From the NCBI GenBank assembly GCA_965116495.1, contig OZ220696.1, positions 2,528,001 through 2,592,000 of the forward strand: DNA of 64,000 nucleotides, in the 5' to 3' direction. Made by a program: the position numbers and the translations under genes. The first letter of the stretch is position 1. The number at the start of each line of letters is the position of its first letter. Shown piece by piece: positions 1 to 64,000 of the stretch. The notes under the pieces were generated by a model. That model was not told the origin of the DNA. It did not search any database and saw only the letters and a program-made list of their open reading frames with translations. The stretch is from Gammaproteobacteria bacterium (GTDB lineage: Bacteria > Pseudomonadota > Gammaproteobacteria > Eutrophobiales > Eutrophobiaceae).

Positions 1-82
1 AACCGGAAAAAAATCTCCGCCTGATCATCAAGGACGGTATTGTCCATAAAAACACCCTCATCAATTAAATTCCGGAATAACC

Positions 83-1348
83 ATGTTGCAGAACAGGTGG
101 CCCAAGCGGTTTACCCTGGTAGGGCTGAGCTTCCTGGCCATGGTCATAGCCTATACCGACCGGGTCAATATCTCCGTCGCGGCAATCCAGATGCAGGACG
201 AGCTGGGCTGGTCCGACGCGACCAAGGGACTGGTGTTATCGTCATTTTTTATCGGCTACTTCTTCTTCCAGGTGCTCGGCGGCTGGCTGGCAAACCGTTA
301 CGGCGGAAAAATCGTCTTGGGCGTTGCGGTGATCCTGTGGTCCGGCTTCACCCTGTTGACGCCGCTCGCCGCCTTCACCGGTTCCCTGGTCCTGTTGCTG
401 GGAGCGAGAGTCCTGCTGGGCGTTGGCGAGGCCTCGGTGGCGCCGGCGGTATTGAACCTGTTCAGCCGCTGGGTACCGCCCGATGAACGGGCCCGGGCAG
501 TCGCTTTTTTGTCCAGTGGAGCAATCGTCGGCACACTGATCGCCCTGTTGGTCACCGGCTGGATTATCGTTGAGTTCGGCTGGCCCATGGCGTTTTACAG
601 TTTTGCCGTACTGGGATTTATCTGGGCCCTGTTCTGGTTCCGGTTCGTCAGAAACGACCCCGGTGAGCACCGGGATATTTCGGAAGCGGAACTCAGGCTG
701 CTTGCCGAAGTCCGGCAGGGTAATGCACGGGACAAGGCTATCCCCTGGCGCGTGATCTTATCCCACCGGGCGGCCTGGGCGCTGATTATTACCAATTTCT
801 GCACCAACTGGGGGCTGTACGTCGCCCTGGCGTGGCTGCCCAGCTACTTCTACGACACCCAGGGAATTTCCATAGTCGGCTCCGGCCTGTATTCCATGGC
901 GCCCTGGCTGTCCATGTTCTTCGCTATGAATATCGCCGGGTGGCTGGCGGACCGGGCGCTCAGCGGCGGCATGGATGCAACCCGGCTGCGCAAGATTGCC
1001 CAGACCATCGGGCTGGGCGGCTCGGCAGTGTTCCTGATTGCCGCGGGCAGCGCCGCCACGCCCCTGGTTGCGGTATTGACCATGTGCGGCGCGCTGGCCT
1101 GCCTGGGGGTGTGCTATTCGGGCTTCGCCCCGGCCGCGCTGGAAATGGCGCCGAGGCACGTTGATATATTGTGGAGCATCAGCAACACGTTCGGCACCAT
1201 CCCGGGGATCATCGGCGTGGCGGTGACCGGCTGGCTGGTGGGTGTCACCGGCACTTACCTTGCCGCGTTCGCCCTGGCCGCGGCGGTGCACATCATCGGG
1301 GCCGCGGTATGGTTGTTATTCGGTACGGCCAGGCAGGTCATTCACTGA
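83..1348 (+). CDS. MFS transporter, anion:cation symporter (ACS) family
   Basis: 421 aa hydrophobic protein with YTDRVNISVA, GGWLANRYGGK and SNTFGTIPGI motifs typical of ACS/SLC17-like carriers. Confidence 0.9.
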   Translation: MLQNRWPKRFTLVGLSFLAMVIAYTDRVNISVAAIQMQDELGWSDATKGLVLSSFFIGYFFFQVLGGWLANRYGGKIVLGVAVILWSGFTLLTPLAAFTGSLVLLLGARVLLGVGEASVAPAVLNLFSRWVPPDERARAVAFLSSGAIVGTLIALLVTGWIIVEFGWPMAFYSFAVLGFIWALFWFRFVRNDPGEHRDISEAELRLLAEVRQGNARDKAIPWRVILSHRAAWALIITNFCTNWGLYVALAWLPSYFYDTQGISIVGSGLYSMAPWLSMFFAMNIAGWLADRALSGGMDATRLRKIAQTIGLGGSAVFLIAAGSAATPLVAVLTMCGALACLGVCYSGFAPAALEMAPRHVDILWSISNTFGTIPGIIGVAVTGWLVGVTGTYLAAFALAAAVHIIGAAVWLLFGTARQVIH

Positions 1349-1361
1349 TTTATCACGAATA

Positions 1362-3092
1362 ATGGCAATGTGGCCCATAATCAGAATTCCCGGTGTCTTC
1401 CTGTCCGCGGCATTACTTATAGCTTGTGAAGCTCCAAGGGAGATGCCGACTGAAGAGTCGACAGCCACTGCGGCAACGGCGGTTTACATTAACGGTGACA
1501 TACTCACCATGAACGATACACAACCTGTTGCCGAAGCACTGGCTGTGCGCCGGGGAAAAATACTGGCGGTTGGCAAGCGGGCGATGGTGGAAGCGGTTTC
1601 CGGCAAGGATGCCACGTTGAAGGACTTGAACGGTCGTACCCTGTTGCCCGGTTTTATTGACAGTCACGGTCACATCTCCGCGGTGATATCCTTCATGGCT
1701 TTTGAAAATATTGCATCACCACCCGTCGGACAGGTAAACTCCATCGCCGCTATACAATCACTGTTATCGGCAAAGGCGGCAGAAGTGCCGACAGGCGAGT
1801 GGATCATGGCTGCGGGCTATGACGATTCCCTACTGGCCGAGCAGAGACACCCGACAAAATTTGATCTGGACGCAGTTTCCACGCAGCATCCGATCATGGC
1901 ATGGCATGTCTCCGGCCACCTGATGGTCTGCAATACCCCGTGCCTGGAACTGGCGGGATATACCCCTGACAGGGAAGACCCGGAAGGCGGTGTCATTCGC
2001 AGGGTTGCAGGCAGTAACGAACCCAACGGCATTCTCGAAGAATCAGCCGTATACAGGATTTATTTCGATTTGTTGCCGATTCACGATGTGACCACCCGTC
2101 TTGGCCTGCTGCAGGAAGCCCAGGACTATTATGCACGTTTCGGTGTAACGACTGTGCAGGATGGCGCAGCGACCTTGACCGACCTGGAAACATTGCAGAC
2201 AGCCGCCGGCCGTGACGGGTTAGTGCTCGATGTGGTCGCCTACCCGTTTTACCGTTACGCTGAAGCTCTCGACGGGCAATTTCCCTTTTCACAAAGCTAT
2301 ACCAAACGCTTCCGTGTCGGCGGCCTCAAACTGGGTCTTGATGGTTCGCCCCAGGGCAAGACCGCCTGGTTGACGGAACCCTACCATGTGCCGCCACAGG
2401 GCAGGGACGCAGGTTATGCCGGCTATGCCATATTGAAGGACGAGGCGCTGAACGGTTATGTGTCGGACATGTATGAGAGAAACATACCTGTTATCGCCCA
2501 CGCCAATGGCGATGCCGCCATGGACCAGTTGATCCGCGCCGTCAGCAACGCCAATGAATTGCACGGCAGGGCCGACCGCCGTACCGTGATAATCCACGCA
2601 CAAACCGCCCGGGATGACCAGATCGATGCATTCAAAGCGGAGGGGATGCTGCCATCCTACTTCGCCGCACACACATATTTCTGGGGGGACTGGCACCGGG
2701 ATTCGGTACTGGGACCCGAACGGGGCAGCCGTATCAGCCCCCTGGCATCCACCCTGGCACGCGGGGTGCCCTATACCATCCATAACGATACGCCCGTAGT
2801 ACCGCCGGACATGATGCGGCTGGTCTGGTCAGCGGTGAACCGCGTGACCCGCAGTGGACAAACCCTGGGTGAAGAGCAGAAAATATCCGTGGAAGATGCG
2901 CTCAAGGCGATCACCATAAACGGCGCTTACCAGTATTTTGAGGAAGACGGCAAGGGAAGCCTGGTAGCGGGGAAACTGGCGGATCTGGTGATCCTGTCGG
3001 ACAACCCGCTTGATGTGGACCCGTTGACTATCAAGGATATTCAAGTAATTGAAACGATAAAAGAAGGCACTACGGTCTATATGAGAAATTAG
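1362..3092 (+). CDS. Amidohydrolase 3 family (YtcJ-like) protein, probable lipoprotein
   Basis: PGFIDSHGH metal motif, DGSPQGKTA, HANGDAA, GKLADLVILS; start moved to ATG 1362, giving a signal peptide ending LLIAC. Confidence 0.85.
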   Translation: MAMWPIIRIPGVFLSAALLIACEAPREMPTEESTATAATAVYINGDILTMNDTQPVAEALAVRRGKILAVGKRAMVEAVSGKDATLKDLNGRTLLPGFIDSHGHISAVISFMAFENIASPPVGQVNSIAAIQSLLSAKAAEVPTGEWIMAAGYDDSLLAEQRHPTKFDLDAVSTQHPIMAWHVSGHLMVCNTPCLELAGYTPDREDPEGGVIRRVAGSNEPNGILEESAVYRIYFDLLPIHDVTTRLGLLQEAQDYYARFGVTTVQDGAATLTDLETLQTAAGRDGLVLDVVAYPFYRYAEALDGQFPFSQSYTKRFRVGGLKLGLDGSPQGKTAWLTEPYHVPPQGRDAGYAGYAILKDEALNGYVSDMYERNIPVIAHANGDAAMDQLIRAVSNANELHGRADRRTVIIHAQTARDDQIDAFKAEGMLPSYFAAHTYFWGDWHRDSVLGPERGSRISPLASTLARGVPYTIHNDTPVVPPDMMRLVWSAVNRVTRSGQTLGEEQKISVEDALKAITINGAYQYFEEDGKGSLVAGKLADLVILSDNPLDVDPLTIKDIQVIETIKEGTTVYMRN

Positions 3093-3199
3093 TGTTTTTG
3101 AATATGCTTGTCGGGATACATCTTTCAATGAATGGTCGGAGGGAAACGCAAGTTGATGTTACGTTGCGACGCTGATACATATTTGCTAGGCTTGCAGCT

Positions 3200-4354
3200 A
3201 TGCCTCCTAATACCTTGCAGCCTGAATTGTTTCGACCCGGCTGGGGTATGCTGCCTCCTTATTTGGCCGGACGGGACATCCAACAACATGAACTGAAACA
3301 GGCATTAGCCTGCCTGCAAACAGGGGTCTCGCCGGCGTCGGGTAAGGTTTTGATCGGTCCGCGGGGCAATGGCAAAACGGCGTTGTTGCGCTGGTTCAAG
3401 CAGGAAATTGAACGTGTAGGATCCGGCATAGACGTGGTCTGGTTAACCCCAGACAAGATTCCCGACCTGGACGCTCTGGCTACTGAATTGGCGCCGCCGG
3501 AACGTTTTCAATCGCTGTTGCCTGACACATTATCTTTGTCCCTGGGAGTCGGCAAGCTGGGCTGGGAACTGGGTGGGCGCCCAGCTTCGCTTAGCAGGTT
3601 GTTGACACAGCGTTGCCGCAAAACGCCTCTGGTAGTATTGCTTGATGAAGCGCAAAACCTCGGCACTGGTGAGGGGCAGGCGCTGCTCAATAGCGCGCAG
3701 GAGATATCTGCCGAGGCACCCTTCCTGCTGATGCTGGCAGGCACGCCCAACCTGTCTGATAAGCTGAACAGCCTGAACACTACCTTCTGGGAACGTTGTC
3801 AACCGATTGCCGGTATTGGTCGCCTGGATGCTGAGGCCTGCGCCGCAGCTTTGGAGAGGCCTTTGGCTGAATATGGCATCAGTTTCACATCGGAGGTGCT
3901 GGATGAAGTCGTAGTCGAAAGCCAGCGCTACCCTTACTTCCTGCAATTATGGGGAAAAGCAATCTGGGAGCAAGTTCGGAACTCCGTCGGACAAACCCGG
4001 AAAGGTGGAGTTGAGCGGATTGGCGCGGCCCTGTTCGCTGCCGCGAGACCCGAATTTGAGCGCAACAAAAACGGATTTTATGCCATTCGTTACCGTCAGC
4101 TTGAACAGACTGAGTTATTGCCGGTTGCGCGCGAGGTCGCGCTGACATTCAGGGAACGGCAGAGTCTGAGTGACAGCCAATTTCGGCAAGCTATTACTGG
4201 TGCCTTGCCGGAAAAACCTTCAGCGGAAATGATCAAAACCATCAGTTCCGCGTTGCAGGGACATGGCTATGTCTGGGCGCCGCCGGATGACGTGATGTTA
4301 GAACCAGGCATTCCCAGCCTGATGGATTATGTATTGGCTAAATCAGCTTTGTAG
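3200..4354 (+). CDS. Stand-alone P-loop ATPase (AAA_16/archaeal-ATPase-like)
   Basis: Walker A GPRGNGKT, Walker B LLDEAQ, YPYFLQ motif. Confidence 0.8.
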   Translation: MPPNTLQPELFRPGWGMLPPYLAGRDIQQHELKQALACLQTGVSPASGKVLIGPRGNGKTALLRWFKQEIERVGSGIDVVWLTPDKIPDLDALATELAPPERFQSLLPDTLSLSLGVGKLGWELGGRPASLSRLLTQRCRKTPLVVLLDEAQNLGTGEGQALLNSAQEISAEAPFLLMLAGTPNLSDKLNSLNTTFWERCQPIAGIGRLDAEACAAALERPLAEYGISFTSEVLDEVVVESQRYPYFLQLWGKAIWEQVRNSVGQTRKGGVERIGAALFAAARPEFERNKNGFYAIRYRQLEQTELLPVAREVALTFRERQSLSDSQFRQAITGALPEKPSAEMIKTISSALQGHGYVWAPPDDVMLEPGIPSLMDYVLAKSAL

Positions 4355-4435
4355 GCGTCACTCAGTATTTTTGGTCGCGGGGATAGCGGTTGGGAGGCGC
4401 CGGTCGGCAGATATCGCCTATCGTGGTGTCTGGAA

Positions 4436-5701
4436 ATGAAAATAATCATCATCGGAGCCGGCATCCAGGGAGTCACAACCGCCTGGTGTCTCAAGAAACA
4501 TGGGGTTGAAGTCACAGTTCTCGAACGTTACGGGGGACCCGGCCTGGACTGCAGTTTCGCCAATGGCGGCGGGTTAACCGCCGGCTTCTGTGAGCCCTGG
4601 AACGCGCCGGGGATACACAAAGTGCTGTTGCAGTCCCTGGGCAGACAGGATGCGCCGATACTGTTACACCTGAAGGCCATTCCCGGCATGTTGTCCTGGG
4701 GCCTGGGGTTTCTACGGGCATCCCGTCAGGAAGCGTTTTTCGAAAATGTCAGGCGCAACTGCGCGCTGGCCGCTTATTCGATCGCGCAAATGAAGGAAAT
4801 ACGGGATGAAGCAGGTATCGAATACCGGTATTCCGATGCGGGCACTTTGCTGCTGTTTCGCAACCAGGAATCCCTGGAGGGGCATATCGAACATGCCGGC
4901 TTTCTGCGTGAAGAATGCGGAGCGGCAAGCAGGACGCTTGACCGTGATGAACTGGTCGCCCTGGAGGCTTCCCTGCAACCGATCCGGGACCGGCTTGCAG
5001 GGGGAATACACTTTCCCGGTGACGAGACTGGAGACTGTCATATATTTTGCAGGAAGCTCGCTGAAATATTATCGAACAGGGGCGTGAAATTTCGCTACGA
5101 CACCAGTGTCTTACGGATACTCCGGGACGGTTCATCGTTCAAGGTCGAGTTGTCCGCAGGTGACGCCCTGACCGCGGATGCGGTTGTGGTCGCCGCCGGC
5201 GCCTATAGTCCGAAACTGGTGCGTCCGCTGGGGATCCGCATCCCCGTCTATCCGGCAAAAGGCTACTCGCTGACCATCTCCATGGACGGTTGGGAAAACC
5301 GGCCGCGTCATATCATGGGCGATATGGACTTGCACGCAGGGATAAATCCGTTGGGTGATGAAGTCCTGAGGGTCGCAGGCACCGCAGAATTTACCGGCTT
5401 CGACAAATCGATTCCTGCTGCGCGTACAGGCAACCTGGTCAGGCTGGTAGAGGCTGTTTTTCCTGAATTGGCAGAGATCATGGATCGGGACTCGCTTAAC
5501 CCATGGACAGGGTTAAGGCCTATGAGCAGCGACGGTGTGCCGATTCTCGGGAATACGCCGGTACCCGGACTTTACCTGAATACGGGCCAGGGCCATCTCG
5601 GCTGGACCATGGCGGCGGCATCGGGGAGGGTGGTGGCGGATATCATCATGGGAAGGACGTCGGAAGTCGATATAGATCATTACTCGGTAAACAGGTTTTG
5701 A
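4436..5701 (+). CDS. dadA: D-amino acid dehydrogenase-like FAD oxidoreductase
   Basis: IIIGAGIQG FAD motif, SFANGG, YPAKGYS, WTGLRPM, NTGQGHLGWT. Confidence 0.8.
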   Translation: MKIIIIGAGIQGVTTAWCLKKHGVEVTVLERYGGPGLDCSFANGGGLTAGFCEPWNAPGIHKVLLQSLGRQDAPILLHLKAIPGMLSWGLGFLRASRQEAFFENVRRNCALAAYSIAQMKEIRDEAGIEYRYSDAGTLLLFRNQESLEGHIEHAGFLREECGAASRTLDRDELVALEASLQPIRDRLAGGIHFPGDETGDCHIFCRKLAEILSNRGVKFRYDTSVLRILRDGSSFKVELSAGDALTADAVVVAAGAYSPKLVRPLGIRIPVYPAKGYSLTISMDGWENRPRHIMGDMDLHAGINPLGDEVLRVAGTAEFTGFDKSIPAARTGNLVRLVEAVFPELAEIMDRDSLNPWTGLRPMSSDGVPILGNTPVPGLYLNTGQGHLGWTMAAASGRVVADIIMGRTSEVDIDHYSVNRF

Positions 5702-5714
5702 CGGGTCTATACAG

Positions 5715-7358
5715 GTGCCAGGTCCATTACATAAAACTCGGGCTATCCGTACAGGGGTATTTTGGACGGCGCTGAGTCTGCTATTGGTTCCGGTCACCTC
5801 CATCGCCGGCGCCGATGAATATGATGTCGTCATTCTGAACGGCAGGGTGATGGACCCGGAAACCAGTTTCGATGCGGTCCGCAACGTGGGCATACGCAGC
5901 GGAAAGATAGCTGCCATCACGCCCGCCACCATCTCGGGCGGGAGGATTATCGACGCGACAGAGCATGTCGTCACGGCGGGGTTCATCGATACGCACGTGC
6001 ACAGCCTCGATTTGTTCTCAGTCAGGCTATTGATGCGGGACGGGGTCACCACGGGAATGGACCTGGAAGTGGGTGCCTGGCCGGTGGGTCCCTGGTATGA
6101 AGGGAAAAAAGACAAATGGCCGATTAATTACGGCACTACCGTAAGTCAGGAGATAGTGCGCATGTCGGTGCACGATGCGGACGACGGCATCGACTTTTCC
6201 CGTCCCGTCGATGCCACGGTCTTGAGCAAGGCGCGTACCGCAAGCCTGAAAGACGGCGTAGAAGGCTGGTCGGCCACAATCAGCGACCGCACACAAATGA
6301 ATGAGATTAGCCGCCGGCTTGACCAGGGTCTGCGTGAGGGCGCCCTGGGTTTAGGCTCCACTATCGGCTACATGCGCAAAGGGGTGACCACTTACGAGAT
6401 GTTCGAAGCCCAGCGCGCGGCGGCGCGTTATGGCCGGCTGACTGCCGCACACCTGCGCTTTCATCCGATGAATAAAACTCCGACGGAATCACCCATGGGG
6501 TTTGCCGAAGCATTTACCAACGCGGTGACTTTGAAGGCGCCCTTGCTAATCGCCCACAACAACGACTACGGCTGGTGGGAGATTGAAGAGAAACTGGCCC
6601 TGGCCAGGGAACAAGGGCTCAATATGTGGGGCGAATACTATCCTTATACCGCAGGCGCAGGCCCCCTGGGCAGCGAGTTCCTGCGACCGGAAATGTGGGA
6701 GGATACGCTGGGTTACAAGTATGAAGAGACCTTGTTTGATCCGGTACAAAACAAGTTTTTGAGCCGGGATGAATATTTCAAGGCCGTTGCAACAGACCCG
6801 GGCCGAACGGTCATAGCCCATATTCCACCGCGCAAGCCCTGGTTGCGTAAGTGGCTGAAGGTCCCCCACATGGTTGTCGCGGGGGATACCATGTGGAGTA
6901 CGGACAAGGACGGTAATGCCCTGGGCTGGCAGGATGGTTATGATGAATACGTCGGCCATCCGCGTACGGCAGGGACACGGGGCAGGGTGCTCCGGCTCGC
7001 CCGTGAGGAAAACATCCCCCTTATGTTCAGCCTGTCGCAATTAAGTTACTGGCATGCAAAACACCTGGGCGATGCCGGTATTGAGGCCATGAAAATACGG
7101 GGACGGATGCAGGAGGGGATGGCGGCGGACATCGTCGTATTTGATCCGGACCGGGTAACGGACAACGCTGATTTCGATCTGGGCGCCAACGGCCGGCCGA
7201 CTACCGGCATCCCGTACGTCCTGGTCAACGGCCGGTTCGTCGTGGATGATTCCGAGGTGAAAAAAATCATGGCCGGCCAGGCAATCCGTTATCCTCCTGA
7301 AAACACCGGCCGGTTTGTCCCGGTAACGGAAGAACAATACCCGCTTACAAAAAACTAG
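5715..7358 (+). CDS. D-aminoacylase/N-acyl-D-amino-acid deacylase-like amidohydrolase, exported
   Basis: N-terminal signal-like segment, GFIDTHVH, GHPRTAGT, GMAADIVVFDP, GIPYVLVNG. Confidence 0.75.
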   Translation: MPGPLHKTRAIRTGVFWTALSLLLVPVTSIAGADEYDVVILNGRVMDPETSFDAVRNVGIRSGKIAAITPATISGGRIIDATEHVVTAGFIDTHVHSLDLFSVRLLMRDGVTTGMDLEVGAWPVGPWYEGKKDKWPINYGTTVSQEIVRMSVHDADDGIDFSRPVDATVLSKARTASLKDGVEGWSATISDRTQMNEISRRLDQGLREGALGLGSTIGYMRKGVTTYEMFEAQRAAARYGRLTAAHLRFHPMNKTPTESPMGFAEAFTNAVTLKAPLLIAHNNDYGWWEIEEKLALAREQGLNMWGEYYPYTAGAGPLGSEFLRPEMWEDTLGYKYEETLFDPVQNKFLSRDEYFKAVATDPGRTVIAHIPPRKPWLRKWLKVPHMVVAGDTMWSTDKDGNALGWQDGYDEYVGHPRTAGTRGRVLRLAREENIPLMFSLSQLSYWHAKHLGDAGIEAMKIRGRMQEGMAADIVVFDPDRVTDNADFDLGANGRPTTGIPYVLVNGRFVVDDSEVKKIMAGQAIRYPPENTGRFVPVTEEQYPLTKN

Positions 7359-7374
7359 AACAGGAGTTATAGTC

Positions 7375-8709
7375 TTGCCCGTGCCCAGTGCCCAATCTCC
7401 AGTCACGTTCCGTGACAACCTGCCGGATAAAGTCGATGTGGTCGTTATCGGCGCCGGCATAATCGGCATTTGCACGGCCTGGTTCCTCGCCAGGGACGGA
7501 CATTCCGTACTGGTATGTGAAAAGGGACGCGTGGCAGGCGAGCAGTCCAGCCGTAACTGGGGCTGGGTCCGGCAAACAGGCCGCGATGAAGCGGAACTGC
7601 CGATCATGATGGATTCCATCAATATCTGGGAATCAATAACGGCTGAAATCGAGGAAGATACCGGTTTTCAACGCGGCGGCGTGCTGTTCCTGGCGGAGAA
7701 TGAAAAAGATCAGAACACATTTGAACAGTGGTTGCCTGTTGCCGCAAAGTACGGACTTGATACCAGGGCACTGACCCGGTCAGAAGTGGAGGAAACCGTC
7801 GACTGTAACAGGAATAAATGGGTCGGCGGCCTCTACACGAAAAGCGACGGCAGGGCGGAGCCTTTCAGGGCAGTGCCGGCCATGGCCCGGGCAGCACAAA
7901 AGGACGGCTGCAGGATCATTGAAAACTGCGCGGTGCGCAGTATCGAAACGGAAGCAGGCGAGGTCAGCCTGGTAATCACGGAACAAGGTGAGGTAAAAAC
8001 CGGTGCCGTAGTCTGCGCCGGCGGCGCCTGGTCATCTCTATTCCTGGCCAACCTCGGCGTTTCCCTGCCGCAACTCCTGGTACGCGGCACCGTTGCCAGG
8101 ACAAAGCCGGGACCGGAGGTGTTTCCGGGTTGTGCGGGCTCCCACAGGTTTGCGTTCAGGCGGCGCCAGGACGGCGGTTATACCCTGGCTCTCGGGAATT
8201 ACCTGGAACACTTCATCAGCGATAACAGTTTTCGTTATTGCCTGAAATTCCTGCCGGCCCTGAGGCAGTCCTGGGATGGGATCAGGTTCCGGATTGGTGA
8301 TGGCCTGCTGGAACGCCTGTTCCCGACACGTAAATGGCAGGCCGACGAGACAACACCTTTTGAGCGCACCCGTGTACTCAACCCACCGCCATGCCCTTGG
8401 GCGCTGAAACAGATTCAGGAACGCCTGGCTAAAAGCCTGCCGGTACTGGCTCAGACGGGTATCGAAGAGGCCTGGGCAGGCATGATCGACGCGCCACCGG
8501 ATTTCGTGCCGGTCATGGACGCCATACCGGATTACCCGGGTCTGTACCTGGCCACGGGTTTCAGCGGCCACGGTTTCGGCATAGGTCCGGGCGCGGGCCG
8601 GGTGATGGCGCGCCTGGTACAGGGCAAACCGGCGGAACGTGATCTTACCCGGTTCCGCTTCTCGCGTTTTACCGACGGAAGCCCCGTAATCCCCGGTCCT
8701 GCGCTGTAA
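7375..8709 (+). CDS. FAD-dependent oxidoreductase, DAO family
   Basis: VVVIGAGIIG, GEQSSRNWGWVRQ, GFSGHGFGIGPG; TTG start. Confidence 0.85.
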   Translation: MPVPSAQSPVTFRDNLPDKVDVVVIGAGIIGICTAWFLARDGHSVLVCEKGRVAGEQSSRNWGWVRQTGRDEAELPIMMDSINIWESITAEIEEDTGFQRGGVLFLAENEKDQNTFEQWLPVAAKYGLDTRALTRSEVEETVDCNRNKWVGGLYTKSDGRAEPFRAVPAMARAAQKDGCRIIENCAVRSIETEAGEVSLVITEQGEVKTGAVVCAGGAWSSLFLANLGVSLPQLLVRGTVARTKPGPEVFPGCAGSHRFAFRRRQDGGYTLALGNYLEHFISDNSFRYCLKFLPALRQSWDGIRFRIGDGLLERLFPTRKWQADETTPFERTRVLNPPPCPWALKQIQERLAKSLPVLAQTGIEEAWAGMIDAPPDFVPVMDAIPDYPGLYLATGFSGHGFGIGPGAGRVMARLVQGKPAERDLTRFRFSRFTDGSPVIPGPAL

Positions 8710-8863
8710 GCGCTTACCGATTTTCACTTTAAGATAACAGTTTTGAACGTACTGATTAATAGTATCGGTGTGGCGCATGTCATACTGCGTTGTTAAAATG
8801 TATACTTGTTTACAACGATATGTCCGGTGCGGGCAGGTCATTTCTCTCAGGGGGAAAAATTCA

Positions 8864-11236
8864 ATGAGGTGTAATCCAACCTGTTATTTCAGAAATTTAA
8901 TTCTATCCATCCTGGGTGTTGTATTGTTCGCGCCCACTGCCTCTGCTGAACTGGAAGAGATTATCGTGACCGCAACCAAGCGCGCCGAAAGCTCCCAGGA
9001 TATACCGCTTTCCATCGAAACCGTGTCGGGTGAAACAATGATGGATATGGGCATCACCGATCTCGCCGAACTTGCGGATACCATTCCCAATTTACAGGTA
9101 GGCTATGGTGTTACATCCCAGGCCATTGCCATCCGCGGCCTGGGGACAGGTCAGGAACGCAGCTTCGAACAGTCCGTCGCCATGTTCATCGACGGGATTT
9201 ACATGCCCCGTTCACGCCAGTACCAGTCCCCCTTCCTTGACGCGGAACGGGTCGAGGTGGCTCGCGGCCCGCAGTCCGTCATACACGGCCTTAACTCGAC
9301 TGCCGGTGCGATCAGTATCGTCACTAACAAGACCCGTCCGGGCGATGCGGCATTCCTGGACCTGACTGCGGACTATGAACTGGAACACGGCGGACCGTCA
9401 CTGGTTGCTATCATCGGCGGCTCCCCGTCCGACACGCTGGGCCTCAGGGCCGCGTTGAAAATTTCAGGCCGTGACGGGTATTTCAATAATTCGTTTACCG
9501 GTGAGGACGAGGGCGATACCGATGAGATGTTGCTTCGTATCAGCGCGGTGTGGGAGTTGAGCGAGGACGTTACCCTGAATGTCAAGTATGAGCGGGCCGA
9601 AAAGGAGATGGAAGGCAATACGGGCGAGTTGTTCGATGATGATGCCGGCACCTTTGCCGCGGGGACCGGGTTCGCCGAACCCAACGACGGCGTACTGAAC
9701 TGGTCCCGCACGTCAAATGGCTGTGAACCTGATCGCAGTGGTTTGCCTGATCCCATTACAGTAGCCGGAGCCCAACCGGAAACCTGTCCGGAGCAACGCA
9801 CACAGACTGATACCATCATAGCCGGCATCGAATGGCAACTCCCCGGTCATGTGTTGTCCGTTGCCGGTGGCCATTCGGAATTCGAATACGATATATCTCT
9901 CGACCTGGACACATACTCAGACGCGTTTGTGGTTGCAGGCATCGATGAGAACTTCGAGCAGGACTCCGTCGAGATCAGGTTAACGTCGGAAAAAGGCGGG
10001 ATGATCGATTACCTGGTGGGAGGTTATTACCAGAAATGGGAAAACTATAACTTGAACCCTGCCCAGTATGGTCCGGCGTTACTGGGGGGCCTGTTGAGCG
10101 CTGCCGGCCCCTTCGGCGCTAACGTTATGATAGATACCGGGAATTCTTTTGAACAGGAGTCCGAGATCTGGTCGGCGTTCGGTCAGGTTACCGTGAATGC
10201 TACGGACTCCCTGCGTATCACTGGCGGTGTTCGTTACACCGATGAAGACAAGCAGTCGTTGTATGACACGCGCTGTCATCTTGGTTTTGTCGATGCAGGT
10301 TTACTGATACCTCAACCTCTGCCCGGCCCGTTAGCCCTGTGTAACACCGATCCCTCTTCGGTTGGATTATTTGTAGACCGAAGCAGCGACAACTGGCTGC
10401 CGGAAGTGGCGCTGCAGTGGGACATGAATGAAGATATCATGCTGTATGCCAAGTGGGGCGAGAGCGCCAAGTCTGGTGGTTTTACTTCCGCCCAGAGAAC
10501 CGCTCCGGGCGGGATGCCCTTTGCGCCCGAAGATCAGGAATACGATGATGAGGAAGCCACAGGTTACGAGGTCGGTTTCAAGTCCCGCCTGCTCAATAAT
10601 TCCGCTGAACTGAATGTGGCCTTCTACCGCACCGAGTTTGATGACTTGCAGGTGAACTCATTCACACCGTCCGGCGCGGTTATCGTACAGCGTGTGACCA
10701 ACGCCGCCTCTGCCGTATCACAGGGCATCGAAGTGGATGGACGCTGGCAGGCCGGCGACTGGTTGTTACTGGGCGCCTCATTTGCCTACACCGATGCGGA
10801 ATACGACAGCTTCGTGAATGGAACCTGTAATTTTGCCAGCGGTATGACCAGTCCCTGCGACCAGTCTGACCGGTCATTGCCCCTCGCGCCCGAGTGGACC
10901 GGCAATATTTACGCCAATACAAGCTTTCCGATTGCCGATAACATCACCGGGATTGCCGACCTGAACGTGTCGTTCAGCGATGAGTTTTATACCGATGCCT
11001 CGCTGGAACCGGCAGGCTTGCAGGACTCCTATGCAAAGCTCTCGGCGCGTATCGGGGTTGAGGCAGCAGACGGCAAATGGACCCTGGCGCTGGTGGGCCG
11101 CAACCTGACGGATGAGAAAGTGTTATCCAGTTCACAGAGTTTCCTGGCGTCCCTGTTTCAGACAACCTACCTTGGATACCTGGAGCCGCCCAGGACAATC
11201 ATGATACAGGGGAACTACCGGTTCGGCGGCGAATAA
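8864..11236 (+). CDS. TonB-dependent outer-membrane receptor
   Basis: Signal peptide, TonB-box-like EEIIVTATKR, plug motifs IRGLG and RVEVARGPQ, C-terminal NYRF; start placed at ATG 8864 after a purine-rich RBS. Confidence 0.92.
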   Translation: MRCNPTCYFRNLILSILGVVLFAPTASAELEEIIVTATKRAESSQDIPLSIETVSGETMMDMGITDLAELADTIPNLQVGYGVTSQAIAIRGLGTGQERSFEQSVAMFIDGIYMPRSRQYQSPFLDAERVEVARGPQSVIHGLNSTAGAISIVTNKTRPGDAAFLDLTADYELEHGGPSLVAIIGGSPSDTLGLRAALKISGRDGYFNNSFTGEDEGDTDEMLLRISAVWELSEDVTLNVKYERAEKEMEGNTGELFDDDAGTFAAGTGFAEPNDGVLNWSRTSNGCEPDRSGLPDPITVAGAQPETCPEQRTQTDTIIAGIEWQLPGHVLSVAGGHSEFEYDISLDLDTYSDAFVVAGIDENFEQDSVEIRLTSEKGGMIDYLVGGYYQKWENYNLNPAQYGPALLGGLLSAAGPFGANVMIDTGNSFEQESEIWSAFGQVTVNATDSLRITGGVRYTDEDKQSLYDTRCHLGFVDAGLLIPQPLPGPLALCNTDPSSVGLFVDRSSDNWLPEVALQWDMNEDIMLYAKWGESAKSGGFTSAQRTAPGGMPFAPEDQEYDDEEATGYEVGFKSRLLNNSAELNVAFYRTEFDDLQVNSFTPSGAVIVQRVTNAASAVSQGIEVDGRWQAGDWLLLGASFAYTDAEYDSFVNGTCNFASGMTSPCDQSDRSLPLAPEWTGNIYANTSFPIADNITGIADLNVSFSDEFYTDASLEPAGLQDSYAKLSARIGVEAADGKWTLALVGRNLTDEKVLSSSQSFLASLFQTTYLGYLEPPRTIMIQGNYRFGGE

Positions 11237-11253
11237 TCTTCTTGATAGCCTGT

Positions 11254-11278
11254 GGGGACGGATTTTAAATCCGTCCCC
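11254..11278. repeat. REP-like palindrome, family B
   Basis: GGGGACGGATTT-T-AAATCCGTCCCC, perfect 12-bp arms. Confidence 0.85.
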
Positions 11279-11306
11279 TGTACGGCCAGGTATCAGGGGA
11301 AAATCC

Positions 11307-12143
11307 ATGATCAGGCTCGATTATTATGTAAGACGGAAACCCGGTGTCGACCTGCAGGATTTCAAAAACTGGTGGACCCGCCGACATGCCGATTTATGGC
11401 GCAAATCCGCTGAGACGCTGGGCATCAGACGCCACGTGCAACTGGTGGGTGATCCTGAAAACTCCATCGGCATCGGTTACCGCAAGGCCTATGACGCCAC
11501 CGGCGAACCTTTCGATGGCCTGGCCACAACCTGCTGGGCGGATATCCGCATACTACAGGCTGCGCTGGAAACCCCCGCCGGACAGGTGGCGTACCAGGAG
11601 ATACTGGCGGACGAACTGGAACACATCGATACTTCCCGTTGCCGTTTATCCTTCGGCGTAAACCATGCCGTGATTTTTCCGCGGGAGAACATCGAGGCTA
11701 CAAAAGAAACCGACTATACCCGGATAGCCTACTTCCCCGATGCCCTGCCCGGCCTGGCTATCCCTGAAGTGCAACGCCACTGGATTGCGGTGCATGGCGG
11801 CCTGACCCAGGACTATGCGCCTAACTCCCCTAACGCCAAATACATACAGGTGCACAGTTGTGAGCACGAACTTGCAGAAAGGATGCGAGCCGACCGCAAC
11901 ATGCCGGAACACGACCGGCACTTCGGCCATGCCGAGGTCTGGACCTCGCCCGCCGACCAGGAACGGGCTGCCAATAACCCCAGGCGTCAGGAGTTGTTTC
12001 CTCTCTACATCGAGGACATCGAGAACTTTGCCGATTCACACACCGGATACCTGCTGGCCGGCAAGGATCATTACGTGGTAAACAAGGAGATATACACTTC
12101 TCCCCTGCCGAACCCCAGGCCGGAAGTCAAGGGGTCAGAGTAA
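11307..12143 (+). CDS. Tandem EthD-like domain protein
   Basis: Two repeats of the pattern RKPG..F..WW...H / LPG....Q.HW...HG; PFDGLATTCW. Confidence 0.7.
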   Translation: MIRLDYYVRRKPGVDLQDFKNWWTRRHADLWRKSAETLGIRRHVQLVGDPENSIGIGYRKAYDATGEPFDGLATTCWADIRILQAALETPAGQVAYQEILADELEHIDTSRCRLSFGVNHAVIFPRENIEATKETDYTRIAYFPDALPGLAIPEVQRHWIAVHGGLTQDYAPNSPNAKYIQVHSCEHELAERMRADRNMPEHDRHFGHAEVWTSPADQERAANNPRRQELFPLYIEDIENFADSHTGYLLAGKDHYVVNKEIYTSPLPNPRPEVKGSE

Positions 12144-12199
12144 AAAAATCGAGGTACATATATGCGATACCCGCAAGCGCCTTTTTTTACTCTGACCCC
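12131..12199. repeat. REP-like inverted-repeat element, family B
   Basis: GGGGTCAGAGTAAAAAAA (12131-12148) pairs with TTTTTTTACTCTGACCCC (12182-12199); the left arm contains the upstream gene's stop codon. Confidence 0.85.
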
Positions 12200-12253
12200 A
12201 TATATTAAGGATGCCGGCCAAGTGATTAAGTGACCCTGCCCAAAAAATCATAT

Positions 12254-12282
12254 CGTCATTCCCGCGCAAGCGGGAATCCAGT
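12254..12282 (+). repeat. REP-like palindrome, family A
   Basis: CGTCATTCCCGCGCAAGCGGGAATCCAGT. Confidence 0.85.
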
Positions 12283-12316
12283 CGGTTAAACTATTCCTTA
12301 TACTGTTCCGTAAACA

Positions 12317-13090
12317 ATGAGCGTAAATATCGACATGAGCGGCAGGGTCGCGTTGATCACCGGCGCGGCGCGGGGCATCGGCGCGGCGACTGCGCGGGCA
12401 TTCGCCGAGGCAGGCGCGAACCTGGTGCTGACTGACAGGCTGGAGGGGGTGAAACAAGTTGCCGCCGACCTGGAAGGCTACGGTATCAAGGCGGTGGCTT
12501 ACGTTGCTGATATTTCCAGACCGGAGAACTGCGAGGCGGTTGCCGGCCTGGCTATGTCTGAATTCGGCCGGCTGGATTATGCCTTCAACAATGCGGGCGT
12601 CGGTTCTTCACCGGCTCCCGTGGGCGAGATGGCGGACGAGGACTGGCACCGGATTATGGATGTCAACCTGAACGCGGTGTATTACTGCATCAAGCACCAG
12701 GTGCACGCGATGCTTGCCGATGGCGGTGGCGTCATCATCAACAACAGTTCTTTCTGCGGCGTCGCCCCGCTCCAGGATTCCAGTATCGAATACACATCCG
12801 CCAAGCACGGCGTCATCGGCCTGACCCGGCAGGTCGCCCTGAACCACGCGGCCGAGGGCATCCGCTGCATCGCAGTGTGTCCGGGTTTTATCATGACGCC
12901 GCTGACGGACGCCGACCAGGGAAGCCCCATAAGCAAGGAAACCCGGGAGTGGATGCTTAACCGTACTCCCCAGGGCCGCCTGGGACAACCGGAAGATGTC
13001 GCCAGGGTCGTCCGCATGCTGTGTTCGGAGGAAGCGGCTTACATCAACGGCGCGTGGATCCCGGTGGACGGCGGCCTGCTGTTGTCCTGA
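12317..13090 (+). CDS. Short-chain dehydrogenase/reductase
   Basis: TGAARGIG, NNAG, YTSAK. Confidence 0.92.
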   Translation: MSVNIDMSGRVALITGAARGIGAATARAFAEAGANLVLTDRLEGVKQVAADLEGYGIKAVAYVADISRPENCEAVAGLAMSEFGRLDYAFNNAGVGSSPAPVGEMADEDWHRIMDVNLNAVYYCIKHQVHAMLADGGGVIINNSSFCGVAPLQDSSIEYTSAKHGVIGLTRQVALNHAAEGIRCIAVCPGFIMTPLTDADQGSPISKETREWMLNRTPQGRLGQPEDVARVVRMLCSEEAAYINGAWIPVDGGLLLS

Positions 13091-13188
13091 AACAGTGCCC
13101 ATCCTATTTCCGGAACAGTTTTTACGTCGAATGCTGATAAGTCAGATTTAAGGCGCCTGGGAATGGATTCGTCAAGCAGCAATTTCAT
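13039..13188 (-). pseudogene. Truncated DUF5615/PIN-like toxin
   Basis: MKLLLDESIPRRLKSDLSAFDVKTVPEIGWA, then runs antisense into the SDR and stops at 49 codons; start overlaps the DUF433 gene end. Confidence 0.75.
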
Positions 13189-13390
13189 TGGTCAATGCGT
13201 GTTTTGCCTGTTCAAGCGCCATAATCGCTTGTTCACGACTGACTGTAGGAAAGTCTTCAAGAAAGGTATTCAGGGTTTCGCCACTCTCAAGATAGTCCAT
13301 CATTGTTTGAAACGGCACTCGGGTGCCATAAAAAACACAAGCTCCACTCATGATACCTGAGTTTGATACAATCACTTTCATCTCATCCAT
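13172..13390 (-). CDS. DUF433 family antitoxin
   Basis: IMSGACVFYGTRVP...FLEDFPTVSREQ signature. Confidence 0.88.
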   Translation of the reverse strand: MDEMKVIVSNSGIMSGACVFYGTRVPFQTMMDYLESGETLNTFLEDFPTVSREQAIMALEQAKHALTNEIAA

Positions 13391-13541
13391 AATATCAACA
13401 CCAGTATGATTAGTAAGTTTCTGTCTGATAATTATATCCTGTCAGTAACTACAATGTTCGACCCCATTGATATGGCGCGCTGGGTTCACGGTATGGTAGC
13501 AGACCGGCCGGCCGATTCATGATGTTCCTGCCCCTGAATTG

Positions 13542-13555
13542 ATACTTTCGGGTGA
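13542..13555 (+). promoter_or_regulatory. Candidate activator site shared with 21383-21396
   Basis: ATACTTTCGGGTGA, a 13/14 match to the minus-strand motif upstream of the convergent operon. Confidence 0.4.
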
Positions 13556-13629
13556 TGTTTAAAGGCAAAAAATACGTTACCGTTTGAATTCAGGCCACGG
13601 CGTTTGCCGAAACAGGAGGAGAACAAAAT

Positions 13630-14736
13630 ATGAGTAACAAACCAGTCGTCGTCTACGGCGCCAGCGGCTATACCGGCCGCCTGGTATGCGAATATCTGAG
13701 GCAATACCAGATCCCCTTTGTCGCCGCGGGCCGCAACAGGGAGCGCCTGGATAAGATCATGTCCATGGTGCCCGGCATCGAAACCGCGGACTATGAGATT
13801 GCGGAGGTAGAGCACAGCGTTCAAGGACTAGCTGACCTGTTCAAAGGTGCTGAGGTGGTCTGCAACGTGATAGGCCCCTTCGAGTACCTCGGCGAACCGG
13901 TCGTGGAAGCCGCGTTGAAAGCGGGCTGCCATTATATCGATACGACCGGCGAGCCGGCGTTCATCAAATCTGTTAAAGCAAAATTCGGCAGCCTTTATGC
14001 TGATGCCGGCCTGGCCCTGGCGCCCAGCGTCGCCTATATGTATGCGCCCCTGGACATCTGTGCCCGTTACTGCCTGGAAAAAGAGGGCATAGACAGCCTG
14101 GAGGCCGTGGCCTCGGCCACTGCCATCCCCACCTATGCGTCCACCCAATCCATTTTTGCCCTGTTCAAGGAACCGGCGACATTCCTGGAGAATAACCGCA
14201 TAGTGGAATGGCCGGCGGCCAGGGGTTACGAGGTGATGGTGTCGGGCCACGCCATTACCCAGTTTGCCCATCCCTGGGGCGGGGGTGGCCTGCCGATCTG
14301 GTTCGAGGACGACTACCGGGTGCGCAATTGCAGGCAATTGACCAGTTTTACCAACCGACCCATGTTCGAGGCCGTGGTAAATATTCACAAACACTATGAG
14401 GAGAATATCAAGCCCCTGCCCAGGGAGGAGCAGGAAAAGGCCTTGAGTGAGCTCGCCGCGGGCATGCAACCGGGAGAGCCGCCCCGGGAGAACATGTTAA
14501 TCCACCGCACCAGCGACCAGGTGGTGGGTACGGGCAGCTCCGCGCAACGCACGGTCGTGTTGCGCAGCGGACCGGCCTACCACCAGACCGGTATCTTCCA
14601 GGCGGCCGCGGCCAACAAGTTGCTGCACGATGGTACTGACAAGGCTGGTTTTGCCTCACCCTGCGAAGTGGCTGGTCACCGTTACCTGCTGGGTGAGTTG
14701 AAAAATTTTCTGCCCACTGAACTGGAAATCAGCTAA
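13630..14736 (+). CDS. Saccharopine-dehydrogenase-like NAD(P) oxidoreductase (DUF5938-type)
   Basis: VYGASGYTGRLV, AAGRN, VCNVIGPF, HYIDTTGE; strong RBS. Confidence 0.8.
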   Translation: MSNKPVVVYGASGYTGRLVCEYLRQYQIPFVAAGRNRERLDKIMSMVPGIETADYEIAEVEHSVQGLADLFKGAEVVCNVIGPFEYLGEPVVEAALKAGCHYIDTTGEPAFIKSVKAKFGSLYADAGLALAPSVAYMYAPLDICARYCLEKEGIDSLEAVASATAIPTYASTQSIFALFKEPATFLENNRIVEWPAARGYEVMVSGHAITQFAHPWGGGGLPIWFEDDYRVRNCRQLTSFTNRPMFEAVVNIHKHYEENIKPLPREEQEKALSELAAGMQPGEPPRENMLIHRTSDQVVGTGSSAQRTVVLRSGPAYHQTGIFQAAAANKLLHDGTDKAGFASPCEVAGHRYLLGELKNFLPTELEIS

Positions 14737-14745
14737 CACATCGCG

Positions 14746-16299
14746 ATGCGCATTATCGACTTCTTCGACCAGGGCGTTCGCTATTACACCGACAAGGTAG
14801 CTATTGTCGACAACAACAGCCGCTATACCTACGCGGAGGCAGACCGGCAGGTACACCGGATTGCCGCGGCCATTCACGGCAACGGTTTCGGCAAGGGAAC
14901 CCGCGTCGGTGTGTATTCGCCCAATTCAAACGCTGCCTGGCTGGCATTACTGGCCTTGATGCGGGCGGAAGGGGTGTGGTTGCCGATCAACCCGCGCAAT
15001 AATGCTGCAACCAATATCGACCTGGGCAGCCGGTTCGGGATGGACATGCTGTTCTACGATTCCTGTTTCAATGAACAGGTAAAGGAGATACAGGCGGCAG
15101 TGCCCGGAATAAGGGAATTTGTCTGTATTGAAGGCGAGGGGAGCGTCGGCAGGGGACTGGCTGAATTTACCGGGGGACACGGTGACTATCACCAGACAGG
15201 TCCTCAGCAGGCAGGTGAAGTGGCTGCGATATTCCCTACCGGCGGCACCACCGGCAAATCCAAGGGTGTGTTGATGAACCATGAAGCCCTGGAGACCTTC
15301 GCAGCGAATTATTATGCGCATTTCCACTACCGTGAAGACAGCGTAAATCTGGTTGTCGCGCCGATGACCCATGCTGCCGGTATCATGGGTTGCCTTCATT
15401 TCACGCGCGGCGGCAAGAACGTGGTGGTCAAAAACGTGGACCCGCTGTCGATCATGCAGGATATTCAGACGCACAGAGTGACGCACCTGTTCCTGCCGCC
15501 CACGTTGATGTACATGATGCTCGCCCATTCGGACGTGGGGAAATATGACTACTCGTCCCTGCAGCACTTCGTCGTCGGCGCTGCCCCCACCTCCCTGGAA
15601 AAACTCAAGGAGGCGGTAGCGGTATTCGGGCTCTGCATGTCAGAAGCCTACGGCCAGGTTGAGGCCCCGGCCGCGATTACCCTGAAAGCGCCCTGGGATT
15701 ACCTGGATGGGGACGGCGATATAGATGAAGAACGATTAAAAAGTATTGGCCGGCCCGGCTGTTTCAACCAGGTGAACATATTTGACGAAGATGGAAAAGA
15801 AGTTCCTCGCGGCCAGCCGGGAGAAATTTGCGTAAAAAGCCGCCTGGTCACGCTCGGTTACCTGGATGACCCGGAAGCCACGCTCGAAGCGTTCCGCAAC
15901 GGCTGGTTGTGGACGGGGGACATAGGGATTATGGATAACAACGGTTATATCAACATAGTAGACCGCAGGAAGGACATGATCATCAGCGGCGGCTTCAACA
16001 TCTATCCCAACGAAGTGGAGCAGGTGTTGATGGAACATCATGCAGTACAGGAAGCGGCCGTCATCGGTATTCCCAGCGAGAAATGGGGAGAAGCGGTAAA
16101 AGGCATCATTCAGTTGCGACCAGGACAGGAGGTAAGTGAACACGAACTGATTGCTCTGGCAAAAGAAAAACTGGGCAGCGTCAAAGCGCCGAAAAGCATC
16201 GACTTTATCGAAGAGTTCCCCAAGAGCGCGGCAGGAAAAGTATTGAAAACCGAACTGCGCAAACCTTATTGGCAGGGCAGGGAAAGAGCTGTAAATTAG
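14746..16299 (+). CDS. Acyl-CoA synthetase (AMP-forming)
   Basis: PTGGTTGKSKG, YGQVE, TGDIG, DRRKDMIISGG, GKVLK. Confidence 0.92.
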   Translation: MRIIDFFDQGVRYYTDKVAIVDNNSRYTYAEADRQVHRIAAAIHGNGFGKGTRVGVYSPNSNAAWLALLALMRAEGVWLPINPRNNAATNIDLGSRFGMDMLFYDSCFNEQVKEIQAAVPGIREFVCIEGEGSVGRGLAEFTGGHGDYHQTGPQQAGEVAAIFPTGGTTGKSKGVLMNHEALETFAANYYAHFHYREDSVNLVVAPMTHAAGIMGCLHFTRGGKNVVVKNVDPLSIMQDIQTHRVTHLFLPPTLMYMMLAHSDVGKYDYSSLQHFVVGAAPTSLEKLKEAVAVFGLCMSEAYGQVEAPAAITLKAPWDYLDGDGDIDEERLKSIGRPGCFNQVNIFDEDGKEVPRGQPGEICVKSRLVTLGYLDDPEATLEAFRNGWLWTGDIGIMDNNGYINIVDRRKDMIISGGFNIYPNEVEQVLMEHHAVQEAAVIGIPSEKWGEAVKGIIQLRPGQEVSEHELIALAKEKLGSVKAPKSIDFIEEFPKSAAGKVLKTELRKPYWQGRERAVN

Positions 16300-17054
16300 C
16301 TTGCCAGCATACCGCCGTCAACTTGCAGATAGGCGCCATTTACGTATGCGGCATCCTCCGAACACAGCATTCGCACCACATTGCCGATATCTTCCGGCTG
16401 TCCAAGCCGTCCTTGTGGAATACGGGCGATTAGCCCTTCTCTGGCTTCACCCTGCAGGCTGGCTTGCGTCATCGCTGTCTCAATAAAACCCGGGCCGATA
16501 GCGACACAACGAATACCTTTACCGGCATACTCCAGAGCGGTTGAACGGGTAAGTCCGACGATGCCATGTTTTGCGGCCACATAGTGGGAGAAGCCGGCTA
16601 CCGGGCGCATGCCGCAGATGGAAGAGGTATTAATTATAACGCCTCTTCCCGTTTCCAGCATGGCGATGACCTCATATTTAATACAGTGGAAAACACTGCT
16701 CAAATTAACCGCTATCATCCTGTCCCAGTTGTCTCTGGTTATTTCGTGGAGAGATACGGGATCCCCGCCAATTCCTGCGTTATTAAAAGCAAAATCCAGG
16801 CGCCCGTATTCTGATACAGCCAGTTTGACCATTGCCTCGCACTCTTCAGGCCTGGAAACATCTGTTATCCTGGCTTTTGCAGTACCGCCTGCTGCTTCAA
16901 TATTACCGGCAAGATCCTTCACCTCTTCCAGGATGTCAGTGAGTACGACTGTTGCGCCTGCATCGGCCAATGCTCTCGCCGCGGCCGCGCCAATGCCTCG
17001 AGCAGCTCCTGAAATAACAGCTACTTTTCCACTGAAATCAATTTCTGTACTCAT
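16296..17054 (-). CDS. Short-chain dehydrogenase/reductase (paralog of 12317-13090)
   Basis: SGAARGIG, NNAG, YVAAK; C-terminus nearly identical to the first SDR. Confidence 0.92.
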   Translation of the reverse strand: MSTEIDFSGKVAVISGAARGIGAAAARALADAGATVVLTDILEEVKDLAGNIEAAGGTAKARITDVSRPEECEAMVKLAVSEYGRLDFAFNNAGIGGDPVSLHEITRDNWDRMIAVNLSSVFHCIKYEVIAMLETGRGVIINTSSICGMRPVAGFSHYVAAKHGIVGLTRSTALEYAGKGIRCVAIGPGFIETAMTQASLQGEAREGLIARIPQGRLGQPEDIGNVVRMLCSEDAAYVNGAYLQVDGGMLAS

Positions 17055-17125
17055 AGCACTCTTCCCTGTTTACATTAGCCTCATTAGTTTTCGTGATTCT
17101 CAGATCCGAATGTCACAGCGTTAAT

Positions 17126-17953
17126 TTAATCCAGGCTGAACAGGGTCGGGAGTGGTTCGGTAATAACAGGTTCGTCCAGAATTATATGTTCTCTTGTTCC
17201 CAGGTAGTGAGACAATCCAGGGTTTACAAAAAGTTCAATATCTTCAGTCAACATGTGCATCATGCGTTCAGCTTCAGGATCATTCATAGCGTCAGGGGCA
17301 GAGCGTGCGAGCCATGCCTCAGCCTGACCTATATTGGTATCCAGATTTTCAAACTCATCGCCCAGCAAAGATTTAAAATCATCAATAACTTTGGATTCGA
17401 CGCGATGACCCTGTATGTACTTATCAAAAGGCAAACGCTTTATGAACTGGCGCGCCAGGGTGCCATGACAGTTTATCCAGTGTAATTGGGCCTGGGCCAG
17501 AGACAATCCCGGCAGACGTTGCGGCACATAGAACACCTTCATATAGTTTGTGTCATCGGTTGCCACATAGCTCTCACGAGAAAAAACCTGAGGAATTTCA
17601 ATGGAAAGCCAGTAATCGGATCGTGAAAAGTTAACGTAGCTATTACAGGATTTGTGTAAATCAATTATTTCATTACGGACTTCTCTGCGGGCAAGACCTG
17701 ATTTAAAAAGTTCGAAGTCATTAATATGCATCTGATCGACGAAATCATACCCATCCGTTGCGGTGCCGTATATTTGAACAAGTAGTTTGTGTAGTTCATC
17801 TTCAAACAGGGTTTCGCATTTCACGTACTTGCGGATGCCCAGTTCACCTGCCAATTGCAAACTTTTTTCACTATGTTCATTCAACCAGAAATTTCTGAAA
17901 TCATCCGGAGATATATCATCATGCTTGCGAACGACGTAGTTAAGGGTAATCAT
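17126..17953 (-). CDS. Tandem EthD-like domain protein (paralog of 11307-12143)
   Basis: Colinear similarity: MITLNYVVRK, RLPGLSLAQAQLHWINCHG, KYIQGH, GQAEAW. Confidence 0.7.
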   Translation of the reverse strand: MITLNYVVRKHDDISPDDFRNFWLNEHSEKSLQLAGELGIRKYVKCETLFEDELHKLLVQIYGTATDGYDFVDQMHINDFELFKSGLARREVRNEIIDLHKSCNSYVNFSRSDYWLSIEIPQVFSRESYVATDDTNYMKVFYVPQRLPGLSLAQAQLHWINCHGTLARQFIKRLPFDKYIQGHRVESKVIDDFKSLLGDEFENLDTNIGQAEAWLARSAPDAMNDPEAERMMHMLTEDIELFVNPGLSHYLGTREHIILDEPVITEPLPTLFSLD

Positions 17954-18005
17954 TGTTGAAATATTTCCACATTATTTATGTGTGCGCGGATTCCAGATAT
18001 ACGGA

Positions 18006-18806
18006 TTAAATTGCATAACCGCCATCCACCTTGATTTCCACACCTGTAGAGAAACCGGATGCATCGGAGGCCAGGTATAATACGGCGTAGGCAACCTCTT
18101 CAGGGATACCCAGACGCCCCATGGGATGCTGTCTTATAATCTCTTCGTTCATGGCTTTTATATCCCCTTCCATGAAGGTGTCTGCCCATGACTTCATTGC
18201 TGCCTGAGACATGGGAGATTCAATAACTGCCGGATGTACGGTATTGACGCGAATTCCCATATTGAGGTCGGCACACTCAACGGCAACCGCCTTGGAAAAT
18301 AAATGTACTGCCGCTTTACTTGCGCAATAGGCGGAATGGCCGGTACTTCCTTTTAAAGCGGCACAAGAAGATATATTGATAATGGAACCGCCTTGTCCTG
18401 CGACACCCTGAGGGCGCATCGCCCGAACGGCCTCCCTGGTACCCAGGAACACACCGTCGATATTGGTGGTCATGAGTTTTTTCCATTGTGTCAGAGACGT
18501 ATCAGACAAAAAACGAACGTCAAATATGCCGGCATTGTTTACGAGTATATTAAACCCGCCGAACATATCGATAGTGCCGTCAACGACCTCAGCCCATCCT
18601 CCTTCAGAGGTGACATCAAGGTGAAGGAAATGGGCTTCATAACCTGTGGCGCGAATGGAATGCGCGACGTCCTCACCCTCATCATCCAAAATATCAGTAA
18701 CAATTATTTTTGCGCCAGCTTCAGCCAGGGTCCTGGCACAGGACATACCTATACCCATTGCTGCGCCGGTGACAATAGCAACTTTGCCTTTCACATCGAT
18801 AGTCAT
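18006..18806 (-). CDS. Short-chain dehydrogenase/reductase
   Basis: TGAAMGIG, NNAG, YCASK, IRVNTVHP. Confidence 0.92.
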   Translation of the reverse strand: MTIDVKGKVAIVTGAAMGIGMSCARTLAEAGAKIIVTDILDDEGEDVAHSIRATGYEAHFLHLDVTSEGGWAEVVDGTIDMFGGFNILVNNAGIFDVRFLSDTSLTQWKKLMTTNIDGVFLGTREAVRAMRPQGVAGQGGSIINISSCAALKGSTGHSAYCASKAAVHLFSKAVAVECADLNMGIRVNTVHPAVIESPMSQAAMKSWADTFMEGDIKAMNEEIIRQHPMGRLGIPEEVAYAVLYLASDASGFSTGVEIKVDGGYAI

Positions 18807-18835
18807 AACGAAAATCTCAAGTCAACCTGGTAGTT

Positions 18836-21166
18836 TCAAGCCTGGGGCTGATTTTCCACCTCCGGTTGCTTAAATACCTTTATAGGGGGTGCAGGCTTTG
18901 TGTATTTTTCTATTTCTACCAGACAACTATGGGCTGTCGGTCCCTGCGCCAGTTTTGATGTGCCTTTGTCCCGGGTCAGCACATTGGGATTACCGTGTAC
19001 CTCCAGGCTGTTGTCACTCTGCGGGTTTTCGGGGTCATACCAGGAGCCTGTGGGCAACTCCACTACTCGGGGTCTGATCCTATCCGTCAATTGCGCAGAT
19101 GCGAGACAGGCTCCGCGTTCATTGAACAGACGAACGATATCTCCGTCTTTTATGTCCCGGTGAGCAGCGTCTGACGGGTGCATACGAACTATTTCCCTGC
19201 CATGTATCTTTGCATCACGGCTGCTACGTCCAAAATCCAGTTGACTATGCAGCTTATTCTTCGGCTGGTTGGAAATAAGATGAAGAGGGTATTGCGTGGC
19301 GAGTTGACTCCCCAGCCACTCGTCTTTGTCGAGCCATGTCGGATGACCTGGACAATCATCATAATCAAAACCTGCAATTGTTTCAGAGTAAATCTCTATC
19401 CTGCCGGAGGGAGTGGTCAAAGGGTATTTCTCTGGATCCTTACGATATAATTCAATGGGCCACGCTTTTTGTGCAAACTGGTCTTTCATATCAATTTGTT
19501 CACCTGCCCAGAATTCATCAAAACCCGGTAACGTAACGTCAGCCTCGGCGGCATTCTCACGGGTTGTTTCATAGATATCTCTTACCCAGGCCATGGCGTC
19601 TTTTCCTTCCGTAAATTTTTCATGAAACCCAAGTCGCTTCGAGAGTTCGGAAAATATCTCATAATCGTCGCGAGACTGAGCGAATGGTTCGACCGCCTTG
19701 TGCATAGGTGTTAGAAAATGATCATAACTTCCACCACCTATATCGTGCCGTTCCAACGGTGTCGTACAAGGGAAGACAATATCAGCACGACGGGCGGTTG
19801 CCGTCCATACCATCTCGTTAACAATAATTGTCTCTGGTTTTGTCCATGCCCGACATAGGCGATTCAGGTCCTGGTGGTGGTGAAACGGATTGCCACCTGC
19901 CCAATATATCAACTGTATATCCGGGTATAAGTATGATTTACCGTCATAGTTGTAGGTTTTCCCTGGATTGAGAAGCATGTCCGCAATGCGCGCAACCGGA
20001 ATAAAAGTGTCCAACGGGTTTGATCCCTGAAGAAACGAGCCTAATGAAAAATTCGGCATAGACCGTCCGCCGAACCCGATATTGTGTATGCAGCCGTACC
20101 CAAATGTAATACCGCCGCCGGGCAATCCGATATAGCCCAATAATGACGCCAGTACCATTGCCATCCAATAACTCTGTTCACCGTGTTCCTGGCGCTGTAA
20201 TGACCAGCTTACACTGATCACACAGCGCCTGGCCGCCATGGTGTAAGCCAGTTTACGAATAATGTCTGCGTCAACAGTGCAGAGTTCTGCCGCCCAATCA
20301 GCGTCCTTGGACTGGCCGTCTGTTTCTCCCATCAAATAGGGCAAAAACCTGTCCCAACCGACGCAATACTTGTCGAGAAAAACTTGATCATGAAGGTTTT
20401 CTACTACCAGGGTATGTGCAAGACCCAACATAAACGCGACGTCACTGTTCGGAATACATGGAATCCAGTGTGCCCCGGTTTCATCAGCGATATCATCCCT
20501 GACCGGACTGATATTATAGACCTGTACGCCCGCATTCTTAAGTTCGTCAAGCTTGCCTTTTGCGCTATGGCATCCCAGGCCGCCTGCATTGACCTGGGTA
20601 TTTTTTAAGGCAGCGCCTCCAAACAAAACCAGGGAACCGGAATGTTCGATAATATCCTCTATTGTCTGTGGCTCCATAGCCCATTCGTAGAAAGATCTAC
20701 CGAACACATGAGGAAGAATTACCCAAGCCGCGGCACAGGAATAATCATCCCTGCTGTCAACATAACCGCCGAACATTTTAAGGAAACGATGAATCTGACT
20801 CTGGGCGTGATGAAATCTCCCCGCGCTGGCCCAACCGTAAGAACCTCCGAAAATAGCTTCATTGCCGTAATCGCGCCTGACCTGACTTAATGATTCTGCT
20901 GCAAGCTCCAAGGCCTTCTGCCAGTCAACCGGCACAAATGGTTCTTTGCCGCGTCTAGTTCTGTCACTTGAACGGCCGTCTTCCAGGTAACCTTTTCGAA
21001 CCATCGGCTGCGCGACACGAACATCCGGATCCTGCGCATCCAAAAGTGAGTGCCGTATATCGCTGGGATATTCATCAACCTCGTAAGTATGTATCTTCGC
21101 AAGTTTCCCATTTTCAGCTTGCACAAGATAATTACCCCAGTGACTTGCCGTTGGCATTGTGGCCAT
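18836..21166 (-). CDS. Molybdopterin oxidoreductase, BisC/TorA-like S-/N-oxide reductase, cytoplasmic
   Basis: ASHWG, GGSYGWASAGRFHHAQ, DYS (Ser ligand position), WAGGNPFHHHQD, KLHSQ; no Tat leader. Confidence 0.88.
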   Translation of the reverse strand: MATMPTASHWGNYLVQAENGKLAKIHTYEVDEYPSDIRHSLLDAQDPDVRVAQPMVRKGYLEDGRSSDRTRRGKEPFVPVDWQKALELAAESLSQVRRDYGNEAIFGGSYGWASAGRFHHAQSQIHRFLKMFGGYVDSRDDYSCAAAWVILPHVFGRSFYEWAMEPQTIEDIIEHSGSLVLFGGAALKNTQVNAGGLGCHSAKGKLDELKNAGVQVYNISPVRDDIADETGAHWIPCIPNSDVAFMLGLAHTLVVENLHDQVFLDKYCVGWDRFLPYLMGETDGQSKDADWAAELCTVDADIIRKLAYTMAARRCVISVSWSLQRQEHGEQSYWMAMVLASLLGYIGLPGGGITFGYGCIHNIGFGGRSMPNFSLGSFLQGSNPLDTFIPVARIADMLLNPGKTYNYDGKSYLYPDIQLIYWAGGNPFHHHQDLNRLCRAWTKPETIIVNEMVWTATARRADIVFPCTTPLERHDIGGGSYDHFLTPMHKAVEPFAQSRDDYEIFSELSKRLGFHEKFTEGKDAMAWVRDIYETTRENAAEADVTLPGFDEFWAGEQIDMKDQFAQKAWPIELYRKDPEKYPLTTPSGRIEIYSETIAGFDYDDCPGHPTWLDKDEWLGSQLATQYPLHLISNQPKNKLHSQLDFGRSSRDAKIHGREIVRMHPSDAAHRDIKDGDIVRLFNERGACLASAQLTDRIRPRVVELPTGSWYDPENPQSDNSLEVHGNPNVLTRDKGTSKLAQGPTAHSCLVEIEKYTKPAPPIKVFKQPEVENQPQA

Positions 21167-21382
21167 TTTTATCTCTCGTCTATATTGTCTGTCTGGAGTT
21201 CCGACTATCCCTTGTATACTGTAATAACTCTTGCGGCCCTGAATCCGTTCACGTTACATCCTTCTTTTACATGCTCACGGCTAATTTTGACCGCCCGGGT
21301 TGAGAAGCTCTCTCATTAGTCCAGTGGCTCCCAGGTTCAATAATATGCCGTTCAATGCTAATGGAAATTCAGCCTGCTCAAC

Positions 21383-21396
21383 TCACCTGAAAGTAT
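21383..21396 (-). promoter_or_regulatory. Candidate activator site shared with 13542-13555
   Basis: Minus strand ATACTTTCAGGTGA upstream of the molybdoenzyme operon. Confidence 0.4.
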
Positions 21397-21445
21397 GATT
21401 TTGCAGTCTAAAGGGAACTCCGGAATTAATCAGGGATCCCCTTAA

Positions 21446-21529
21446 TCAACGGAGTATGCCTAGCTCTTTCAGGCGCCGCACAGCCTGGGTACGGCGGGTC
21501 ACGCCAAGTTTGTTGAAAGATGAGCGCAC
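21446..21529 (-). pseudogene. 3' remnant of a LuxR/MalT-type HTH regulator
   Basis: Minus frame reads VRSSFNKLGVTRRTQAVRRLKELGILR-stop; the upstream part is replaced by a repeat arm and the IOR gene end. Confidence 0.75.
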
Positions 21530-21532
21530 AAA

Positions 21533-21557
21533 TGGGGTCAGGTCGCACAATGCACAT
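21533..21557 (+). repeat. Solo arm of a family B element
   Basis: TGGGGTCAGGTCGCACAATGCACAT, 24/25 identical to the arm at 52831-52855. Confidence 0.85.
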
Positions 21558-21568
21558 ATAGTATCGGG

Positions 21569-24500
21569 TCAGGCAGCCTCAGGTTGCCTGACCGGATTAC
21601 GCCAGCACTCCCACAGTGATTGCAGTTTTGCACGCGTCCTGGCGACGTTCTCTGACTTGATGTAACCGTACCCGCGCACCTGTTCCGGCAAGCCGGCAAT
21701 CTCGATTGCCAGCGGATAATTTTCGTGGTCCAGGGTCTGCAGCAATTCGGCAACAGTCTGCTCATACTCGCTGATCAATTCCCGTTCCATCTTCCGCTCA
21801 GGTGTCCAGCCGAACGGATCGAACGGCGTGCCGCGCAGGAACCTGAGCCGCTTGAGTAGTCCGAACAGCGGCAACAGCCAGGAGCCGAATTCCATTTTGC
21901 CGGGCCTGCCGGTGAGCTTGTCCTTGCGCGCCAGCAGGGGTGGAGCAAGGTTGAAACGCAGGCTGTAATCGCCTTCAAACTGCTCGTCGAGTTTTTGTTT
22001 GAATGCCGGGTCGCAATACAATCGCGCAACCTCGTATTCGTCCTTGTAGGCCATCAACTTGTAGGCATAGCGGGCAACAGTTGCGGTCAGGCCCGTCCTG
22101 CCGGGGAACTGTTTCTGCTCCACAGCCTCAACCGAACGCACCAATGCCGTGTAGCGTTGCGCGTATGCCGCGTCCTGGTAATCCTTCAGATCCGCCGCGC
22201 GCCGCGTGATAAACGCTTCCAGCGGTTCGTCTGAAACATCAGTGTTAGCCTTATCCGGATTACCGCACAGTTCATTTACCGCTTCAGGGTTATGCGCGGC
22301 GCGGCGTCCCCAGGCAAACGCGTCCTGGTTCCATTGTACGGCCACACCGTTCATTTCTATCGACCGCATGATAGCCTCTTCCGACAACGGGATGAGTCCC
22401 TTCTGCCAGGCGTAGCCGACCATGAACAGGTTGCCCGCTATCGCATCGCCGAGCAGGCGCGTCGCCAGGCGGGTGCTTTCGATCATCTCGAGACGGTCGC
22501 GGCCCAACGCGCCTTGCAGGCGTTTTCGCAGGGATGAGCCGGGGTAGCGCAACTCGGCGTTGCGGGTGAAGTCACCGGTGATGGTCTCATGGGTGTTGAC
22601 TACGGCGTGTGTTTTGTCGGGGCTTAACACCGGGAGAACGCTGTCGCCGGCCGCCACGATTAGATCGCAGCCGAGCAACAGGTCAACGGCGCCGGCGTTC
22701 AGGCGCACGGCATTGATGCTCTCGGGCGTTGCGCCGATACGCAGGTGGGTCAGCACCGGCCCTCCCTTCTGGGCAAACCCCATCTGGTCAACCACCACGA
22801 TGGCGCGACCGTCGATATGTGCGGCCATGCCCAGCAGCGCACCGATCGTGACCACGCCGGTGCCGCCCACTCCGGCGATCAGGATGCCATGAGTGCCTGC
22901 CGTGAGATCGGGTTTATCGGGTTCCGGCAGAACGCGTAACGTTTGGGGCAAGGCATCGGCAACAGGGCCGATCCCCTTGCCTTTGCGCAGGCCGCCCCCG
23001 ACCACAGTGACGAAACTCGGGCAGAAACCTTCTGCGCAGGAATAGTCCTTGTTGCAGGAAGACTGGTCGATACTGCGCTTATGGCCGTAATCCGTGTCCA
23101 GGGGCTGTACCGACACACAATTGGACTGGACGCTGCAATCGCCGCAACCCTCACACACCCTGTCATTGATGAACAACCGCTTTGCCGGGTCGGGGAACAT
23201 GCCGCGCTTGCGCCGCCGGCGTTTTTCCGCGGCGCAGGTCTGGTCGTAAATGAGGACAGTCGTACCCTCAACCTCGCGCAGGTCACGCTGCACCTGGTCC
23301 AGTTCCCTGCGGTGATGCACGGCTGTTCCCGGCGCAAACCCGGGAGTGGCGCCGTATTGTTCCGGTTCATCCGTAACAACTTCAATCCTCTTTACCCCTT
23401 CGGCGTAAACCTGTTGAGTAATTTGCCGGACCGACAGGGGACCGTCCACGGGTTGACCGCCGGTCATGGCGACGGCATCGTTGTAGAGAATTTTATAGGT
23501 CATGTTCACGCCGGACGCTACGGCCGCGCGGATGGCAAGGGTCCCGGAATGGTAATAAGTGCCGTCCCCGATCTGGGCAAAGATGTGCCGGGTCTTCACG
23601 AACGGCGCCTGCCCGATCCAGGGCGCGCCCTCCCCGCCCATCTGGGTCCAGTTATAGACGTCCCGTTCCATCCAGGTAGCCATGAAGTGACACCCTACAC
23701 CGGCGGTTGCACGGCTCCCTTCAGGGACTTTGGTAGACGTGTTGTGGGGACAGCCGGAGCAAAAGTAGGGTAACCGGGAAATCTCCGCCGCTGGTCTTGA
23801 CAAGGCCTGTTCCTGCTGGTTTTTCAGGAACTCAAGGCGCGCCTGTAACCTGTCATTGTCATGGAAGTAGCTGATCCTGGCGGCGATTAACCGGGCGATC
23901 CGGTCTGCGTCCAGTGTCCCCGCCGGATCGACAAGCAATTGATCGTGTTCGTCGTGACGGCCGACGATGCGCGGCCGTTCTGATTCCGGCAGCAGATAAC
24001 AGGCCTTGCGCATCCCGTGTTCAACCTGTTCCCGTTTATCTTCGATGACGAATACTTCTTCCAGCCCCCGGGCGAATTCTCGGTAGCTCTGCTCGTCGAC
24101 CGGGAAAGGCATACCCACCTTGAGGACCGTGATGCCGACCGCCGCGGCTACGCCTTCGTCTATGCCCAGGTCCAGCAAGGCCTGCTGCACATCGCGCCAG
24201 GTCTTGCCCATGGCCGCAATCCCGAACCGGGGCCTGGCGGACGGGTGTGATATGAAATTAAGGTGGTTGGCCCGGGCGAAGGCAAGCGCGGCGGGCAGGC
24301 GGTAATGACGCAGGCGCGACTCCTGCAGGGAAAACATATCCCCTTGCCGGGAATTGACGCCGCCGGGCGGGAATTCAAATTCCGGGGTTAGAATTTTTAT
24401 ATGTTGATGATCCGCCCGGATGGACGCCGCAGTCTCTATCGTCTCAGGCAGCAGTTTGTAGCCAATCCAGTTGCCGCTGAACCGGGACAAGGCGATGCCC

Positions 24501-25054
24501 AGCAATCCCATATCGAACACTTCCTGGATGTCCGCCGGGTACAGGACCGGCATCAGCAGGTCTTCGAACAACAGTTCGGAGTGCCAGGCGGAGATGGTGG
24601 AGGTCATGTTCGGATCATCGCCCGACAGGATCAGCACACCGCCGTGTTCGGCGGAGCCATGCCAGTGGCCCTGCCGGATGGCGTCCAGGCTGCGGTCCAC
24701 GCCGGGCCCCTTGCCGTACCACATGCCGTAGATGCCGTCGTAGTTGGCATCGTCGAAATAATGGACCTGTTGCGTACCCCACAGGGCAGTGGCTGCCAGG
24801 TCTTCATTCAGGCCGGGCCAGAACTTGACGTGATGATCCTGTAAATGTTTCTCGGCGCGCCACAGTTGCTGGTCTATGGCCGTCATGGGCGAGCCGCGAT
24901 AACCGGAAATGAAGCCCGCGGTATTCAGGCCTGCAGCCTGGTCCCTGCGCCGTTGTACCAGCAACAGCCGGACAATGGCCTGGGTACCGGTAAGATAGAC
25001 CCGGCCCTCGTCCAGGGTAAATTTATCATCCAGCTTGACTGCGGCCAGCGCCAT
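21569..25054 (-). CDS. ior: Indolepyruvate:ferredoxin oxidoreductase family protein (fused single chain)
   Basis: GFISGYRGSP, WYGKGPGVDRS, FCSGCPHN, GDGTYYHSG (TPP), CEGCGDC, GVGGTGVVT, YKDEYEVARL. Confidence 0.92.
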   Translation of the reverse strand: MALAAVKLDDKFTLDEGRVYLTGTQAIVRLLLVQRRRDQAAGLNTAGFISGYRGSPMTAIDQQLWRAEKHLQDHHVKFWPGLNEDLAATALWGTQQVHYFDDANYDGIYGMWYGKGPGVDRSLDAIRQGHWHGSAEHGGVLILSGDDPNMTSTISAWHSELLFEDLLMPVLYPADIQEVFDMGLLGIALSRFSGNWIGYKLLPETIETAASIRADHQHIKILTPEFEFPPGGVNSRQGDMFSLQESRLRHYRLPAALAFARANHLNFISHPSARPRFGIAAMGKTWRDVQQALLDLGIDEGVAAAVGITVLKVGMPFPVDEQSYREFARGLEEVFVIEDKREQVEHGMRKACYLLPESERPRIVGRHDEHDQLLVDPAGTLDADRIARLIAARISYFHDNDRLQARLEFLKNQQEQALSRPAAEISRLPYFCSGCPHNTSTKVPEGSRATAGVGCHFMATWMERDVYNWTQMGGEGAPWIGQAPFVKTRHIFAQIGDGTYYHSGTLAIRAAVASGVNMTYKILYNDAVAMTGGQPVDGPLSVRQITQQVYAEGVKRIEVVTDEPEQYGATPGFAPGTAVHHRRELDQVQRDLREVEGTTVLIYDQTCAAEKRRRRKRGMFPDPAKRLFINDRVCEGCGDCSVQSNCVSVQPLDTDYGHKRSIDQSSCNKDYSCAEGFCPSFVTVVGGGLRKGKGIGPVADALPQTLRVLPEPDKPDLTAGTHGILIAGVGGTGVVTIGALLGMAAHIDGRAIVVVDQMGFAQKGGPVLTHLRIGATPESINAVRLNAGAVDLLLGCDLIVAAGDSVLPVLSPDKTHAVVNTHETITGDFTRNAELRYPGSSLRKRLQGALGRDRLEMIESTRLATRLLGDAIAGNLFMVGYAWQKGLIPLSEEAIMRSIEMNGVAVQWNQDAFAWGRRAAHNPEAVNELCGNPDKANTDVSDEPLEAFITRRAADLKDYQDAAYAQRYTALVRSVEAVEQKQFPGRTGLTATVARYAYKLMAYKDEYEVARLYCDPAFKQKLDEQFEGDYSLRFNLAPPLLARKDKLTGRPGKMEFGSWLLPLFGLLKRLRFLRGTPFDPFGWTPERKMERELISEYEQTVAELLQTLDHENYPLAIEIAGLPEQVRGYGYIKSENVARTRAKLQSLWECWRNPVRQPEAA

Positions 25055-25069
25055 GGGTTGACGTCCCGT

Positions 25070-25570
25070 CTAATACAGTTCCAGTTCGGCTTCTACTTCT
25101 ACCGGTATCCCGAACGGCAATTGCGCCATGCCGACCGCCGAGCGGGTGGAGAGGCCGCGCTCCCTGCCGAAAATTTCCAGTATGGTATTGGAGAAGCCGT
25201 TTATCACCAGCATCTGGTTCGTGAAATCCGGCGCCGAGTTGACCATGCCGAGCACCTTGACCCAGCTTTTTATCCGGTCCAGTTCGCCCAGTTCCCGTTG
25301 AATCGTGCCCAGCATGGACAGGGCGGTTTTGCGGGCGGCTGCCGCGCCCTGCTCCACGGTCAGGTCGGCGCCGACCTTGCCCAACGGCCGGGCGATGCTG
25401 CCGTCGGCCTCCTGGGGACCGTGGCCGGAGACCAGCACCCGCTTGCCGGTCACTTTGATAAAAGCGAGAGGCGCATCCATTCCCGGTGGTATCGCCAACG
25501 GCGCCGGCAATACCAGGCCGAGTTCCTTGATACGTTCATCAGGATTGGTTGAATTCAAGTCTTCAGTCAC
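25070..25570 (-). CDS. RidA/YjgF family protein
   Basis: VSGHGP, GKVGADL, INGFS, RSAVGMAQLPFGIPVEVE. Confidence 0.88.
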   Translation of the reverse strand: MTEDLNSTNPDERIKELGLVLPAPLAIPPGMDAPLAFIKVTGKRVLVSGHGPQEADGSIARPLGKVGADLTVEQGAAAARKTALSMLGTIQRELGELDRIKSWVKVLGMVNSAPDFTNQMLVINGFSNTILEIFGRERGLSTRSAVGMAQLPFGIPVEVEAELELY

Positions 25571-25771
25571 AATCTATTCCTCCACGATGATGGGTTTTAA
25601 CAATGACATTATGCTGATCGGACGGCAGACCGGCTTATCAAAATCGGCATACCAGTATTCGGAGATATACACCCGTGCAGGGATGGATAAGCCGCCTGCC
25701 GGGAAAGATTGGTATTTATATACTACAACTCGGATAATATTAACAGACGGATACACATTTACGGAGACAAC

Positions 25772-26947
25772 ATGCCGGTCTTACCCCGACGCTCGCGTCT
25801 GAACCATTGTCATAACATTGACGATTTACGCGAGGCGGCAAGAAAACGTCTGCCCAGGTTCATCTTCGATTATCTTGAAGGCGGCGCTGATGATGAATTT
25901 ACCCTGAACAGAAACCGCAGTGTCTTCACCGAGTATTACCTGTTGCAACGGGTACTGGTCGACATAGCCGGGATCGATACCTCAACCACCGTGCTGGGCG
26001 AGAAAGTTGCCTTGCCGATTATCTTTACCTCAACTGGCGCCAACAGACTCTACCATCCCGATGGAGAACTGGCCGTGGCCAGGGCCGCGGCCGAAGCAAA
26101 TATCATTCAGATACTGGCGGCGACTGCCATGGTGTCTTTTGATGACGTGGCCGCTGAAACAGCCGGCCACAAGTGGTGCCAGATGTATGTGTTGAAGGAC
26201 CGCGGCTTTACCCGTGAACTGACGGCACACTGCCGTAACCTTGGTTACCGGGCCATGGTACTGACCGCGGACTGCACGGTTGCCGGCAACAGGGAAAGAG
26301 ACTACCGCAACCGGTTTACACTGCCGCCCAAACCCACGCTGAAGACATTGCAACAATTGTCGGTACGCCCCGGCTGGCTGTGGGAATACCTGCGCTCGCC
26401 TGCCTATAGCTTTCCCAACTTTGCCGGAGCGCTGGACAGCCATGACGACGTTGCGTCTATTGTGCAATGGTTCGGCAACCAGATGGATACCACATTTACC
26501 TGGGAAGATGCCGCCAAACTGGCGGAAGAGTGGGGTGGTCCGTTCGTAATCAAGGGTATTACCAGTGTTGCAGACGCCAGGCTTGCCGCCGAGGTCGGCG
26601 CCCATGGAATTTCCCTGTCCAGTCACGGCGGCAGGCAACTGGATCATGCGCCGTCACCCATGGAAGTGTTGCAGGAGGTTGTGGACAGCGTCGGCGATAA
26701 ACTGGAAGTGTTCATCGACAGCGGTTTCAGGCGCGGCACGGATATAATCAAGGCGCTGGCGCTGGGCGCCCGCGCCTGTCTCATCGGCAGGCCTTATTTG
26801 TACGGCCTGACCGCGGGCGGTGAGGCGGGTGTTACGCGTACGATTGAGATCCTTCGCTCAGAGTTGGAACGTGACATGGCTCTCATGGGTACTACAAGCA
26901 TCGCCGGTATAACACCGGACTGTCTGCGCCGGCGCCGGGCCGGTTAA
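25772..26947 (+). CDS. FMN-dependent alpha-hydroxy acid dehydrogenase (LldD/mandelate dehydrogenase family)
   Basis: FDYLEGGADDE, GNRERD, IKG, SSHGGRQLD, DSGFRRGTD; start at ATG 25772 after GGAG. Confidence 0.9.
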   Translation: MPVLPRRSRLNHCHNIDDLREAARKRLPRFIFDYLEGGADDEFTLNRNRSVFTEYYLLQRVLVDIAGIDTSTTVLGEKVALPIIFTSTGANRLYHPDGELAVARAAAEANIIQILAATAMVSFDDVAAETAGHKWCQMYVLKDRGFTRELTAHCRNLGYRAMVLTADCTVAGNRERDYRNRFTLPPKPTLKTLQQLSVRPGWLWEYLRSPAYSFPNFAGALDSHDDVASIVQWFGNQMDTTFTWEDAAKLAEEWGGPFVIKGITSVADARLAAEVGAHGISLSSHGGRQLDHAPSPMEVLQEVVDSVGDKLEVFIDSGFRRGTDIIKALALGARACLIGRPYLYGLTAGGEAGVTRTIEILRSELERDMALMGTTSIAGITPDCLRRRRAG

Positions 26948-26977
26948 TTGAATTTCTGATTTTACGGCAGAGAGGCT

Positions 26978-28126
26978 ATGGATTTTTCACTGACTGAAGA
27001 ACAGCAAATAGCGGTGGACTCGTTCCGACGGTTTGTCGAAACGGAGATACGCCCCGCTATGGAATCCTACGAGGACCAGTTTGTGCCCAGGGAAGAGATG
27101 CGTGCATTGATACGGCAGCTACAACCCTTTGGCGTGATCAATGGACCGGTAGTAGAGGAATACGGCGGCTTCGGCCTGGATCTGCTCACTTATGGACTGT
27201 TGTTCGAGGAGTTAGCCCGTGTTTCAGCCGACCTGGCGGTTGTCGCCCTGTTGCAGATGGAGAGCAGCAAACTGCTCGCCAGCGTTCCTGGTGAACTGAC
27301 CGCGCCGTACCTGCATGCCATAGCCGAATGTGACAAGTTTGGATCCATAGGGATCAGCGAACCCGATGTGGGTTCCAATATTGCTGAAATCAGGACCAGG
27401 GCTAAACGGGACGGCGATCACTTCGTGATTAATGGCGAGAAACAGTGGATATCCAACGGCCACTACTCCGATTTCAATATCTGCGTGGCTCAGGTTGAGG
27501 ATGAGGCGACAGGGAACGGGCTGGCATTGCTGCTGGTGGATCGGGAACACGGCTATGAAAGCCGGAATATTCCCAAGCTGGTCCTGAACAGCCAGTCTAC
27601 GGCACAGTTGTTTTTCAATGACGTACGAGTGCCGGCGGCAAATATGTTGACGCCGCCGGGGAAAGGGTTGGGAAAGATGCTGGGCTTGCTGGAAGCAGGC
27701 CGTCCCCTGGTCGGACTGATGGCCGTTGCCGTGGCGCAAGCGGCGCTGGATGATTCCATAGCTTACGCCGGAGACAGGAAACAGCACGGCAAGCCCATTG
27801 CCGGACACCAGCTGGTCCAGGCCATGATCGCAGAGATGGCGACGGAAATTGACGCCGCAAGACTGTTGTGTTTTCGTGCTCTCGACCAGATCCAGAAAGG
27901 CATCCGCAGTGATATTGAAAGCTCCAAGGCGAAACTGTTTGCCACCGACATGGCGTTGCGGGCCGTGAATAAGGCGATGGAAATCCATGGCGGTAACGGC
28001 CTGACGACGGAGTTCCGCGTGGAAAAACTCTACCGCCTGGCGCGTATCTTCCCCATAACCGAGGGGACAACGGAAATGCAGAAATTGATAATAGGCAGGG
28101 GTTTACTCGGAGTTCCGGCCTTTTAG
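26978..28126 (+). CDS. Acyl-CoA dehydrogenase
   Basis: SEPDVGS, NGEKQWISNG, RKQHGKPI, IHGGNG, EGTTEMQ. Confidence 0.92.
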   Translation: MDFSLTEEQQIAVDSFRRFVETEIRPAMESYEDQFVPREEMRALIRQLQPFGVINGPVVEEYGGFGLDLLTYGLLFEELARVSADLAVVALLQMESSKLLASVPGELTAPYLHAIAECDKFGSIGISEPDVGSNIAEIRTRAKRDGDHFVINGEKQWISNGHYSDFNICVAQVEDEATGNGLALLLVDREHGYESRNIPKLVLNSQSTAQLFFNDVRVPAANMLTPPGKGLGKMLGLLEAGRPLVGLMAVAVAQAALDDSIAYAGDRKQHGKPIAGHQLVQAMIAEMATEIDAARLLCFRALDQIQKGIRSDIESSKAKLFATDMALRAVNKAMEIHGGNGLTTEFRVEKLYRLARIFPITEGTTEMQKLIIGRGLLGVPAF

Positions 28127-28160
28127 AATATGACTCGATTGATTTCTTATGGAGGAATGA

Positions 28161-29342
28161 GTGAATAAGCGAGGCATTGCCATCATCGGCGTGAGCGAGG
28201 TCCCGACCCGGCGCATGCCGGAACGCACACGCTGGGATATCCTGCTCGATGTCTGTATCGGCGCGGTGCGCGACGCGGGCATCGACAAGGACGATATCAA
28301 TGCGGTGATTTCCCCCAACCCCATGGCGCAACCGCAGATAGCCCTGGAAATGGCGCTGGGAAGAATCCCTGAAGTGCTGGGTTTGAACGGCTGCCGCGAT
28401 ATCTGCGTGACCAACGCCGGCGGCACGTCGACAACCAACTGTATCCGCATCGCCGAACAGCTGATCGATTCCGGCCAGGCCGATTTCGTGCTTATTCCCC
28501 ATACTACGGTCCAATCGGACATCCCTGTGCAAGACCTGATCAATTTCTTTGCCACGGCGCCGCTGGACAAGGAGTGGGAATATCCCTGGGGGGTGTCGTT
28601 CAACGGGTCCATGGGCCTGATTACCCAGCGCTACATGTACGAAACCGGGGCGACGGCGGAGGACATGGCGGCAGTGACCGTGGGTCTCAGGGCCTGGGCG
28701 GCGCTGGACCCCAATTCGATATTTTACGAAAAACCCGTGACCCTTGAAGACGTGCTCAATTCCCGCATGGTCAGCACGCCCCTGCATGCCCGGGAGTGCA
28801 ACCTGCTGGCGGACGGCGGCGGGGCGCTGGTATTGACGTCCCATGACATTGCGAAACAACTTGGCGGCAAGGCTACCTACAAGCTGGGTCATGGAACGCG
28901 CTTCATGAGCGCGACGCCGGTGCTGCGCAAGGACGTGTTCCATCGCCGGGCCTACGGTGAAACGAGCGGCGATGCCCTGGAGCAGGCAGGTTTATCGATC
29001 GGGGACATGGACCTGCGCCAGATCTACGGCGCCTATCCATACACGCAGTGTTCCGCCCTGGAAGCGTACGGAGTCTGCGCCATCGGCCAAGGGGCGAAAC
29101 TGTGGGCGGAGGGTCGCTGCAGTCCGGGCGGCGACCTGCCCTGCACCACCATGGGAGACGCCACCGGCCGCGGCCACGTAGGCTCAGGCGTGAGCATGGC
29201 CTTCTATATCGATACCGCCAGACAGTTGTTCGGTGAGGCAGGCGAACGCCAGGTCCCGGATTGCGCGCACGCCATCCTTACGACCTCGGGCGGTTCGGTT
29301 ATGAACGCCTGTACGACAGTATTCGGGAGGGAACCGCGATGA
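28161..29342 (+). CDS. Thiolase-fold protein, SCP-x/Ltp2-like, lacking the canonical nucleophilic Cys
   Basis: SRMVSTPLHARECNLLADGGGA, GDLPCTTMG, RQLFGEAGERQV; GGTS at the usual CAS position. Confidence 0.8.
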   Translation: MNKRGIAIIGVSEVPTRRMPERTRWDILLDVCIGAVRDAGIDKDDINAVISPNPMAQPQIALEMALGRIPEVLGLNGCRDICVTNAGGTSTTNCIRIAEQLIDSGQADFVLIPHTTVQSDIPVQDLINFFATAPLDKEWEYPWGVSFNGSMGLITQRYMYETGATAEDMAAVTVGLRAWAALDPNSIFYEKPVTLEDVLNSRMVSTPLHARECNLLADGGGALVLTSHDIAKQLGGKATYKLGHGTRFMSATPVLRKDVFHRRAYGETSGDALEQAGLSIGDMDLRQIYGAYPYTQCSALEAYGVCAIGQGAKLWAEGRCSPGGDLPCTTMGDATGRGHVGSGVSMAFYIDTARQLFGEAGERQVPDCAHAILTTSGGSVMNACTTVFGREPR

Positions 29343-29752
29343 GTGAAAGACAACGACCCCTGCCGGAGATACAGTCTTTTTCCAGGCCGTTCTGGGACGG
29401 GACCCGCGCCCACAAACTGCTGATCCAGCATTGCTGCGACTGTGACGCCCTGATCTTCTACCCGCGCCGGGAATGTCCCGAATGCTGGTCCACCAACCTG
29501 GACTGGAAGGAAAGCAGCGGCAAGGCAACCCTGTACTCTTATTCCATAACCTACGAAGGCGTGGAAGAGAAGTTTGCCGACGACCTGCCGATTATCCTGG
29601 CCTGGGTGGATCTGGCGGAAGGGGTCAGGATAACGACCAATATTATCGATTGCGACCCCGGTGATGTTTATATAGGCATGGAACTTGAGGTCGCGTATCG
29701 CGCGCTGACCGACGAAGTGACCCTGCCGTTCTTTAGACCTGTTAAATCATGA
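29339..29752 (+). CDS. DUF35 Zn-ribbon/OB-fold protein
   Basis: RPFWDG, CCDC...YPRRECPEC, VDLAEGVRI, LPFFRP; ATGA overlap with the thiolase-like gene. Confidence 0.88.
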   Translation: MSERQRPLPEIQSFSRPFWDGTRAHKLLIQHCCDCDALIFYPRRECPECWSTNLDWKESSGKATLYSYSITYEGVEEKFADDLPIILAWVDLAEGVRITTNIIDCDPGDVYIGMELEVAYRALTDEVTLPFFRPVKS

Positions 29753-29812
29753 ACAGCCTCCATGTCTGAACTTGCCGGCAGGTTAAAACAGGAAGCCTGC
29801 TGTTTTCCTGTT

Positions 29813-29865
29813 GGGGAACAGACCCCCGCTTACAACATGCGGGGGCATGCTTGAAATCTGTCCCC
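29813..29865. repeat. Family B element with nested GC hairpin
   Basis: GGGGAACAGA...AAATCTGTCCCC enclosing CCCCCGC-N9-GCGGGGG. Confidence 0.6.
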
Positions 29866-30435
29866 GAAAAGTCAGAGCATAGCAGACCAGGTTGGGGCAA
29901 ATGGGGAACCTGGGAGGAGACTGAATCGTTCTTGGGCAAGGTCATCGGCGTCGCAGAGGGCGCGGACGCCGTGGAACAGGGCACCATCAGGCGCTGGATG
30001 GAATCCAAGGAGTTCGACTGCCCCATCCACCTTGACGATGCGGCCGCCCGGGCGGCGGGCTACAATGGCATAATTGCGCCGGACAGCATGATCTTCACCT
30101 ACGGCCTCCCTGCCTACTGGCAGAGTGGCGACCCCCATGAAAAGCCCGGCGCCGAGCCCAAACAAATTCCCATCCCGGTCATTTTCGATGTGCCGGCGCC
30201 CTGCAACCTGAGTTTCGCCTCCAATATCGACGTGGAATATTTCGCGCCCATGTACCTGGGTGACCGGATTACCCGCACCAGCCGCCTGGTGAGCATAAAT
30301 CGCAAGACCCTGCGGGTCGGCAACGGCGCCTTTCTGCGCCAGGAAGACACCTACACCAACCAGCATGACGAGGTGGTTGCCATCGTCAACCTGGATATAT
30401 TCAGGTTCGTTGCGCCGGACGGCAAGGAAGACTGA
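29851..30435 (+). CDS. MaoC/FAS1-like dehydratase N-terminal-type subunit
   Basis: VEQGTIRRW, PIHLDDAAARAAGYNGIIAP, EYFAPMYLGD, YTNQHDEVVA; start uncertain (TTG inside a repeat). Confidence 0.8.
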   Translation: MKSVPEKSEHSRPGWGKWGTWEETESFLGKVIGVAEGADAVEQGTIRRWMESKEFDCPIHLDDAAARAAGYNGIIAPDSMIFTYGLPAYWQSGDPHEKPGAEPKQIPIPVIFDVPAPCNLSFASNIDVEYFAPMYLGDRITRTSRLVSINRKTLRVGNGAFLRQEDTYTNQHDEVVAIVNLDIFRFVAPDGKED

Positions 30436-30436
30436 A

Positions 30437-30868
30437 ATGGTCGACTGGTCCAGGCAGATAACCCTTGACGATGTAGCCGTAGGCGCGGAGATTCCGGAAA
30501 CCTCCATGCCCATCACCCTGCAGCGCCTGGTGATGGAAGCCGGCTCCAACCGCGACCTGTCGCTCATCCACCATGACAAGGAAGTAGCGCAATCAACCGG
30601 CGCTTCCGACGCTTACATGAATACGTTTTTTATCCTGGGCCTGTTCGAAAGAATGCTGCGGGAGTGGATGGGGACGGGAGGCAGGCTGAAAAAGATCGGC
30701 TCCCTGCAGATGAAGTCCTTCAACGTCGTCGGCGACGTCGTCTATTGCAGGGGCAAGGTAACCGGCAAGCAGGATGACGGGACGGTGAACCTTGATATCC
30801 GGATGGAGAATGAGGAAAGGGTTACTGTGACCGCGGTCACTGTGGTAAACCTGCCATTGGAAGCGTAA
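30437..30868 (+). CDS. MaoC-family dehydratase subunit
   Basis: AGSNRDLSLIHHD hydratase motif, GKVTGK. Confidence 0.82.
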   Translation: MVDWSRQITLDDVAVGAEIPETSMPITLQRLVMEAGSNRDLSLIHHDKEVAQSTGASDAYMNTFFILGLFERMLREWMGTGGRLKKIGSLQMKSFNVVGDVVYCRGKVTGKQDDGTVNLDIRMENEERVTVTAVTVVNLPLEA

Positions 30869-30871
30869 TAA

Positions 30872-30900
30872 CGTCATTCCTGCGAATGCAGGAATTCAGT
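30872..30900 (+). repeat. REP-like palindrome, family A
   Basis: CGTCATTCCTGCGAATGCAGGAATTCAGT; left edge of the TA islet. Confidence 0.8.
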
Positions 30901-30944
30901 CAAAAATTATCTTCATCTCATTTCACATTGGAAAATACTGACAT

Positions 30945-30973
30945 TTGACTATCGAACATTTTTGTTCGATACT
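30945..30973 (+). promoter_or_regulatory. hicAB promoter with palindromic operator
   Basis: TTGACT-N17-GATACT overlapping the inverted repeat TATCGAACA-N4-TGTTCGATA. Confidence 0.7.
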
Positions 30974-30980
30974 GGCAACT

Positions 30981-31193
30981 ATGAAGGGAAGCGAATTTAT
31001 TAACCGGGTGAAAAAACTGGCTAAGGCTAAGGGTTTTCCGTTTGAGGTAAGTAGAGAACGTGGAAAGGGCAGTCACATAACCCTGTATTATGCTGACCGA
31101 TATACAATTCTGAGAAATCCGAAAGATGAATTGAAAACAGGCACTTACCATGCCATGTTGAAACAACTGGGGATTGACAAATCGGAGATATAG
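30981..31193 (+). CDS. hicA: HicA family toxin
   Basis: 70 aa basic protein, RGKGSH, ELKTGTYHAMLKQLGI. Confidence 0.9.
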   Translation: MKGSEFINRVKKLAKAKGFPFEVSRERGKGSHITLYYADRYTILRNPKDELKTGTYHAMLKQLGIDKSEI

Positions 31194-31196
31194 ACC

Positions 31197-31622
31197 ATGA
31201 AATACACTTATCCTGTCATTCTCACTGAAGACAAAGATGATGGCGGATACATCGTTACTTGCCGTGACCTCCCGGAAGTGATTACCCAGGGCGATACGGT
31301 TGCAGAAGCACTTGCTGCGGCGGCCGATGCGCTGGATGAAGCCTTTTGCGGCCACATCAATCACGGCAGAGATATTCCTGAACCTTCGGCTGAACAGGCC
31401 GGAGAACGGTTGGTTCCGGTACCGGTGATCACTGCCTTGAAAGCAGCGGCTTACACCAAATTTCGCGAATCCGGCCAGACCAAGGTGGCGATTGCCGAAG
31501 TCCTGGACATCAAAGAAAGCGAAGTACGCCGCATTCTTGACCCGCGCCATGGCACCAAGGCCGCTACCCTGGAATGGTTTATCCGTTCGTTAGGGGGCGA
31601 CGTGCTAGTTAGTATGAGTTAG
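31197..31622 (+). CDS. hicB: HicB family antitoxin with C-terminal HTH
   Basis: YPVIL..DDGGYIVTCRDLPEVITQGDT..EAL, RRILDPRHGTK. Confidence 0.9.
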   Translation: MKYTYPVILTEDKDDGGYIVTCRDLPEVITQGDTVAEALAAAADALDEAFCGHINHGRDIPEPSAEQAGERLVPVPVITALKAAAYTKFRESGQTKVAIAEVLDIKESEVRRILDPRHGTKAATLEWFIRSLGGDVLVSMS

Positions 31623-31663
31623 TCAATCCCGGTTCAAGTAAACAAAATGAACGGCAACCTGGT

Positions 31664-32643
31664 ATGAATGACCCTGACGCGCATATCCGGTCGGCTGCGA
31701 TTTCCGCCATGGAAAAACTGGTGCGCTACCAGCCGGACGGATTGGTCTCTTGGGATGCAATCCACCGGGGATTTCAGGTCGGTTCCGAACATATTCACTT
31801 CGCCAACCGCGCTCGAGGCATCTTCAAACCCAGGCAGATGAGCGCGGCGCTTAGCATCAAAACGGTGGTTCCTCGCGCCGGACGTCCCACGTGGTACAGC
31901 GACCAGGGATTAGCTTCATCAAAGCTTGATGCCCTGACAGGTTTGTGGCATTACGATTTGGCGCGCGGGGGACTGGACGATCACACCAACCGGGCATTGC
32001 AAACGGCCATGTATCGTAGCGCGCCACTGATCTATTTCATCGGAGTGCAGGAAAAAACATACCAGCCTGTATTCCCGGTGTGGGTAGAAGAGTTTGACCC
32101 GGAGGCGGGACACGTACTGCTGGCAGCCGCCGATATCGGGGACAACCGCCTGAGTTCGGTCGCGGTGGCACGCAATAACCTGCCCCTGTCTGTCGAAACA
32201 TCCTGGACTTTGCGAACTGCGCGGGCGAGAAACCACCAGGCCTGGTTCAGCACCCGGACAAAAGCGGCTTACCGATGGCGCTGCGCCTTCAGTGGGTTGC
32301 CGGTACGTCAACTGCTTGTCGGCGCGCACATCGTTCCCGATGCCGAAGGCGGCCCGCATCAGTCCGCAACGGCATTTGCATGACGACGCTGCATCACACG
32401 GCGTTCGATTCGAACCTCATCGGCGTAGCTCCCGACTTTCGTATTCACGTCTCTCCGTCACTACGCGACCAAAAAGACGGTACGCTGCTGGCAAATCTTA
32501 AAAATCTGGAAGGACAGCGGCTTCGGCTTCCTGGTAATCCTATGGATAAGCCGGACTCCAACCTGTTGGAAAAGCGCTTCAAGAAATTTGAGATAAGTAT
32601 AAGGTATCAGTCATTACTGACGCTGAACGAACCAAGTAATTGA
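31664..32643 (+). pseudogene. HNH restriction-endonuclease-like gene split by a 1-nt frameshift near 32355
   Basis: Frame 1 ends AYRWRCAFSG...GAHIVPDAEGGP; frame 2 continues ASVRNGICMTTLHHTAFDSNLIGV. Confidence 0.82.
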
Positions 32644-32771
32644 TGTTAGGCTCCTACTAGTGGTGATATTGGAAATATCATCCTGTCTCCTTGAAGATCA
32701 GAGCTATCATCGCGCCGTCAAATTCGTTGGGTAACCCGACTTCTCCGGGTTGAGGAAACAGGGGGGGTAAT

Positions 32772-32847
32772 GGGGTCAGTATAAATAAAGCCCTGCTTAC
32801 TATTTGATGAAATGCAATGAATTTCACTGAAATTATATTGGTCCGAC
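32772..32847. repeat. Degenerate family B element
   Basis: GGGGTCAGTATAAATAA...TTATATTGGTCCGACCC, imperfect arms between convergent genes. Confidence 0.45.
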
Positions 32848-32872
32848 CCACCAGAACGTCTCAGTCATTCTC

Positions 32873-33223
32873 CTACCATTCAAACCCAAGCACAATCCTG
32901 AGGTACTCCTCGACCTCTGCCAGTTCCTGTCTGGTCAATATTGTCAGTACCTCGTTGGAAATACGCCTGTTGTCGATGGTTCTTACTTGATCGAGCATGA
33001 CCTCGGAATCTGACCGCAGTCCATCCCTGGTGCTGATCCGAAAACGCAACGGGGCCGTATTGTCGATCAACCTGCTGGTGAGCGGTATGACCGTTGTGCT
33101 TGTGTGGAGGGCGTCATTCAGATGATTGCTCTGGATGATCAGGCATGGCCTTATCTTGCCGGGTTCTATACCCTTCGAAGGATTAAAATTTGCAAGACGT
33201 ATTTCGCCGCGTCTATAGGCCAT
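32873..33223 (-). CDS. mazF: PemK/MazF family toxin
   Basis: RRGEIRLANFNPSKGIEPGKIRPCLIIQ, VIPLTS, DQVRTIDNRR. Confidence 0.9.
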   Translation of the reverse strand: MAYRRGEIRLANFNPSKGIEPGKIRPCLIIQSNHLNDALHTSTTVIPLTSRLIDNTAPLRFRISTRDGLRSDSEVMLDQVRTIDNRRISNEVLTILTRQELAEVEEYLRIVLGFEW

Positions 33224-33446
33224 CGGCGTCGACTGCGTCCAATTCGGAAACGTACTGCAGGGCTTCCTCACGAACTTTCAGTGACGCCTCCCGAATCTGG
33301 CGTCCCAGAGAGACTCGCTCCAGGTGAATTTTGTAGTTCAATACTGCGGCGCGCATGACCCCGCTCTTCGTTGTGTTCAGATTTCTTGCAAGTCCTGTCA
33401 GCAGGGCGTCAAACGTATCATCGGCTTTAAGGGTAATAGTCTTCAT
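33213..33446 (-). CDS. Ribbon-helix-helix antitoxin
   Basis: MKTITLK...TKSGVMRAAV, C-terminal DADGL, overlaps the toxin start. Confidence 0.82.
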   Translation of the reverse strand: MKTITLKADDTFDALLTGLARNLNTTKSGVMRAAVLNYKIHLERVSLGRQIREASLKVREEALQYVSELDAVDADGL

Positions 33447-33511
33447 TGCTGTGTTTGGTATTACTGATTTAAGTAATTATAGCGGGAAGAGGGACGGATT
33501 TCAAATCTATA
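33411..33511. repeat. 101-bp direct repeat, copy 1 (antitoxin 5' end, promoter and family B half-site)
   Basis: Aligns without gaps to 35259-35359 with about 12 mismatches. Confidence 0.9.
33476..33504 (-). promoter_or_regulatory. Sigma70 promoter of the antitoxin-mazF operon
   Basis: Minus strand TTGAAA-N17-TATAAT; the -35 lies within the AGATTTGAAATCCGTCCC half-site. Confidence 0.75.
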
Positions 33512-33641
33512 TCTGGACGGCATCCAGTTGATTAAGGTCGGGAGGGAAAGCAGGCAAGAAGGGGCAATCCTACCAAGAGGAAAAGGAATTAGTCATAGTG
33601 TGCGACCAGCAGATTTTCTGATCTCCTGTAAATTCCTTAAC

Positions 33642-34223
33642 TTAATCTATTGGTAGCGCCATTTCGTTTCGAACTCTATCATAGAGTTCTAACATTATTT
33701 CCTTGTATTTTTTAGAATTCGATTCTTCTATTTCAGAAATTTTCTCAAGCATATTTGCAATCGCGTACGATACTGTTATAAAGATATCCCTAGAGCATAA
33801 TACCAACGGTTCTTGTTCCTCAATCTGGCGTGAGTATTTCCTGCAAAATTGTAGCCTACCATCAGCGTTTGTAATAAAAATCGGAACCTCCATGCTAGGT
33901 AGACCACCAAAATGCAAAAGTGAATTTCTTACTTTATATAATAGTTCACCATTTAGGCCGTAGAACTCATCTCGATGACTTACAAAAAATTTATTTGTTT
34001 CGCTAAAAATAAATTCATCTGACCATTTGTTAAATCTTTCTCGTTGATTTGCATTATTTTCAATTACTAAATCCCAGACCTGAGAAAATATATCAACATA
34101 AACCATAAGTAACATAATCTTGAATTTCGCTTGTAAAGGAGATGTGCCGATATATTCAACCTCATTTCCTAAATGCATCATCCAGCGCAGTACAAATTGC
34201 TCTTCTTTCGTTGTCATTTTCAC
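33642..34223 (-). CDS. Hypothetical AT-rich protein with HEPN-like RxxxxH motif
   Basis: 193 aa, helical-looking, YKVRNSLLHFG. Confidence 0.6.
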   Translation of the reverse strand: MKMTTKEEQFVLRWMMHLGNEVEYIGTSPLQAKFKIMLLMVYVDIFSQVWDLVIENNANQRERFNKWSDEFIFSETNKFFVSHRDEFYGLNGELLYKVRNSLLHFGGLPSMEVPIFITNADGRLQFCRKYSRQIEEQEPLVLCSRDIFITVSYAIANMLEKISEIEESNSKKYKEIMLELYDRVRNEMALPID

Positions 34224-34386
34224 TCTTATTTTGTGATGCTATCTCGCTTTTTTGACAAGCCTACATATTGTAGATGAACCCCTCCCAGTAACCTGATCTA
34301 CCTGCGGTTAAGGCCAAAGCTTAACTGATTTGCCAAATTCATCTATCTACCAATCGTCCGAACCGATAATAGACTGAACACAGTCT

Positions 34387-34650
34387 TCAGGGTATATCCT
34401 GGCCTTTCAGAGCAGGAGATTTCCAGATATCCTCGGAAAATGGTTCTCCGGCAAGACTGTCGAGCCAGGCAATGCCTTCAAAACATACATCGTCATACCG
34501 AGGGTTTTTTATCGGATTAATCAGATTACGAGCTTTCCGTTGCCTGTTTTTATAATTTGCTCGCAAATCACGCACCTGTCTTCCAAACTCCTGCTTTTTC
34601 CTCTCCGATAAGTGATCTATGTTCATGGCATTATGCATATAAAATTTCAC
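34387..34650 (-). CDS. Hypothetical protein or gene fragment
   Basis: 87 aa ORF directly after yafQ on the same strand; no recognised motif. Confidence 0.3.
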   Translation of the reverse strand: MKFYMHNAMNIDHLSERKKQEFGRQVRDLRANYKNRQRKARNLINPIKNPRYDDVCFEGIAWLDSLAGEPFSEDIWKSPALKGQDIP

Positions 34651-34659
34651 ATCATGCGT

Positions 34660-34926
34660 TCAGTCGAACAAGTCGGAGTGTGTTCCATTGCGTACCAGAA
34701 TGAGAGCATCTTGTCTCTGGTCCCAAATTAATAACCAGTCCGGTTCTACATGACATTCCCAATAAGAAGACCACTTGCCTGATAGCCGATGAGGTCTGTT
34801 TACTGGATCAAGGGGTTGCTGTGACAGTAGCCGTTCAACAATACGCCAAAGCTTGTCGAGATCCTTACCGCGTCTCCTTGAGCGCTTGAGATCCTTTTCA
34901 AATCGCTTCGTAGTAAGCAGTCGCAC
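34660..34926 (-). CDS. yafQ: YafQ family toxin
   Basis: TKRFEKDLKR, HRLSGKW, ECHVEPDWLLIW, RNGTHSDLF. Confidence 0.92.
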   Translation of the reverse strand: MRLLTTKRFEKDLKRSRRRGKDLDKLWRIVERLLSQQPLDPVNRPHRLSGKWSSYWECHVEPDWLLIWDQRQDALILVRNGTHSDLFD

Positions 34927-34929
34927 GTA

Positions 34930-35187
34930 TTACCTGTGTCTGGCCTTGAGACTCTCCAAATCGGCGTATTCAGTGAGACCTGCTCCGGATTGCGCTTGGT
35001 GGAGCGCTTTGATGGTCTCGGCATTGGGAACCTTCACAGCAAAGGGTAACCCTTTATGCAGGGTGACCTGCGTGTAAAACAACGTAATCGCCTCGGTTGG
35101 CGACAGGCCGAGCTTCGATAAAACATCTTCGGCCTGGTGTTTCAATTCCGGCTCAACGCGAGCGCGGATCATTTCAGTCTTTGCCAT
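34930..35187 (-). CDS. dinJ: DinJ/RelB family antitoxin
   Basis: IRARVEPELK.QAE.VL..LGLS..EAI.LF...GLPFAVKVPNAET. Confidence 0.92.
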   Translation of the reverse strand: MAKTEMIRARVEPELKHQAEDVLSKLGLSPTEAITLFYTQVTLHKGLPFAVKVPNAETIKALHQAQSGAGLTEYADLESLKARHR

Positions 35188-35213
35188 GGACACCTCAGTT
35201 GTAGTTCTCGGAT

Positions 35214-35241
35214 AATGTACCACAAATGGGATACAAGTCAA
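35214..35241 (-). promoter_or_regulatory. dinJ-yafQ promoter/operator
   Basis: Minus strand TTGACT-N16-TACATT with an imperfect TGTA...TACA inverted repeat. Confidence 0.55.
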
Positions 35242-35258
35242 CATACATAACCCTGCAT

Positions 35259-35359
35259 AAACGTGTCATCGGCTTTAAGAATAATGGTCTTCATCGCTGT
35301 ATCTGGTATTACTGATTTAAGTAGTTATAGCGGGGAGGAGGACAGATTTCAAATCTATA
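35259..35359. repeat. 101-bp direct repeat, copy 2, with a 12-codon antitoxin remnant
   Basis: Minus strand TTGAAA-N17-TATAAC, then MKTIILKADDTF, then unrelated sequence and a stop. Confidence 0.9.
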
Positions 35360-35394
35360 AGCCAATTGATTAAGCTATCGCGACGGTTTGTTCT

Positions 35395-35424
35395 ACTGGA
35401 TACCGGGTCAAGCCCGGTACGACG
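35395..35424 (-). repeat. REP-like palindrome, family A variant
   Basis: Minus strand CGTCGTACCGGGCTTGACCCGGTATCCAGT; right edge of the TA islet. Confidence 0.75.
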
Positions 35425-35467
35425 AATGGGTTAGAGGTAAGACTTGAAGTCCGTCCACGGCCGCGCT

Positions 35468-36646
35468 CTAATCCTTAACCAATTCGCTGCCGATGATCAA
35501 TTGCCGGATCTGCACCGTGCCGCCGCCGATTTCCAGGAGTTTGCCGCAGCGGTAAAGTTGGTTAATCTCCGCCTCGCGCATGAAGCCCATGCCGCCGTGT
35601 ACCTGTACGCCGTTGTCCAGTACGCGCATGCAGGCGCGCGCCGTTTGCAGGAACACCGCGGCGCAGCGTTTCTGCAGTTCGCCCTGGCTCAAACCTTCTT
35701 TATCCTCTGCAAATAGTTGCTGCGCGGTCTGGTAGGTAAACGCTCGCATGGTTTCCACGTCGGTGTACATATCGGCCAGCATGGCCTGCACCAATTGGAA
35801 ATTGCCGATGGGCCGGCCGAACTGCTCACGGGTTCGGGCATATTCAATGGATATGTCCAATGCCCGCTGCGCCACCCCCAGGTTGTAGAACCCAAGTACC
35901 AGGCGCTCGACGTTCAGGCCGCTCATCATGACTGCAACTCCCTTGTTCTCGCCGCCCATGAGGTTGTCTGCCGGCACCTCGCAATCGGTGAAAATCAGTT
36001 CGCCGGTGGGACTGCCGCGCCAACCCATCTTGTCCAGCTTCTGCGCGCTGCTGAAACCGGGAAACTCTCTCTCGACGATGAAGGCGGAGATGCCGTGATG
36101 CCCCTGTTCCGGGTCCGTCCTGGCATAGACCACCGCGATATCGGCCACCGGCGCGTTGGAGATGAACATCTTGCGGCCGTTGAGAATAAACTTATCGCCC
36201 TGCCTGACTGCCGCCGACTTCATGCTGCCCAGAGCATCCGACCCGGCGCCGGGTTCGGTCATGCCCATGGCGCCGATCGCGCTTCCATCACAGAAGCGCG
36301 GCAGGTATGTCCGTTTCTGTCCGGCGCTGCCGTTGCGCACGATATTGTGGACGCAGATATTCTCGCTGGAGAGCCAGGCCGCGCAGAATGAGTGGCTCCA
36401 GTAGGCCATGGCTTCGGCGGCGACGCACTGCGCCAGGAAATCCAGTCCCTGCCCGCCGAATTCTTCCGGGACCGTCAGCCCGAGCAACCCGACGTCGGCA
36501 AGCGAGCGGAAACGTTCTTCGGGGAACCAGTCGTCCCGGTCCATCCTGTCGTTCAGCGGGTGCAGTTCCTCCCTGCTGAAGCGATACACCGCATCGTAGA
36601 CCTGCTGGTATTCGTCCGCGAAGCCGTATGAGGAGAGCTTGATCAT
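35468..36646 (-). CDS. Acyl-CoA dehydrogenase, isovaleryl-CoA dehydrogenase-like
   Basis: MTEPGAGSD, KLDKMGWRGSPTGEL, MMSGLNVERL, LLEIGGGT (IVD-type catalytic Glu position). Confidence 0.9.
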   Translation of the reverse strand: MIKLSSYGFADEYQQVYDAVYRFSREELHPLNDRMDRDDWFPEERFRSLADVGLLGLTVPEEFGGQGLDFLAQCVAAEAMAYWSHSFCAAWLSSENICVHNIVRNGSAGQKRTYLPRFCDGSAIGAMGMTEPGAGSDALGSMKSAAVRQGDKFILNGRKMFISNAPVADIAVVYARTDPEQGHHGISAFIVEREFPGFSSAQKLDKMGWRGSPTGELIFTDCEVPADNLMGGENKGVAVMMSGLNVERLVLGFYNLGVAQRALDISIEYARTREQFGRPIGNFQLVQAMLADMYTDVETMRAFTYQTAQQLFAEDKEGLSQGELQKRCAAVFLQTARACMRVLDNGVQVHGGMGFMREAEINQLYRCGKLLEIGGGTVQIRQLIIGSELVKD

Positions 36647-36663
36647 AACCCGTTGCCTTCAAT

Positions 36664-36747
36664 CATTCCTAATTCCTAATTCGTAATTCCTACTTCCTAA
36701 TTCGTAATTCCTAATTCCTAACCCGTAATTCCTAACCCGTAATTCCA
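36664..36747. repeat. Heptamer tandem repeat, 12 units of AATTC(C/G)T and variants
   Basis: AATTCCT/AATTCGT/AACCCGT units; overlaps the CoA-transferase stop codon. Confidence 0.92.
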
Positions 36748-37907
36748 GATATGATGTTGTCCGCCAACAATTCCGCGATTCGCTCCCCGCTATACCCCCA
36801 ATCCAGCAATACCTCTTCCGTGTGCTGTCCGGGTTCCGGCGGCGGCGACTGTATCTCCGCAGGGGTCCGGCTGAAGCGGGGTGCGGGCGCGGGTTGTATG
36901 ACTCCGTCGACGCTGGCGTAAGCGTCCCTGGCCTGCGCGTGGGGGTGCTGCGTGGCTTCCGTCAGGCCCAGTACCGGCGCGAAGCAGGCATCGGAGCCAT
37001 CAAATATCTCGCACCATTCATCTCGGGTTCTGGTCAGGAATATGTCCTGCAATTTGTCAGCAAACTCCGGCCAGCGGTCCTGGTTGTGCTGCTGCTTGCG
37101 CAGCTCCGGGTCGCTGATTTCAAGCCGGTCCAGCAATTCGCTGTAGAACCGCCCTTCAATCGGTGCAACAACCACGTACTGATCGTCTTTGGTCCGGTAG
37201 GTATTCACGAAATGGGCGCCGCCGTCCAGGATGTTGCTGCCCCGTTGTTCTTTCCAGAGCCCTGCGGCCAGCAATCCGTAAAACGCTGTCATCATGGACG
37301 CCGCGCCGTCGACCATGGCCGTGTCAACCACCTGCCCCCGCCCTGATTTTGCCGTCTCCAGCATGGCGGCCAGCATTCCCATGGCCAGGTACAGGGCACC
37401 GCCGCCGAAATCGCCGATCAGGTTCAACGGATAAGCCGGCGCTTCATCCTGTTTGCCGATACAGGCCAGGACTCCGGCGATACCGATGTAGTTGGGATCG
37501 TGTCCCGCGGTTTCAGCCAGCGGACCGTCCTGCCCCCAGCCGGTCATACGGCCGTAGACCAGCCTCCCGTTGCGCCCCATGCACTCATCCGGCCCCAGCC
37601 CCAGGCGTTCCATGACCCCGGGCCGGAACCCTTCGAACAGCGCATCGGCGCCGGCGCACAGGTCCAGGACAACATCCCTGCCCTGTGGTTGTTTCAGGTC
37701 TATGGCGATGGAGCGCCTGCTCCTGTTCATCAGCTTGTATTTCACGGGCATGTAAACGCCCAGTTCCACCTTGGTGAGGCGTTCGACGCGTACGATCTCC
37801 GCGCCCATGTCCGCCAGCAGCATACCGGTCAACTGGGTGGGGCCGACACCGGCAATCTCAATCAGCTTATAGCCGGACAGGGGGCCTTTGGCGTTATTTG
37901 CAGGCAT
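36732..37907 (-). CDS. CaiB/BaiF family III CoA-transferase, alpha-methylacyl-CoA racemase-like
   Basis: LADMGAE, EGFRPGVMERLGLG, AGHDPNY, LIGDFGGG, PAPAPRFSRTP. Confidence 0.9.
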   Translation of the reverse strand: MPANNAKGPLSGYKLIEIAGVGPTQLTGMLLADMGAEIVRVERLTKVELGVYMPVKYKLMNRSRRSIAIDLKQPQGRDVVLDLCAGADALFEGFRPGVMERLGLGPDECMGRNGRLVYGRMTGWGQDGPLAETAGHDPNYIGIAGVLACIGKQDEAPAYPLNLIGDFGGGALYLAMGMLAAMLETAKSGRGQVVDTAMVDGAASMMTAFYGLLAAGLWKEQRGSNILDGGAHFVNTYRTKDDQYVVVAPIEGRFYSELLDRLEISDPELRKQQHNQDRWPEFADKLQDIFLTRTRDEWCEIFDGSDACFAPVLGLTEATQHPHAQARDAYASVDGVIQPAPAPRFSRTPAEIQSPPPEPGQHTEEVLLDWGYSGERIAELLADNIISGITG

Positions 37908-37915
37908 CGGGACGG

Positions 37916-38380
37916 CTACCAGTAACGTAGCAGGAAGGTGCCGACGGCTACCGGTTCGTCCCAGCCGGCGACGTTGAAGGTGACGTCATAATGGACGGTG
38001 ATGGCCTTGTCCTTTTTTGCCACTTCGGCAATGCGGGTAGTTGCGGTTACCCTGGCCCCGGCAATTATCGGCGCCAGCAGGCGAAACCGGTCCGTGCCGT
38101 AAAACAGGGCATTGATGCTGCCGTACTCGAAGGACTGGAAGAACAGGGTCGGGAACAGGGCCGGCAGCAAAAATAACGGTGCGATTACGCCGCCGAACTG
38201 TTCGTTGCAACGGTCCTCGTCCCAGTGGACCCATTCCTCGTTGTTTATGGACCGGCAAAATGCCTGTATCCTGTCCTTGTCGATTTCGAATGGTTCGGAG
38301 GTGGCGATAACCTCTCCCTCACGTTCCATAAACCATTGAATGTCATTGATAATCGTTTTTTCCGGCATGATTGTTGTCAT
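37916..38380 (-). CDS. MaoC/NodN-like dehydratase
   Basis: RIQAF....NEEWVHWD.....FGGVIAP, YGTDRFRLLAP. Confidence 0.8.
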   Translation of the reverse strand: MTTIMPEKTIINDIQWFMEREGEVIATSEPFEIDKDRIQAFCRSINNEEWVHWDEDRCNEQFGGVIAPLFLLPALFPTLFFQSFEYGSINALFYGTDRFRLLAPIIAGARVTATTRIAEVAKKDKAITVHYDVTFNVAGWDEPVAVGTFLLRYW

Positions 38381-38483
38381 TTAGTGAAGTTAACCGGTTC
38401 AGGCAATGTTGAGTGTGCTTAGTATAATGTTTGGCCGGATTTTATTAGCTATACTAATTCTAACACTACACAATATCTAAATA

Positions 38484-39461
38484 ATGGCCAAGACTGCACA
38501 ACCCGGGTCAAATAATACCGCATACACGGAAGAGGAACTGAACGCTATCGAGGCGGCCATACTGCAACGCATCGAGGCCGGCGAGATCTTCGAGGACATG
38601 GATGATCTGTCACCGAAGTTCCGGGCAATACTGAAGATGACGGCCGACCTGGCCGCGGTCAGCGAGGTCTCCGTGCTGACCTGGGCTTACACGGCTTACC
38701 GCACCGCCCCCGACATCGGCGCCAAGATCGCGGTGTGCGCCACCATCCTCGACGAGGTGGGCCATGCCTACCACCAGGGACTGCTTGCTGAACGCTTCGG
38801 CGTCGACATGCACCAGCGGGCGTTTGAGGATGACGTCGACACCATCTGGACCTGGCCGATCATGGAGGTGCCGATACGAAACTATGTCGAGTTCGTCGTC
38901 ATGCAGGCGCTGCTGGACCGCGCCGGCCTGCACTGGACCAAAGACATCGAGTTGCATTGCAGTTTTGCCCCCTATCGCAGGACCCTGAGAAAGGTCAACT
39001 TCGAGGAGGGATTCCACATGCGTCACGGCGCCTTCTGGACCGAGTTTTACTGGAATCATTCTGATGAAACTCGCGAGTGGGTACAAAAGGCGGTGGACTG
39101 GCTGTTCCCGTTCGGGGTGATGTGGTTCGGCAAGCCCGACGACCTGCGTAACCGGCCGGACATGCTGAAATATCGCGTGCGCGGCTGGGGCAACGACTTC
39201 ATGCGTGACAAATGGCTGCAGTCCGCCAGCGCTTTCTGCGACAAGCTGGGAATAAACATACCGGCAAGTTTCGACAAGGAAAAAAACAAGTGGGTGCTGG
39301 ATATGCCCTACCCGATGCTGTACGACGCGGAAAACTATCAATGGTCGTGGGAGGAATGTACCCAGAAGGAATACTGGTCCCACTCCCGCAAAGGCGGTCC
39401 GATGCGTCCCGGTGCCTATGACCGGTTACGCCGTGAGGAATGGGGGGACGCCCTGTGGTAG
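38484..39461 (+). CDS. PaaA-like di-iron catalytic subunit (divergent CoA-ester epoxidase/oxygenase)
   Basis: Ligand set SE...DEVGH...D(RAG)...EEGFH aligns with PaaA; SFAPY.R.L. Confidence 0.8.
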   Translation: MAKTAQPGSNNTAYTEEELNAIEAAILQRIEAGEIFEDMDDLSPKFRAILKMTADLAAVSEVSVLTWAYTAYRTAPDIGAKIAVCATILDEVGHAYHQGLLAERFGVDMHQRAFEDDVDTIWTWPIMEVPIRNYVEFVVMQALLDRAGLHWTKDIELHCSFAPYRRTLRKVNFEEGFHMRHGAFWTEFYWNHSDETREWVQKAVDWLFPFGVMWFGKPDDLRNRPDMLKYRVRGWGNDFMRDKWLQSASAFCDKLGINIPASFDKEKNKWVLDMPYPMLYDAENYQWSWEECTQKEYWSHSRKGGPMRPGAYDRLRREEWGDALW

Positions 39462-39772
39462 TCACCACGGAAACTGTGCGCGCCGCGGTAGGGCGGGTAC
39501 TTGACCCTCATATCAACGTCAACCTCCACGAGATGGGGATGGTAAGCGATATTTCCATCGGGAACGGGGGTGACGTGGAAGTATCCATTGTGTTTCCCTG
39601 CCTGGGTTGTCCCGCCTATACCATGTTGAAGGAACAGGTCAGACACCAGGTTGCCAGGGTGGATGGCGTCACATCCGTCCGGGTGAAGGTTGACTGGGAG
39701 GGGCGCTGGGACCGGTCACAAATGTCGGACCGCGCCAAACTGTATGCCCAGCAACATGGCTATCGAATTTGA
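39455..39772 (+). CDS. DUF59/PaaD N-terminal-like metal-cluster assembly protein
   Basis: VLDPHINVNLHEMGMV, GCPA, W..RWD..QMS. Confidence 0.82.
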   Translation: MVVTTETVRAAVGRVLDPHINVNLHEMGMVSDISIGNGGDVEVSIVFPCLGCPAYTMLKEQVRHQVARVDGVTSVRVKVDWEGRWDRSQMSDRAKLYAQQHGYRI

Positions 39773-40008
39773 TGTCGGACCAGGGTTTCAGTGGCGCAAA
39801 CATGACATTCGAGGTTTTCGGACGCGATCAGCTGGAACGACCCTTGTCCCACATAGGCAGTATCCAGGCGCCCAACCAGGACCTGGCTGTCGCCCGTGCC
39901 CGGTTTATGTATTCGGAACGCCAGTGGGTTGAGTTGTGTGTAGCGCCTTCAGAGTCATTCGTGGCCTGTCTTTCCCCGGTGAGACGGGGCAGCATCGGCA
40001 TGGCCTGA
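39772..40008 (+). CDS. PaaB-like small subunit
   Basis: FEVFGR......HIGSIQAPNQDLAVARARFMY.ER. Confidence 0.78.
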   Translation: MSDQGFSGANMTFEVFGRDQLERPLSHIGSIQAPNQDLAVARARFMYSERQWVELCVAPSESFVACLSPVRRGSIGMA

Positions 40009-40013
40009 CCATT

Positions 40014-40220
40014 ATGCCGACCTCAGCAGACCAGCATGCCGACAGGAACGGCGCCTGTGCGGAACGCCCCGAGCGTGAAGTGTTGTGCCCCTGGTGCGAA
40101 TCCGCAAATACCAGGCTGGTCAGCCCTTATGGCCCCAGCGTGGCTGAAATGTTGTTCCAATGTGATGATTGCCACGACAGTTTCGGCTGGCTGAAGTGGG
40201 AACAGCGCCTGCCCGATTAG
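40014..40220 (+). CDS. Stand-alone PaaD C-terminal-like Zn-ribbon protein
   Basis: CPWCESANTRLVSPYGPS......CDDCHDSF..LK. Confidence 0.78.
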   Translation: MPTSADQHADRNGACAERPEREVLCPWCESANTRLVSPYGPSVAEMLFQCDDCHDSFGWLKWEQRLPD

Positions 40221-40244
40221 GTAATTCAGCCGGATGTGTAAAAA

Positions 40245-41126
40245 ATGCACCTGAACGATAAGGTAAAACCGCTGATCCGGGCAGAACTGCTGTGTATCGC
40301 CGACAGCAACTGGATACTGGGTCACTGGTACATCAACTGCATGCTGAACGGCCGCGAACTGACGGACTTTACGTCAATGGCCGGTATCGCCGAGGAGAAA
40401 CTGGGGCATACGCGGGCACTGTTCAGGTTTCTTGAAGAAATTTATGGGTGTCCTGAATTTCAGCTTGAGTTCGGCCGTGATGCGAGGCAGGTTCACAGCC
40501 CGGAATTCCTTGATCAGCCCCCGGAAAGCTGGGCTGATTTCATCACCTGCCTGTTCCTCGCCGACCTGGCGTTGTGGCGTTTTTCCTCGACGTTCATGGA
40601 GGGGAAGTTCAACCCTGTTGCAAACCTTGTCAGGCGCTTCGGCGAGGAATGTTATTTCCACCAATTGTGTATCGACGGCTGGATAAAAAGTTTTTCTACT
40701 ACGGAAAAAACTGAAGCCGGAGTGGCGCTGATCAAACGACTACCACAGGTATTGGCATGGTTCGGTTCCGAGCGGCAATCAGCTGATGATTTATTGCTTG
40801 AGGAAGGGCTCAGAACCGAGTCCGTCTGGTCAGCCAGGACGAGGTTTATCCAGGACATAGCTGAAAAATTATCACCCCATACGGACGTCTCAACCGATCA
40901 GCTTACTGACATCGCCGGGCAGGTATTGCCGGAAGACCGGGATTCCCGGCGCCGGCGCCGGGCAGGCAGCGAAATGCCGGCGAGTCTCTGGGAAACCGTG
41001 ATACCAACCAGCGAGGCCGCGCAGATAGCCAGACGACCTCTCGCCGTCAGTATAAAAGACAATATAGACCTGTTTCAGGCAGCTAAGAAAGACGAAACCG
41101 AACCCGTATTTGAAGCCGGCAGGTAA
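40245..41126 (+). CDS. PaaC-like structural subunit
   Basis: LLCIADSNWILGH, degenerate ligand motifs EEKLGH and EECYFH, PESWAD. Confidence 0.75.
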   Translation: MHLNDKVKPLIRAELLCIADSNWILGHWYINCMLNGRELTDFTSMAGIAEEKLGHTRALFRFLEEIYGCPEFQLEFGRDARQVHSPEFLDQPPESWADFITCLFLADLALWRFSSTFMEGKFNPVANLVRRFGEECYFHQLCIDGWIKSFSTTEKTEAGVALIKRLPQVLAWFGSERQSADDLLLEEGLRTESVWSARTRFIQDIAEKLSPHTDVSTDQLTDIAGQVLPEDRDSRRRRRAGSEMPASLWETVIPTSEAAQIARRPLAVSIKDNIDLFQAAKKDETEPVFEAGR

Positions 41127-41154
41127 GTTTCTTCGAAAGAAAAACCGATCAATG

Positions 41155-41212
41155 TGCCATTCTCGCGCAAGCGGGAATCCATGCTATAGACTCCTGCTTC
41201 CGCAGGAGTGGA
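41155..41212. repeat. Inverted doublet of family A palindromes
   Basis: TGCCATTCTCGCGCAAGCGGGAATCCAT followed by TAGACTCCTGCTTCCGCAGGAGTGGA. Confidence 0.7.
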
Positions 41213-41254
41213 GTGAGGAGATTCCCTCACAGGAATCGGACCGGGAGTAGAGAA

Positions 41255-41569
41255 CTAATTGTCCGCGATGCGGAGAATGAGCCCCTCCAGTTCATCGGTT
41301 ACATGTACCTGGCAGGTAAGACGGCTGTTGCTACGGCGCCCGGGCAACGCACACAACATGGCCTCTTCCAGGTCCTCGATCACAGGTAATTTATCCAGCC
41401 AGTCCGTATCAATGTAGGAATGGCAGGTACCGCATGCCGCGGCGCCGCCACATTCCGCCAGCATGCCTGCAAGCTGCTGGTTGAATGCCCCCTCCATCAG
41501 GGAATAACCCGCTTCAACGTCAATTTCATGCCGGTTATTACCAGCGTCGATATAAATTACGATAGGCAT
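41255..41569 (-). CDS. 2Fe-2S ferredoxin, putidaredoxin/adrenodoxin type
   Basis: ECGGAAACGTCH...SRLTCQ. Confidence 0.9.
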   Translation of the reverse strand: MPIVIYIDAGNNRHEIDVEAGYSLMEGAFNQQLAGMLAECGGAAACGTCHSYIDTDWLDKLPVIEDLEEAMLCALPGRRSNSRLTCQVHVTDELEGLILRIADN

Positions 41570-41717
41570 GACGGCAATTATAGGAAATATGTACAAAGGC
41601 AGCTATGCCGCATTTTCTATAGTAAACTGTGAGGCTTACCGGCCCTGTGACTTAACGGTCCCGGACTGTAATTAAACTTTAAGTTGTCCGTCATTTTTCC
41701 TGAAGCTGATAAACGGT

Positions 41718-43352
41718 ATGAGCACCAGACAAATTTATGAAGCCGGCCTGGGCAAAAACCCGGCGAACTACGTACCGTTGTCTCCGTTGACCTTTATCGA
41801 ACGGGCGGCATCCGTCTACCCCGATTATATTTCCGTTATCCATGGTGAAACACGTTTTACCTGGGCCGAAACATATACCCGTTGCCGGCGTCTGGCATCC
41901 GCGTTGACCAGGAGAGGGATCGGCAAAAACGATACGGTCTCGGTCATGTTGCCGAACATACCGGCCATGTATGAGGCCCATTTCGGCGTGGGCATGGCAG
42001 GCGCTGTGCTGAACGCGCTCAATTACCGGCTGGACGCGGATGCCATCGCGTTCATGCTGGATCACGGCGAAGCCAGGGCGTTGATTACCGACCGTGAGTT
42101 CTCTGCCGTCATCAAGTCAGCCATCGCAAAATCGGGCCGGGACCTTATAGTAATCGACGTCGATGACCCGGCTTATGAAGGAGGCGAACTGGTCGGCGAG
42201 ATTGACTATGAATCTTTTCTGCTGGAAGGCGACCCTGATTTTGACTGGAGCCTGCCCGTGGATGAATGGGACGCGATAGCATTATGCTATACCTCCGGCA
42301 CGACCGGTGACCCTAAAGGGGTGGTGACCCATCATCGCGGCGCCTACCTGAACGCGGTGTCCAACCTGATGGTATGGAATACCACTGCCCATCCTGTTTA
42401 CCTGTGGACCCTGCCCATGTTTCACTGCAATGGATGGTGCTTTCCCTGGGGTATCGCTGCGGTGATCGGAACTAATGTGTGTCTCAGGGCGGTGAGAGCC
42501 GACGCAATTTTCTCATTGATCAGGAAAGAGCGTGTGGACCACCTTTGCGGCGCGCCCATAGTATTGAACCTGCTAGCCAACGCCCCCGCAGAACTGAAAC
42601 ATGGGATAGAACACCAGGTTAAGGTCATGACCGCGGCATCGGCGCCACCCCCCGCCGTGTTGCAGGCCATGGAAGAGATGAACTTTCCCGTCACCCACGT
42701 GTACGGCCTGACCGAGATCTACGGACCGGCGGTCGTCTGCGCCTGGCGCGAGGAATGGAATGCGCTGACCATGGAGAAACAGGCCGAAATCAAGGCGAGA
42801 CAAGGTGTGCGCTATCCCTTGCAGGAGGCCGTGATGGTGGCGGACCCGGAGACCCTGGAACCGGTCCCAAGGGATGGTGAGACGGTCGGCGAAATACTCC
42901 ACCGCGGTAATATCGTGATGAAGGGCTACCTGAAAAATCCCGGCGCAACAGAGAACGCCTTTGCAGGCGGCTGGTTCCACAGCGGCGACCTGGCCGTCTG
43001 GTATGAAGACGGTTACGTGGAGATAAAGGATCGCTCGAAAGATATTATTATTTCCGGCGGTGAAAACATTTCCAGCATAGAGGTGGAAAATACGCTTTAC
43101 CGGCATCCGTCTATCCTGGAGGCTGCAGTCGTCGCCAGGCCCGATGAGAAATGGGGTGAGACCCCTTGTGCATTCGTGACCCTGAAAGACGGGGAAATGC
43201 TCAGCGAAGATGAGGTGCTTGATTTCTGCCGCGCCAACATGGCTCGGTTCAAGATGCCCAGGACTGTTGTCTTCGGGCCGTTGCCCAAGACCTCTACCGG
43301 CAAAATCCAGAAATTCATCCTGCGCGCCAGGGCGCAGGAAGCGGGCGCTTGA
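41718..43352 (+). CDS. Acyl-CoA synthetase (short/medium-chain, DmdB/AAE-like group)
   Basis: ANYVPLSPLTFIERAA, YTSGTTGDPKG, PMFHCNGW, YGLTE, TGKIQK. Confidence 0.92.
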   Translation: MSTRQIYEAGLGKNPANYVPLSPLTFIERAASVYPDYISVIHGETRFTWAETYTRCRRLASALTRRGIGKNDTVSVMLPNIPAMYEAHFGVGMAGAVLNALNYRLDADAIAFMLDHGEARALITDREFSAVIKSAIAKSGRDLIVIDVDDPAYEGGELVGEIDYESFLLEGDPDFDWSLPVDEWDAIALCYTSGTTGDPKGVVTHHRGAYLNAVSNLMVWNTTAHPVYLWTLPMFHCNGWCFPWGIAAVIGTNVCLRAVRADAIFSLIRKERVDHLCGAPIVLNLLANAPAELKHGIEHQVKVMTAASAPPPAVLQAMEEMNFPVTHVYGLTEIYGPAVVCAWREEWNALTMEKQAEIKARQGVRYPLQEAVMVADPETLEPVPRDGETVGEILHRGNIVMKGYLKNPGATENAFAGGWFHSGDLAVWYEDGYVEIKDRSKDIIISGGENISSIEVENTLYRHPSILEAAVVARPDEKWGETPCAFVTLKDGEMLSEDEVLDFCRANMARFKMPRTVVFGPLPKTSTGKIQKFILRARAQEAGA

Positions 43353-43357
43353 CGGCC

Positions 43358-43834
43358 ATGCTCGACATAAGCAGCAACGAATTGATGGAGATCCTGTCCA
43401 CGCACAAGCGGGTTGCCCTAGTCGGCTTGTCGAATGACCCGATGCGGCCCAGCTACTTCGCCGGCAAGTATTTGCAGCAGCACGGGTTTGATATCATTCC
43501 CGTGAATCCGAATTACCAGGAGATACTGGGAGAACCCTGTTACCCGGACCTGCTATCCATACCGGGGAATGTGGATGTGGTTGACCTGTTTCAACGGTCG
43601 GACCGGGTCATGCCGTTTGTCCGGCAGGCCATTGACATCGGCGCCCGGGTTGTCTGGATGCAACTGAACATCATTAATGAGGAGGCGGCAGAACTGGCGC
43701 GGGGCGCGGGGTTGAAAGTGGTCATGGACCGTTGCATGAAGATTGAATATGCCCGCTTGTACGGCGGACTGAACTACGCGGGCGTGAATACCAGGGTAAT
43801 CTCGGCCAAACGCCCACTGTTTGTGAATCGGTAG
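43358..43834 (+). CDS. CoA-binding protein (YccU-like)
   Basis: VALVGLS.DPMRPS, IIPVNP, VWMQL, VVMDRCMKIE. Confidence 0.9.
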   Translation: MLDISSNELMEILSTHKRVALVGLSNDPMRPSYFAGKYLQQHGFDIIPVNPNYQEILGEPCYPDLLSIPGNVDVVDLFQRSDRVMPFVRQAIDIGARVVWMQLNIINEEAAELARGAGLKVVMDRCMKIEYARLYGGLNYAGVNTRVISAKRPLFVNR

Positions 43835-43872
43835 TATGGGAAAAATAGAGTGCTCTGGAGTTACATAATGAA

Positions 43873-43901
43873 CCTGGATGCCGGCTTACGCCGGCACGAC
43901 G
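43873..43901 (-). repeat. REP-like palindrome, family A variant
   Basis: Minus strand CGTCGTGCCGGCGTAAGCCGGCATCCAGG. Confidence 0.7.
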
Positions 43902-43913
43902 GGACAGGAATAA

Positions 43914-45203
<1,290 letters not shown>

Positions 45204-45230
45204 ACAGACTTTTTCCATCATAGAGATCAC

Positions 45231-45401
45231 AGGATTTATCCGCAGATGACGCAGATTACCGCAGATTATTTTATATTGATTCTGTGATTCCGCATCCTGG
45301 CTGATGATATTGCTGCCGACTAAACTTAAGAAATTGTGAACAACAATCATCATTTCATCTGCGTTCATCTGCGTCATCTGCGTCATCTGCGGATAAATCC
45401 T
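45231..45401. repeat. Inverted-repeat element built from 9-10 bp CGCAGAT(GA) units
   Basis: Perfect 26-bp arms AGGATTTATCCGCAGATGACGCAGAT at 45231-45256 and 45376-45401, extra units inside, AT-rich core. Confidence 0.9.
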
Positions 45402-45418
45402 ATAATTCCTGTATATCC

Positions 45419-47728
45419 ATGTCAATGAAGAAGGTCAAAACCACACGGCAGAAGATCGGCGAGGTTCGGGATGCCGCGCTGGATTACCACCGGAAATCCC
45501 CTCCCGGAAAACTGACGATCCACTCGACCAAGCCCCTGGCCAACCAGCATGACCTGGCCCTGGCCTATTCGCCGGGTGTGGCCGCCGCCTGCGAAGAGAT
45601 CGTCCGGGACCCGGCGCAGGCGTCTGAACTGACGATCCGGGGCAATCTCGTTGCCGTCATCAGCAACGGCACTGCGGTACTGGGACTTGGCCCTATCGGA
45701 CCGCTTGCGTCCAAACCGGTCATGGAAGGCAAGGCGGTATTATTCAAGAAGTTCTCGGGTATTGACGTGTTCGACCTGGAAGTGAATGAGACCAATCCGG
45801 ATAAACTGGTCGATATCATCGCCAGCCTCGAACCCACCTTCGGCGCCATCAACCTGGAAGATATCAAGGCGCCGGAGTGTTTTATCGTTGAACGGAAACT
45901 GCAGGAACGGCTGAGCATCCCGGTTATCCACGACGACCAGCACGGCACAGCCATCATCGTCGCCGCCGCTATCACCAACGGTCTGCACCTGGTAGGCAAG
46001 AAAATGGAAGAGATCAAGCTGGTCACCTCCGGAGCCGGGGCCGCGGCCCTGGCCTGCCTGGACCTGCTGGTCGCCATGGGCCTGAAGCAAGACAATATCA
46101 TCGTCACCGATATTGCCGGTGTAGTCTACCGCGGCCGCCGGAAAATGATGGATCCATTCAAGTCCCGCTATGCCCGCAAGACGAGGGCGAGAACGCTGGG
46201 AGCGGCAATCAAGAATGCGGACGTGTTCCTGGGCCTGTCCGTAGGGAACGTGCTGAAACCGGCCATGCTGAAACGCATGGCGGACAAGCCCATCATCATG
46301 GCCCTGGCCAACCCCGTTCCGGAAATTCGGCCCGAGATAGCGAAGAAGGCCCGTCCGGACGCCATCATCGCGACCGGACGGTCCGACCTTCCCAACCAGG
46401 TCAATAACGTAATCTGTTTCCCGTACCTGTTCCGCGGCGCGCTCGACGTGGGCGCGACCAGCATCAACGAGGACATGAAGATTGCCTGCGTCAAGGCCAT
46501 TGCCGACCTCGCCATGGCCGAATCATCGGAGGTGGTAAGCAGGGCCTACGGCGGGCGCGACCTGATCTTCGGTCCCGACTACATCATCCCCAAACCGTTC
46601 GACCCGCGCCTGATCGTGCGCCTGGCCCCGGCCGTTGCCAGGGCCGCCATGGACAGTGGCGTGGCTACCAGACCAATCTCCGATTTCAAGAGCTACCGCC
46701 AACGCCTGATCCAGTTCGTATTCCAGACCGGCACTATCATGAACCCGGTATTCGACCAGGCCGCGCGGGACCCGAAACGTATAGCCTATGCCGAAGGGGA
46801 AGAACGCCGCGTGCTCCAGGCCGTGCAACAGGTGATAGATGAGGGACTGGCGCGACCGTTACTGGTCGGGCGCACGGAAGTGATCAACCGTCGTATCCAG
46901 GAACTGGGCCTGGGGATGATCAAGGACAGGGACTTTGAGGTGATCAACCCGGTCAAGGACCGCCGTTGCCCGGAACTGGCCGAGTTGTATCACGGCATCA
47001 AGGGAAGGTCCGGTATCTCACCGGACGAGGCGCGGCGCATAGTGCGTACCCAGTCCTCCGCGCTGGCTGCCCTGCTGTTGATGCACGGCGACGTGGACGC
47101 CATGCTGTGCGGCACCATCGGGCCGTTTATCAATCACCTGACTCACGTGCGCGATATCGTAGGCAAACGTGAGGACGTCAAGGATTTCTCTTCCGTAACG
47201 GTACTGGTACTGCCTGAAGGAACGTTTTTCCTCTGTGATTCCCATGTCCTGCCCATGCCCGGTGTCGAAGACATCGTGGCAATGACACTGCTTGCCGCGG
47301 AGGCCGTGCAGCGCTTCGGCATCAAGCCGCGCATCGCCCTGGTTTCCCATTCCAACTTCGGCACCAGGAATAACGAATCCTCCGAAAAAATGCGCGCCGC
47401 GGCAAAAATCCTGCAGGCGCGCGAACCGCAACTGGTAGTGGAAGGCGAGATGCACGCCGATGCCGCCATATCGGAAGCCATTCGCGCCAATGCATTTCCC
47501 GACTCAAAACTGCGCGGCCGCGCCAACACGTTAATCCTGCCCAATATAGACGCGGCCAATATCTCGTTTAACCTGCTGAAGATGCTGGGCGGCGGCGTCA
47601 CCGTGGGACCGGTACTGGTGGGGGCTGCGAGACCAGCGCATATCCTGACGAACGCCTCGACCGCACACGGGATAGTCAACATGTCCGCACTGGCCGTGGT
47701 GGAGGCACAGAGCCGGACGCTGGCGTGA
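45419..47728 (+). CDS. maeB: NADP-dependent malic enzyme with PTA-like domain
   Basis: LAYSPGVA, KPVMEGK, HDDQHGTA, GAGAA, C-terminal SHSNFG...EGEMHADAA. Confidence 0.95.
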   Translation: MSMKKVKTTRQKIGEVRDAALDYHRKSPPGKLTIHSTKPLANQHDLALAYSPGVAAACEEIVRDPAQASELTIRGNLVAVISNGTAVLGLGPIGPLASKPVMEGKAVLFKKFSGIDVFDLEVNETNPDKLVDIIASLEPTFGAINLEDIKAPECFIVERKLQERLSIPVIHDDQHGTAIIVAAAITNGLHLVGKKMEEIKLVTSGAGAAALACLDLLVAMGLKQDNIIVTDIAGVVYRGRRKMMDPFKSRYARKTRARTLGAAIKNADVFLGLSVGNVLKPAMLKRMADKPIIMALANPVPEIRPEIAKKARPDAIIATGRSDLPNQVNNVICFPYLFRGALDVGATSINEDMKIACVKAIADLAMAESSEVVSRAYGGRDLIFGPDYIIPKPFDPRLIVRLAPAVARAAMDSGVATRPISDFKSYRQRLIQFVFQTGTIMNPVFDQAARDPKRIAYAEGEERRVLQAVQQVIDEGLARPLLVGRTEVINRRIQELGLGMIKDRDFEVINPVKDRRCPELAELYHGIKGRSGISPDEARRIVRTQSSALAALLLMHGDVDAMLCGTIGPFINHLTHVRDIVGKREDVKDFSSVTVLVLPEGTFFLCDSHVLPMPGVEDIVAMTLLAAEAVQRFGIKPRIALVSHSNFGTRNNESSEKMRAAAKILQAREPQLVVEGEMHADAAISEAIRANAFPDSKLRGRANTLILPNIDAANISFNLLKMLGGGVTVGPVLVGAARPAHILTNASTAHGIVNMSALAVVEAQSRTLA

Positions 47729-47850
47729 CGAGATAAAGGACTTGTCAACAAAGATTTAGCTCTGCCTTTCACCTGATTATCTCCAGGCGGGATACGGCCG
47801 GTTACCACATAGTTTTAAACCCGTCAGGTCTGTTTTATGGGTGTGTTTTG

Positions 47851-48336
47851 TCAAGATCCGCGGGTAAATACGACATTTTCCGGCTTTTTCCGGACCACGA
47901 CAGTCCCCGACAGCTTGTCATGCCAGCCCTGTTTCCTCTTGTCGAACGCTATCCAGATAAAACCCAGCCCGAGCGGCAACATAGATAACAGGTAGCCGAC
48001 ATACCTGGCGATATATCGGGGAGTGGATGGATGTTCTCCGGTAACCGCATCAACTACCTTGGCGGATATGGCCATCTTGCCCGGTGTCGCTCCATTGAAT
48101 ACCCAGAACAGGATCACGTATGCTGCCGGCAGCAACGGGGAAATAAGAAAATCCAGCAGGAGATCTGTCGTTGCGACATAAGCAAACCCGAACATGATTG
48201 GTGATAAAGGTGTGGTAATGAGCGCGATTAAAAAACCGTCAATGAGGAATGCCCAGGCGCGTATCCAGAAGCCGGCATATTCAAGATCATCTCGTTCTGT
48301 TTTCTCCACCTGCTCTGTTTCCATTGCTTTTGACAT
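47851..48336 (-). CDS. RDD family membrane protein
   Basis: YAGFWIR..AFLID, ATPGKM, KQGWHDKLSGTVVV. Confidence 0.9.
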   Translation of the reverse strand: MSKAMETEQVEKTERDDLEYAGFWIRAWAFLIDGFLIALITTPLSPIMFGFAYVATTDLLLDFLISPLLPAAYVILFWVFNGATPGKMAISAKVVDAVTGEHPSTPRYIARYVGYLLSMLPLGLGFIWIAFDKRKQGWHDKLSGTVVVRKKPENVVFTRGS

Positions 48337-48534
48337 ATTTTTTCAGGATCCGACATTGTAAACCATTCATATGCGCTTTCTTATGCGTTTTCTATCAATA
48401 ATTCCCTTGTCGAAGGTTAAAGAAATAAAGGCCAGTTCCGGTATTTCTCAGTAAGTTAATATTGCAATACTCACACCATTACAATAGAATTTGTATTAGA
48501 AAATGCAACGTTTTAGTTGTCGAGAGGCATCACA

Positions 48535-49461
48535 ATGGAAAAATACGTAATTCCTGGTGATTTTGACGACGCAAGTCTGAAGTACCTTTACATGTCGAGG
48601 CGTCTCGGGACTATGCGGGCTGCAGCGGATGCACTTGGAGTTTCACCATCATCTGTCAGCAGGCAGATCTCCCACCTGGAGGAAAAACTGGGCGTTGAAC
48701 TGGTTGAAAAACGCAGTCACAAGGTCCGTCTGAGTCAGGCCGGACAATTCGTATACGAATACTATAAGGAACGTCTGGTGCATAAGGAGGTGTTGCTGAC
48801 CAATCTGGATGATTTGAAAGGCATGCGCAAAGGACATTATACGCTGGCTGTAAGCGAAGGCTTCATCAGCACTATGCTGTTCAACACGCTGGCCGCCTAT
48901 GCTACGGCTTATCCCGGTGTTCGACTGGACATAATCACCTCCAGCACCCAGGAAATAATCAATATGGTATCCGAGGATCTTGCCCATATAGGATTCATCT
49001 TCGAAACATCTCCCGACCCGCGCATTCGCGTCAAGTTCGTCATTGATCAATCGCACAAGGCCATCATGTCCAGTACACATCCATTGGCGAAACAAGACTC
49101 GGTAAACCTGCGCGATCTGGCTAAGTTCCCTCTCATACTGCCGAAACAGGAATTTCGAATTCGCCATGCCCTCAGCATAGTTGAGCAGGCGCAAGGCATC
49201 CGGCTGCAGCCCACGATCGCTACGAATTCGATATTATTGATGCGGGAGCTTGTAAAACACATGGAGGGAGTTTCTATAATTTCAGAGCTGTCCGTCAACG
49301 ACGAACTTGATTCCGGCAATCTCGTTGCGCTCCCGATCAATGACGAAGAGTTGCAGGATGCAAAAATTGATGTAATTACCCGGCTTGGTCGCGTACTTCC
49401 CGCGGGAGCGCAGGCGATTCTAGATATTTTGGCTCGGGAAATGAACAAGCCTCAGCGTTAA
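48535..49461 (+). CDS. LysR family transcriptional regulator
   Basis: GTMRAAADALGVSPSSVSRQISHLEEKLG, LSQAG. Confidence 0.92.
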   Translation: MEKYVIPGDFDDASLKYLYMSRRLGTMRAAADALGVSPSSVSRQISHLEEKLGVELVEKRSHKVRLSQAGQFVYEYYKERLVHKEVLLTNLDDLKGMRKGHYTLAVSEGFISTMLFNTLAAYATAYPGVRLDIITSSTQEIINMVSEDLAHIGFIFETSPDPRIRVKFVIDQSHKAIMSSTHPLAKQDSVNLRDLAKFPLILPKQEFRIRHALSIVEQAQGIRLQPTIATNSILLMRELVKHMEGVSIISELSVNDELDSGNLVALPINDEELQDAKIDVITRLGRVLPAGAQAILDILAREMNKPQR

Positions 49462-49482
49462 TCCGGAATTCAGGGTAAGGAC

Positions 49483-50406
49483 ATGGCTGAGATCAACCGA
49501 TTGTCAGGTGTACTGTGCCCTGTTGTTACACCATTCAATCCCGACCTCACTGTTGATTCCGGGCGCCTGGAAAGACATTGCCGCTGGTTATTATCCAATG
49601 GGGCGGGCCTGGCATTGTTCGGCACCAATTCTGAAGCAAACTCACTATCGGTTCATGAAAAAATCGAACTTCTCAACTTAATTGTTGAAAACGGCCTGCC
49701 GCCTCACCGCATGATGCCGGGCACCGGATGTGTTGCTTTGCCCGACTCTGTGCGACTCACGAAAGCAGCAGTCAAGCTGAACTGTGCGGGGGTACTCGTG
49801 CTCCCGCCATTTTATTATAAGGGCGTCTCCGATGCCGGTCTTTTCAGAAGTTATGCAGAAATAATTGAGCAAGTTGGTGATGTTCGCCTGAAAATTTATC
49901 TCTACAACATCCCACAATTGACAGGGATTCGCATTACCTCAGCGTTGGTAGAAAAACTTCTCAAAGAATATCCTGATTGTATTGCCGGCCTCAAGGACAG
50001 TGCCGGAGACTGGACCTATACGAAAAATATGATCGAATCGTTTTCGTCATCGGGGTTTGATGTATTCCCAGCCAGCGAGGTGTTCCTGACAGACGCAATG
50101 AAAATCGGCGGTAAGGGTTGTATCAGCGCTACGGTAAACGTAAATCCCGGTGGGGTCGTCACCATGTGGGCTGGTCAGCCGGACAATTCATCTGATGAGG
50201 GCCAGCCGGGTGCCATAAACATCAGAAAAATCTTCGAAAAATATCCGCTGATTGCTGCTCTCAAAGCGGCTATTGCACACTTTGCTGATGACCCGGACTG
50301 GTTTCGGGTACGTCCTCCTCTTGATCAACTGACTACAGAACAGACAAATATCCTGATAGAAGAACTGATGGAGGCCGGGTTTTTCATGAAGTTTGAAAGT
50401 TCGTAA
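49483..50406 (+). CDS. Dihydrodipicolinate synthase family lyase/aldolase
   Basis: VVTPF, FGTNSE, PPFYYK, LYNIP, GLKDS. Confidence 0.88.
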   Translation: MAEINRLSGVLCPVVTPFNPDLTVDSGRLERHCRWLLSNGAGLALFGTNSEANSLSVHEKIELLNLIVENGLPPHRMMPGTGCVALPDSVRLTKAAVKLNCAGVLVLPPFYYKGVSDAGLFRSYAEIIEQVGDVRLKIYLYNIPQLTGIRITSALVEKLLKEYPDCIAGLKDSAGDWTYTKNMIESFSSSGFDVFPASEVFLTDAMKIGGKGCISATVNVNPGGVVTMWAGQPDNSSDEGQPGAINIRKIFEKYPLIAALKAAIAHFADDPDWFRVRPPLDQLTTEQTNILIEELMEAGFFMKFESS

Positions 50407-50715
50407 ACATTGCGTGAAATGCAATAAATTTATTATTTCGAGCTATTGATAGCATAGTTTTTACTGAATACCCTCCACAATGTTCGGCAAAGCGCTTGCC
50501 AGCGGAAATCTTGAAAATTTTGTTTTACCACGCGCAAAGCCCAATCCTGTAGCACTGCGAAAAGTAATCGGTGGAGTACTGGCCAGGGTATTGATTCCGG
50601 CAGGAGCGCTACAGGACAGGTGGTGTGAATTGTTGCCATAGGTCGCTGCGGCTGAAATTTAGCGGTAAGCACCCTCTATGCTGAGGTAGTTTTGTACCTG
50701 TACAATGTCTGAACC

Positions 50716-52788
50716 ATGAGTTCCATTGGCATAGACATCGGCGGCACCTTTACCGACGTCGTCGTCATGGGTGATGACGGTTCCGTCAGTACGACCAAGT
50801 CGCCATCGACGCCGGGCCAGTTGCAGGAAGGGCTGCTGCGGGCACTAACGGCGGCGGCAGAGAAGGAAAAGACCGATCTTGTTACCCTGCTTGGCCGCAT
50901 CGACCGGATCGCCCACGGCACTACCGCTGCGACCAATGCGTTTATCGAACGGCGCGGCGCCAGGGTGGCGCTGCTGACCACGCGCGGGTTTGAGGACACC
51001 ATGATCATGCAGCGGATGATGGGCATGACCGCCGGTCTCAGTCCCTCCGAGTTGACCGATTATTCAAACCGGAGTGTTCCTGACCCGATAGTTCCCCGAT
51101 CGCTGATATTCGGAATCAGCGAGCGTATCGATTATCGCGGTGACGTGATTGCACCGCTGGCTGAACAGGAAGTGTACGATGCCGCCGCCAGGATCAAGGA
51201 GGCCGGGATTGAGGCAGTGGCCGTCTCTTACCTCTGGTCGTTCAAGAATACCGCCCATGAAAACAGGACCCGGGAAATCCTTGCCGGGGAACTGCCCGGT
51301 GTTTACCTGTCGTTGTCCTGCGAACTGGTGCCGCGCCTGGGAGAATATGAACGCACGGCGACGACTGTCATCAACGCCTACCTGGGTCCCCTGGTACGCA
51401 ACTATACCGATGAGCTTAACCGGCGGCTGGGTAACAACCGCTTGTTTTTGCTGGATTCCTGCGGCGGGGTTATGACCCCCGACGAAGCTGGCCGGGCGCC
51501 TGTGCGGTTATTGCTCTCCGGCCCATCCGGCGGCGTCACCGCGGCGAAGTACATGGGCAATATGTGCGGCCACGAAAATATCATCTCATTCGACATGGGG
51601 GGGACCTCCACGGACGTGGCCGTGATTGCAGGGGGAGAAGCGAGCAGGCGCAAGGAAACCGTTGCGGATAAATATCACCTGTTGCTTCCCATGCTGGATG
51701 TGCGGGCTATTGGCGCCGGAGGAGGATCAGTCGCGGGTGTAGAGGAAGGCGGATACATCTACGTAGGACCTGAGAGTGCGGGTGCAGAGCCCGGTCCCGC
51801 CTGTTACGGACGTGGAGGAGAACGCCCAACCGTGACCGACGCCGACGTGGTTCTCGGCATAATCGACCCTGCCGGGTTTCTGGGCGGGAAACTGGCTCTG
51901 GACCGGGAACAAGCGCGTGAGGCAGTCAGGCTTCATGTGGCCGACCCGCTCAAGCTGTCGGTCGAGGAAGCGGCCGCCGGCATCAAGCGGATTGTGGATG
52001 CGCGCATGGCGGATTTACTGAGGACCGTTACCATCGAGCAGGGCCACGACGCCCGAGAATTTGTGCTGTACGCATTCGGCGGTGCTGGCCCTGCCCATGC
52101 GCCGGCATTTGCCCTGGACGTGGTCGAAGAGGTACTGATCCCTTCCAGTCAGTCCGTTTTCTGCGCATTTGGCGCGGTTGCCTCCGACATTACGTTAAGC
52201 GTGGGCCGTGCAGAACCGAAACGCTACGGCAGGGATGGAAAAGGCGCCGTTGAACTTTCCGGCATCGAAGCCATATTCAGTGATCTTGAAGAACAGGCCA
52301 ATGAATCCCTGGCCCTGCAGAATGTAGCGCCGGAACGCCGCCGCTTCCGTCGCATTGTAGAGGTGCGTTTTATCCGCCAGACAAAGTCCCTGGCGGTGCC
52401 GTTCCCCGGCACGATTGAGGGTCTCATTGAAAGCTTCCTTGATGCGTATAAAAAACGCTACGGCGCCGAAGCTGTACCCGAAAAGGCAGGGTTCGAGTTC
52501 GTCACCTACGTCGTTGAGGCCGTCGGTCTGCTGCCCCGTCCTGACTGTGCCCGCTATCCATCCGCCGGAGAGGACGCGAACCAGGCTGTAAAAGGAAGTC
52601 GCCCGGTTTATGATATGGTGAAACAGGAATTCGTCGATACGCCCATATTCCGGGGGGAGGCACTGCAATACGGCAACTGTATTGACGGGCCCGCGATTAT
52701 TGAATATGAGACTACAACGGTTGCAATTCATGCAGGACAAAGGGCAACAGTCGATGAGTTCCTGGGCATTTCCATCAGGAGAACTTGA
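50716..52788 (+). CDS. Hydantoinase A/oxoprolinase family ATP-binding subunit
   Basis: GIDIGGTFTD, HGTTAATNA, EYERTATT, DMGGTSTD, GAGGGS, GPACYGRGG. Confidence 0.92.
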   Translation: MSSIGIDIGGTFTDVVVMGDDGSVSTTKSPSTPGQLQEGLLRALTAAAEKEKTDLVTLLGRIDRIAHGTTAATNAFIERRGARVALLTTRGFEDTMIMQRMMGMTAGLSPSELTDYSNRSVPDPIVPRSLIFGISERIDYRGDVIAPLAEQEVYDAAARIKEAGIEAVAVSYLWSFKNTAHENRTREILAGELPGVYLSLSCELVPRLGEYERTATTVINAYLGPLVRNYTDELNRRLGNNRLFLLDSCGGVMTPDEAGRAPVRLLLSGPSGGVTAAKYMGNMCGHENIISFDMGGTSTDVAVIAGGEASRRKETVADKYHLLLPMLDVRAIGAGGGSVAGVEEGGYIYVGPESAGAEPGPACYGRGGERPTVTDADVVLGIIDPAGFLGGKLALDREQAREAVRLHVADPLKLSVEEAAAGIKRIVDARMADLLRTVTIEQGHDAREFVLYAFGGAGPAHAPAFALDVVEEVLIPSSQSVFCAFGAVASDITLSVGRAEPKRYGRDGKGAVELSGIEAIFSDLEEQANESLALQNVAPERRRFRRIVEVRFIRQTKSLAVPFPGTIEGLIESFLDAYKKRYGAEAVPEKAGFEFVTYVVEAVGLLPRPDCARYPSAGEDANQAVKGSRPVYDMVKQEFVDTPIFRGEALQYGNCIDGPAIIEYETTTVAIHAGQRATVDEFLGISIRRT

Positions 52789-52824
52789 TGACTGTGATAA
52801 CGCAGGTCGCAGGGGGACGGGTCG

Positions 52825-52926
52825 TGTTAGTGGGGTCAGGTCGCACATTGCACATGCTCTTGGATTCCCGAGTGCATGGGACAGCCCCACAGTTCATGTG
52901 CAATGTGCGACCTGACCCCACTAACA
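52825..52926. repeat. Family B element with perfect 32-bp inverted arms
   Basis: TGTTAGTGGGGTCAGGTCGCACATTGCACATG (52825-52856) and its exact reverse complement (52895-52926). Confidence 0.92.
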
Positions 52927-52938
52927 TACCGGTAGAGT

Positions 52939-55236
52939 GTGATGACTGATAATACTGATTACGTACTGGGGCCGGCCATTGCCGACTGGGAGGTTTTGAA
53001 AAAACCTCTCGCCGTAGACCCTGTCACCTTTGAGATCATCCGCCACAAGCTGGCCGCGATCAATGAAGAACAGGCCCTGGCCCTGAAAGCGGTATCGGTC
53101 TCTCCCATCGTCGCCGGCGCCGGCGATTTCAATAATGCGCTGTTCACGGCTGACGGCAGGCTGGCATCCATGGGTCCCCAGGTGGTGTTTCACTCCGGCG
53201 CCATGCCTGTCATCCTCAGGCACGTGATGGCAGACTTTGCCGATGAAGAGTTTGCCGAAGGAGATATGTATATCGTCAACGATCCCTACAAAGGCGCCGT
53301 ACACCACCCCGACGTGAGTATTATGGCCCCGTTGTTTTTTCAGGGGCGGCTGGTTGCCTGGGCCGGTGTCACCGCGCACCAGGTGGATATGGGCGGCATG
53401 GCCGTCGGTTCCGTCTCGGTGCGGGCTACGGAAAAACAGCAGGAAGGCCTGATGATGCCGCCCATGCGTATCGTCGAAAAGGGCAAACTGCGCAAGGACA
53501 TCTGGCGCATGATCATGAACATGACCCGCCAGCCGCAAATGGTCGGGCTGGATCTCAGCGGGTTTATCGCCTCCAACGTGGTAGCCCGGGACCGGCTGAC
53601 CGAACTCATGGAGCAATACGGCGCGGACACCGTTTTGACCGTGATGGAAGAGTTGATCCGTTATTCGGAACGAAAAACCCGGGAACACCTGCAAACCCTG
53701 CCCGATGGCGAGGTCAGGACCTGCGGCTACCTGGACCATGACGGCAGGGAAAACAAGGTCTACCGCACCGACGTCAGGATTATCAAGGAAGGTGACCGGT
53801 TGACCATAGACATGTCCGACTCATCGCCGCAGGCGTCCGGTTATATCAACTGCACGGAGGGTTGCCTGGTAGGCGCCATCTTCGGCGGCGTGGCGCCCCT
53901 GTTGGGCTCCGGCATACCCTGGAACCAGGGCATCCTGAACAGTATCGAGGTGATTGCGCCCAAGGGCCTGATATGCAATGCAATCGCCCCGGCGGCTACC
54001 GGCGCCGCAACCATCGGCCAGGGTTGGGTGATTACGTTGACGACCGCACATGCCATATCGAAGTTGCTGGCGCTGTCCGAGGAGAGCCGGAAACATTCAC
54101 AGGGCGTGACCCACGGCACCATGGCGGCGCTGTTTACCGGCGATACCAACCAGCACGGCGAACCTTTCGGCAACCAGTTGATCGACGCGCAGGTCGGTGG
54201 CGGCGGCGCCAACCCGTTTGCGGACGGCCTGGACCAGACCGGCTGTTTCGTCTCGCCCAGACCCCACATCCCCAATATTGAATACAACGAAATCCACAGC
54301 CCCATGCTGTTCCTTTACCGTTCATTCTTCCCGGATACGGGCGGGGACGGCGAGCAGCGCGGCGGCCGCGCGGCCGGCACCGCCTGGACACCCCACGGGG
54401 TGGAACGCCTGCGTTGTTCCCTCACCTCCCACGGCGTTGAAGTGCCTATATCCTACGGCCAGTTCGGCGGTTTCCCCGGGGTGTGCAGCAATGCCATGAT
54501 TATTCATGAGTCGGATATCAGGAGCAAATATGCCCAGGGCGAATTGCCCTTGAAGCTGGAAGACGTGCTCGCGCCTATAGACCTGGATGAACTGGGAGGG
54601 CAGCCGCAGGTACTCGCGGCCAAACAGGATGAGCTGCCCCTGTTTCCGGGCGACATTGTGCAATATACCTGGCAGGGCGGCGGTGGCTACGGCGACCCGC
54701 TGCAACGCACACCGGAGGCGGTGGCAGCCGACGTGGCGGCAGGATACATCTCGGCACGGCGGGCGCTGGACGTCTACGGCGTCGTACCTGGCGAAGACAC
54801 GGGAAAAACCGCACAGCGTCGCAAACGGATGCGGCAACATCGTCTGGCAAACGCCCACCCGCCTTCCCGCACATCAGGCAACCAGCGTGACACAGGCGCT
54901 CCGCTTTCCCGTTTCGGCGCCGGCCTGATCCTGGCTCACACGAAAACGGAAGAACTGCAATTCGAATGCGAGTGTGGTCACATCTTCTGTAGCGCCAGGG
55001 ATAACTGGAAAGATCATGCTGCATATCACAGCCTGGAAAGCGATGAGCTTCCGGCAGGGATAAGACTGCATGAGACGATGGAACTGGTCGGGTACTTATG
55101 TCCTGCGTGCGGCCGGCAACACTCACTCGACGTAAAACAGAAGGACGCTGCACCGTTGCACGACCTGAAGATAACCCGCTGGGCGGACCGGGAAAAACAT
55201 CCTACCGTCATTCCTGCGAAGGCAGGAACCCAGTAG
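52939..55236 (+). CDS. Hydantoinase B/oxoprolinase subunit with C-terminal acetone-carboxylase-gamma-like domain
   Basis: DPVTFEII, NDPYKGAVHHPD, HQVDMGG, GGGGYGDPL; C-terminal CECGH...NWK...CPACG. Confidence 0.88.
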   Translation: MMTDNTDYVLGPAIADWEVLKKPLAVDPVTFEIIRHKLAAINEEQALALKAVSVSPIVAGAGDFNNALFTADGRLASMGPQVVFHSGAMPVILRHVMADFADEEFAEGDMYIVNDPYKGAVHHPDVSIMAPLFFQGRLVAWAGVTAHQVDMGGMAVGSVSVRATEKQQEGLMMPPMRIVEKGKLRKDIWRMIMNMTRQPQMVGLDLSGFIASNVVARDRLTELMEQYGADTVLTVMEELIRYSERKTREHLQTLPDGEVRTCGYLDHDGRENKVYRTDVRIIKEGDRLTIDMSDSSPQASGYINCTEGCLVGAIFGGVAPLLGSGIPWNQGILNSIEVIAPKGLICNAIAPAATGAATIGQGWVITLTTAHAISKLLALSEESRKHSQGVTHGTMAALFTGDTNQHGEPFGNQLIDAQVGGGGANPFADGLDQTGCFVSPRPHIPNIEYNEIHSPMLFLYRSFFPDTGGDGEQRGGRAAGTAWTPHGVERLRCSLTSHGVEVPISYGQFGGFPGVCSNAMIIHESDIRSKYAQGELPLKLEDVLAPIDLDELGGQPQVLAAKQDELPLFPGDIVQYTWQGGGGYGDPLQRTPEAVAADVAAGYISARRALDVYGVVPGEDTGKTAQRRKRMRQHRLANAHPPSRTSGNQRDTGAPLSRFGAGLILAHTKTEELQFECECGHIFCSARDNWKDHAAYHSLESDELPAGIRLHETMELVGYLCPACGRQHSLDVKQKDAAPLHDLKITRWADREKHPTVIPAKAGTQ
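55206..55234 (+). repeat. REP-like palindrome, family A, inside the gene 3' end
   Basis: CGTCATTCCTGCGAAGGCAGGAACCCAGT translated as VIPAKAGTQ-stop. Confidence 0.85.
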
Positions 55237-55257
55237 ATAATATCTTCTTACGCCGCA

Positions 55258-55281
55258 GGGGACAGACTTAAGTCTGTCCCC
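55258..55281. repeat. REP-like palindrome, family B
   Basis: GGGGACAGACTTAAGTCTGTCCCC, perfect palindrome. Confidence 0.85.
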
Positions 55282-55340
55282 GAAGGGTGTCCAGCGGACA
55301 ACGAAGGTGCCTCAGAGCCTGTCCTTTGTTACCATAAACC

Positions 55341-56600
55341 ATGCAAACAAAACCACAGTTCAAATTCTTCTTCGGCTCCAGCATCGTCCTGGCCTGCTTC
55401 GTCGGCATGATCGGGAATACGGGAGTGCTCCTGTTTGCCGGGACGGGCGTGCTGATCAAACCCCTGACCCAGGAGTTCGGCTGGAGTCGCGGCGACGTAT
55501 CCCTGGCCCTGACCCTGCTCACCGTCGGCATTGCCGTGGGGGTGCTGGTGAGCGGCAGGCTGATAGACCGCTATGGCGCCAGGCGGGTGCTTTGCGCATC
55601 CATTCTGTTATCCCTCCTGGTCATACTGACAGGACCGTTTTACGTCGCCACCCTGCCCCTGTTTTACACCATGATGCTGCTTGCCGCGGTGGTCGGCGCG
55701 CCGACCAACACGATCGGCTATGCGCGCGTGATTTCCGACTGGTTCGACAAGCGCAGGGGACTGTTCATCGGCATTAATTCGGCCGGGATCGGCCTGGGTT
55801 TTACCCTTGCGCCCCTGGTATGCAACTGGGCCATAGGCATCGGCGGCTGGCGCGCGGGTTATTTCAGCCTGGGCCTGTTCCTGCTGGTTATCGTATTCCC
55901 CACGGTTTACTTTCTCCTCATTGATAAACCCCAGGATGTGGGCCTGTTGCCGGACGGCGTCCAAAAAAACGCAACCGGCGAGCAGGAGGCTGCAGATACG
56001 AACGGCCACCTGTCGCTGGGCGAGGCGCTCAGGACCCGCGTGTTCTGGCTCATGATCGTCATCGTTTCCTGTATCGCCTTTTCGCTGAACGGCATCTTCA
56101 GCCAGTTGGCCGCCTTGCTGACCGACCGGGGCATCGACATGACCACGGCTGCGCTGGTCGTCTCCACCATGGGTATGAGCATGGCCGTCGCCCGCGTAGT
56201 TGTCGGTTATATTATCGATAAACTGTTTGCGCCCATGGTGGCGGTCGGCGTTTTTATCTCGGTATTGCTCGGTGTCGGGTTGCTAATCTACGGGCAACAC
56301 CTGAGCTTATACATTATTGCCGCCATCCTGATGGGGGTCGGTATCGGAACGGAGAGCGACCTCATGGTGTTCCTGACCAGCCGCTATTTCGGCTTGCGCC
56401 ACTTCGGGACGATCTTTTCCTGGGTCTTCATCGCCCACATGACCGGCACCAGCCTGGGGCCCTATCTCATGGGCAGCTCTTATGACCTCCATGGCAGCTA
56501 TATTCCCATACTCCAGGTATGCCTCGCCCTGCTGGCTTTGGCTACGGTGCTGTTTGCGTTTCTGGGGAGATACGACCAGTTCACCCGCAGCAAGAAGTAA
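55341..56600 (+). CDS. MFS transporter (OFA-like)
   Basis: EFGWSR, GRLIDRYGARRV, WFDKRRG, SRYFGLRHFG. Confidence 0.9.
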   Translation: MQTKPQFKFFFGSSIVLACFVGMIGNTGVLLFAGTGVLIKPLTQEFGWSRGDVSLALTLLTVGIAVGVLVSGRLIDRYGARRVLCASILLSLLVILTGPFYVATLPLFYTMMLLAAVVGAPTNTIGYARVISDWFDKRRGLFIGINSAGIGLGFTLAPLVCNWAIGIGGWRAGYFSLGLFLLVIVFPTVYFLLIDKPQDVGLLPDGVQKNATGEQEAADTNGHLSLGEALRTRVFWLMIVIVSCIAFSLNGIFSQLAALLTDRGIDMTTAALVVSTMGMSMAVARVVVGYIIDKLFAPMVAVGVFISVLLGVGLLIYGQHLSLYIIAAILMGVGIGTESDLMVFLTSRYFGLRHFGTIFSWVFIAHMTGTSLGPYLMGSSYDLHGSYIPILQVCLALLALATVLFAFLGRYDQFTRSKK

Positions 56601-56603
56601 CAG

Positions 56604-57887
56604 CTATTTCCGGTAAAAAATCTCCCGCTCGTTATCCAGGTCCAGGTAACGATCACGAAGCCGGGTTGATCTTGATGTCATCGGAATAATTTTACCTTTC
56701 ACGATCACCTGCTCTGCCAGGGTCATGATTTCCAAGGGGTCGCCATCCCATATAACCAGGGTGGCCTGTTTGCCCGGTTCCAGACTGCCCGCCTTGTCGG
56801 CAAATCCAAATACGGTGGCCGGGTTTAACGTCATGGCCTTGAGCGCGGCCGTCTTATCCATGCCATAGGCAACCGCGTTACCCGCAGCCTGGCGCACCAG
56901 GAATGCATTATGGGTATGCAGGAAATCCACCCCGGTAAATAATACCTTTACCCCGGCCGCATCCAGCAAGGCTGCCGCGTCCAGCCTTGCCGCCAGTTGA
57001 TCAAAATCTATCGGCAGGTTGGCCATGGGGTCGATAATGACCGCGACGTCTGCTTCGGCTAACTTATCAGCCACGCGCCAAGCTTCACTGGCTCCGGCTA
57101 TAACAAGTTTGAAACCAAATTGCCTTTTCAATTCCAGCAGCACTTCGATATCACTGGCGCGGTGCACATTCACCACCAGGGGTAATTTCCCGTCGATAAC
57201 GGGTATGAGCGCTTCCAGGTCATGAACTTCCAGTGACAAATCCCGCCAGTTACCTGACATTACGGCATGGCGGTTTGTCCTGTACTCTTGTGTATCCGCC
57301 AGGGCCTGCTGCATTTTCAGGTACGAAGATGCCCGGGAGCCTCCTCCCGCTTCGCTGGAACTGCTGCCCAGGCGCGCAAACATTGCCGCTGACTTATGCA
57401 AAATCGATGACGGCTTGCCAAGTTGAAGAACGACGCCTTGCCCCGCAAACACGCGCTGAGTCGATTCGGGCGCAACGACCGCATGGGTCAATCCATGGAT
57501 TAAATTATGCGGCAACAATGTTGAACCGGGATTGACGGCAGGAAAAACATTAAACGCAGAGCTGAATTGCTCATCCGCGCTCGATACGTCATCCGTCCCT
57601 TCGACCTGACTTATTTCCATAACGCCGAGGTAGGTATACGCGTTGATTAAACCCGGTGTGACCTGTTTACCGCTGGCATCTATGACTTTCCCGGCGGAGG
57701 ATGGATCAATACCAGTACCCAGCGCGGCAATGGATCCGTCCCTGATCAGTATGTCTGCATTTTCCAGGGTTCCGGCGCCGGTCAAGGTATGGATAGAGGC
57801 ATTTGTTATCAATATCTCCCCGGCAGGTACGGGAAATGTGAGAAAGATAAAAGCCATGGAAACGATTAGTTTGTTGCCGCGTCTCAT
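56604..57887 (-). CDS. Amidohydrolase-family protein, exported, lacking the HxH metal motif
   Basis: TPGLINAYTYLG in place of PGxIDxHxH; GSLEPGKQATLVIWDGDPL. Confidence 0.8.
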   Translation of the reverse strand: MRRGNKLIVSMAFIFLTFPVPAGEILITNASIHTLTGAGTLENADILIRDGSIAALGTGIDPSSAGKVIDASGKQVTPGLINAYTYLGVMEISQVEGTDDVSSADEQFSSAFNVFPAVNPGSTLLPHNLIHGLTHAVVAPESTQRVFAGQGVVLQLGKPSSILHKSAAMFARLGSSSSEAGGGSRASSYLKMQQALADTQEYRTNRHAVMSGNWRDLSLEVHDLEALIPVIDGKLPLVVNVHRASDIEVLLELKRQFGFKLVIAGASEAWRVADKLAEADVAVIIDPMANLPIDFDQLAARLDAAALLDAAGVKVLFTGVDFLHTHNAFLVRQAAGNAVAYGMDKTAALKAMTLNPATVFGFADKAGSLEPGKQATLVIWDGDPLEIMTLAEQVIVKGKIIPMTSRSTRLRDRYLDLDNEREIFYRK

Positions 57888-59299
57888 AATCGTTCATCCG
57901 TCGGGTCGATAATGCCAAGATCAAAATCCGTGACGGGCTGCCGGGCTTCATCCAGCCGGTCATAAATCAAAACGCCGTCAATAAACACCTTCTCCGTTTT
58001 ACTGTAGACACTGAAGGGGTCTCCGTCCCATAACACCAGGTCAGCCATTTTTCCAACTTCCAGGCTGCCTGTGAGGGCATCGATACCCAATGCCCTGGCG
58101 GGATTGCTGGTAATCCAGTTGATGGCGTGGGCGCGGCTAATGTGGTAACCCGCATCGATACCGGCAGCCATTGCCTTTGCCGCTTCCTGGTTCAGGTGCT
58201 GCACGGTTATCGCAGAATCAGAGTGCACGATCGCGCAGGCGCCGGCTGCATCCACCATGGCTACGTTGCCTTCCACCATGTCATAAGCTTCGTGCTTGAA
58301 ACCCCACCACTCCGGCCACATCGCCGCGCAGATATCATGCTCAGCCAGGATATCTGCGACCTTGTACGCCTCAACGGCATGGTGAAAAGCCGTAACCCTG
58401 TAGTTAAACTCCCTGGCGATATCGATCATCACCGCCATCTCTTCACCCCGGTAACAATGATTGTGCACCAGGATGTTTCCGCGTAAGACTTCGGCCAGGG
58501 TTTCCAGCTGCAGATCTCTTAGTGGCGCTTCAGTTTCTTCTCCTTGCGCCTGTTTCCCGGCATAGGCGTCCTGTTTGTTGACGTAGTCTGCGGCCTCTAT
58601 CCATGCCGTTCGATAACCGGCGACATTAGCCATCCTTGATGCCGGCGTCTGTTTCAGCTCTCCGCCATAGACACGCTTGGGATTTTCACCGCAGGCCATC
58701 TTCAAACTGTAAGGCGCACCCGGGAATTTCATCGCCTGCACGGTACGTGAAGGAATGTTTTTAAGGGTAACTCCCCTGCCGCCAAACAGATTCGCGGAAC
58801 CCGGCAGGATTTGTAACGTGGTAACCCCGCCGGCTAATGCCAGGGTAAATTGCGGGTCCTGCGTCCAGACGGAGTGTTCCGCATAGACCTGGGCCGTATT
58901 CGGATTGGTGATTTCATTACCATCGAGGTTCCCTTCATGGCTGGGCGCCGGATAAACGCCAAGGTGCGAATGTACGTCAATCAATCCCGGTGTTATCCAC
59001 TTGCCCGAAGCGTCGATGACAACGGCATTCCCGGGCGCATCGATTTCCCGTCCGATAGCGCTTATCTTTCCATCAGTGAATAATATTGATGTGTTATCAA
59101 GCCGGTTGCCGGTTCCGGTCAGTAACGTAGCATTATTCAACAGGACCGGGTTGGCTGCTGCCGGCGCGTAGGTACTGGGGAAAGGGTCTTCCTGCCCGGT
59201 AATGACATCGGGTTTGTCCGTTTTTTCCGTGCACGCGTTATTCAACGCCAATGCAAGTAATACAACGCAGAATCCTGGTATTCCAAGGCGGTTATTCAT
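57884..59299 (-). CDS. Amidohydrolase-family protein, probable lipoprotein
   Basis: PGLIDVHSHLG, KMACGENPKRVY, HNHCYR, HHAVEAYK, HSDS. Confidence 0.88.
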   Translation of the reverse strand: MNNRLGIPGFCVVLLALALNNACTEKTDKPDVITGQEDPFPSTYAPAAANPVLLNNATLLTGTGNRLDNTSILFTDGKISAIGREIDAPGNAVVIDASGKWITPGLIDVHSHLGVYPAPSHEGNLDGNEITNPNTAQVYAEHSVWTQDPQFTLALAGGVTTLQILPGSANLFGGRGVTLKNIPSRTVQAMKFPGAPYSLKMACGENPKRVYGGELKQTPASRMANVAGYRTAWIEAADYVNKQDAYAGKQAQGEETEAPLRDLQLETLAEVLRGNILVHNHCYRGEEMAVMIDIAREFNYRVTAFHHAVEAYKVADILAEHDICAAMWPEWWGFKHEAYDMVEGNVAMVDAAGACAIVHSDSAITVQHLNQEAAKAMAAGIDAGYHISRAHAINWITSNPARALGIDALTGSLEVGKMADLVLWDGDPFSVYSKTEKVFIDGVLIYDRLDEARQPVTDFDLGIIDPTDERL

Positions 59300-59322
59300 G
59301 GACAACTATATAGTTCATCGGA

Positions 59323-59591
59323 CTAGTACCCTTTCCAGTTAATATTGACATGTTCAGCGGGTCGGGAAGCGGTTGAGCGCAAGGCACGCCGCGCCGGGAA
59401 TGGCGCGTCCTTGCCAAGCGGCGTAACGCCGCGGGCGACCGCTTCCCGGCCCGCCCGCAGGGAGCCACACAGCGACGCCAATACGGCGTTGCAGCCCTTG
59501 ACAAGGGCGCGCCATTCTCTGCGGGCTGCGCCTTGTCTTGACGTCGCTGTGTGGCTCTGAACATGTCAATATTAACTGGAAAGGGTACTAG
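59323..59591. mobile_element. 269-bp MITE-like element
   Basis: Perfect 35-bp terminal inverted repeats CTAGTACCCTTTCCAGTTAATATTGACATGTTCAG; CTAG at both ends; GC-rich structured interior; no transposase. Confidence 0.85.
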
Positions 59592-60020
59592 AACGATCTA
59601 AATAGAAAAATAATTTTTTCGTTTAGTTCTGTCCATCTTCGTATATACTGCGTCATGCAATCATCAGCAGAAGCCCAGAGTCGGGCTACCTGCTCAATAC
59701 AATAGCCATTTGTCGGCGGGGTCGCTCCCCAGCCAGGTAAATAGGCAGGGCTCTCTTTACGCTTCTGCGAGATGATTGCAATGGCCCGGCGCCTTATGTC
59801 GGTCATGAATATCAGCAGAAGGTCTCGTGAAAAATTTCCTTGCAGCCTTAAATTTGGCCATGGTTTTAACACATAGTACACCACAGAATCATTTGAGCTA
59901 TTACTACCCCACCATGAACCTTATTGAGATTGAAGTTTATTAACTGCGAGAGCATAAAGTATATAATCCACAAATCTTAACCTACAATCAAAATTCAATT
60001 AGAAATATCAGTCTACCATC

Positions 60021-60866
60021 ATGTCCGAGAAAGCGGTTTCCGAATTTGATGCGTTTTGCAAGCTACTGTCAGTGAAGCTGGATAGCCTCAGTCCGCAGCA
60101 TCAGAAGATTGCTCGTTTCATGATGGAAAATCCTCATGAAACGGCGTTGGAGACTGCATCCAGAATCGCAGATCAATTAAAAGTACAACCTTCCAGCCTG
60201 ATCCGATTGGCTCATATTCTCGGCTTTTCAGGGATTTCTGATCTTCAAAAGATCTTCAAGGAACACACACGGGCGCGATTGTACAATATTACAGTGGCTT
60301 ATACTGACTATATTCAAGCCCCAAAGGTAAAGCAAAAAAACAGGGACTATGCTGCCAAAGGTGTGCTGGATCAATTTATTTACGCCAACATCGCCTCGTT
60401 AAAACATTTGCAACAGGATATTAATGCGCAAAAGTTCAGCAGAGCGATTAAGCTCATAGAAAAAGCCAAGCGGACATACATCCTGGGAACACGCGGTTCT
60501 TTTCCCGCCGCCGCATATATGTTTGATACATTCGCCCGGCTGCACCAACCTGCCTACCTTCTTGATGGCGTGGGCGGCTTACTCAACCAGCAGGTAGAAA
60601 ATATTCAAAAAAATGATGCGTTGATGGTATTTGCTTTCCCTCCGTATGCTGAAGAAACGTTTGAGGCAACAAAGCTGGCCAGGGAAAAGGGAGCAAAAAT
60701 CGTTTCAGTTACTGACAGCCCCATTGCCCCTGTAATGGAGTTCAGTGACTACAACTTCAACTGCGATAAAAGCATGGTCAATGGTTTCAGAACCATCACA
60801 GGCAGTCTGTGCATCGCCCAAGCAATATCAGTTAAATTGGGCATTGATGTGTGTAAACTTGGTTAA
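60021..60866 (+). CDS. RpiR/MurR family transcriptional regulator
   Basis: N-terminal HTH (VQPSSLIRLA..LGFSG..DLQ) and SIS domain (FPPYAEET, VTDSPIAP). Confidence 0.9.
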   Translation: MSEKAVSEFDAFCKLLSVKLDSLSPQHQKIARFMMENPHETALETASRIADQLKVQPSSLIRLAHILGFSGISDLQKIFKEHTRARLYNITVAYTDYIQAPKVKQKNRDYAAKGVLDQFIYANIASLKHLQQDINAQKFSRAIKLIEKAKRTYILGTRGSFPAAAYMFDTFARLHQPAYLLDGVGGLLNQQVENIQKNDALMVFAFPPYAEETFEATKLAREKGAKIVSVTDSPIAPVMEFSDYNFNCDKSMVNGFRTITGSLCIAQAISVKLGIDVCKLG

Positions 60867-60951
60867 GGAACCTCTGATTAAGTCAGAGGTTCCTACGGTA
60901 CAGGGATGTGCTCTGACAAGTCCAGGACGGACTTGATCAGAGCTTCCTTAA
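60863..60951. mobile_element. 89-bp MITE-like remnant
   Basis: Ends TTAAGGAACCTCTGATTAAGTC and GACTTGATCAGAGCTTCCTTAA match 20/22 as inverted repeats; TTAA at both ends. Confidence 0.65.
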
Positions 60952-60956
60952 TAACT

Positions 60957-62828
60957 TTATGGCACTCCTTGATCCCCACTCATGTGGAGGTCGAAACCAT
61001 CATGCAGGAAAATACTGGCCCCTTGCTCGGCGTTGTTGATGTTGGCGCGAAAGCAAGTGAACAACTCACGCCCCATGCCGGAGTGTGAAATGGATTCGTC
61101 ATATTGCGGTATTGTACGTTGCTCCAGTTCTCTCTCGTCGGATTTCAGGTTCAGACTGCATTTCACCGCATCGATACAGATCAGGTCACCGTTTTGAATT
61201 GTTGCCAACGGGCTGTCATCCGCGGCTTCCGGTGTTACGTGGATCGCAGCCAGCACTTTTCCTGAGGCGCCAGACATGCGCCCATCCGTCACTAAGGCAA
61301 CCTTGAACCCCCTGGCCTGCAGTACGCTGAGTATAGGAGTGAGTTTATGTAATTCCGGCATACCGTTTGCCTTCGGCCCCTGATATTTAATAACCGCAAC
61401 AAAATCCTTTTCCAGCTTGCCGGCCCGGTAGGCATGAATGAATTCGTCCTGAGACAGGAAGACTTCGGCTGGCGCTTCAATCACCCAGTGTTCGGGGTTG
61501 ACTGCTGAAGCTTTTACAATCGCACGTCCCAGGTTGCCGACCAACACACGGAGTCCGCCTTCACTTGAAAAAGGCGAGGAAACCGGGCGAAGGGTAGTCT
61601 CATCAAGGCTTTCATTCGTTGTCTCCTGCCAGGTTAATTGCCCGTTCTCTAAAAAAGGTTCCTGTGTATATCTGGACAGTCCTTTCCCTGCAACGGTAGT
61701 CACGTTTTCGTGCAGCAGTCCGGCCTCCAGCAATTCTTTAATTAAAAAGGCGACACCGCCGGCTGCGTGAAACTGGTTCACGTCAGCGGCACCATTGGGG
61801 TAGATGCGCGCGAGTAACGGCACAACAGCGGACAGTTCGGCAAAATCATCCCAATTGAGCCTGATGCCGGCCGCAGCCGCCAACGCGACCAGGTGGATGG
61901 TATGGTTGGTGGAGCCGCCGGATGTGAGCAACCCGACCAGGGCGTTAACGATCACCGCTTCATCGATAATGTCACTTAGAGGCGTGTAGCTATCCGTTAA
62001 GTGCGTGAGTTCGACAACGCGTCGCGCCGCGGCACGGGTAAAGGCCTCGCGTATCGCCGTACCAGGGTTTAAGAATGACGCGCCTGGCAGGTGCAGCCCC
62101 ATGATTTCCATCAACAACTGGTTGCTGTTGGCCGTGCCGTAAAACGTACAGGTGCCGGGACTGTGATAGGATTGGGACTCCGCCGCCAACAACTCCCGGC
62201 GGCTTGCTGCCCCGGCAGCATGGCGTTCCCTCACCGCGGCCTTCTCCGGGTTGGGTAACCCGGACGGCATGGGGCCGGCCGGCACGAACATCACGGGCAG
62301 GTGGCCGAAGCTTAATGCACCGATAAGCAGACCCGGCACTATCTTGTCGCACACCCCCAGGCATAACGCCCCGTCGAACACGTTGTGGGACAGGGCAATG
62401 GCCGTGGACAGGGCAATGATGTCACGGCTGAACAGCGACAATTCCATGCCGCTCTGTCCCTGGGTAATGCCGTCGCACATGGCCGGGGTACCGCCGGCAA
62501 ACCGGGCAATCCCGCCCGCCTCTTTCACGGCCGCTTTGATGATGTCGGGAAACCGTTCAAAGGGCTGGTGCGCAGAGAGCATGTCATTGTACGCGGATAC
62601 GATGGCGATGTTGGGCTTGTCACTGTCACTCAGATCGCGTTTCTCCCCGACAGAGCAGGCGGCCAGACCATGGGCAAGATTGCTGCAGGAGACCAGAGCC
62701 CGATGCGGGCCAGCGTTGCGCATTGCGTCGATCCTGTGCAGGTAGTGCGCCCGGCTGTCCCGGCTGCGCTGCCGTATACGCTCGGTCACTTTACTGACTA
62801 CGGGATGAAGGTCGATGGGATGACTCAT
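60957..62828 (-). CDS. edd: Phosphogluconate dehydratase
   Basis: [56 protein letters not shown]. Confidence 0.96.
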
Positions 62829-62831
62829 CGG

Positions 62832-63527
62832 TTACGGCGCCCAATACACATCCAGGGGTACCTGTTCCTGGTTAAGCAGGATATGCACCGGTTTGTCCAG
62901 GACATCCTGACCGTGCACCGCACGTTCGAAAGTCCCGCGTTTCCTGTAGCCGAAAAACAGGAGGATGAGTCTGCGAGTTTGTAACAATGCCCCGGCAGTG
63001 AGTGTCATGCGCGGGTGATCGATAGAAGTGCACCTGGTTACCTTACACAATTTCTCAGAACACGGGTCCGGGGCGCGTGTGAGCCCCGCGGCCTGTGGTA
63101 GCAACGAAGCGATATGGCCGTCCTCACCCATTCCCAGCATGACAAGATCAAAGGGCCGGGATAGCCTGTTTAACCGGTTCTCAATTTCAGGCTCCGCTTC
63201 CTCAGGAGCGATATCATGGGTCATGAGGCTGATGAATCGTGCGCTTGCCGCAGCAGAATGTAACAGTTCACGTTTGAGCATCGCCTCATTACTGTCCGGG
63301 TGGTAGGGTGCAACCCAGCGTTCGTCAGTCAGTGTAAGGGTGACTTTTTCCCAAGGCAGGTCGAGTCTGTTCAATGTACGGTAAGTAACGATGGGCGTGT
63401 TACCTCCGGCAGCGATGAAAGTCCCTTCACCTCTCGCAGCACATGCCGCTTTGAGCGTCTTCCCGATAGTGGCCGCCAACTCATAAGCTAACTCGTCACG
63501 CTGGTAGAAACAACGATAATTGATCAT
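62832..63527 (-). CDS. pgl: 6-phosphogluconolactonase
   Basis: GGNTP, DERWV...HPDSN, LGMGEDGHIASL, RMTLT. Confidence 0.93.
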   Translation of the reverse strand: MINYRCFYQRDELAYELAATIGKTLKAACAARGEGTFIAAGGNTPIVTYRTLNRLDLPWEKVTLTLTDERWVAPYHPDSNEAMLKRELLHSAAASARFISLMTHDIAPEEAEPEIENRLNRLSRPFDLVMLGMGEDGHIASLLPQAAGLTRAPDPCSEKLCKVTRCTSIDHPRMTLTAGALLQTRRLILLFFGYRKRGTFERAVHGQDVLDKPVHILLNQEQVPLDVYWAP

Positions 63528-63528
63528 G

Positions 63529-64000
63529 CTATACCGGTTCACGATACCAGGCACGCAGGTCCCGGCCGATCAGTACGTCTGAACCTGCCGGTCCCCAGGT
63601 GCCGGCCACATACTTTTCCGACCTTGTTCCGGTTCCGTGCCAGCCATGGATAATATTGTCTATCCAGAGCCACGCCGCTTCCACCTCGTCCCGGCGCATG
63701 AACAAGGCCGGGTTGCCCTGGATGATATCCATTAATAAACGTTCATAGGCATCAGGATAACCAGTTTGAAAGGCCTGTGCAAAACTCAGGTTTAACGGCA
63801 AAGAATGAAGATGAAATCCGTTAATCCCCGGCCGTTTTGTCATCAGCATCAGCTTAATGCCTTCATCCGGCTGTAAGCGGATCACAAGGTGGTTGGGTAG
63901 CGCCTGTTCATTGGATGTGAATATCAGGTGCGGCACCGGCGCAAACTGAACCACGATCTCGGAACGCTTCTCGGTCATGCGCTTACCGGTACGCAGGTAA
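63529..64000 (-). CDS. zwf: Glucose-6-phosphate dehydrogenase, 3' part (runs off the window)
   Basis: YLRTGKRM, IRLQPDEG, DAYERLL, LFMRRDEVEAAW, GTWGP. Confidence 0.95.
   Translation of the reverse strand, partial: YLRTGKRMTEKRSEIVVQFAPVPHLIFTSNEQALPNHLVIRLQPDEGIKLMLMTKRPGINGFHLHSLPLNLSFAQAFQTGYPDAYERLLMDIIQGNPALFMRRDEVEAAWLWIDNIIHGWHGTGTRSEKYVAGTWGPAGSDVLIGRDLRAWYREPV

What the first reader, a model, noticed from the sequence alone, without database searches (positions are those of the whole stretch)
33411..35359. Duplicated 101-bp promoter module in which a palindromic-repeat half-site forms the -35 box
Seen: 33411-33511 and 35259-35359 align without gaps (about 12 mismatches, all transitions by my count). 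Each holds a family B half-site (AGATTTGAAATC(C/T)GTCC) whose TTGAAA sits exactly 17 nt from TATAAT or TATAAC, followed by the antitoxin start. Copy 1 leads the intact RHH-MazF pair; copy 2 breaks off after 12 codons and is followed by dinJ-yafQ, a small ORF and the HEPN-like gene. Inference: cassettes are stacked next to these repeat ends and the repeat works as a portable promoter half, a cassette-array behaviour with no integrase in view.
Basis: partly seen in the sequence, partly recalled or inferred. Interest (0 to 1): 0.7.

Follow-up and report, generated by a model that had tools for sequence, protein, structure and literature searches.

The report
Toxin-antitoxin promoter borrowed from transposase repeat
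A toxin-antitoxin gene pair in a gene-swapping hotspot carries a leftover piece of a common transposase-linked palindrome that likely serves as its -35 promoter box; this looks like one inherited accident, and the repeat shows no link to toxin-antitoxin genes genome-wide, so it is probably not a new cassette system.

Summary
The 101-bp duplicate is real (12 transitions; two copies in the genome; short-read contigs agree). Family B is a 25-bp palindrome with about 80 genome copies, fits the published GGGGWSAS repeat class, and flanks a RAYT-like transposase gene in two same-genus genomes. In 6 of 11 relatives carrying this RHH-MazF pair, a B-like right arm gives TTGAA exactly 17 nt before the -10 box. 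One keeps the full palindrome, and TTGAA is invariant while the arm decays. The -35 role is therefore likely, but it looks like a single inherited event: B travels with the module and is absent from the empty site. The cassette-array reading fails its tests. B is not enriched near toxin-antitoxin loci (6 of 64 versus 5.0 expected), no other TTG-oriented copy has a strong -10 at 16-18 nt (0 of 61), and dinJ has its own promoter. The locus is an integrase-free hotspot with different cargo in each relative. Copy 2 is a deletion relic; allele capture by recombination is inferred. A weak genus-wide excess of 16-18-nt spacing (11 of 49, p=0.008) mostly involves housekeeping genes.

The parts
33411..33511 (-). 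Module copy 1: B remnant, -35/-10, operator, first 12 codons of the intact RHH antitoxin; upstream homology to the REP-C-adjacent site continues to about 33538
33491..33508 (-). Family B remnant (right arm plus centre, 18 of 25 bases); predicted -35 TTGAAA at 33504-33499
   Evidence: full palindrome at the same position in G001
33476..33481 (-). Predicted -10 TATAAT; lies where G005-type and distant homologues have their own -35 (TTGTAA)
33447..33475 (-). Predicted RHH operator (imperfect 29-bp inverted repeat conserved in distant homologues); holds a decayed proximal -10 (TACCAA)
   Evidence: binding inferred
33213..33446 (-). RHH (CopG-like) antitoxin, 77 aa
   Evidence: no Pfam hit
32873..33223 (-). 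MazF/PemK toxin
   Evidence: PF02452 E 1e-26
35259..35359 (-). Module copy 2 (relic): B remnant 35340-35356, -35 at 35352-35347, weakened -10 TATAAC at 35329-35324, RHH start at 35294 broken after codon 12
35212..35241 (-). dinJ-yafQ's own predicted promoter (TTGACT-16-TACATT); homology to relatives ends at or within about 8 bp of this -35
34930..35187 (-). DinJ antitoxin
   Evidence: PF04221, TIGR02384
34660..34926 (-). YafQ toxin
   Evidence: PF15738
34387..34650 (-). Small ORF of unknown function; follows dinJ or dinJ-yafQ in G003, G014, G018
33642..34223 (-). Stand-alone HEPN-like gene (R-x4-H motif)
31664..32643 (+). HNH nuclease gene split into two ORFs here; one 314-aa ORF in G016 and G018
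30981..31622 (+). hicA-hicB pair
   Evidence: PF07927, PF15919
30872..30899 (+). CGTC-type REP (family A) after the MaoC-like gene, left edge of the hotspot
35396..35423 (-). CGTC-type REP (family C), right edge of the hotspot; also present at the empty site in G002
35434..35458 (+). Third, more decayed family B variant (6 mismatches) between REP C and the acyl-CoA dehydrogenase stop
30437..30868 (+). MaoC-like gene, left flanking core gene
35468..36646 (-). Acyl-CoA dehydrogenase, right flanking core gene

Best explanation
The two copies are the 5' end of one RHH-MazF toxin-antitoxin unit whose promoter likely uses the centre of a transposase-linked (RAYT/TIRYT-type) palindrome as its -35 box, sitting twice in an integrase-free gene-swapping hotspot, with copy 2 a deletion relic and the duplication likely made by recombination between two alleles of the same site. 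Steps: (1) shown by comparison: relatives of this unit have a proximal promoter-like arrangement (TTGnnn-16/17-TACYAT, then a start codon with no obvious ribosome-binding site). (2) inferred: in one lineage that -35 changed to TATAAT and a family B palindrome 8 bp upstream supplied TTGAAA at 17 nt. (3) shown: right arm plus unit occur at two chromosomal hotspots, the left arm replaced by three different sequences that all stop 0-5 bp short of TTGAA; inferred cause: selection keeps the -35 only. (4) inferred: an allele REP C-module-RHH-mazF-dinJ-yafQ (gene order seen in G003) lost RHH-mazF by deletion, and a second allele of the same site was added behind it, probably by homology-anchored recombination of incoming DNA.
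For: Spacing of 17 and invariant TTGAA in 8 of 8 B-linked copies from 7 genomes; spacer 0.70 conserved, upstream 7 columns 0.64. Full palindrome in G001. Upstream promoter scores 11-15 bits versus -1.7 to 5.8 for the proximal one in B-linked copies; the reverse (about 7.5 versus 1-3) in G005, G014, G266 (weights recalled, approximate). dinJ homology also ends at its -35. B copies flank an intact RAYT-like gene in G016 and its broken orthologue in G008. Flanking genes adjacent with different cargo in 7 of 22 relatives, from about 100 bp (G002) to 23.5 kb (G018). Copy 1 carries about 30 bp of sequence found next to REP C in G018 and copy 2. Ragged fusions and internal deletions are common in these arrays. 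comEC is intact; the nearest tyrosine recombinase is more than 570 kb away.
Against: No transcript data. The B-linked copies are kin, so 8 of 8 is about one event. The 12 differences split 5 derived in copy 1 and 7 in copy 2, so copy 2 is not clearly decaying faster. Identity of the G022/G015/G016 sequence as B-derived rests on about 11 matching bases. Allele capture was not separated from in-place tandem duplication; copy 1 and copy 2 are closer to each other (89/101) than to G018 (84, 83). comEC occurs in non-transformable bacteria too (10 of 14 control genomes).
Confidence: 0.6

Rival explanations
1. One reading: family B ends are cassette insertion points and portable -35 halves, building an integron-like array without an integrase (possibly through the B-specific RAYT).
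For: B remnants recur inside this hotspot: three in G000, one each at the module in G018 and G020, a degenerate copy between two vapC pairs in G016, and one before a hicB remnant at the second hotspot in G014. Cassettes are mostly co-oriented with the flanking genes. A B-flanked RAYT exists in the genus. Genus-wide 11 of 49 B-to-TANAAT events fall at 16-18 nt (p=0.008).
Against: No enrichment near toxin-antitoxin loci (5 of 45 vs 4.2; 6 of 64 vs 5.0; 9 of 64 vs 8.3). 0 of 61 TTG-oriented full sites with a strong -10 at 16-18 nt. Empty site lacks B. Left junctions differ between genomes. No shared 3' cassette end. Of the 11 events one is this module and most precede housekeeping genes; no TTG bias (3 of 11 vs 9 of 38, p=0.55). 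G000 lacks the B-specific RAYT with this query.
Confidence: 0.08
2. The B remnant is a passive hitch-hiker: the unit is transcribed from the proximal leaderless promoter or by read-through, and the 17-nt spacing is incidental.
For: The proximal -10 (TACYAT) is intact in G003, G015, G016, G022. G003 has TATAAT with a non-B -35 at 18 nt. Distant homologues often have a distal -10 with unrelated upstream -35 sequences, so B is not needed.
Against: In copy 1 the proximal promoter is decayed (CTATAA-16-TACCAA, -1.7 bits) while the upstream one is 11/12; such sites occur 15 times per Mb; TTGAA is invariant across two loci.
Confidence: 0.15
3. Same promoter story, but the duplication arose in place (tandem duplication or hairpin-triggered rearrangement at REP C/B), followed by insertion of dinJ-yafQ and the HEPN gene and deletion of the first RHH-mazF.
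For: Copies are closest to each other; G005 has two RHH-mazF copies 2 kb apart.
Against: 12% divergence spread over both copies; the order RHH-mazF-dinJ-yafQ-small ORF already exists in G003, which fits import of a ready-made allele.
Confidence: 0.2

Closest known systems
TIRtron/TIRYT repeats with the GGGGWSAS motif (Di Nocera et al. 2013, PMC3733652; Quentin et al., 10.1101/279083), within the RAYT/REP superfamily (Bertels et al. 2017, PMC5581495)
   Same: Family B begins GGGGACAG, occurs singly, in dimers and clusters, some self-complementary, and flanks a Y1 transposase gene in G016 and G008.
   Different: The B-flanked protein is 210 aa with no C-terminal HTH extension examined, so probably not subclass 2.1 (not tested). 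The passages read do not report a promoter role for these repeats.
Promoters supplied by small repeats and IS ends (Correia elements, Neisseria REP2, MITEAba12; Delihas 2011, PMC3184786; PMC6382973; IS hybrid promoters from recall)
   Same: A mobile repeat likely contributes a promoter element to a neighbouring gene.
   Different: Here only the -35 comes from the repeat, from the palindrome centre; it is fixed in one gene lineage, not shown to recur in this genome, and untested.
Integrase-free HGT hotspots (Oliveira et al. 2017, PMC5635113) and plastic toxin-antitoxin insertion loci (Fraikin et al. 2020, PMC7167474)
   Same: Variable defence and toxin-antitoxin cargo between conserved core genes, no integrase, REPs at empty sites.
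   Different: Comparison here is across species of a genus, not strains; recombination in flanking genes was not measured.
Integron cassette arrays
   Same: Stacked, mostly co-oriented toxin-antitoxin genes with their own promoters.
   Different: No integrase nearby, no repeated attC-like site at cassette ends, ragged junctions.

Membership tests
TIRYT/RAYT-associated repeat (family B) | GGGGWSAS terminal motif | tested here: met
   consensus GGGGACRG; motif from PMC3733652; copies with G at the R position miss one base
TIRYT/RAYT-associated repeat (family B) | Dispersed multicopy palindrome far above chance | tested here: met
   79 sites with at most 4 mismatches vs 0 in shuffled genome
TIRYT/RAYT-associated repeat (family B) | Copies flank a Y1 (HUH) transposase gene | tested here: met
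   1 of 22 Y1 loci examined (L192, G016) plus broken orthologue in G008; not in G000
TIRYT/RAYT-associated repeat (family B) | Cleavage or mobilisation by that transposase | not testable with these tools
   needs in vitro assay
GTAG/CGTC-tagged REP (family B) | Unpaired GTAG or CGTC tag at one end | tested here: not met
   flanks of B copies are variable; families A and C do carry CGTC-like tags
Integron cassette array | Integron integrase next to the array | tested here: not met
   9 PF00589 matches in the genome, nearest more than 570 kb away
Integron cassette array | Repeated attC-like site at each cassette end | tested here: not met
   no shared 3' end in relatives, only repeat within the array is the module, no Rfam hit; no dedicated attC model was run
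Hybrid promoter from a mobile repeat | -35 from the element at 16-18 nt from a host -10 | tested here: met
   17 nt in 8 of 8 B-linked copies
Hybrid promoter from a mobile repeat | Transcription starts there and depends on that -35 | not testable with these tools
   no RNA holder listed
Integrase-free HGT hotspot | Variable accessory genes between conserved flanking genes | tested here: met
Integrase-free HGT hotspot | Raised homologous recombination in flanking core genes | not tested
   needs strain-level genomes
Type II toxin-antitoxin (RHH-MazF) | Antitoxin-toxin bicistron with RHH and PemK domains | tested here: met
   (RHH support weak)
Type II toxin-antitoxin (RHH-MazF) | Toxicity, neutralisation, autorepression | not testable with these tools
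   bench test

The most novel reading that the evidence does not exclude
Family B repeats are RAYT-spread promoter parts: their TTNAA centre rescues or creates sigma-70 promoters across this genus (the 16-18-nt excess; also ahcY with an SAH riboswitch in Thiogranum/Thiohalobacter), and RAYT nicking at B hairpins seeds the integrase-free hotspots where toxin-antitoxin units land, giving a testable route for how such units integrate.
Probability: 0.1. Interest if true: 0.7.

Novelty: new member of a known kind. Interest (0 to 1): 0.3.

Why it matters
It is a traceable case of promoter turnover: a toxin-antitoxin unit's own -35 seems to have become a -10 while a transposase-linked palindrome supplied a new -35, with intact, truncated and repeat-free states all present in one genus. 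It also assigns an abundant repeat family to a candidate transposase. How toxin-antitoxin units integrate is still called unresolved (PMC7167474, passage read), and this hotspot series is usable material, but the evidence here points to known processes rather than a new cassette machine.

Tried and rejected
Enrichment of B (and families A, C, D, E, F, H) near toxin-antitoxin loci: none (loci defined by PIN, ParE, Phd, PemK searches and tblastn with 21 local queries, so incomplete). -10 spacing behind full B sites in G000: flat. GTDB-wide exact pattern: 17 hits, about 13 events, 4 at 16-18 nt, p=0.35. Downstream same-strand gene test for the 16-18 group: 8 of 11 vs 22 of 38, p=0.30 (one control row had the wrong strand, corrected to 21 of 38). 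The 24-bp B variant gave no 16-18 peak by inspection (not tested statistically). A fixed cut site in B: rejected, three different left junctions and almost no other true half-sites in G000. Excision joint between the copies: none listed in 4 contig sets (contigs drop rare variants). RNA: no RNA holder listed. Rfam on 29500-37000: no hit. Foldseek on the HEPN-like model: no hit at E<=0.001. GxxExxY as the B enzyme: only one broken match in the genome, flanks not examined. Literature searches for REP plus toxin-antitoxin plus promoter or hotspot, hybrid promoters from palindromes, integrase-free tandem toxin-antitoxin arrays and TIRtron listed no report of this module or of a GGGGWSAS repeat acting as -35; the library lacks most subscription papers, and figures and supplements (for example Figure 9 of PMC3733652) were not seen.

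Full report
Observation. The two stretches 33411-33511 and 35259-35359 align without gaps with 12 mismatches, all transitions, and have no third copy in the 4.34-Mb single-contig genome G000. On the minus strand each reads: 17-18 bases of the family B palindrome, TTGAAA, 17 nt, TATAAT (copy 1) or TATAAC (copy 2), a 29-bp operator-like stretch and the first 12 codons of a 77-aa protein. Copy 1 is the best sigma-70 match of 30500-36000 (11/12); such matches occur 65 times in the genome. Short-read contigs reproduce the arrangement: X1 spans 32242-35782 without a difference (it may be the source sample) and X5, from another study, has short contigs identical to each copy.

What family B is. It is a 25-bp palindrome, GGGGACRGATTTNAAATCYGTCCCC, with 79 sites at four mismatches or fewer against 0 in a shuffled genome, plus a 24-bp variant and longer dimers. 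It lacks GTAG/CGTC tags but fits the GGGGWSAS motif of inverted repeats that flank RAYT-like 'TIRYT' genes (PMC3733652, passages read; 10.1101/279083, passages read). Of 22 Y1-transposase loci of the genus that I examined, one (L192, G016) is flanked on both sides by B copies; its broken orthologue in G008 is too. G000 has no close homologue; its only intact RAYT is 33-34% identical and flanked by another family. That this enzyme spread B is inferred.

The module in relatives. The DNA matches 11 of 22 same-genus genomes and 0 of 38 more distant ones. In G001 a full palindrome stands at the same place; G018 and G020 have a decayed right arm; G015, G016, G022 a more decayed one. All give TTGAA 17 nt before the -10. 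Across 8 copies TTGAA is invariant, the spacer is 0.70 conserved and the 7 upstream columns 0.64. The left arm is replaced by three different sequences, each ending 0-5 bp before TTGAA. These copies lie at two chromosomal sites and share spacer sequence, so they are best read as one event carried along. G003 has TATAAT with TTGGCA at 18 nt and no B; G005 (two copies), G014 and G266 keep a proximal arrangement with TTGTAA-like sequence where G000 has TATAAT; G004 and G009 are internally deleted. Of 53 metagenome homologues only L067, nearly the G016 arrangement, has B-like sequence; the others share the operator palindrome and either a proximal promoter before a start with no obvious ribosome-binding site or a distal one with unrelated -35 sequence (recalled approximate weights). 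In copy 1 the proximal promoter is decayed, which favours the B-derived one.

The locus. The junction between the convergent MaoC-like and acyl-CoA dehydrogenase genes is a hotspot. Of 22 relatives, 7 have both flanks adjacent: about 100 bp with REP C and no B in G002, phd-vapC in G022, brnT-brnA plus carbonic anhydrase in G015, hicAB in G004, 6.2 kb in G020, 22 kb of metabolic genes in G008, 23.5 kb with restriction-modification, darTG, higBA and the module in G018; G016 (TIR protein, vsr, parE, relE, two vapC pairs) is cut by a contig end. Junctions are ragged, with gene fragments and internal deletions. No integrase lies within 570 kb; comEC is intact. This matches integrase-free hotspots attributed to recombination at flanking genes (PMC5635113, abstract and passages) and plastic toxin-antitoxin loci (PMC7167474, one passage); homology-facilitated illegitimate recombination is documented in other bacteria (PMC6382021, passages).

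Why two copies. Copy 2 sits where the module sits in G018, next to REP C. G003 has RHH-mazF followed by dinJ-yafQ and the small ORF, so copy 2 reads as that order with RHH-mazF deleted after codon 12; dinJ keeps its own promoter. Copy 1 carries about 30 bp of the REP-C-adjacent sequence, so it derives from the same site. The 12 differences split 5 and 7 between the copies. Capture of a second allele is my preferred inference; in-place duplication is not excluded.

Tests of the cassette-array idea. B lies within 1 kb of 5 of 45 toxin-antitoxin clusters (4.2 expected) and, with a wider set that includes this locus, within 600 bp of 6 of 64 (5.0) and 1.2 kb of 9 of 64 (8.3). None of 61 TTG-oriented full sites has a strong -10 at 16-18 nt. 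True half-sites are nearly confined to this locus. A GTDB-wide exact pattern gave 17 hits, about 13 events, 4 at 16-18 nt (p=0.35). One result points the other way: a genus-wide search gave 82 rows; after dropping 15 that end in another repeat family and 2 second matches, and merging 16 orthologous rows by eye, 11 of 49 events fall at 16-18 nt (p=0.008 under a uniform null; 0.012 without this module and with three further merges; 0.035 on a narrower range). Most precede housekeeping genes, there is no TTG bias (p=0.55) and the downstream-gene test is not significant (8 of 11 vs 21-22 of 38). This fits a filter in which a B landing in a promoter is tolerated when its centre falls at -35, but it is weak.

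Verdict. Observation confirmed; interpretation partly supported. Shown: duplication, B origin of the -35-like hexamer, hotspot behaviour, B-flanked transposase in the genus, no genome-wide B-toxin-antitoxin link. Inferred: promoter activity, order of events, allele capture. Repeats supplying promoters are known (PMC3184786 and PMC6382973, passages; PMC5581495 passages on RAYTs); my searches listed no report for this repeat class, with figures and supplements unseen. No earlier scan note resembles the sequence. New member of a known kind; interest 0.3.

Noticed in passing
L040, L051, L054 about 1095-1231 (minus strand; Thiogranum and Thiohalobacter records): A full family B palindrome gives TTGAAA-16-TATAAT directly upstream of an SAH riboswitch (Rfam RF01057), between a metK-like gene and a probable ahcY: an independent candidate for B as -35 of a housekeeping gene.
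   Followed up: partly
L192:529-2162 (G016) and L221 (G008): 210-aa RAYT-like gene flanked by clusters of family B copies downstream of an htpG-like gene; candidate cognate transposase, broken in G008.
   Followed up: partly
L017, L174, L180, L188, L195; L178, L191: Other RAYT genes of the genus are each flanked by their own GGGGTCAG-type repeat family (D or E), so several repeat-transposase pairs coexist.
   Followed up: partly
L196-L208: Second hotspot downstream of an HD-domain gene: RHH-mazF in G001, G015, G016, G022, further along in G003, a B variant plus hicB remnant in G014, none in several others.
   Followed up: partly
window 31426-31602 versus L028, L031, L034: The same internal hicB deletion occurs in G005, G014 and G016 at different loci and in a co-occurring strain in runs X1/X2; G000 has the long form.
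   Followed up: no
L028:8633 and L034:8012: dinJ fragments in G016 and G014 are fused to a sequence resembling the arm of the B dimer (ACAGATTTATTTT).
   Followed up: no
G000:C1:1565473-1565530: A B-arm dimer enclosing TATAAT lies about 60-120 bp upstream of another AbrB-type-mazF pair.
   Followed up: partly
L125, L126 (G001): Tandem array of related coiled-coil/nuclease-like genes, each preceded by a unit containing the 24-bp B variant and TATAAT.
   Followed up: no
window 33642-34223 and 34387-34650: Stand-alone HEPN-like family (16 homologues, no Pfam) and an 87-aa family of unknown function that travels with dinJ; both are candidate defence or accessory genes.
   Followed up: partly
G000 whole genome: Very toxin-antitoxin-rich (34 PIN, 20 Phd, 11 ParE, 4 PemK matches) with at least seven dispersed repeat families.
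   Followed up: partly
L021:776-800, L022, L029: Another palindrome (TTGAGATCACA-n3-TGTGATCTCAA type) at hotspot edges in G002, G003, G020; not found in G000 with my pattern.
   Followed up: no

Follow-up and report, generated by a model that had tools for sequence, protein, structure and literature searches.

The 64,000-nucleotide stretch of gammaproteobacterial DNA analysed here (the window) carries a five-gene operon related to the paa genes, which raises the question whether it encodes another phenylacetyl-CoA epoxidase or an oxygenase for a different CoA thioester. All six ORFs between 38484 and 41569, the five genes of the operon and a convergent ferredoxin gene, are intact and open (Table 1). 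The Pfam matches of all six products exceed the curated cut-offs (for A against PF05138, 111 bits vs 28.5) and, together with the ORFs, agree with an earlier note made from the sequence, which had described five co-oriented, packed genes for A, a DUF59 protein, B, a Zn-ribbon protein and C. The DUF59 ORF overlaps the 3' end of A, with an alternative start possible at GTG 39455, and the start ATG of B shares bases with the DUF59 stop (TGATG). Among 94 loci with an A protein of at least 45% identity, all five genes were matched in 71, and each of these 71 keeps the order A-DUF59-B-Zn-ribbon-C, which argues that the operon is not a chance arrangement. A promoter and terminator scan gave matches at chance level only, and two RNA runs from one study gave nothing longer than short contigs, which cover the start of A and some neighbouring genes and are not proof of transcription. 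The acyl-CoA synthetase, CoA-binding and sulfhydrylase genes to the right of the ferredoxin are kept mainly in the close genus and were not counted in the system.

Table 1. Operon, ferredoxin gene and neighbouring features, in window coordinates
Feature	Position	Strand	Matches and conservation
BisC-like molybdenum S/N-oxide reductase, without N-terminal extension	18836..21166	-	
Fused indolepyruvate:ferredoxin oxidoreductase (IOR), Fe-S motif	21569..25054	-	NF009589, 1586 bits vs cut-off 816
RidA/YjgF-like protein, adjoins IOR	25070..25570	-	
FMN-dependent 2-hydroxy-acid dehydrogenase, would supply 2-oxo acid	25709..26947	+	
Optional cassette, predicted side-chain shortening/retro-aldol module	26978..30868	+	
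Isovaleryl-CoA-dehydrogenase-like acyl-CoA dehydrogenase	35468..36646	-	best PDB matches are isovaleryl-CoA dehydrogenases; 5/12 groups
CaiB/family III CoA transferase or racemase	36732..37907	-	near A in 6/12 groups
MaoC-like hotdog protein, divergent from A; predicted epoxide/oxepin-processing	37916..38380	-	
A, catalytic di-iron subunit (PaaA-like), 325 aa	38484..39461	+	PF05138 7e-32
DUF59 protein, N-terminal half of PaaD, predicted maturation factor	39440..39772	+	PF01883 4e-15; TIGR02159 positions 3-87
B, PaaB-like bridging subunit	39772..40008	+	PF06243 2e-8; under TIGR02157 cut-off
Zn-ribbon protein, C-terminal half of PaaD	40014..40220	+	PF23451 1e-13; TIGR02159 positions 101-144; NF041869
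C, PaaC-like structural subunit	40245..41126	+	PF05138 2e-14
Putidaredoxin-type 2Fe-2S ferredoxin	41255..41569	-	PF00111

The iron ligands of E. coli PaaA are E42, E72, H75, D126, E155 and H158 (PMC4498308). Alignment with this protein confirmed that A retains all six, as E61, E91, H94, D145, E175 and H178, and that C, said to have lost part of them, is changed at three of the six positions (N22, K52 and C136, beside H55, D107 and H139). The AlphaFold model of A (pLDDT 92.6) has a helical PaaA-type fold, and its best fold match is PaaA (3PW8; TM 0.78, E 5e-13), with a BoxB match at E 8e-4. A strong departure from E. coli-type PaaA had also been noted, and it is borne out by an identity of 22.6% and by the residues around the active site. 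The lysine bridge K68/E49 of PaaA is missing in A, which has T87 and A68 instead, and the substrate-orienting F108 is M127 (for the roles of the bridge and of F108 see PMC4498308 and PMC7497051). K103 is replaced as well, and many residues lining the PaaA core differ in A in a pocket comparison by alignment, which relied on the roles of K68, E49, K103, F108 and L286 only. K68 and E49 are absent from 17/17 divergent rows of the alignment and present in 4/4 PaaA rows.

A belongs to a sister clade of PaaA and lies outside the PaaA orthologues. A 99/98 branch sets off the 16 divergent A rows, and the 9 PaaA rows are united by a 100/100 branch; a quick tree of 106 rows split PaaA and divergent A again. 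An AU topology test, which covered three canonical PaaA proteins, spoke against joining the window clade with those of E. coli, Rhodococcus and the genome itself (p=0.00048). Nesting of A among PaaA proteins had been set beforehand as one part of the outcome that would refute an enzyme for another substrate, and the trees place A apart. The scores likewise stay under the equivalog cut-offs of TIGR02156-02159 (A 72.8 vs 280, B 27 vs 85, C 31 vs 133, the two PaaD halves 39 and 36 vs 108), and no product of the operon matched TIGR03225 (BoxB) at E 0.01.

The search for a separate canonical paa cluster that the earlier note had recommended was successful: paaABCDEX, paaZIK and paaJ, as well as boxBC, are encoded elsewhere in the genome, with PaaA, PaaC, PaaE, BoxB and BoxC above their equivalog cut-offs. 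Among the top five matches listed per query in a tblastn search of the genome with the E. coli paa proteins, only that of PaaA falls in the window, and the best genome matches of paaE, paaG, paaZ and paaK, rightly called unrecognisable here, all lie outside it. Each of the two known enzymes, PaaA and BoxB, is specific for its substrate (PMC4498308), and the canonical paa genes and boxBC elsewhere in the genome make a different substrate more likely for a third enzyme. Judged from its intact genes, the operon would thus encode a third CoA-thioester epoxidase-type enzyme beside PaaA and BoxB, and the proposal of a CoA-thioester oxygenase for another substrate gains support from the separate clade and the genome's own paa and box genes. 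Canonical PaaA is also encoded in 11 of the 12 genus genomes with A and in all five distant hosts tested.

The fold and subunit set shared with PaaABC, the label PaaA that many clade members bear in databases, and the ability of IOR-family enzymes to make phenylacetyl-CoA would all suit a second phenylacetyl-CoA 1,2-epoxidase, an isoenzyme fed by the IOR of the window from phenylpyruvate. We regard this as very improbable, since A scores about 200 bits under the PaaA equivalog cut-off and stands in a separate clade with the lysine bridge and F108 lost, canonical paa is retained in nearly all hosts, and paaG, paaZ and paaK, like paaE, are not among the conserved neighbours.

Compared with PaaABC(D)E (E. 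coli 3PW8/3PVR, Klebsiella 4IIT; TIGR02156-02160), the window operon shares the fold, the ligands of A, a non-catalytic C paralogue, B, and both the DUF59 and the Zn-ribbon part of PaaD. It differs in its order (A-D1-B-D2-C), in having a free ferredoxin and no flavo-PaaE, and in its neighbours, which are MaoC, IOR, acyl-CoA dehydrogenases and a molybdenum enzyme instead of paaG/Z/K. The split PaaD and the missing PaaE, both put forward as peculiarities of this locus, are real here but not new: in the haloarchaeal Paa cluster (NF041867-NF041869; Haloferax lucentense plasmid) PaaD is likewise split and flavo-PaaE is absent from the cluster. That cluster differs in its order (A-B-C-D1-D2); its PaaA falls with the canonical proteins in the tree and retains K68/E49. 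By contrast, the operons labelled 'phenylacetic acid catabolic protein' in Agrobacterium pAt, Natrialbaceae, Haloterrigena and Thermus plasmids belong to the same deep clade as the window operon (99/98) and have no lysine bridge, and the first three share the operon start A-DUF59-B. They differ in sequence (31-36% identity), in a Zn-ribbon match after C and in their neighbours (crotonases, aldehyde dehydrogenase, UbiD, thioesterase). We found no published study of the window clade or of these sister operons in a search that covered mainly journals free of subscription. The solo protein SSO1313 (4MUD) is related both in fold and in sequence, and PhgA of Brevibacillus is probably a PaaA-like di-iron enzyme. 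PhgA is a p-hydroxybenzoyl-CoA 1-hydroxylase and so oxygenates another aromatic CoA ester (PMC11848710); the accessible part of that report names no B, C or D subunits, and PhgA is likened to A by description, not by sequence.

BoxB/BoxA (TIGR03225) also uses a di-iron site to epoxidise an aromatic CoA ester, with a transient Fe-S reductase, and BoxB, too, functions in the absence of a PaaE-type reductase (PMC4498308); BoxB differs in being a single 470-aa subunit with a weak fold match to A. The oxygenase might act as a stand-in for BoxB on a substituted benzoyl- or heteroaroyl-CoA. A mandelate- or arylglyoxylate-type compound would be turned into this aroyl-CoA by the FMN dehydrogenase and IOR, and the thiolase cassette would shorten arylpropionate side chains until the same stage is reached. 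In line with this, the Thermus and haloarchaeal sister-clade operons lie beside crotonases, and two of them beside aldehyde dehydrogenases (a BoxC/BoxD-type set), and the cassette is nested within A-bearing genomes, as expected of an optional feeder. We consider this possible but rather unlikely, because true BoxB and BoxC in the genome already cover plain benzoyl-CoA, the window clade has no conserved set of crotonase and aldehyde dehydrogenase, and A is only 31-36% identical to the Thermus and haloarchaeal proteins.

Within the genus, 12/22 genomes encode A; a distant family has it in 5/151, and a random sample of the class in 0/400 other genomes. Members of the clade come from marine metagenomes and several gammaproteobacterial lineages and include two cultured Thalassotalea strains, sp. 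HSM 43 and Y01. Neighbours were counted over 12 groups with a locus of at least 10 kb. The MaoC gene and IOR, both absent from the earlier note, are the most informative partners. MaoC adjoins A in all 12 groups and occurs in the same 12/22 genus genomes as A; its hydratase Asp is changed to Asn or Gln, with a conserved acid two residues further on. IOR sits 13 kb upstream of the operon and lies inside the 10-kb flanks of A in 4/12 groups only. Its orthologue is nonetheless present in exactly the 12/22 genus genomes and exactly the 5/151 distant-family genomes with A, and this co-occurrence holds even at distances of about 60 kb (G579) or 226 kb (G405). In the genus, the orthologues have at least 74% identity and the paralogues at most 54%; the identity cut-offs for orthologues were chosen after viewing the matches, related genomes are not independent, and two lineages were tested.

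The cassette comprises an acyl-CoA dehydrogenase, a thiolase-fold protein, a DUF35/ChsH2 protein and a FAS1-like and MaoC hydratase pair. The thiolase-fold protein has no N-terminal Cys, keeps the catalytic Tyr of Ltp2/Sal and adjoins DUF35; the Tyr of the Ltp2/Sal retro-aldolases sits in a YDHF/YDCY motif (PMC12329534), and here the motif is YGAY, without His or Cys. In the ibuprofen ipf and Variovorax iad systems, ring oxygenation beside an acyl side chain is likewise followed by side-chain removal by a thiolase-fold enzyme (PMC9195938, PMC12633357), with iad running via a proposed indole 2,3-epoxide; these systems differ in using Rieske oxygenases and in that the cassette of the window is optional. 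It is found in 7/12 groups, in the same 12/22 genus genomes as A and in 1/5 A-bearing distant-family genomes. An obligatory, ipf-like step after the epoxidase was rejected as a general rule, as the other four of these five genomes had no match to the query.

The BisC-like reductase is encoded in 17/22 genus genomes, including all 12 with A, and its family in 6/151 distant-family genomes, including all five with A. At genome position C1:2491570 lies a paralogue that resembles the copies in other clusters more closely than the BisC of the window does. The presence of a BisC-like reductase in all A-bearing genomes of both lineages (12 genus, 5 distant) would fit a non-aromatic acyl-CoA chemistry, in which the di-iron site would hydroxylate or desaturate a branched or alicyclic chain or carry out S/N-oxygenation. 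The pathway would then serve a compound that resembles an amino acid and contains sulfur or nitrogen, with the molybdenum enzyme reducing its oxide. The isovaleryl-type dehydrogenase, CaiB and hydratase/aldolase genes would fit beta-branched substrates, and the many changed core-lining residues of A agree with such a shift. This reading is unlikely, as the characterised members of the fold branch that we found in the literature act on aromatic CoA esters and the molybdenum enzyme is present without A in five genus genomes and one distant genome.

The convergent ferredoxin had been proposed as a partner of the operon. This holds for the closer subclade, where it adjoins A in 30/31 loci of at least 68% identity, but not as a general feature, as it does so in 0/28 loci below 68%; a simple motif pattern, which is not a family search, detected no other Fe-S protein in these 28 loci. 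The ferredoxin occurs in the same 12/22 genus genomes as A, and G451 has no close orthologue. A predicted A-ferredoxin complex scored 0.54 (best control 0.00), with runs agreeing in 100% of contacts and a partner pLDDT of at least 88; it lends the pairing weak support, scores up to 0.60 being reached by 5/78 solved complexes and by all four passing mismatches. In the closer subclade, the ferredoxin is likely a dedicated electron carrier. A putidaredoxin-reductase-type gene lies elsewhere in all five genomes tested, so IOR need not be the electron donor.

Genes, fold, ligands, phylogenetic position and co-inheritance are observed; in the following scheme, the substrate, all reactions and the route of the electrons are predictions. 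Our preferred reading, to which we give an even chance, is that the PaaABC-type oxygenase acts as a ring epoxidase on a (hetero)arylacetyl-CoA that is not phenylacetyl-CoA and is the predicted product of IOR; the substrate probably derives from an aromatic amino acid via this co-inherited enzyme. The 2-oxo acid would arise from a modified aromatic amino acid or from a 2-hydroxy acid through the FMN dehydrogenase, RidA and nearby amidases. IOR, the predicted source of both acyl-CoA substrate and reduced ferredoxin, would decarboxylate it to the acyl-CoA and two low-potential electrons. The 2Fe-2S ferredoxin, standing in for PaaE, would carry electrons from IOR or an unlinked ferredoxin reductase to the di-iron site, where A, B and C together would place one oxygen atom across the bond of the ring that adjoins the side chain. 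The two PaaD halves may serve in maturation of the metal centre. Isomerisation or hydrolysis of the epoxide or oxepin would fall to the MaoC protein; the PaaZ hydratase adopts a hotdog fold and may be encoded by a gene of its own (PMC9493321). Against the scheme, the MaoC protein is without the usual catalytic Asp. A PaaG/PaaZ-type ring-opening route is incomplete, since the conserved neighbours in the 12 groups include no aldehyde dehydrogenase and a crotonase only occasionally (3/12). The scheme also assigns no role to several acyl-CoA dehydrogenases, to CaiB or to the S/N-oxide reductase.

To our knowledge, only two multi-step CoA-epoxide pathways, paa and box, are well described, and the operon would mark a third, conserved and with a defined gene set, as predicted from its genes. 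PaaA and PaaC are used as markers of phenylacetate degradation (PMC13186573), and clade members, often labelled PaaA/PaaC, can inflate such surveys. As a predicted natural di-iron epoxidase without lysine bridge and PaaE, the enzyme would allow the electron-relay role proposed for the bridge to be tested directly, and it may be a new arene-epoxidation biocatalyst.

A more specific version of the preferred arylacetyl-CoA reading, which we hold to be doubtful, starts from tryptophan or a substituted indole amino acid: IOR would form indole-3-acetyl-CoA and its electrons would pass via the ferredoxin to the di-iron epoxidation of the indole C2=C3 bond. If this is true, ring activation would be redox-self-sufficient, without an NAD(P)H reductase, and the operon would add to paa and box a third aerobic 'hybrid' pathway that depends on CoA, present in marine Gammaproteobacteria. 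The absence of tryptophan 2,3-dioxygenase was considered as support for an indole substrate and set aside as uninformative: none of the five A-bearing genomes passes the cut-off, but among all 22 genus genomes, whether they carry A or not, a single one has a match, which is broken. The genome has four cyclase-family genes, none near the operon. HPPD is encoded in 3/5 and HmgA in 4/5 A-bearing hosts tested, which points to another tyrosine route in most of them.

All six genes proposed for this locus by an earlier note are borne out at their positions, with every frame open. Against the PaaD model TIGR02159, one small D gene covers positions 3-87 and the other 101-144, at opposite ends of the model, and all subunits score far beneath the NCBIfam Paa equivalog cut-offs. 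The six iron ligands of E. coli PaaA described in PMC4498308 align with E61, E91, H94, D145, E175, and H178 of A, in agreement with the complete set claimed for this subunit; the partial loss claimed for C is likewise seen, its six ligand places reading N, K, H, D, C, and H. When A was modelled with AlphaFold (53-sequence alignment, pLDDT 92.6), the best fold match was PaaA (TM 0.78, E 5e-13). The operon is a real, intact, and conserved system and is predicted to work like PaaABC.

Features of the window, the host genome, and related loci
Feature	Location	Strand	Content
Operon A-D1-B-D2-C	window 38484-41126		A and C, PF05138; second gene, PF01883 (DUF59); third, PaaB; fourth, PaaD Zn-ribbon (Pfam)
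Ferredoxin	window 41255-41569	-	Fer2 (Pfam)
MaoC	window 37916-38380	-	hotdog gene
Thiolase-fold cassette	window 26978-30868	+	thiolase-fold/FAS1/MaoC
IOR	window 21569-25054	-	indolepyruvate:ferredoxin oxidoreductase
Mo enzyme, window copy	window 18836-21166	-	BisC-like
Mo enzyme, upstream copy	genome C1:2491570-2493915		BisC-like
Low-GC island	window 30900-35400		HicB antitoxin (Pfam)
Second catabolic block	window 11307-18806		two EthD-domain proteins, three SDRs, DUF5938 protein, acyl-CoA ligase
Giant ORF	genome C1:2499426-2524487		8353 aa
paaABCDE-paaX	genome near 4.16 Mb		canonical paa
paaZ/I/K	genome near 4.11 Mb		canonical paa
BoxB and BoxC	genome near 3.47 Mb		box
Reductive dehalogenase	L037:6146-8410 (genome about 4156-4158 kb)		754 aa; TIGR02486 above cut-off
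Solo PF05138-type locus	L130:6926-9281		Alteromonas macleodii plasmid
IOR gene of genome G451	L137:7497-10963		two overlapping ORFs

A shares 22.6% identity with E. coli PaaA. For a careful tree, 30 rows were picked out of 106 and rooted on the C subunits; a 99/98 branch has 16 divergent A proteins on one side, and nine PaaA proteins (E. coli, Rhodococcus, haloarchaea, the host copy, and four database rows) sit on a 100/100 branch. A constraint joining the window's 11-row clade to E. coli, Rhodococcus, and host PaaA was rejected (AU p=0.00048), and a quick 106-row tree gave the identical split. The phylogeny thus places A outside PaaA. The K68/E49 lysine bridge, proposed in PMC4498308 and PMC7497051 as an electron relay from PaaE, is absent from 17/17 divergent rows of the alignment and kept in 4/4 PaaA rows; PaaA F108 and K103 correspond to M127 and W122 in A. 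On four tested features the operon falls outside the phenylacetyl-CoA epoxidases, and the earlier view of a non-canonical PaaABCD-like enzyme is supported. Our search of mostly open-access literature found no published study of A's clade.

A split PaaD and the lack of a flavo-PaaE, both thought non-canonical, are true of the window operon but already annotated in haloarchaeal paa clusters, where the order is A-B-C-D1-D2. Among 94 loci with at least 45% identity to A, the order A-D1-B-D2-C occurs in 71/71 with all five genes matched and is a specific feature of A's group. Also in the wider clade are operons borne by plasmids of Agrobacterium, Thermus, and haloarchaea (31-36% identity to A); unlike A-D1-B-D2-C, these plasmid-borne sister operons have the Zn-ribbon match after C. 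One of them, on Haloterrigena turkmenica pHTUR01 (L042), comes with two UbiD decarboxylases and with genes for a CoA transferase, a free 2Fe-2S ferredoxin, and a NuoF-like protein; it is a candidate for an aromatic pathway in an archaeon that has been cultured. Most homologues trace to uncultured Gammaproteobacteria and marine metagenomes, with others in Thalassotalea sp. HSM 43 and Y01. Distribution is patchy, with A in 0/400 other genomes sampled across the class.

The host genome (99.5% complete, single contig) carries its own canonical paa genes outside the window, as the search suggested by the earlier note revealed. paaJ was also found, the paa proteins are 35-71% identical to their E. 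coli counterparts, and PaaA, PaaC, and PaaE exceed their equivalog cut-offs, as do BoxB and BoxC. The divergent operon is not the host's phenylacetate or benzoate enzyme. Divergent A occurs in 12/22 other genus genomes, 11 of which also hold canonical PaaA (the twelfth, lacking a match, is 77% complete), and 5/5 distant hosts tested hold both systems. Set beside these counts, a phenylacetyl-CoA isoenzyme with a PaaA-like fold is very improbable. BoxB matched the predicted fold of A weakly (E 8e-4). An aroyl-CoA substrate, a rival reading of the window operon, is rather unlikely. Directly upstream of canonical paaA lies a reductive dehalogenase, with a VanA-type Rieske oxygenase nearby, a pairing that points to degradation of halogenated aromatics.

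Grouping at 85% A identity sorted the 94 loci into 16 groups, of which we counted the 12 with a locus of at least 10 kb, dropping four. MaoC occurs in 12/12. AraC and TetR regulators follow with 8 groups, the thiolase-fold/FAS1/MaoC cassette with 7, and CaiB with 6; the count is 5 for the Mo enzyme and for RidA, 4 for IOR and for the FMN dehydrogenase, and 3 for the ferredoxin. Because flanks were only 10 kb, whole genomes were searched as well. MaoC, the thiolase-fold protein, the dedicated ferredoxin, and the IOR orthologue each occur in the same 12/22 genus genomes as A, and the Mo enzyme in 17/22, including all 12. In a distant family, A is present in 5/151 genomes, the IOR orthologue in exactly those five, the Mo enzyme in those and one more, and the thiolase-fold protein in just one of the five. 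In both comparisons, orthologue cut-offs were chosen after seeing the orthologue/paralogue gap, and related genomes are not independent. FMN dehydrogenase, RidA, CaiB, and AraC genes also lie nearby in wider regions of four of these A-bearing genomes.

The operon marks a defined pathway with a predicted substrate. IOR is a fused, PRK13030-family protein with an Fe-S motif, and fused IOR-type enzymes convert aryl-pyruvates to arylacetyl-CoA while reducing ferredoxin. In the best-supported reading, whose chances we judge to be about even, IOR would turn a 2-oxo acid into a (hetero)arylacetyl-CoA, A-B-C would epoxidize the ring with electrons brought by ferredoxin, and MaoC would process the epoxide. 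MaoC has Asn/Gln at the place of the PaaZ hydratase-domain Asp and a conserved acid two residues later; the ring-cleaving domain of PaaZ has a hotdog fold and may be a separate gene (PMC9493321). By analogy, indole-3-acetyl-CoA would be the most appealing single candidate: in Variovorax, indole-3-acetate breakdown is proposed to begin with an epoxide and to lose the side chain through a thiolase-fold enzyme (PMC12633357), and ibuprofen breakdown follows a related logic (PMC9195938). Our genomic tests of this candidate spoke neither for nor against it. In the thiolase-fold protein the N-terminal Cys is missing and the Tyr that acts as the base of Ltp2 and Sal aldolases is retained (PMC12329534); the remainder of the motif differs from Ltp2/Sal. 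Non-aromatic or heteroatom chemistry, tied to the Mo enzyme as an S/N-oxide reductase, is distinctly unlikely; the Mo enzyme is BisC/DMSO-reductase-like, without an N-terminal extension.

The convergent ferredoxin had been put forward as a possible electron donor. It adjoins A, in either orientation, in 30/31 loci of at least 68% identity and in 0/28 loci below 68%, and no close orthologue was found in genome G451. The A-ferredoxin complex prediction scored 0.54 against 0.00 for the best control (contact agreement 100%, partner pLDDT at least 88), within a range (up to 0.60) reached by 5/78 solved complexes and by all four mismatches that passed. The prediction weakly favors the pairing, and linkage speaks against it in the more distant loci. 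Since unlinked putidaredoxin-reductase-type genes occur in 5/5 genomes, the donor could be IOR or a putidaredoxin-type reductase.

The two BisC-like copies share 61% identity; close orthologues of the window copy occur in just 2/22 genus genomes, and the copies in other clusters more closely resemble the upstream one. The split IOR gene of G451 is a frameshift or assembly error. The solo protein on the A. macleodii plasmid, whose gene precedes those for a radical SAM protein and a MaoC protein beside a Tn3 transposase, is another divergent use of the PF05138 fold. The homologue P0057 (426 aa) combines PF05138 and PF01883, possibly as an A-DUF59 fusion or read-through, and P0258, a member of an A cluster, has 847 aa. 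The low-GC island (47% vs 55% for the genome) separates the thiolase cassette from the acyl-CoA dehydrogenase block, which adjoin in relatives with no island between; the motifs of its other small ORFs presumably resemble toxin-antitoxin pairs. The block adjoining a TonB receptor is a second uncharacterised catabolic block, and the giant ORF just upstream of the window, with a signal-peptide-like start, possibly encodes a giant surface protein.
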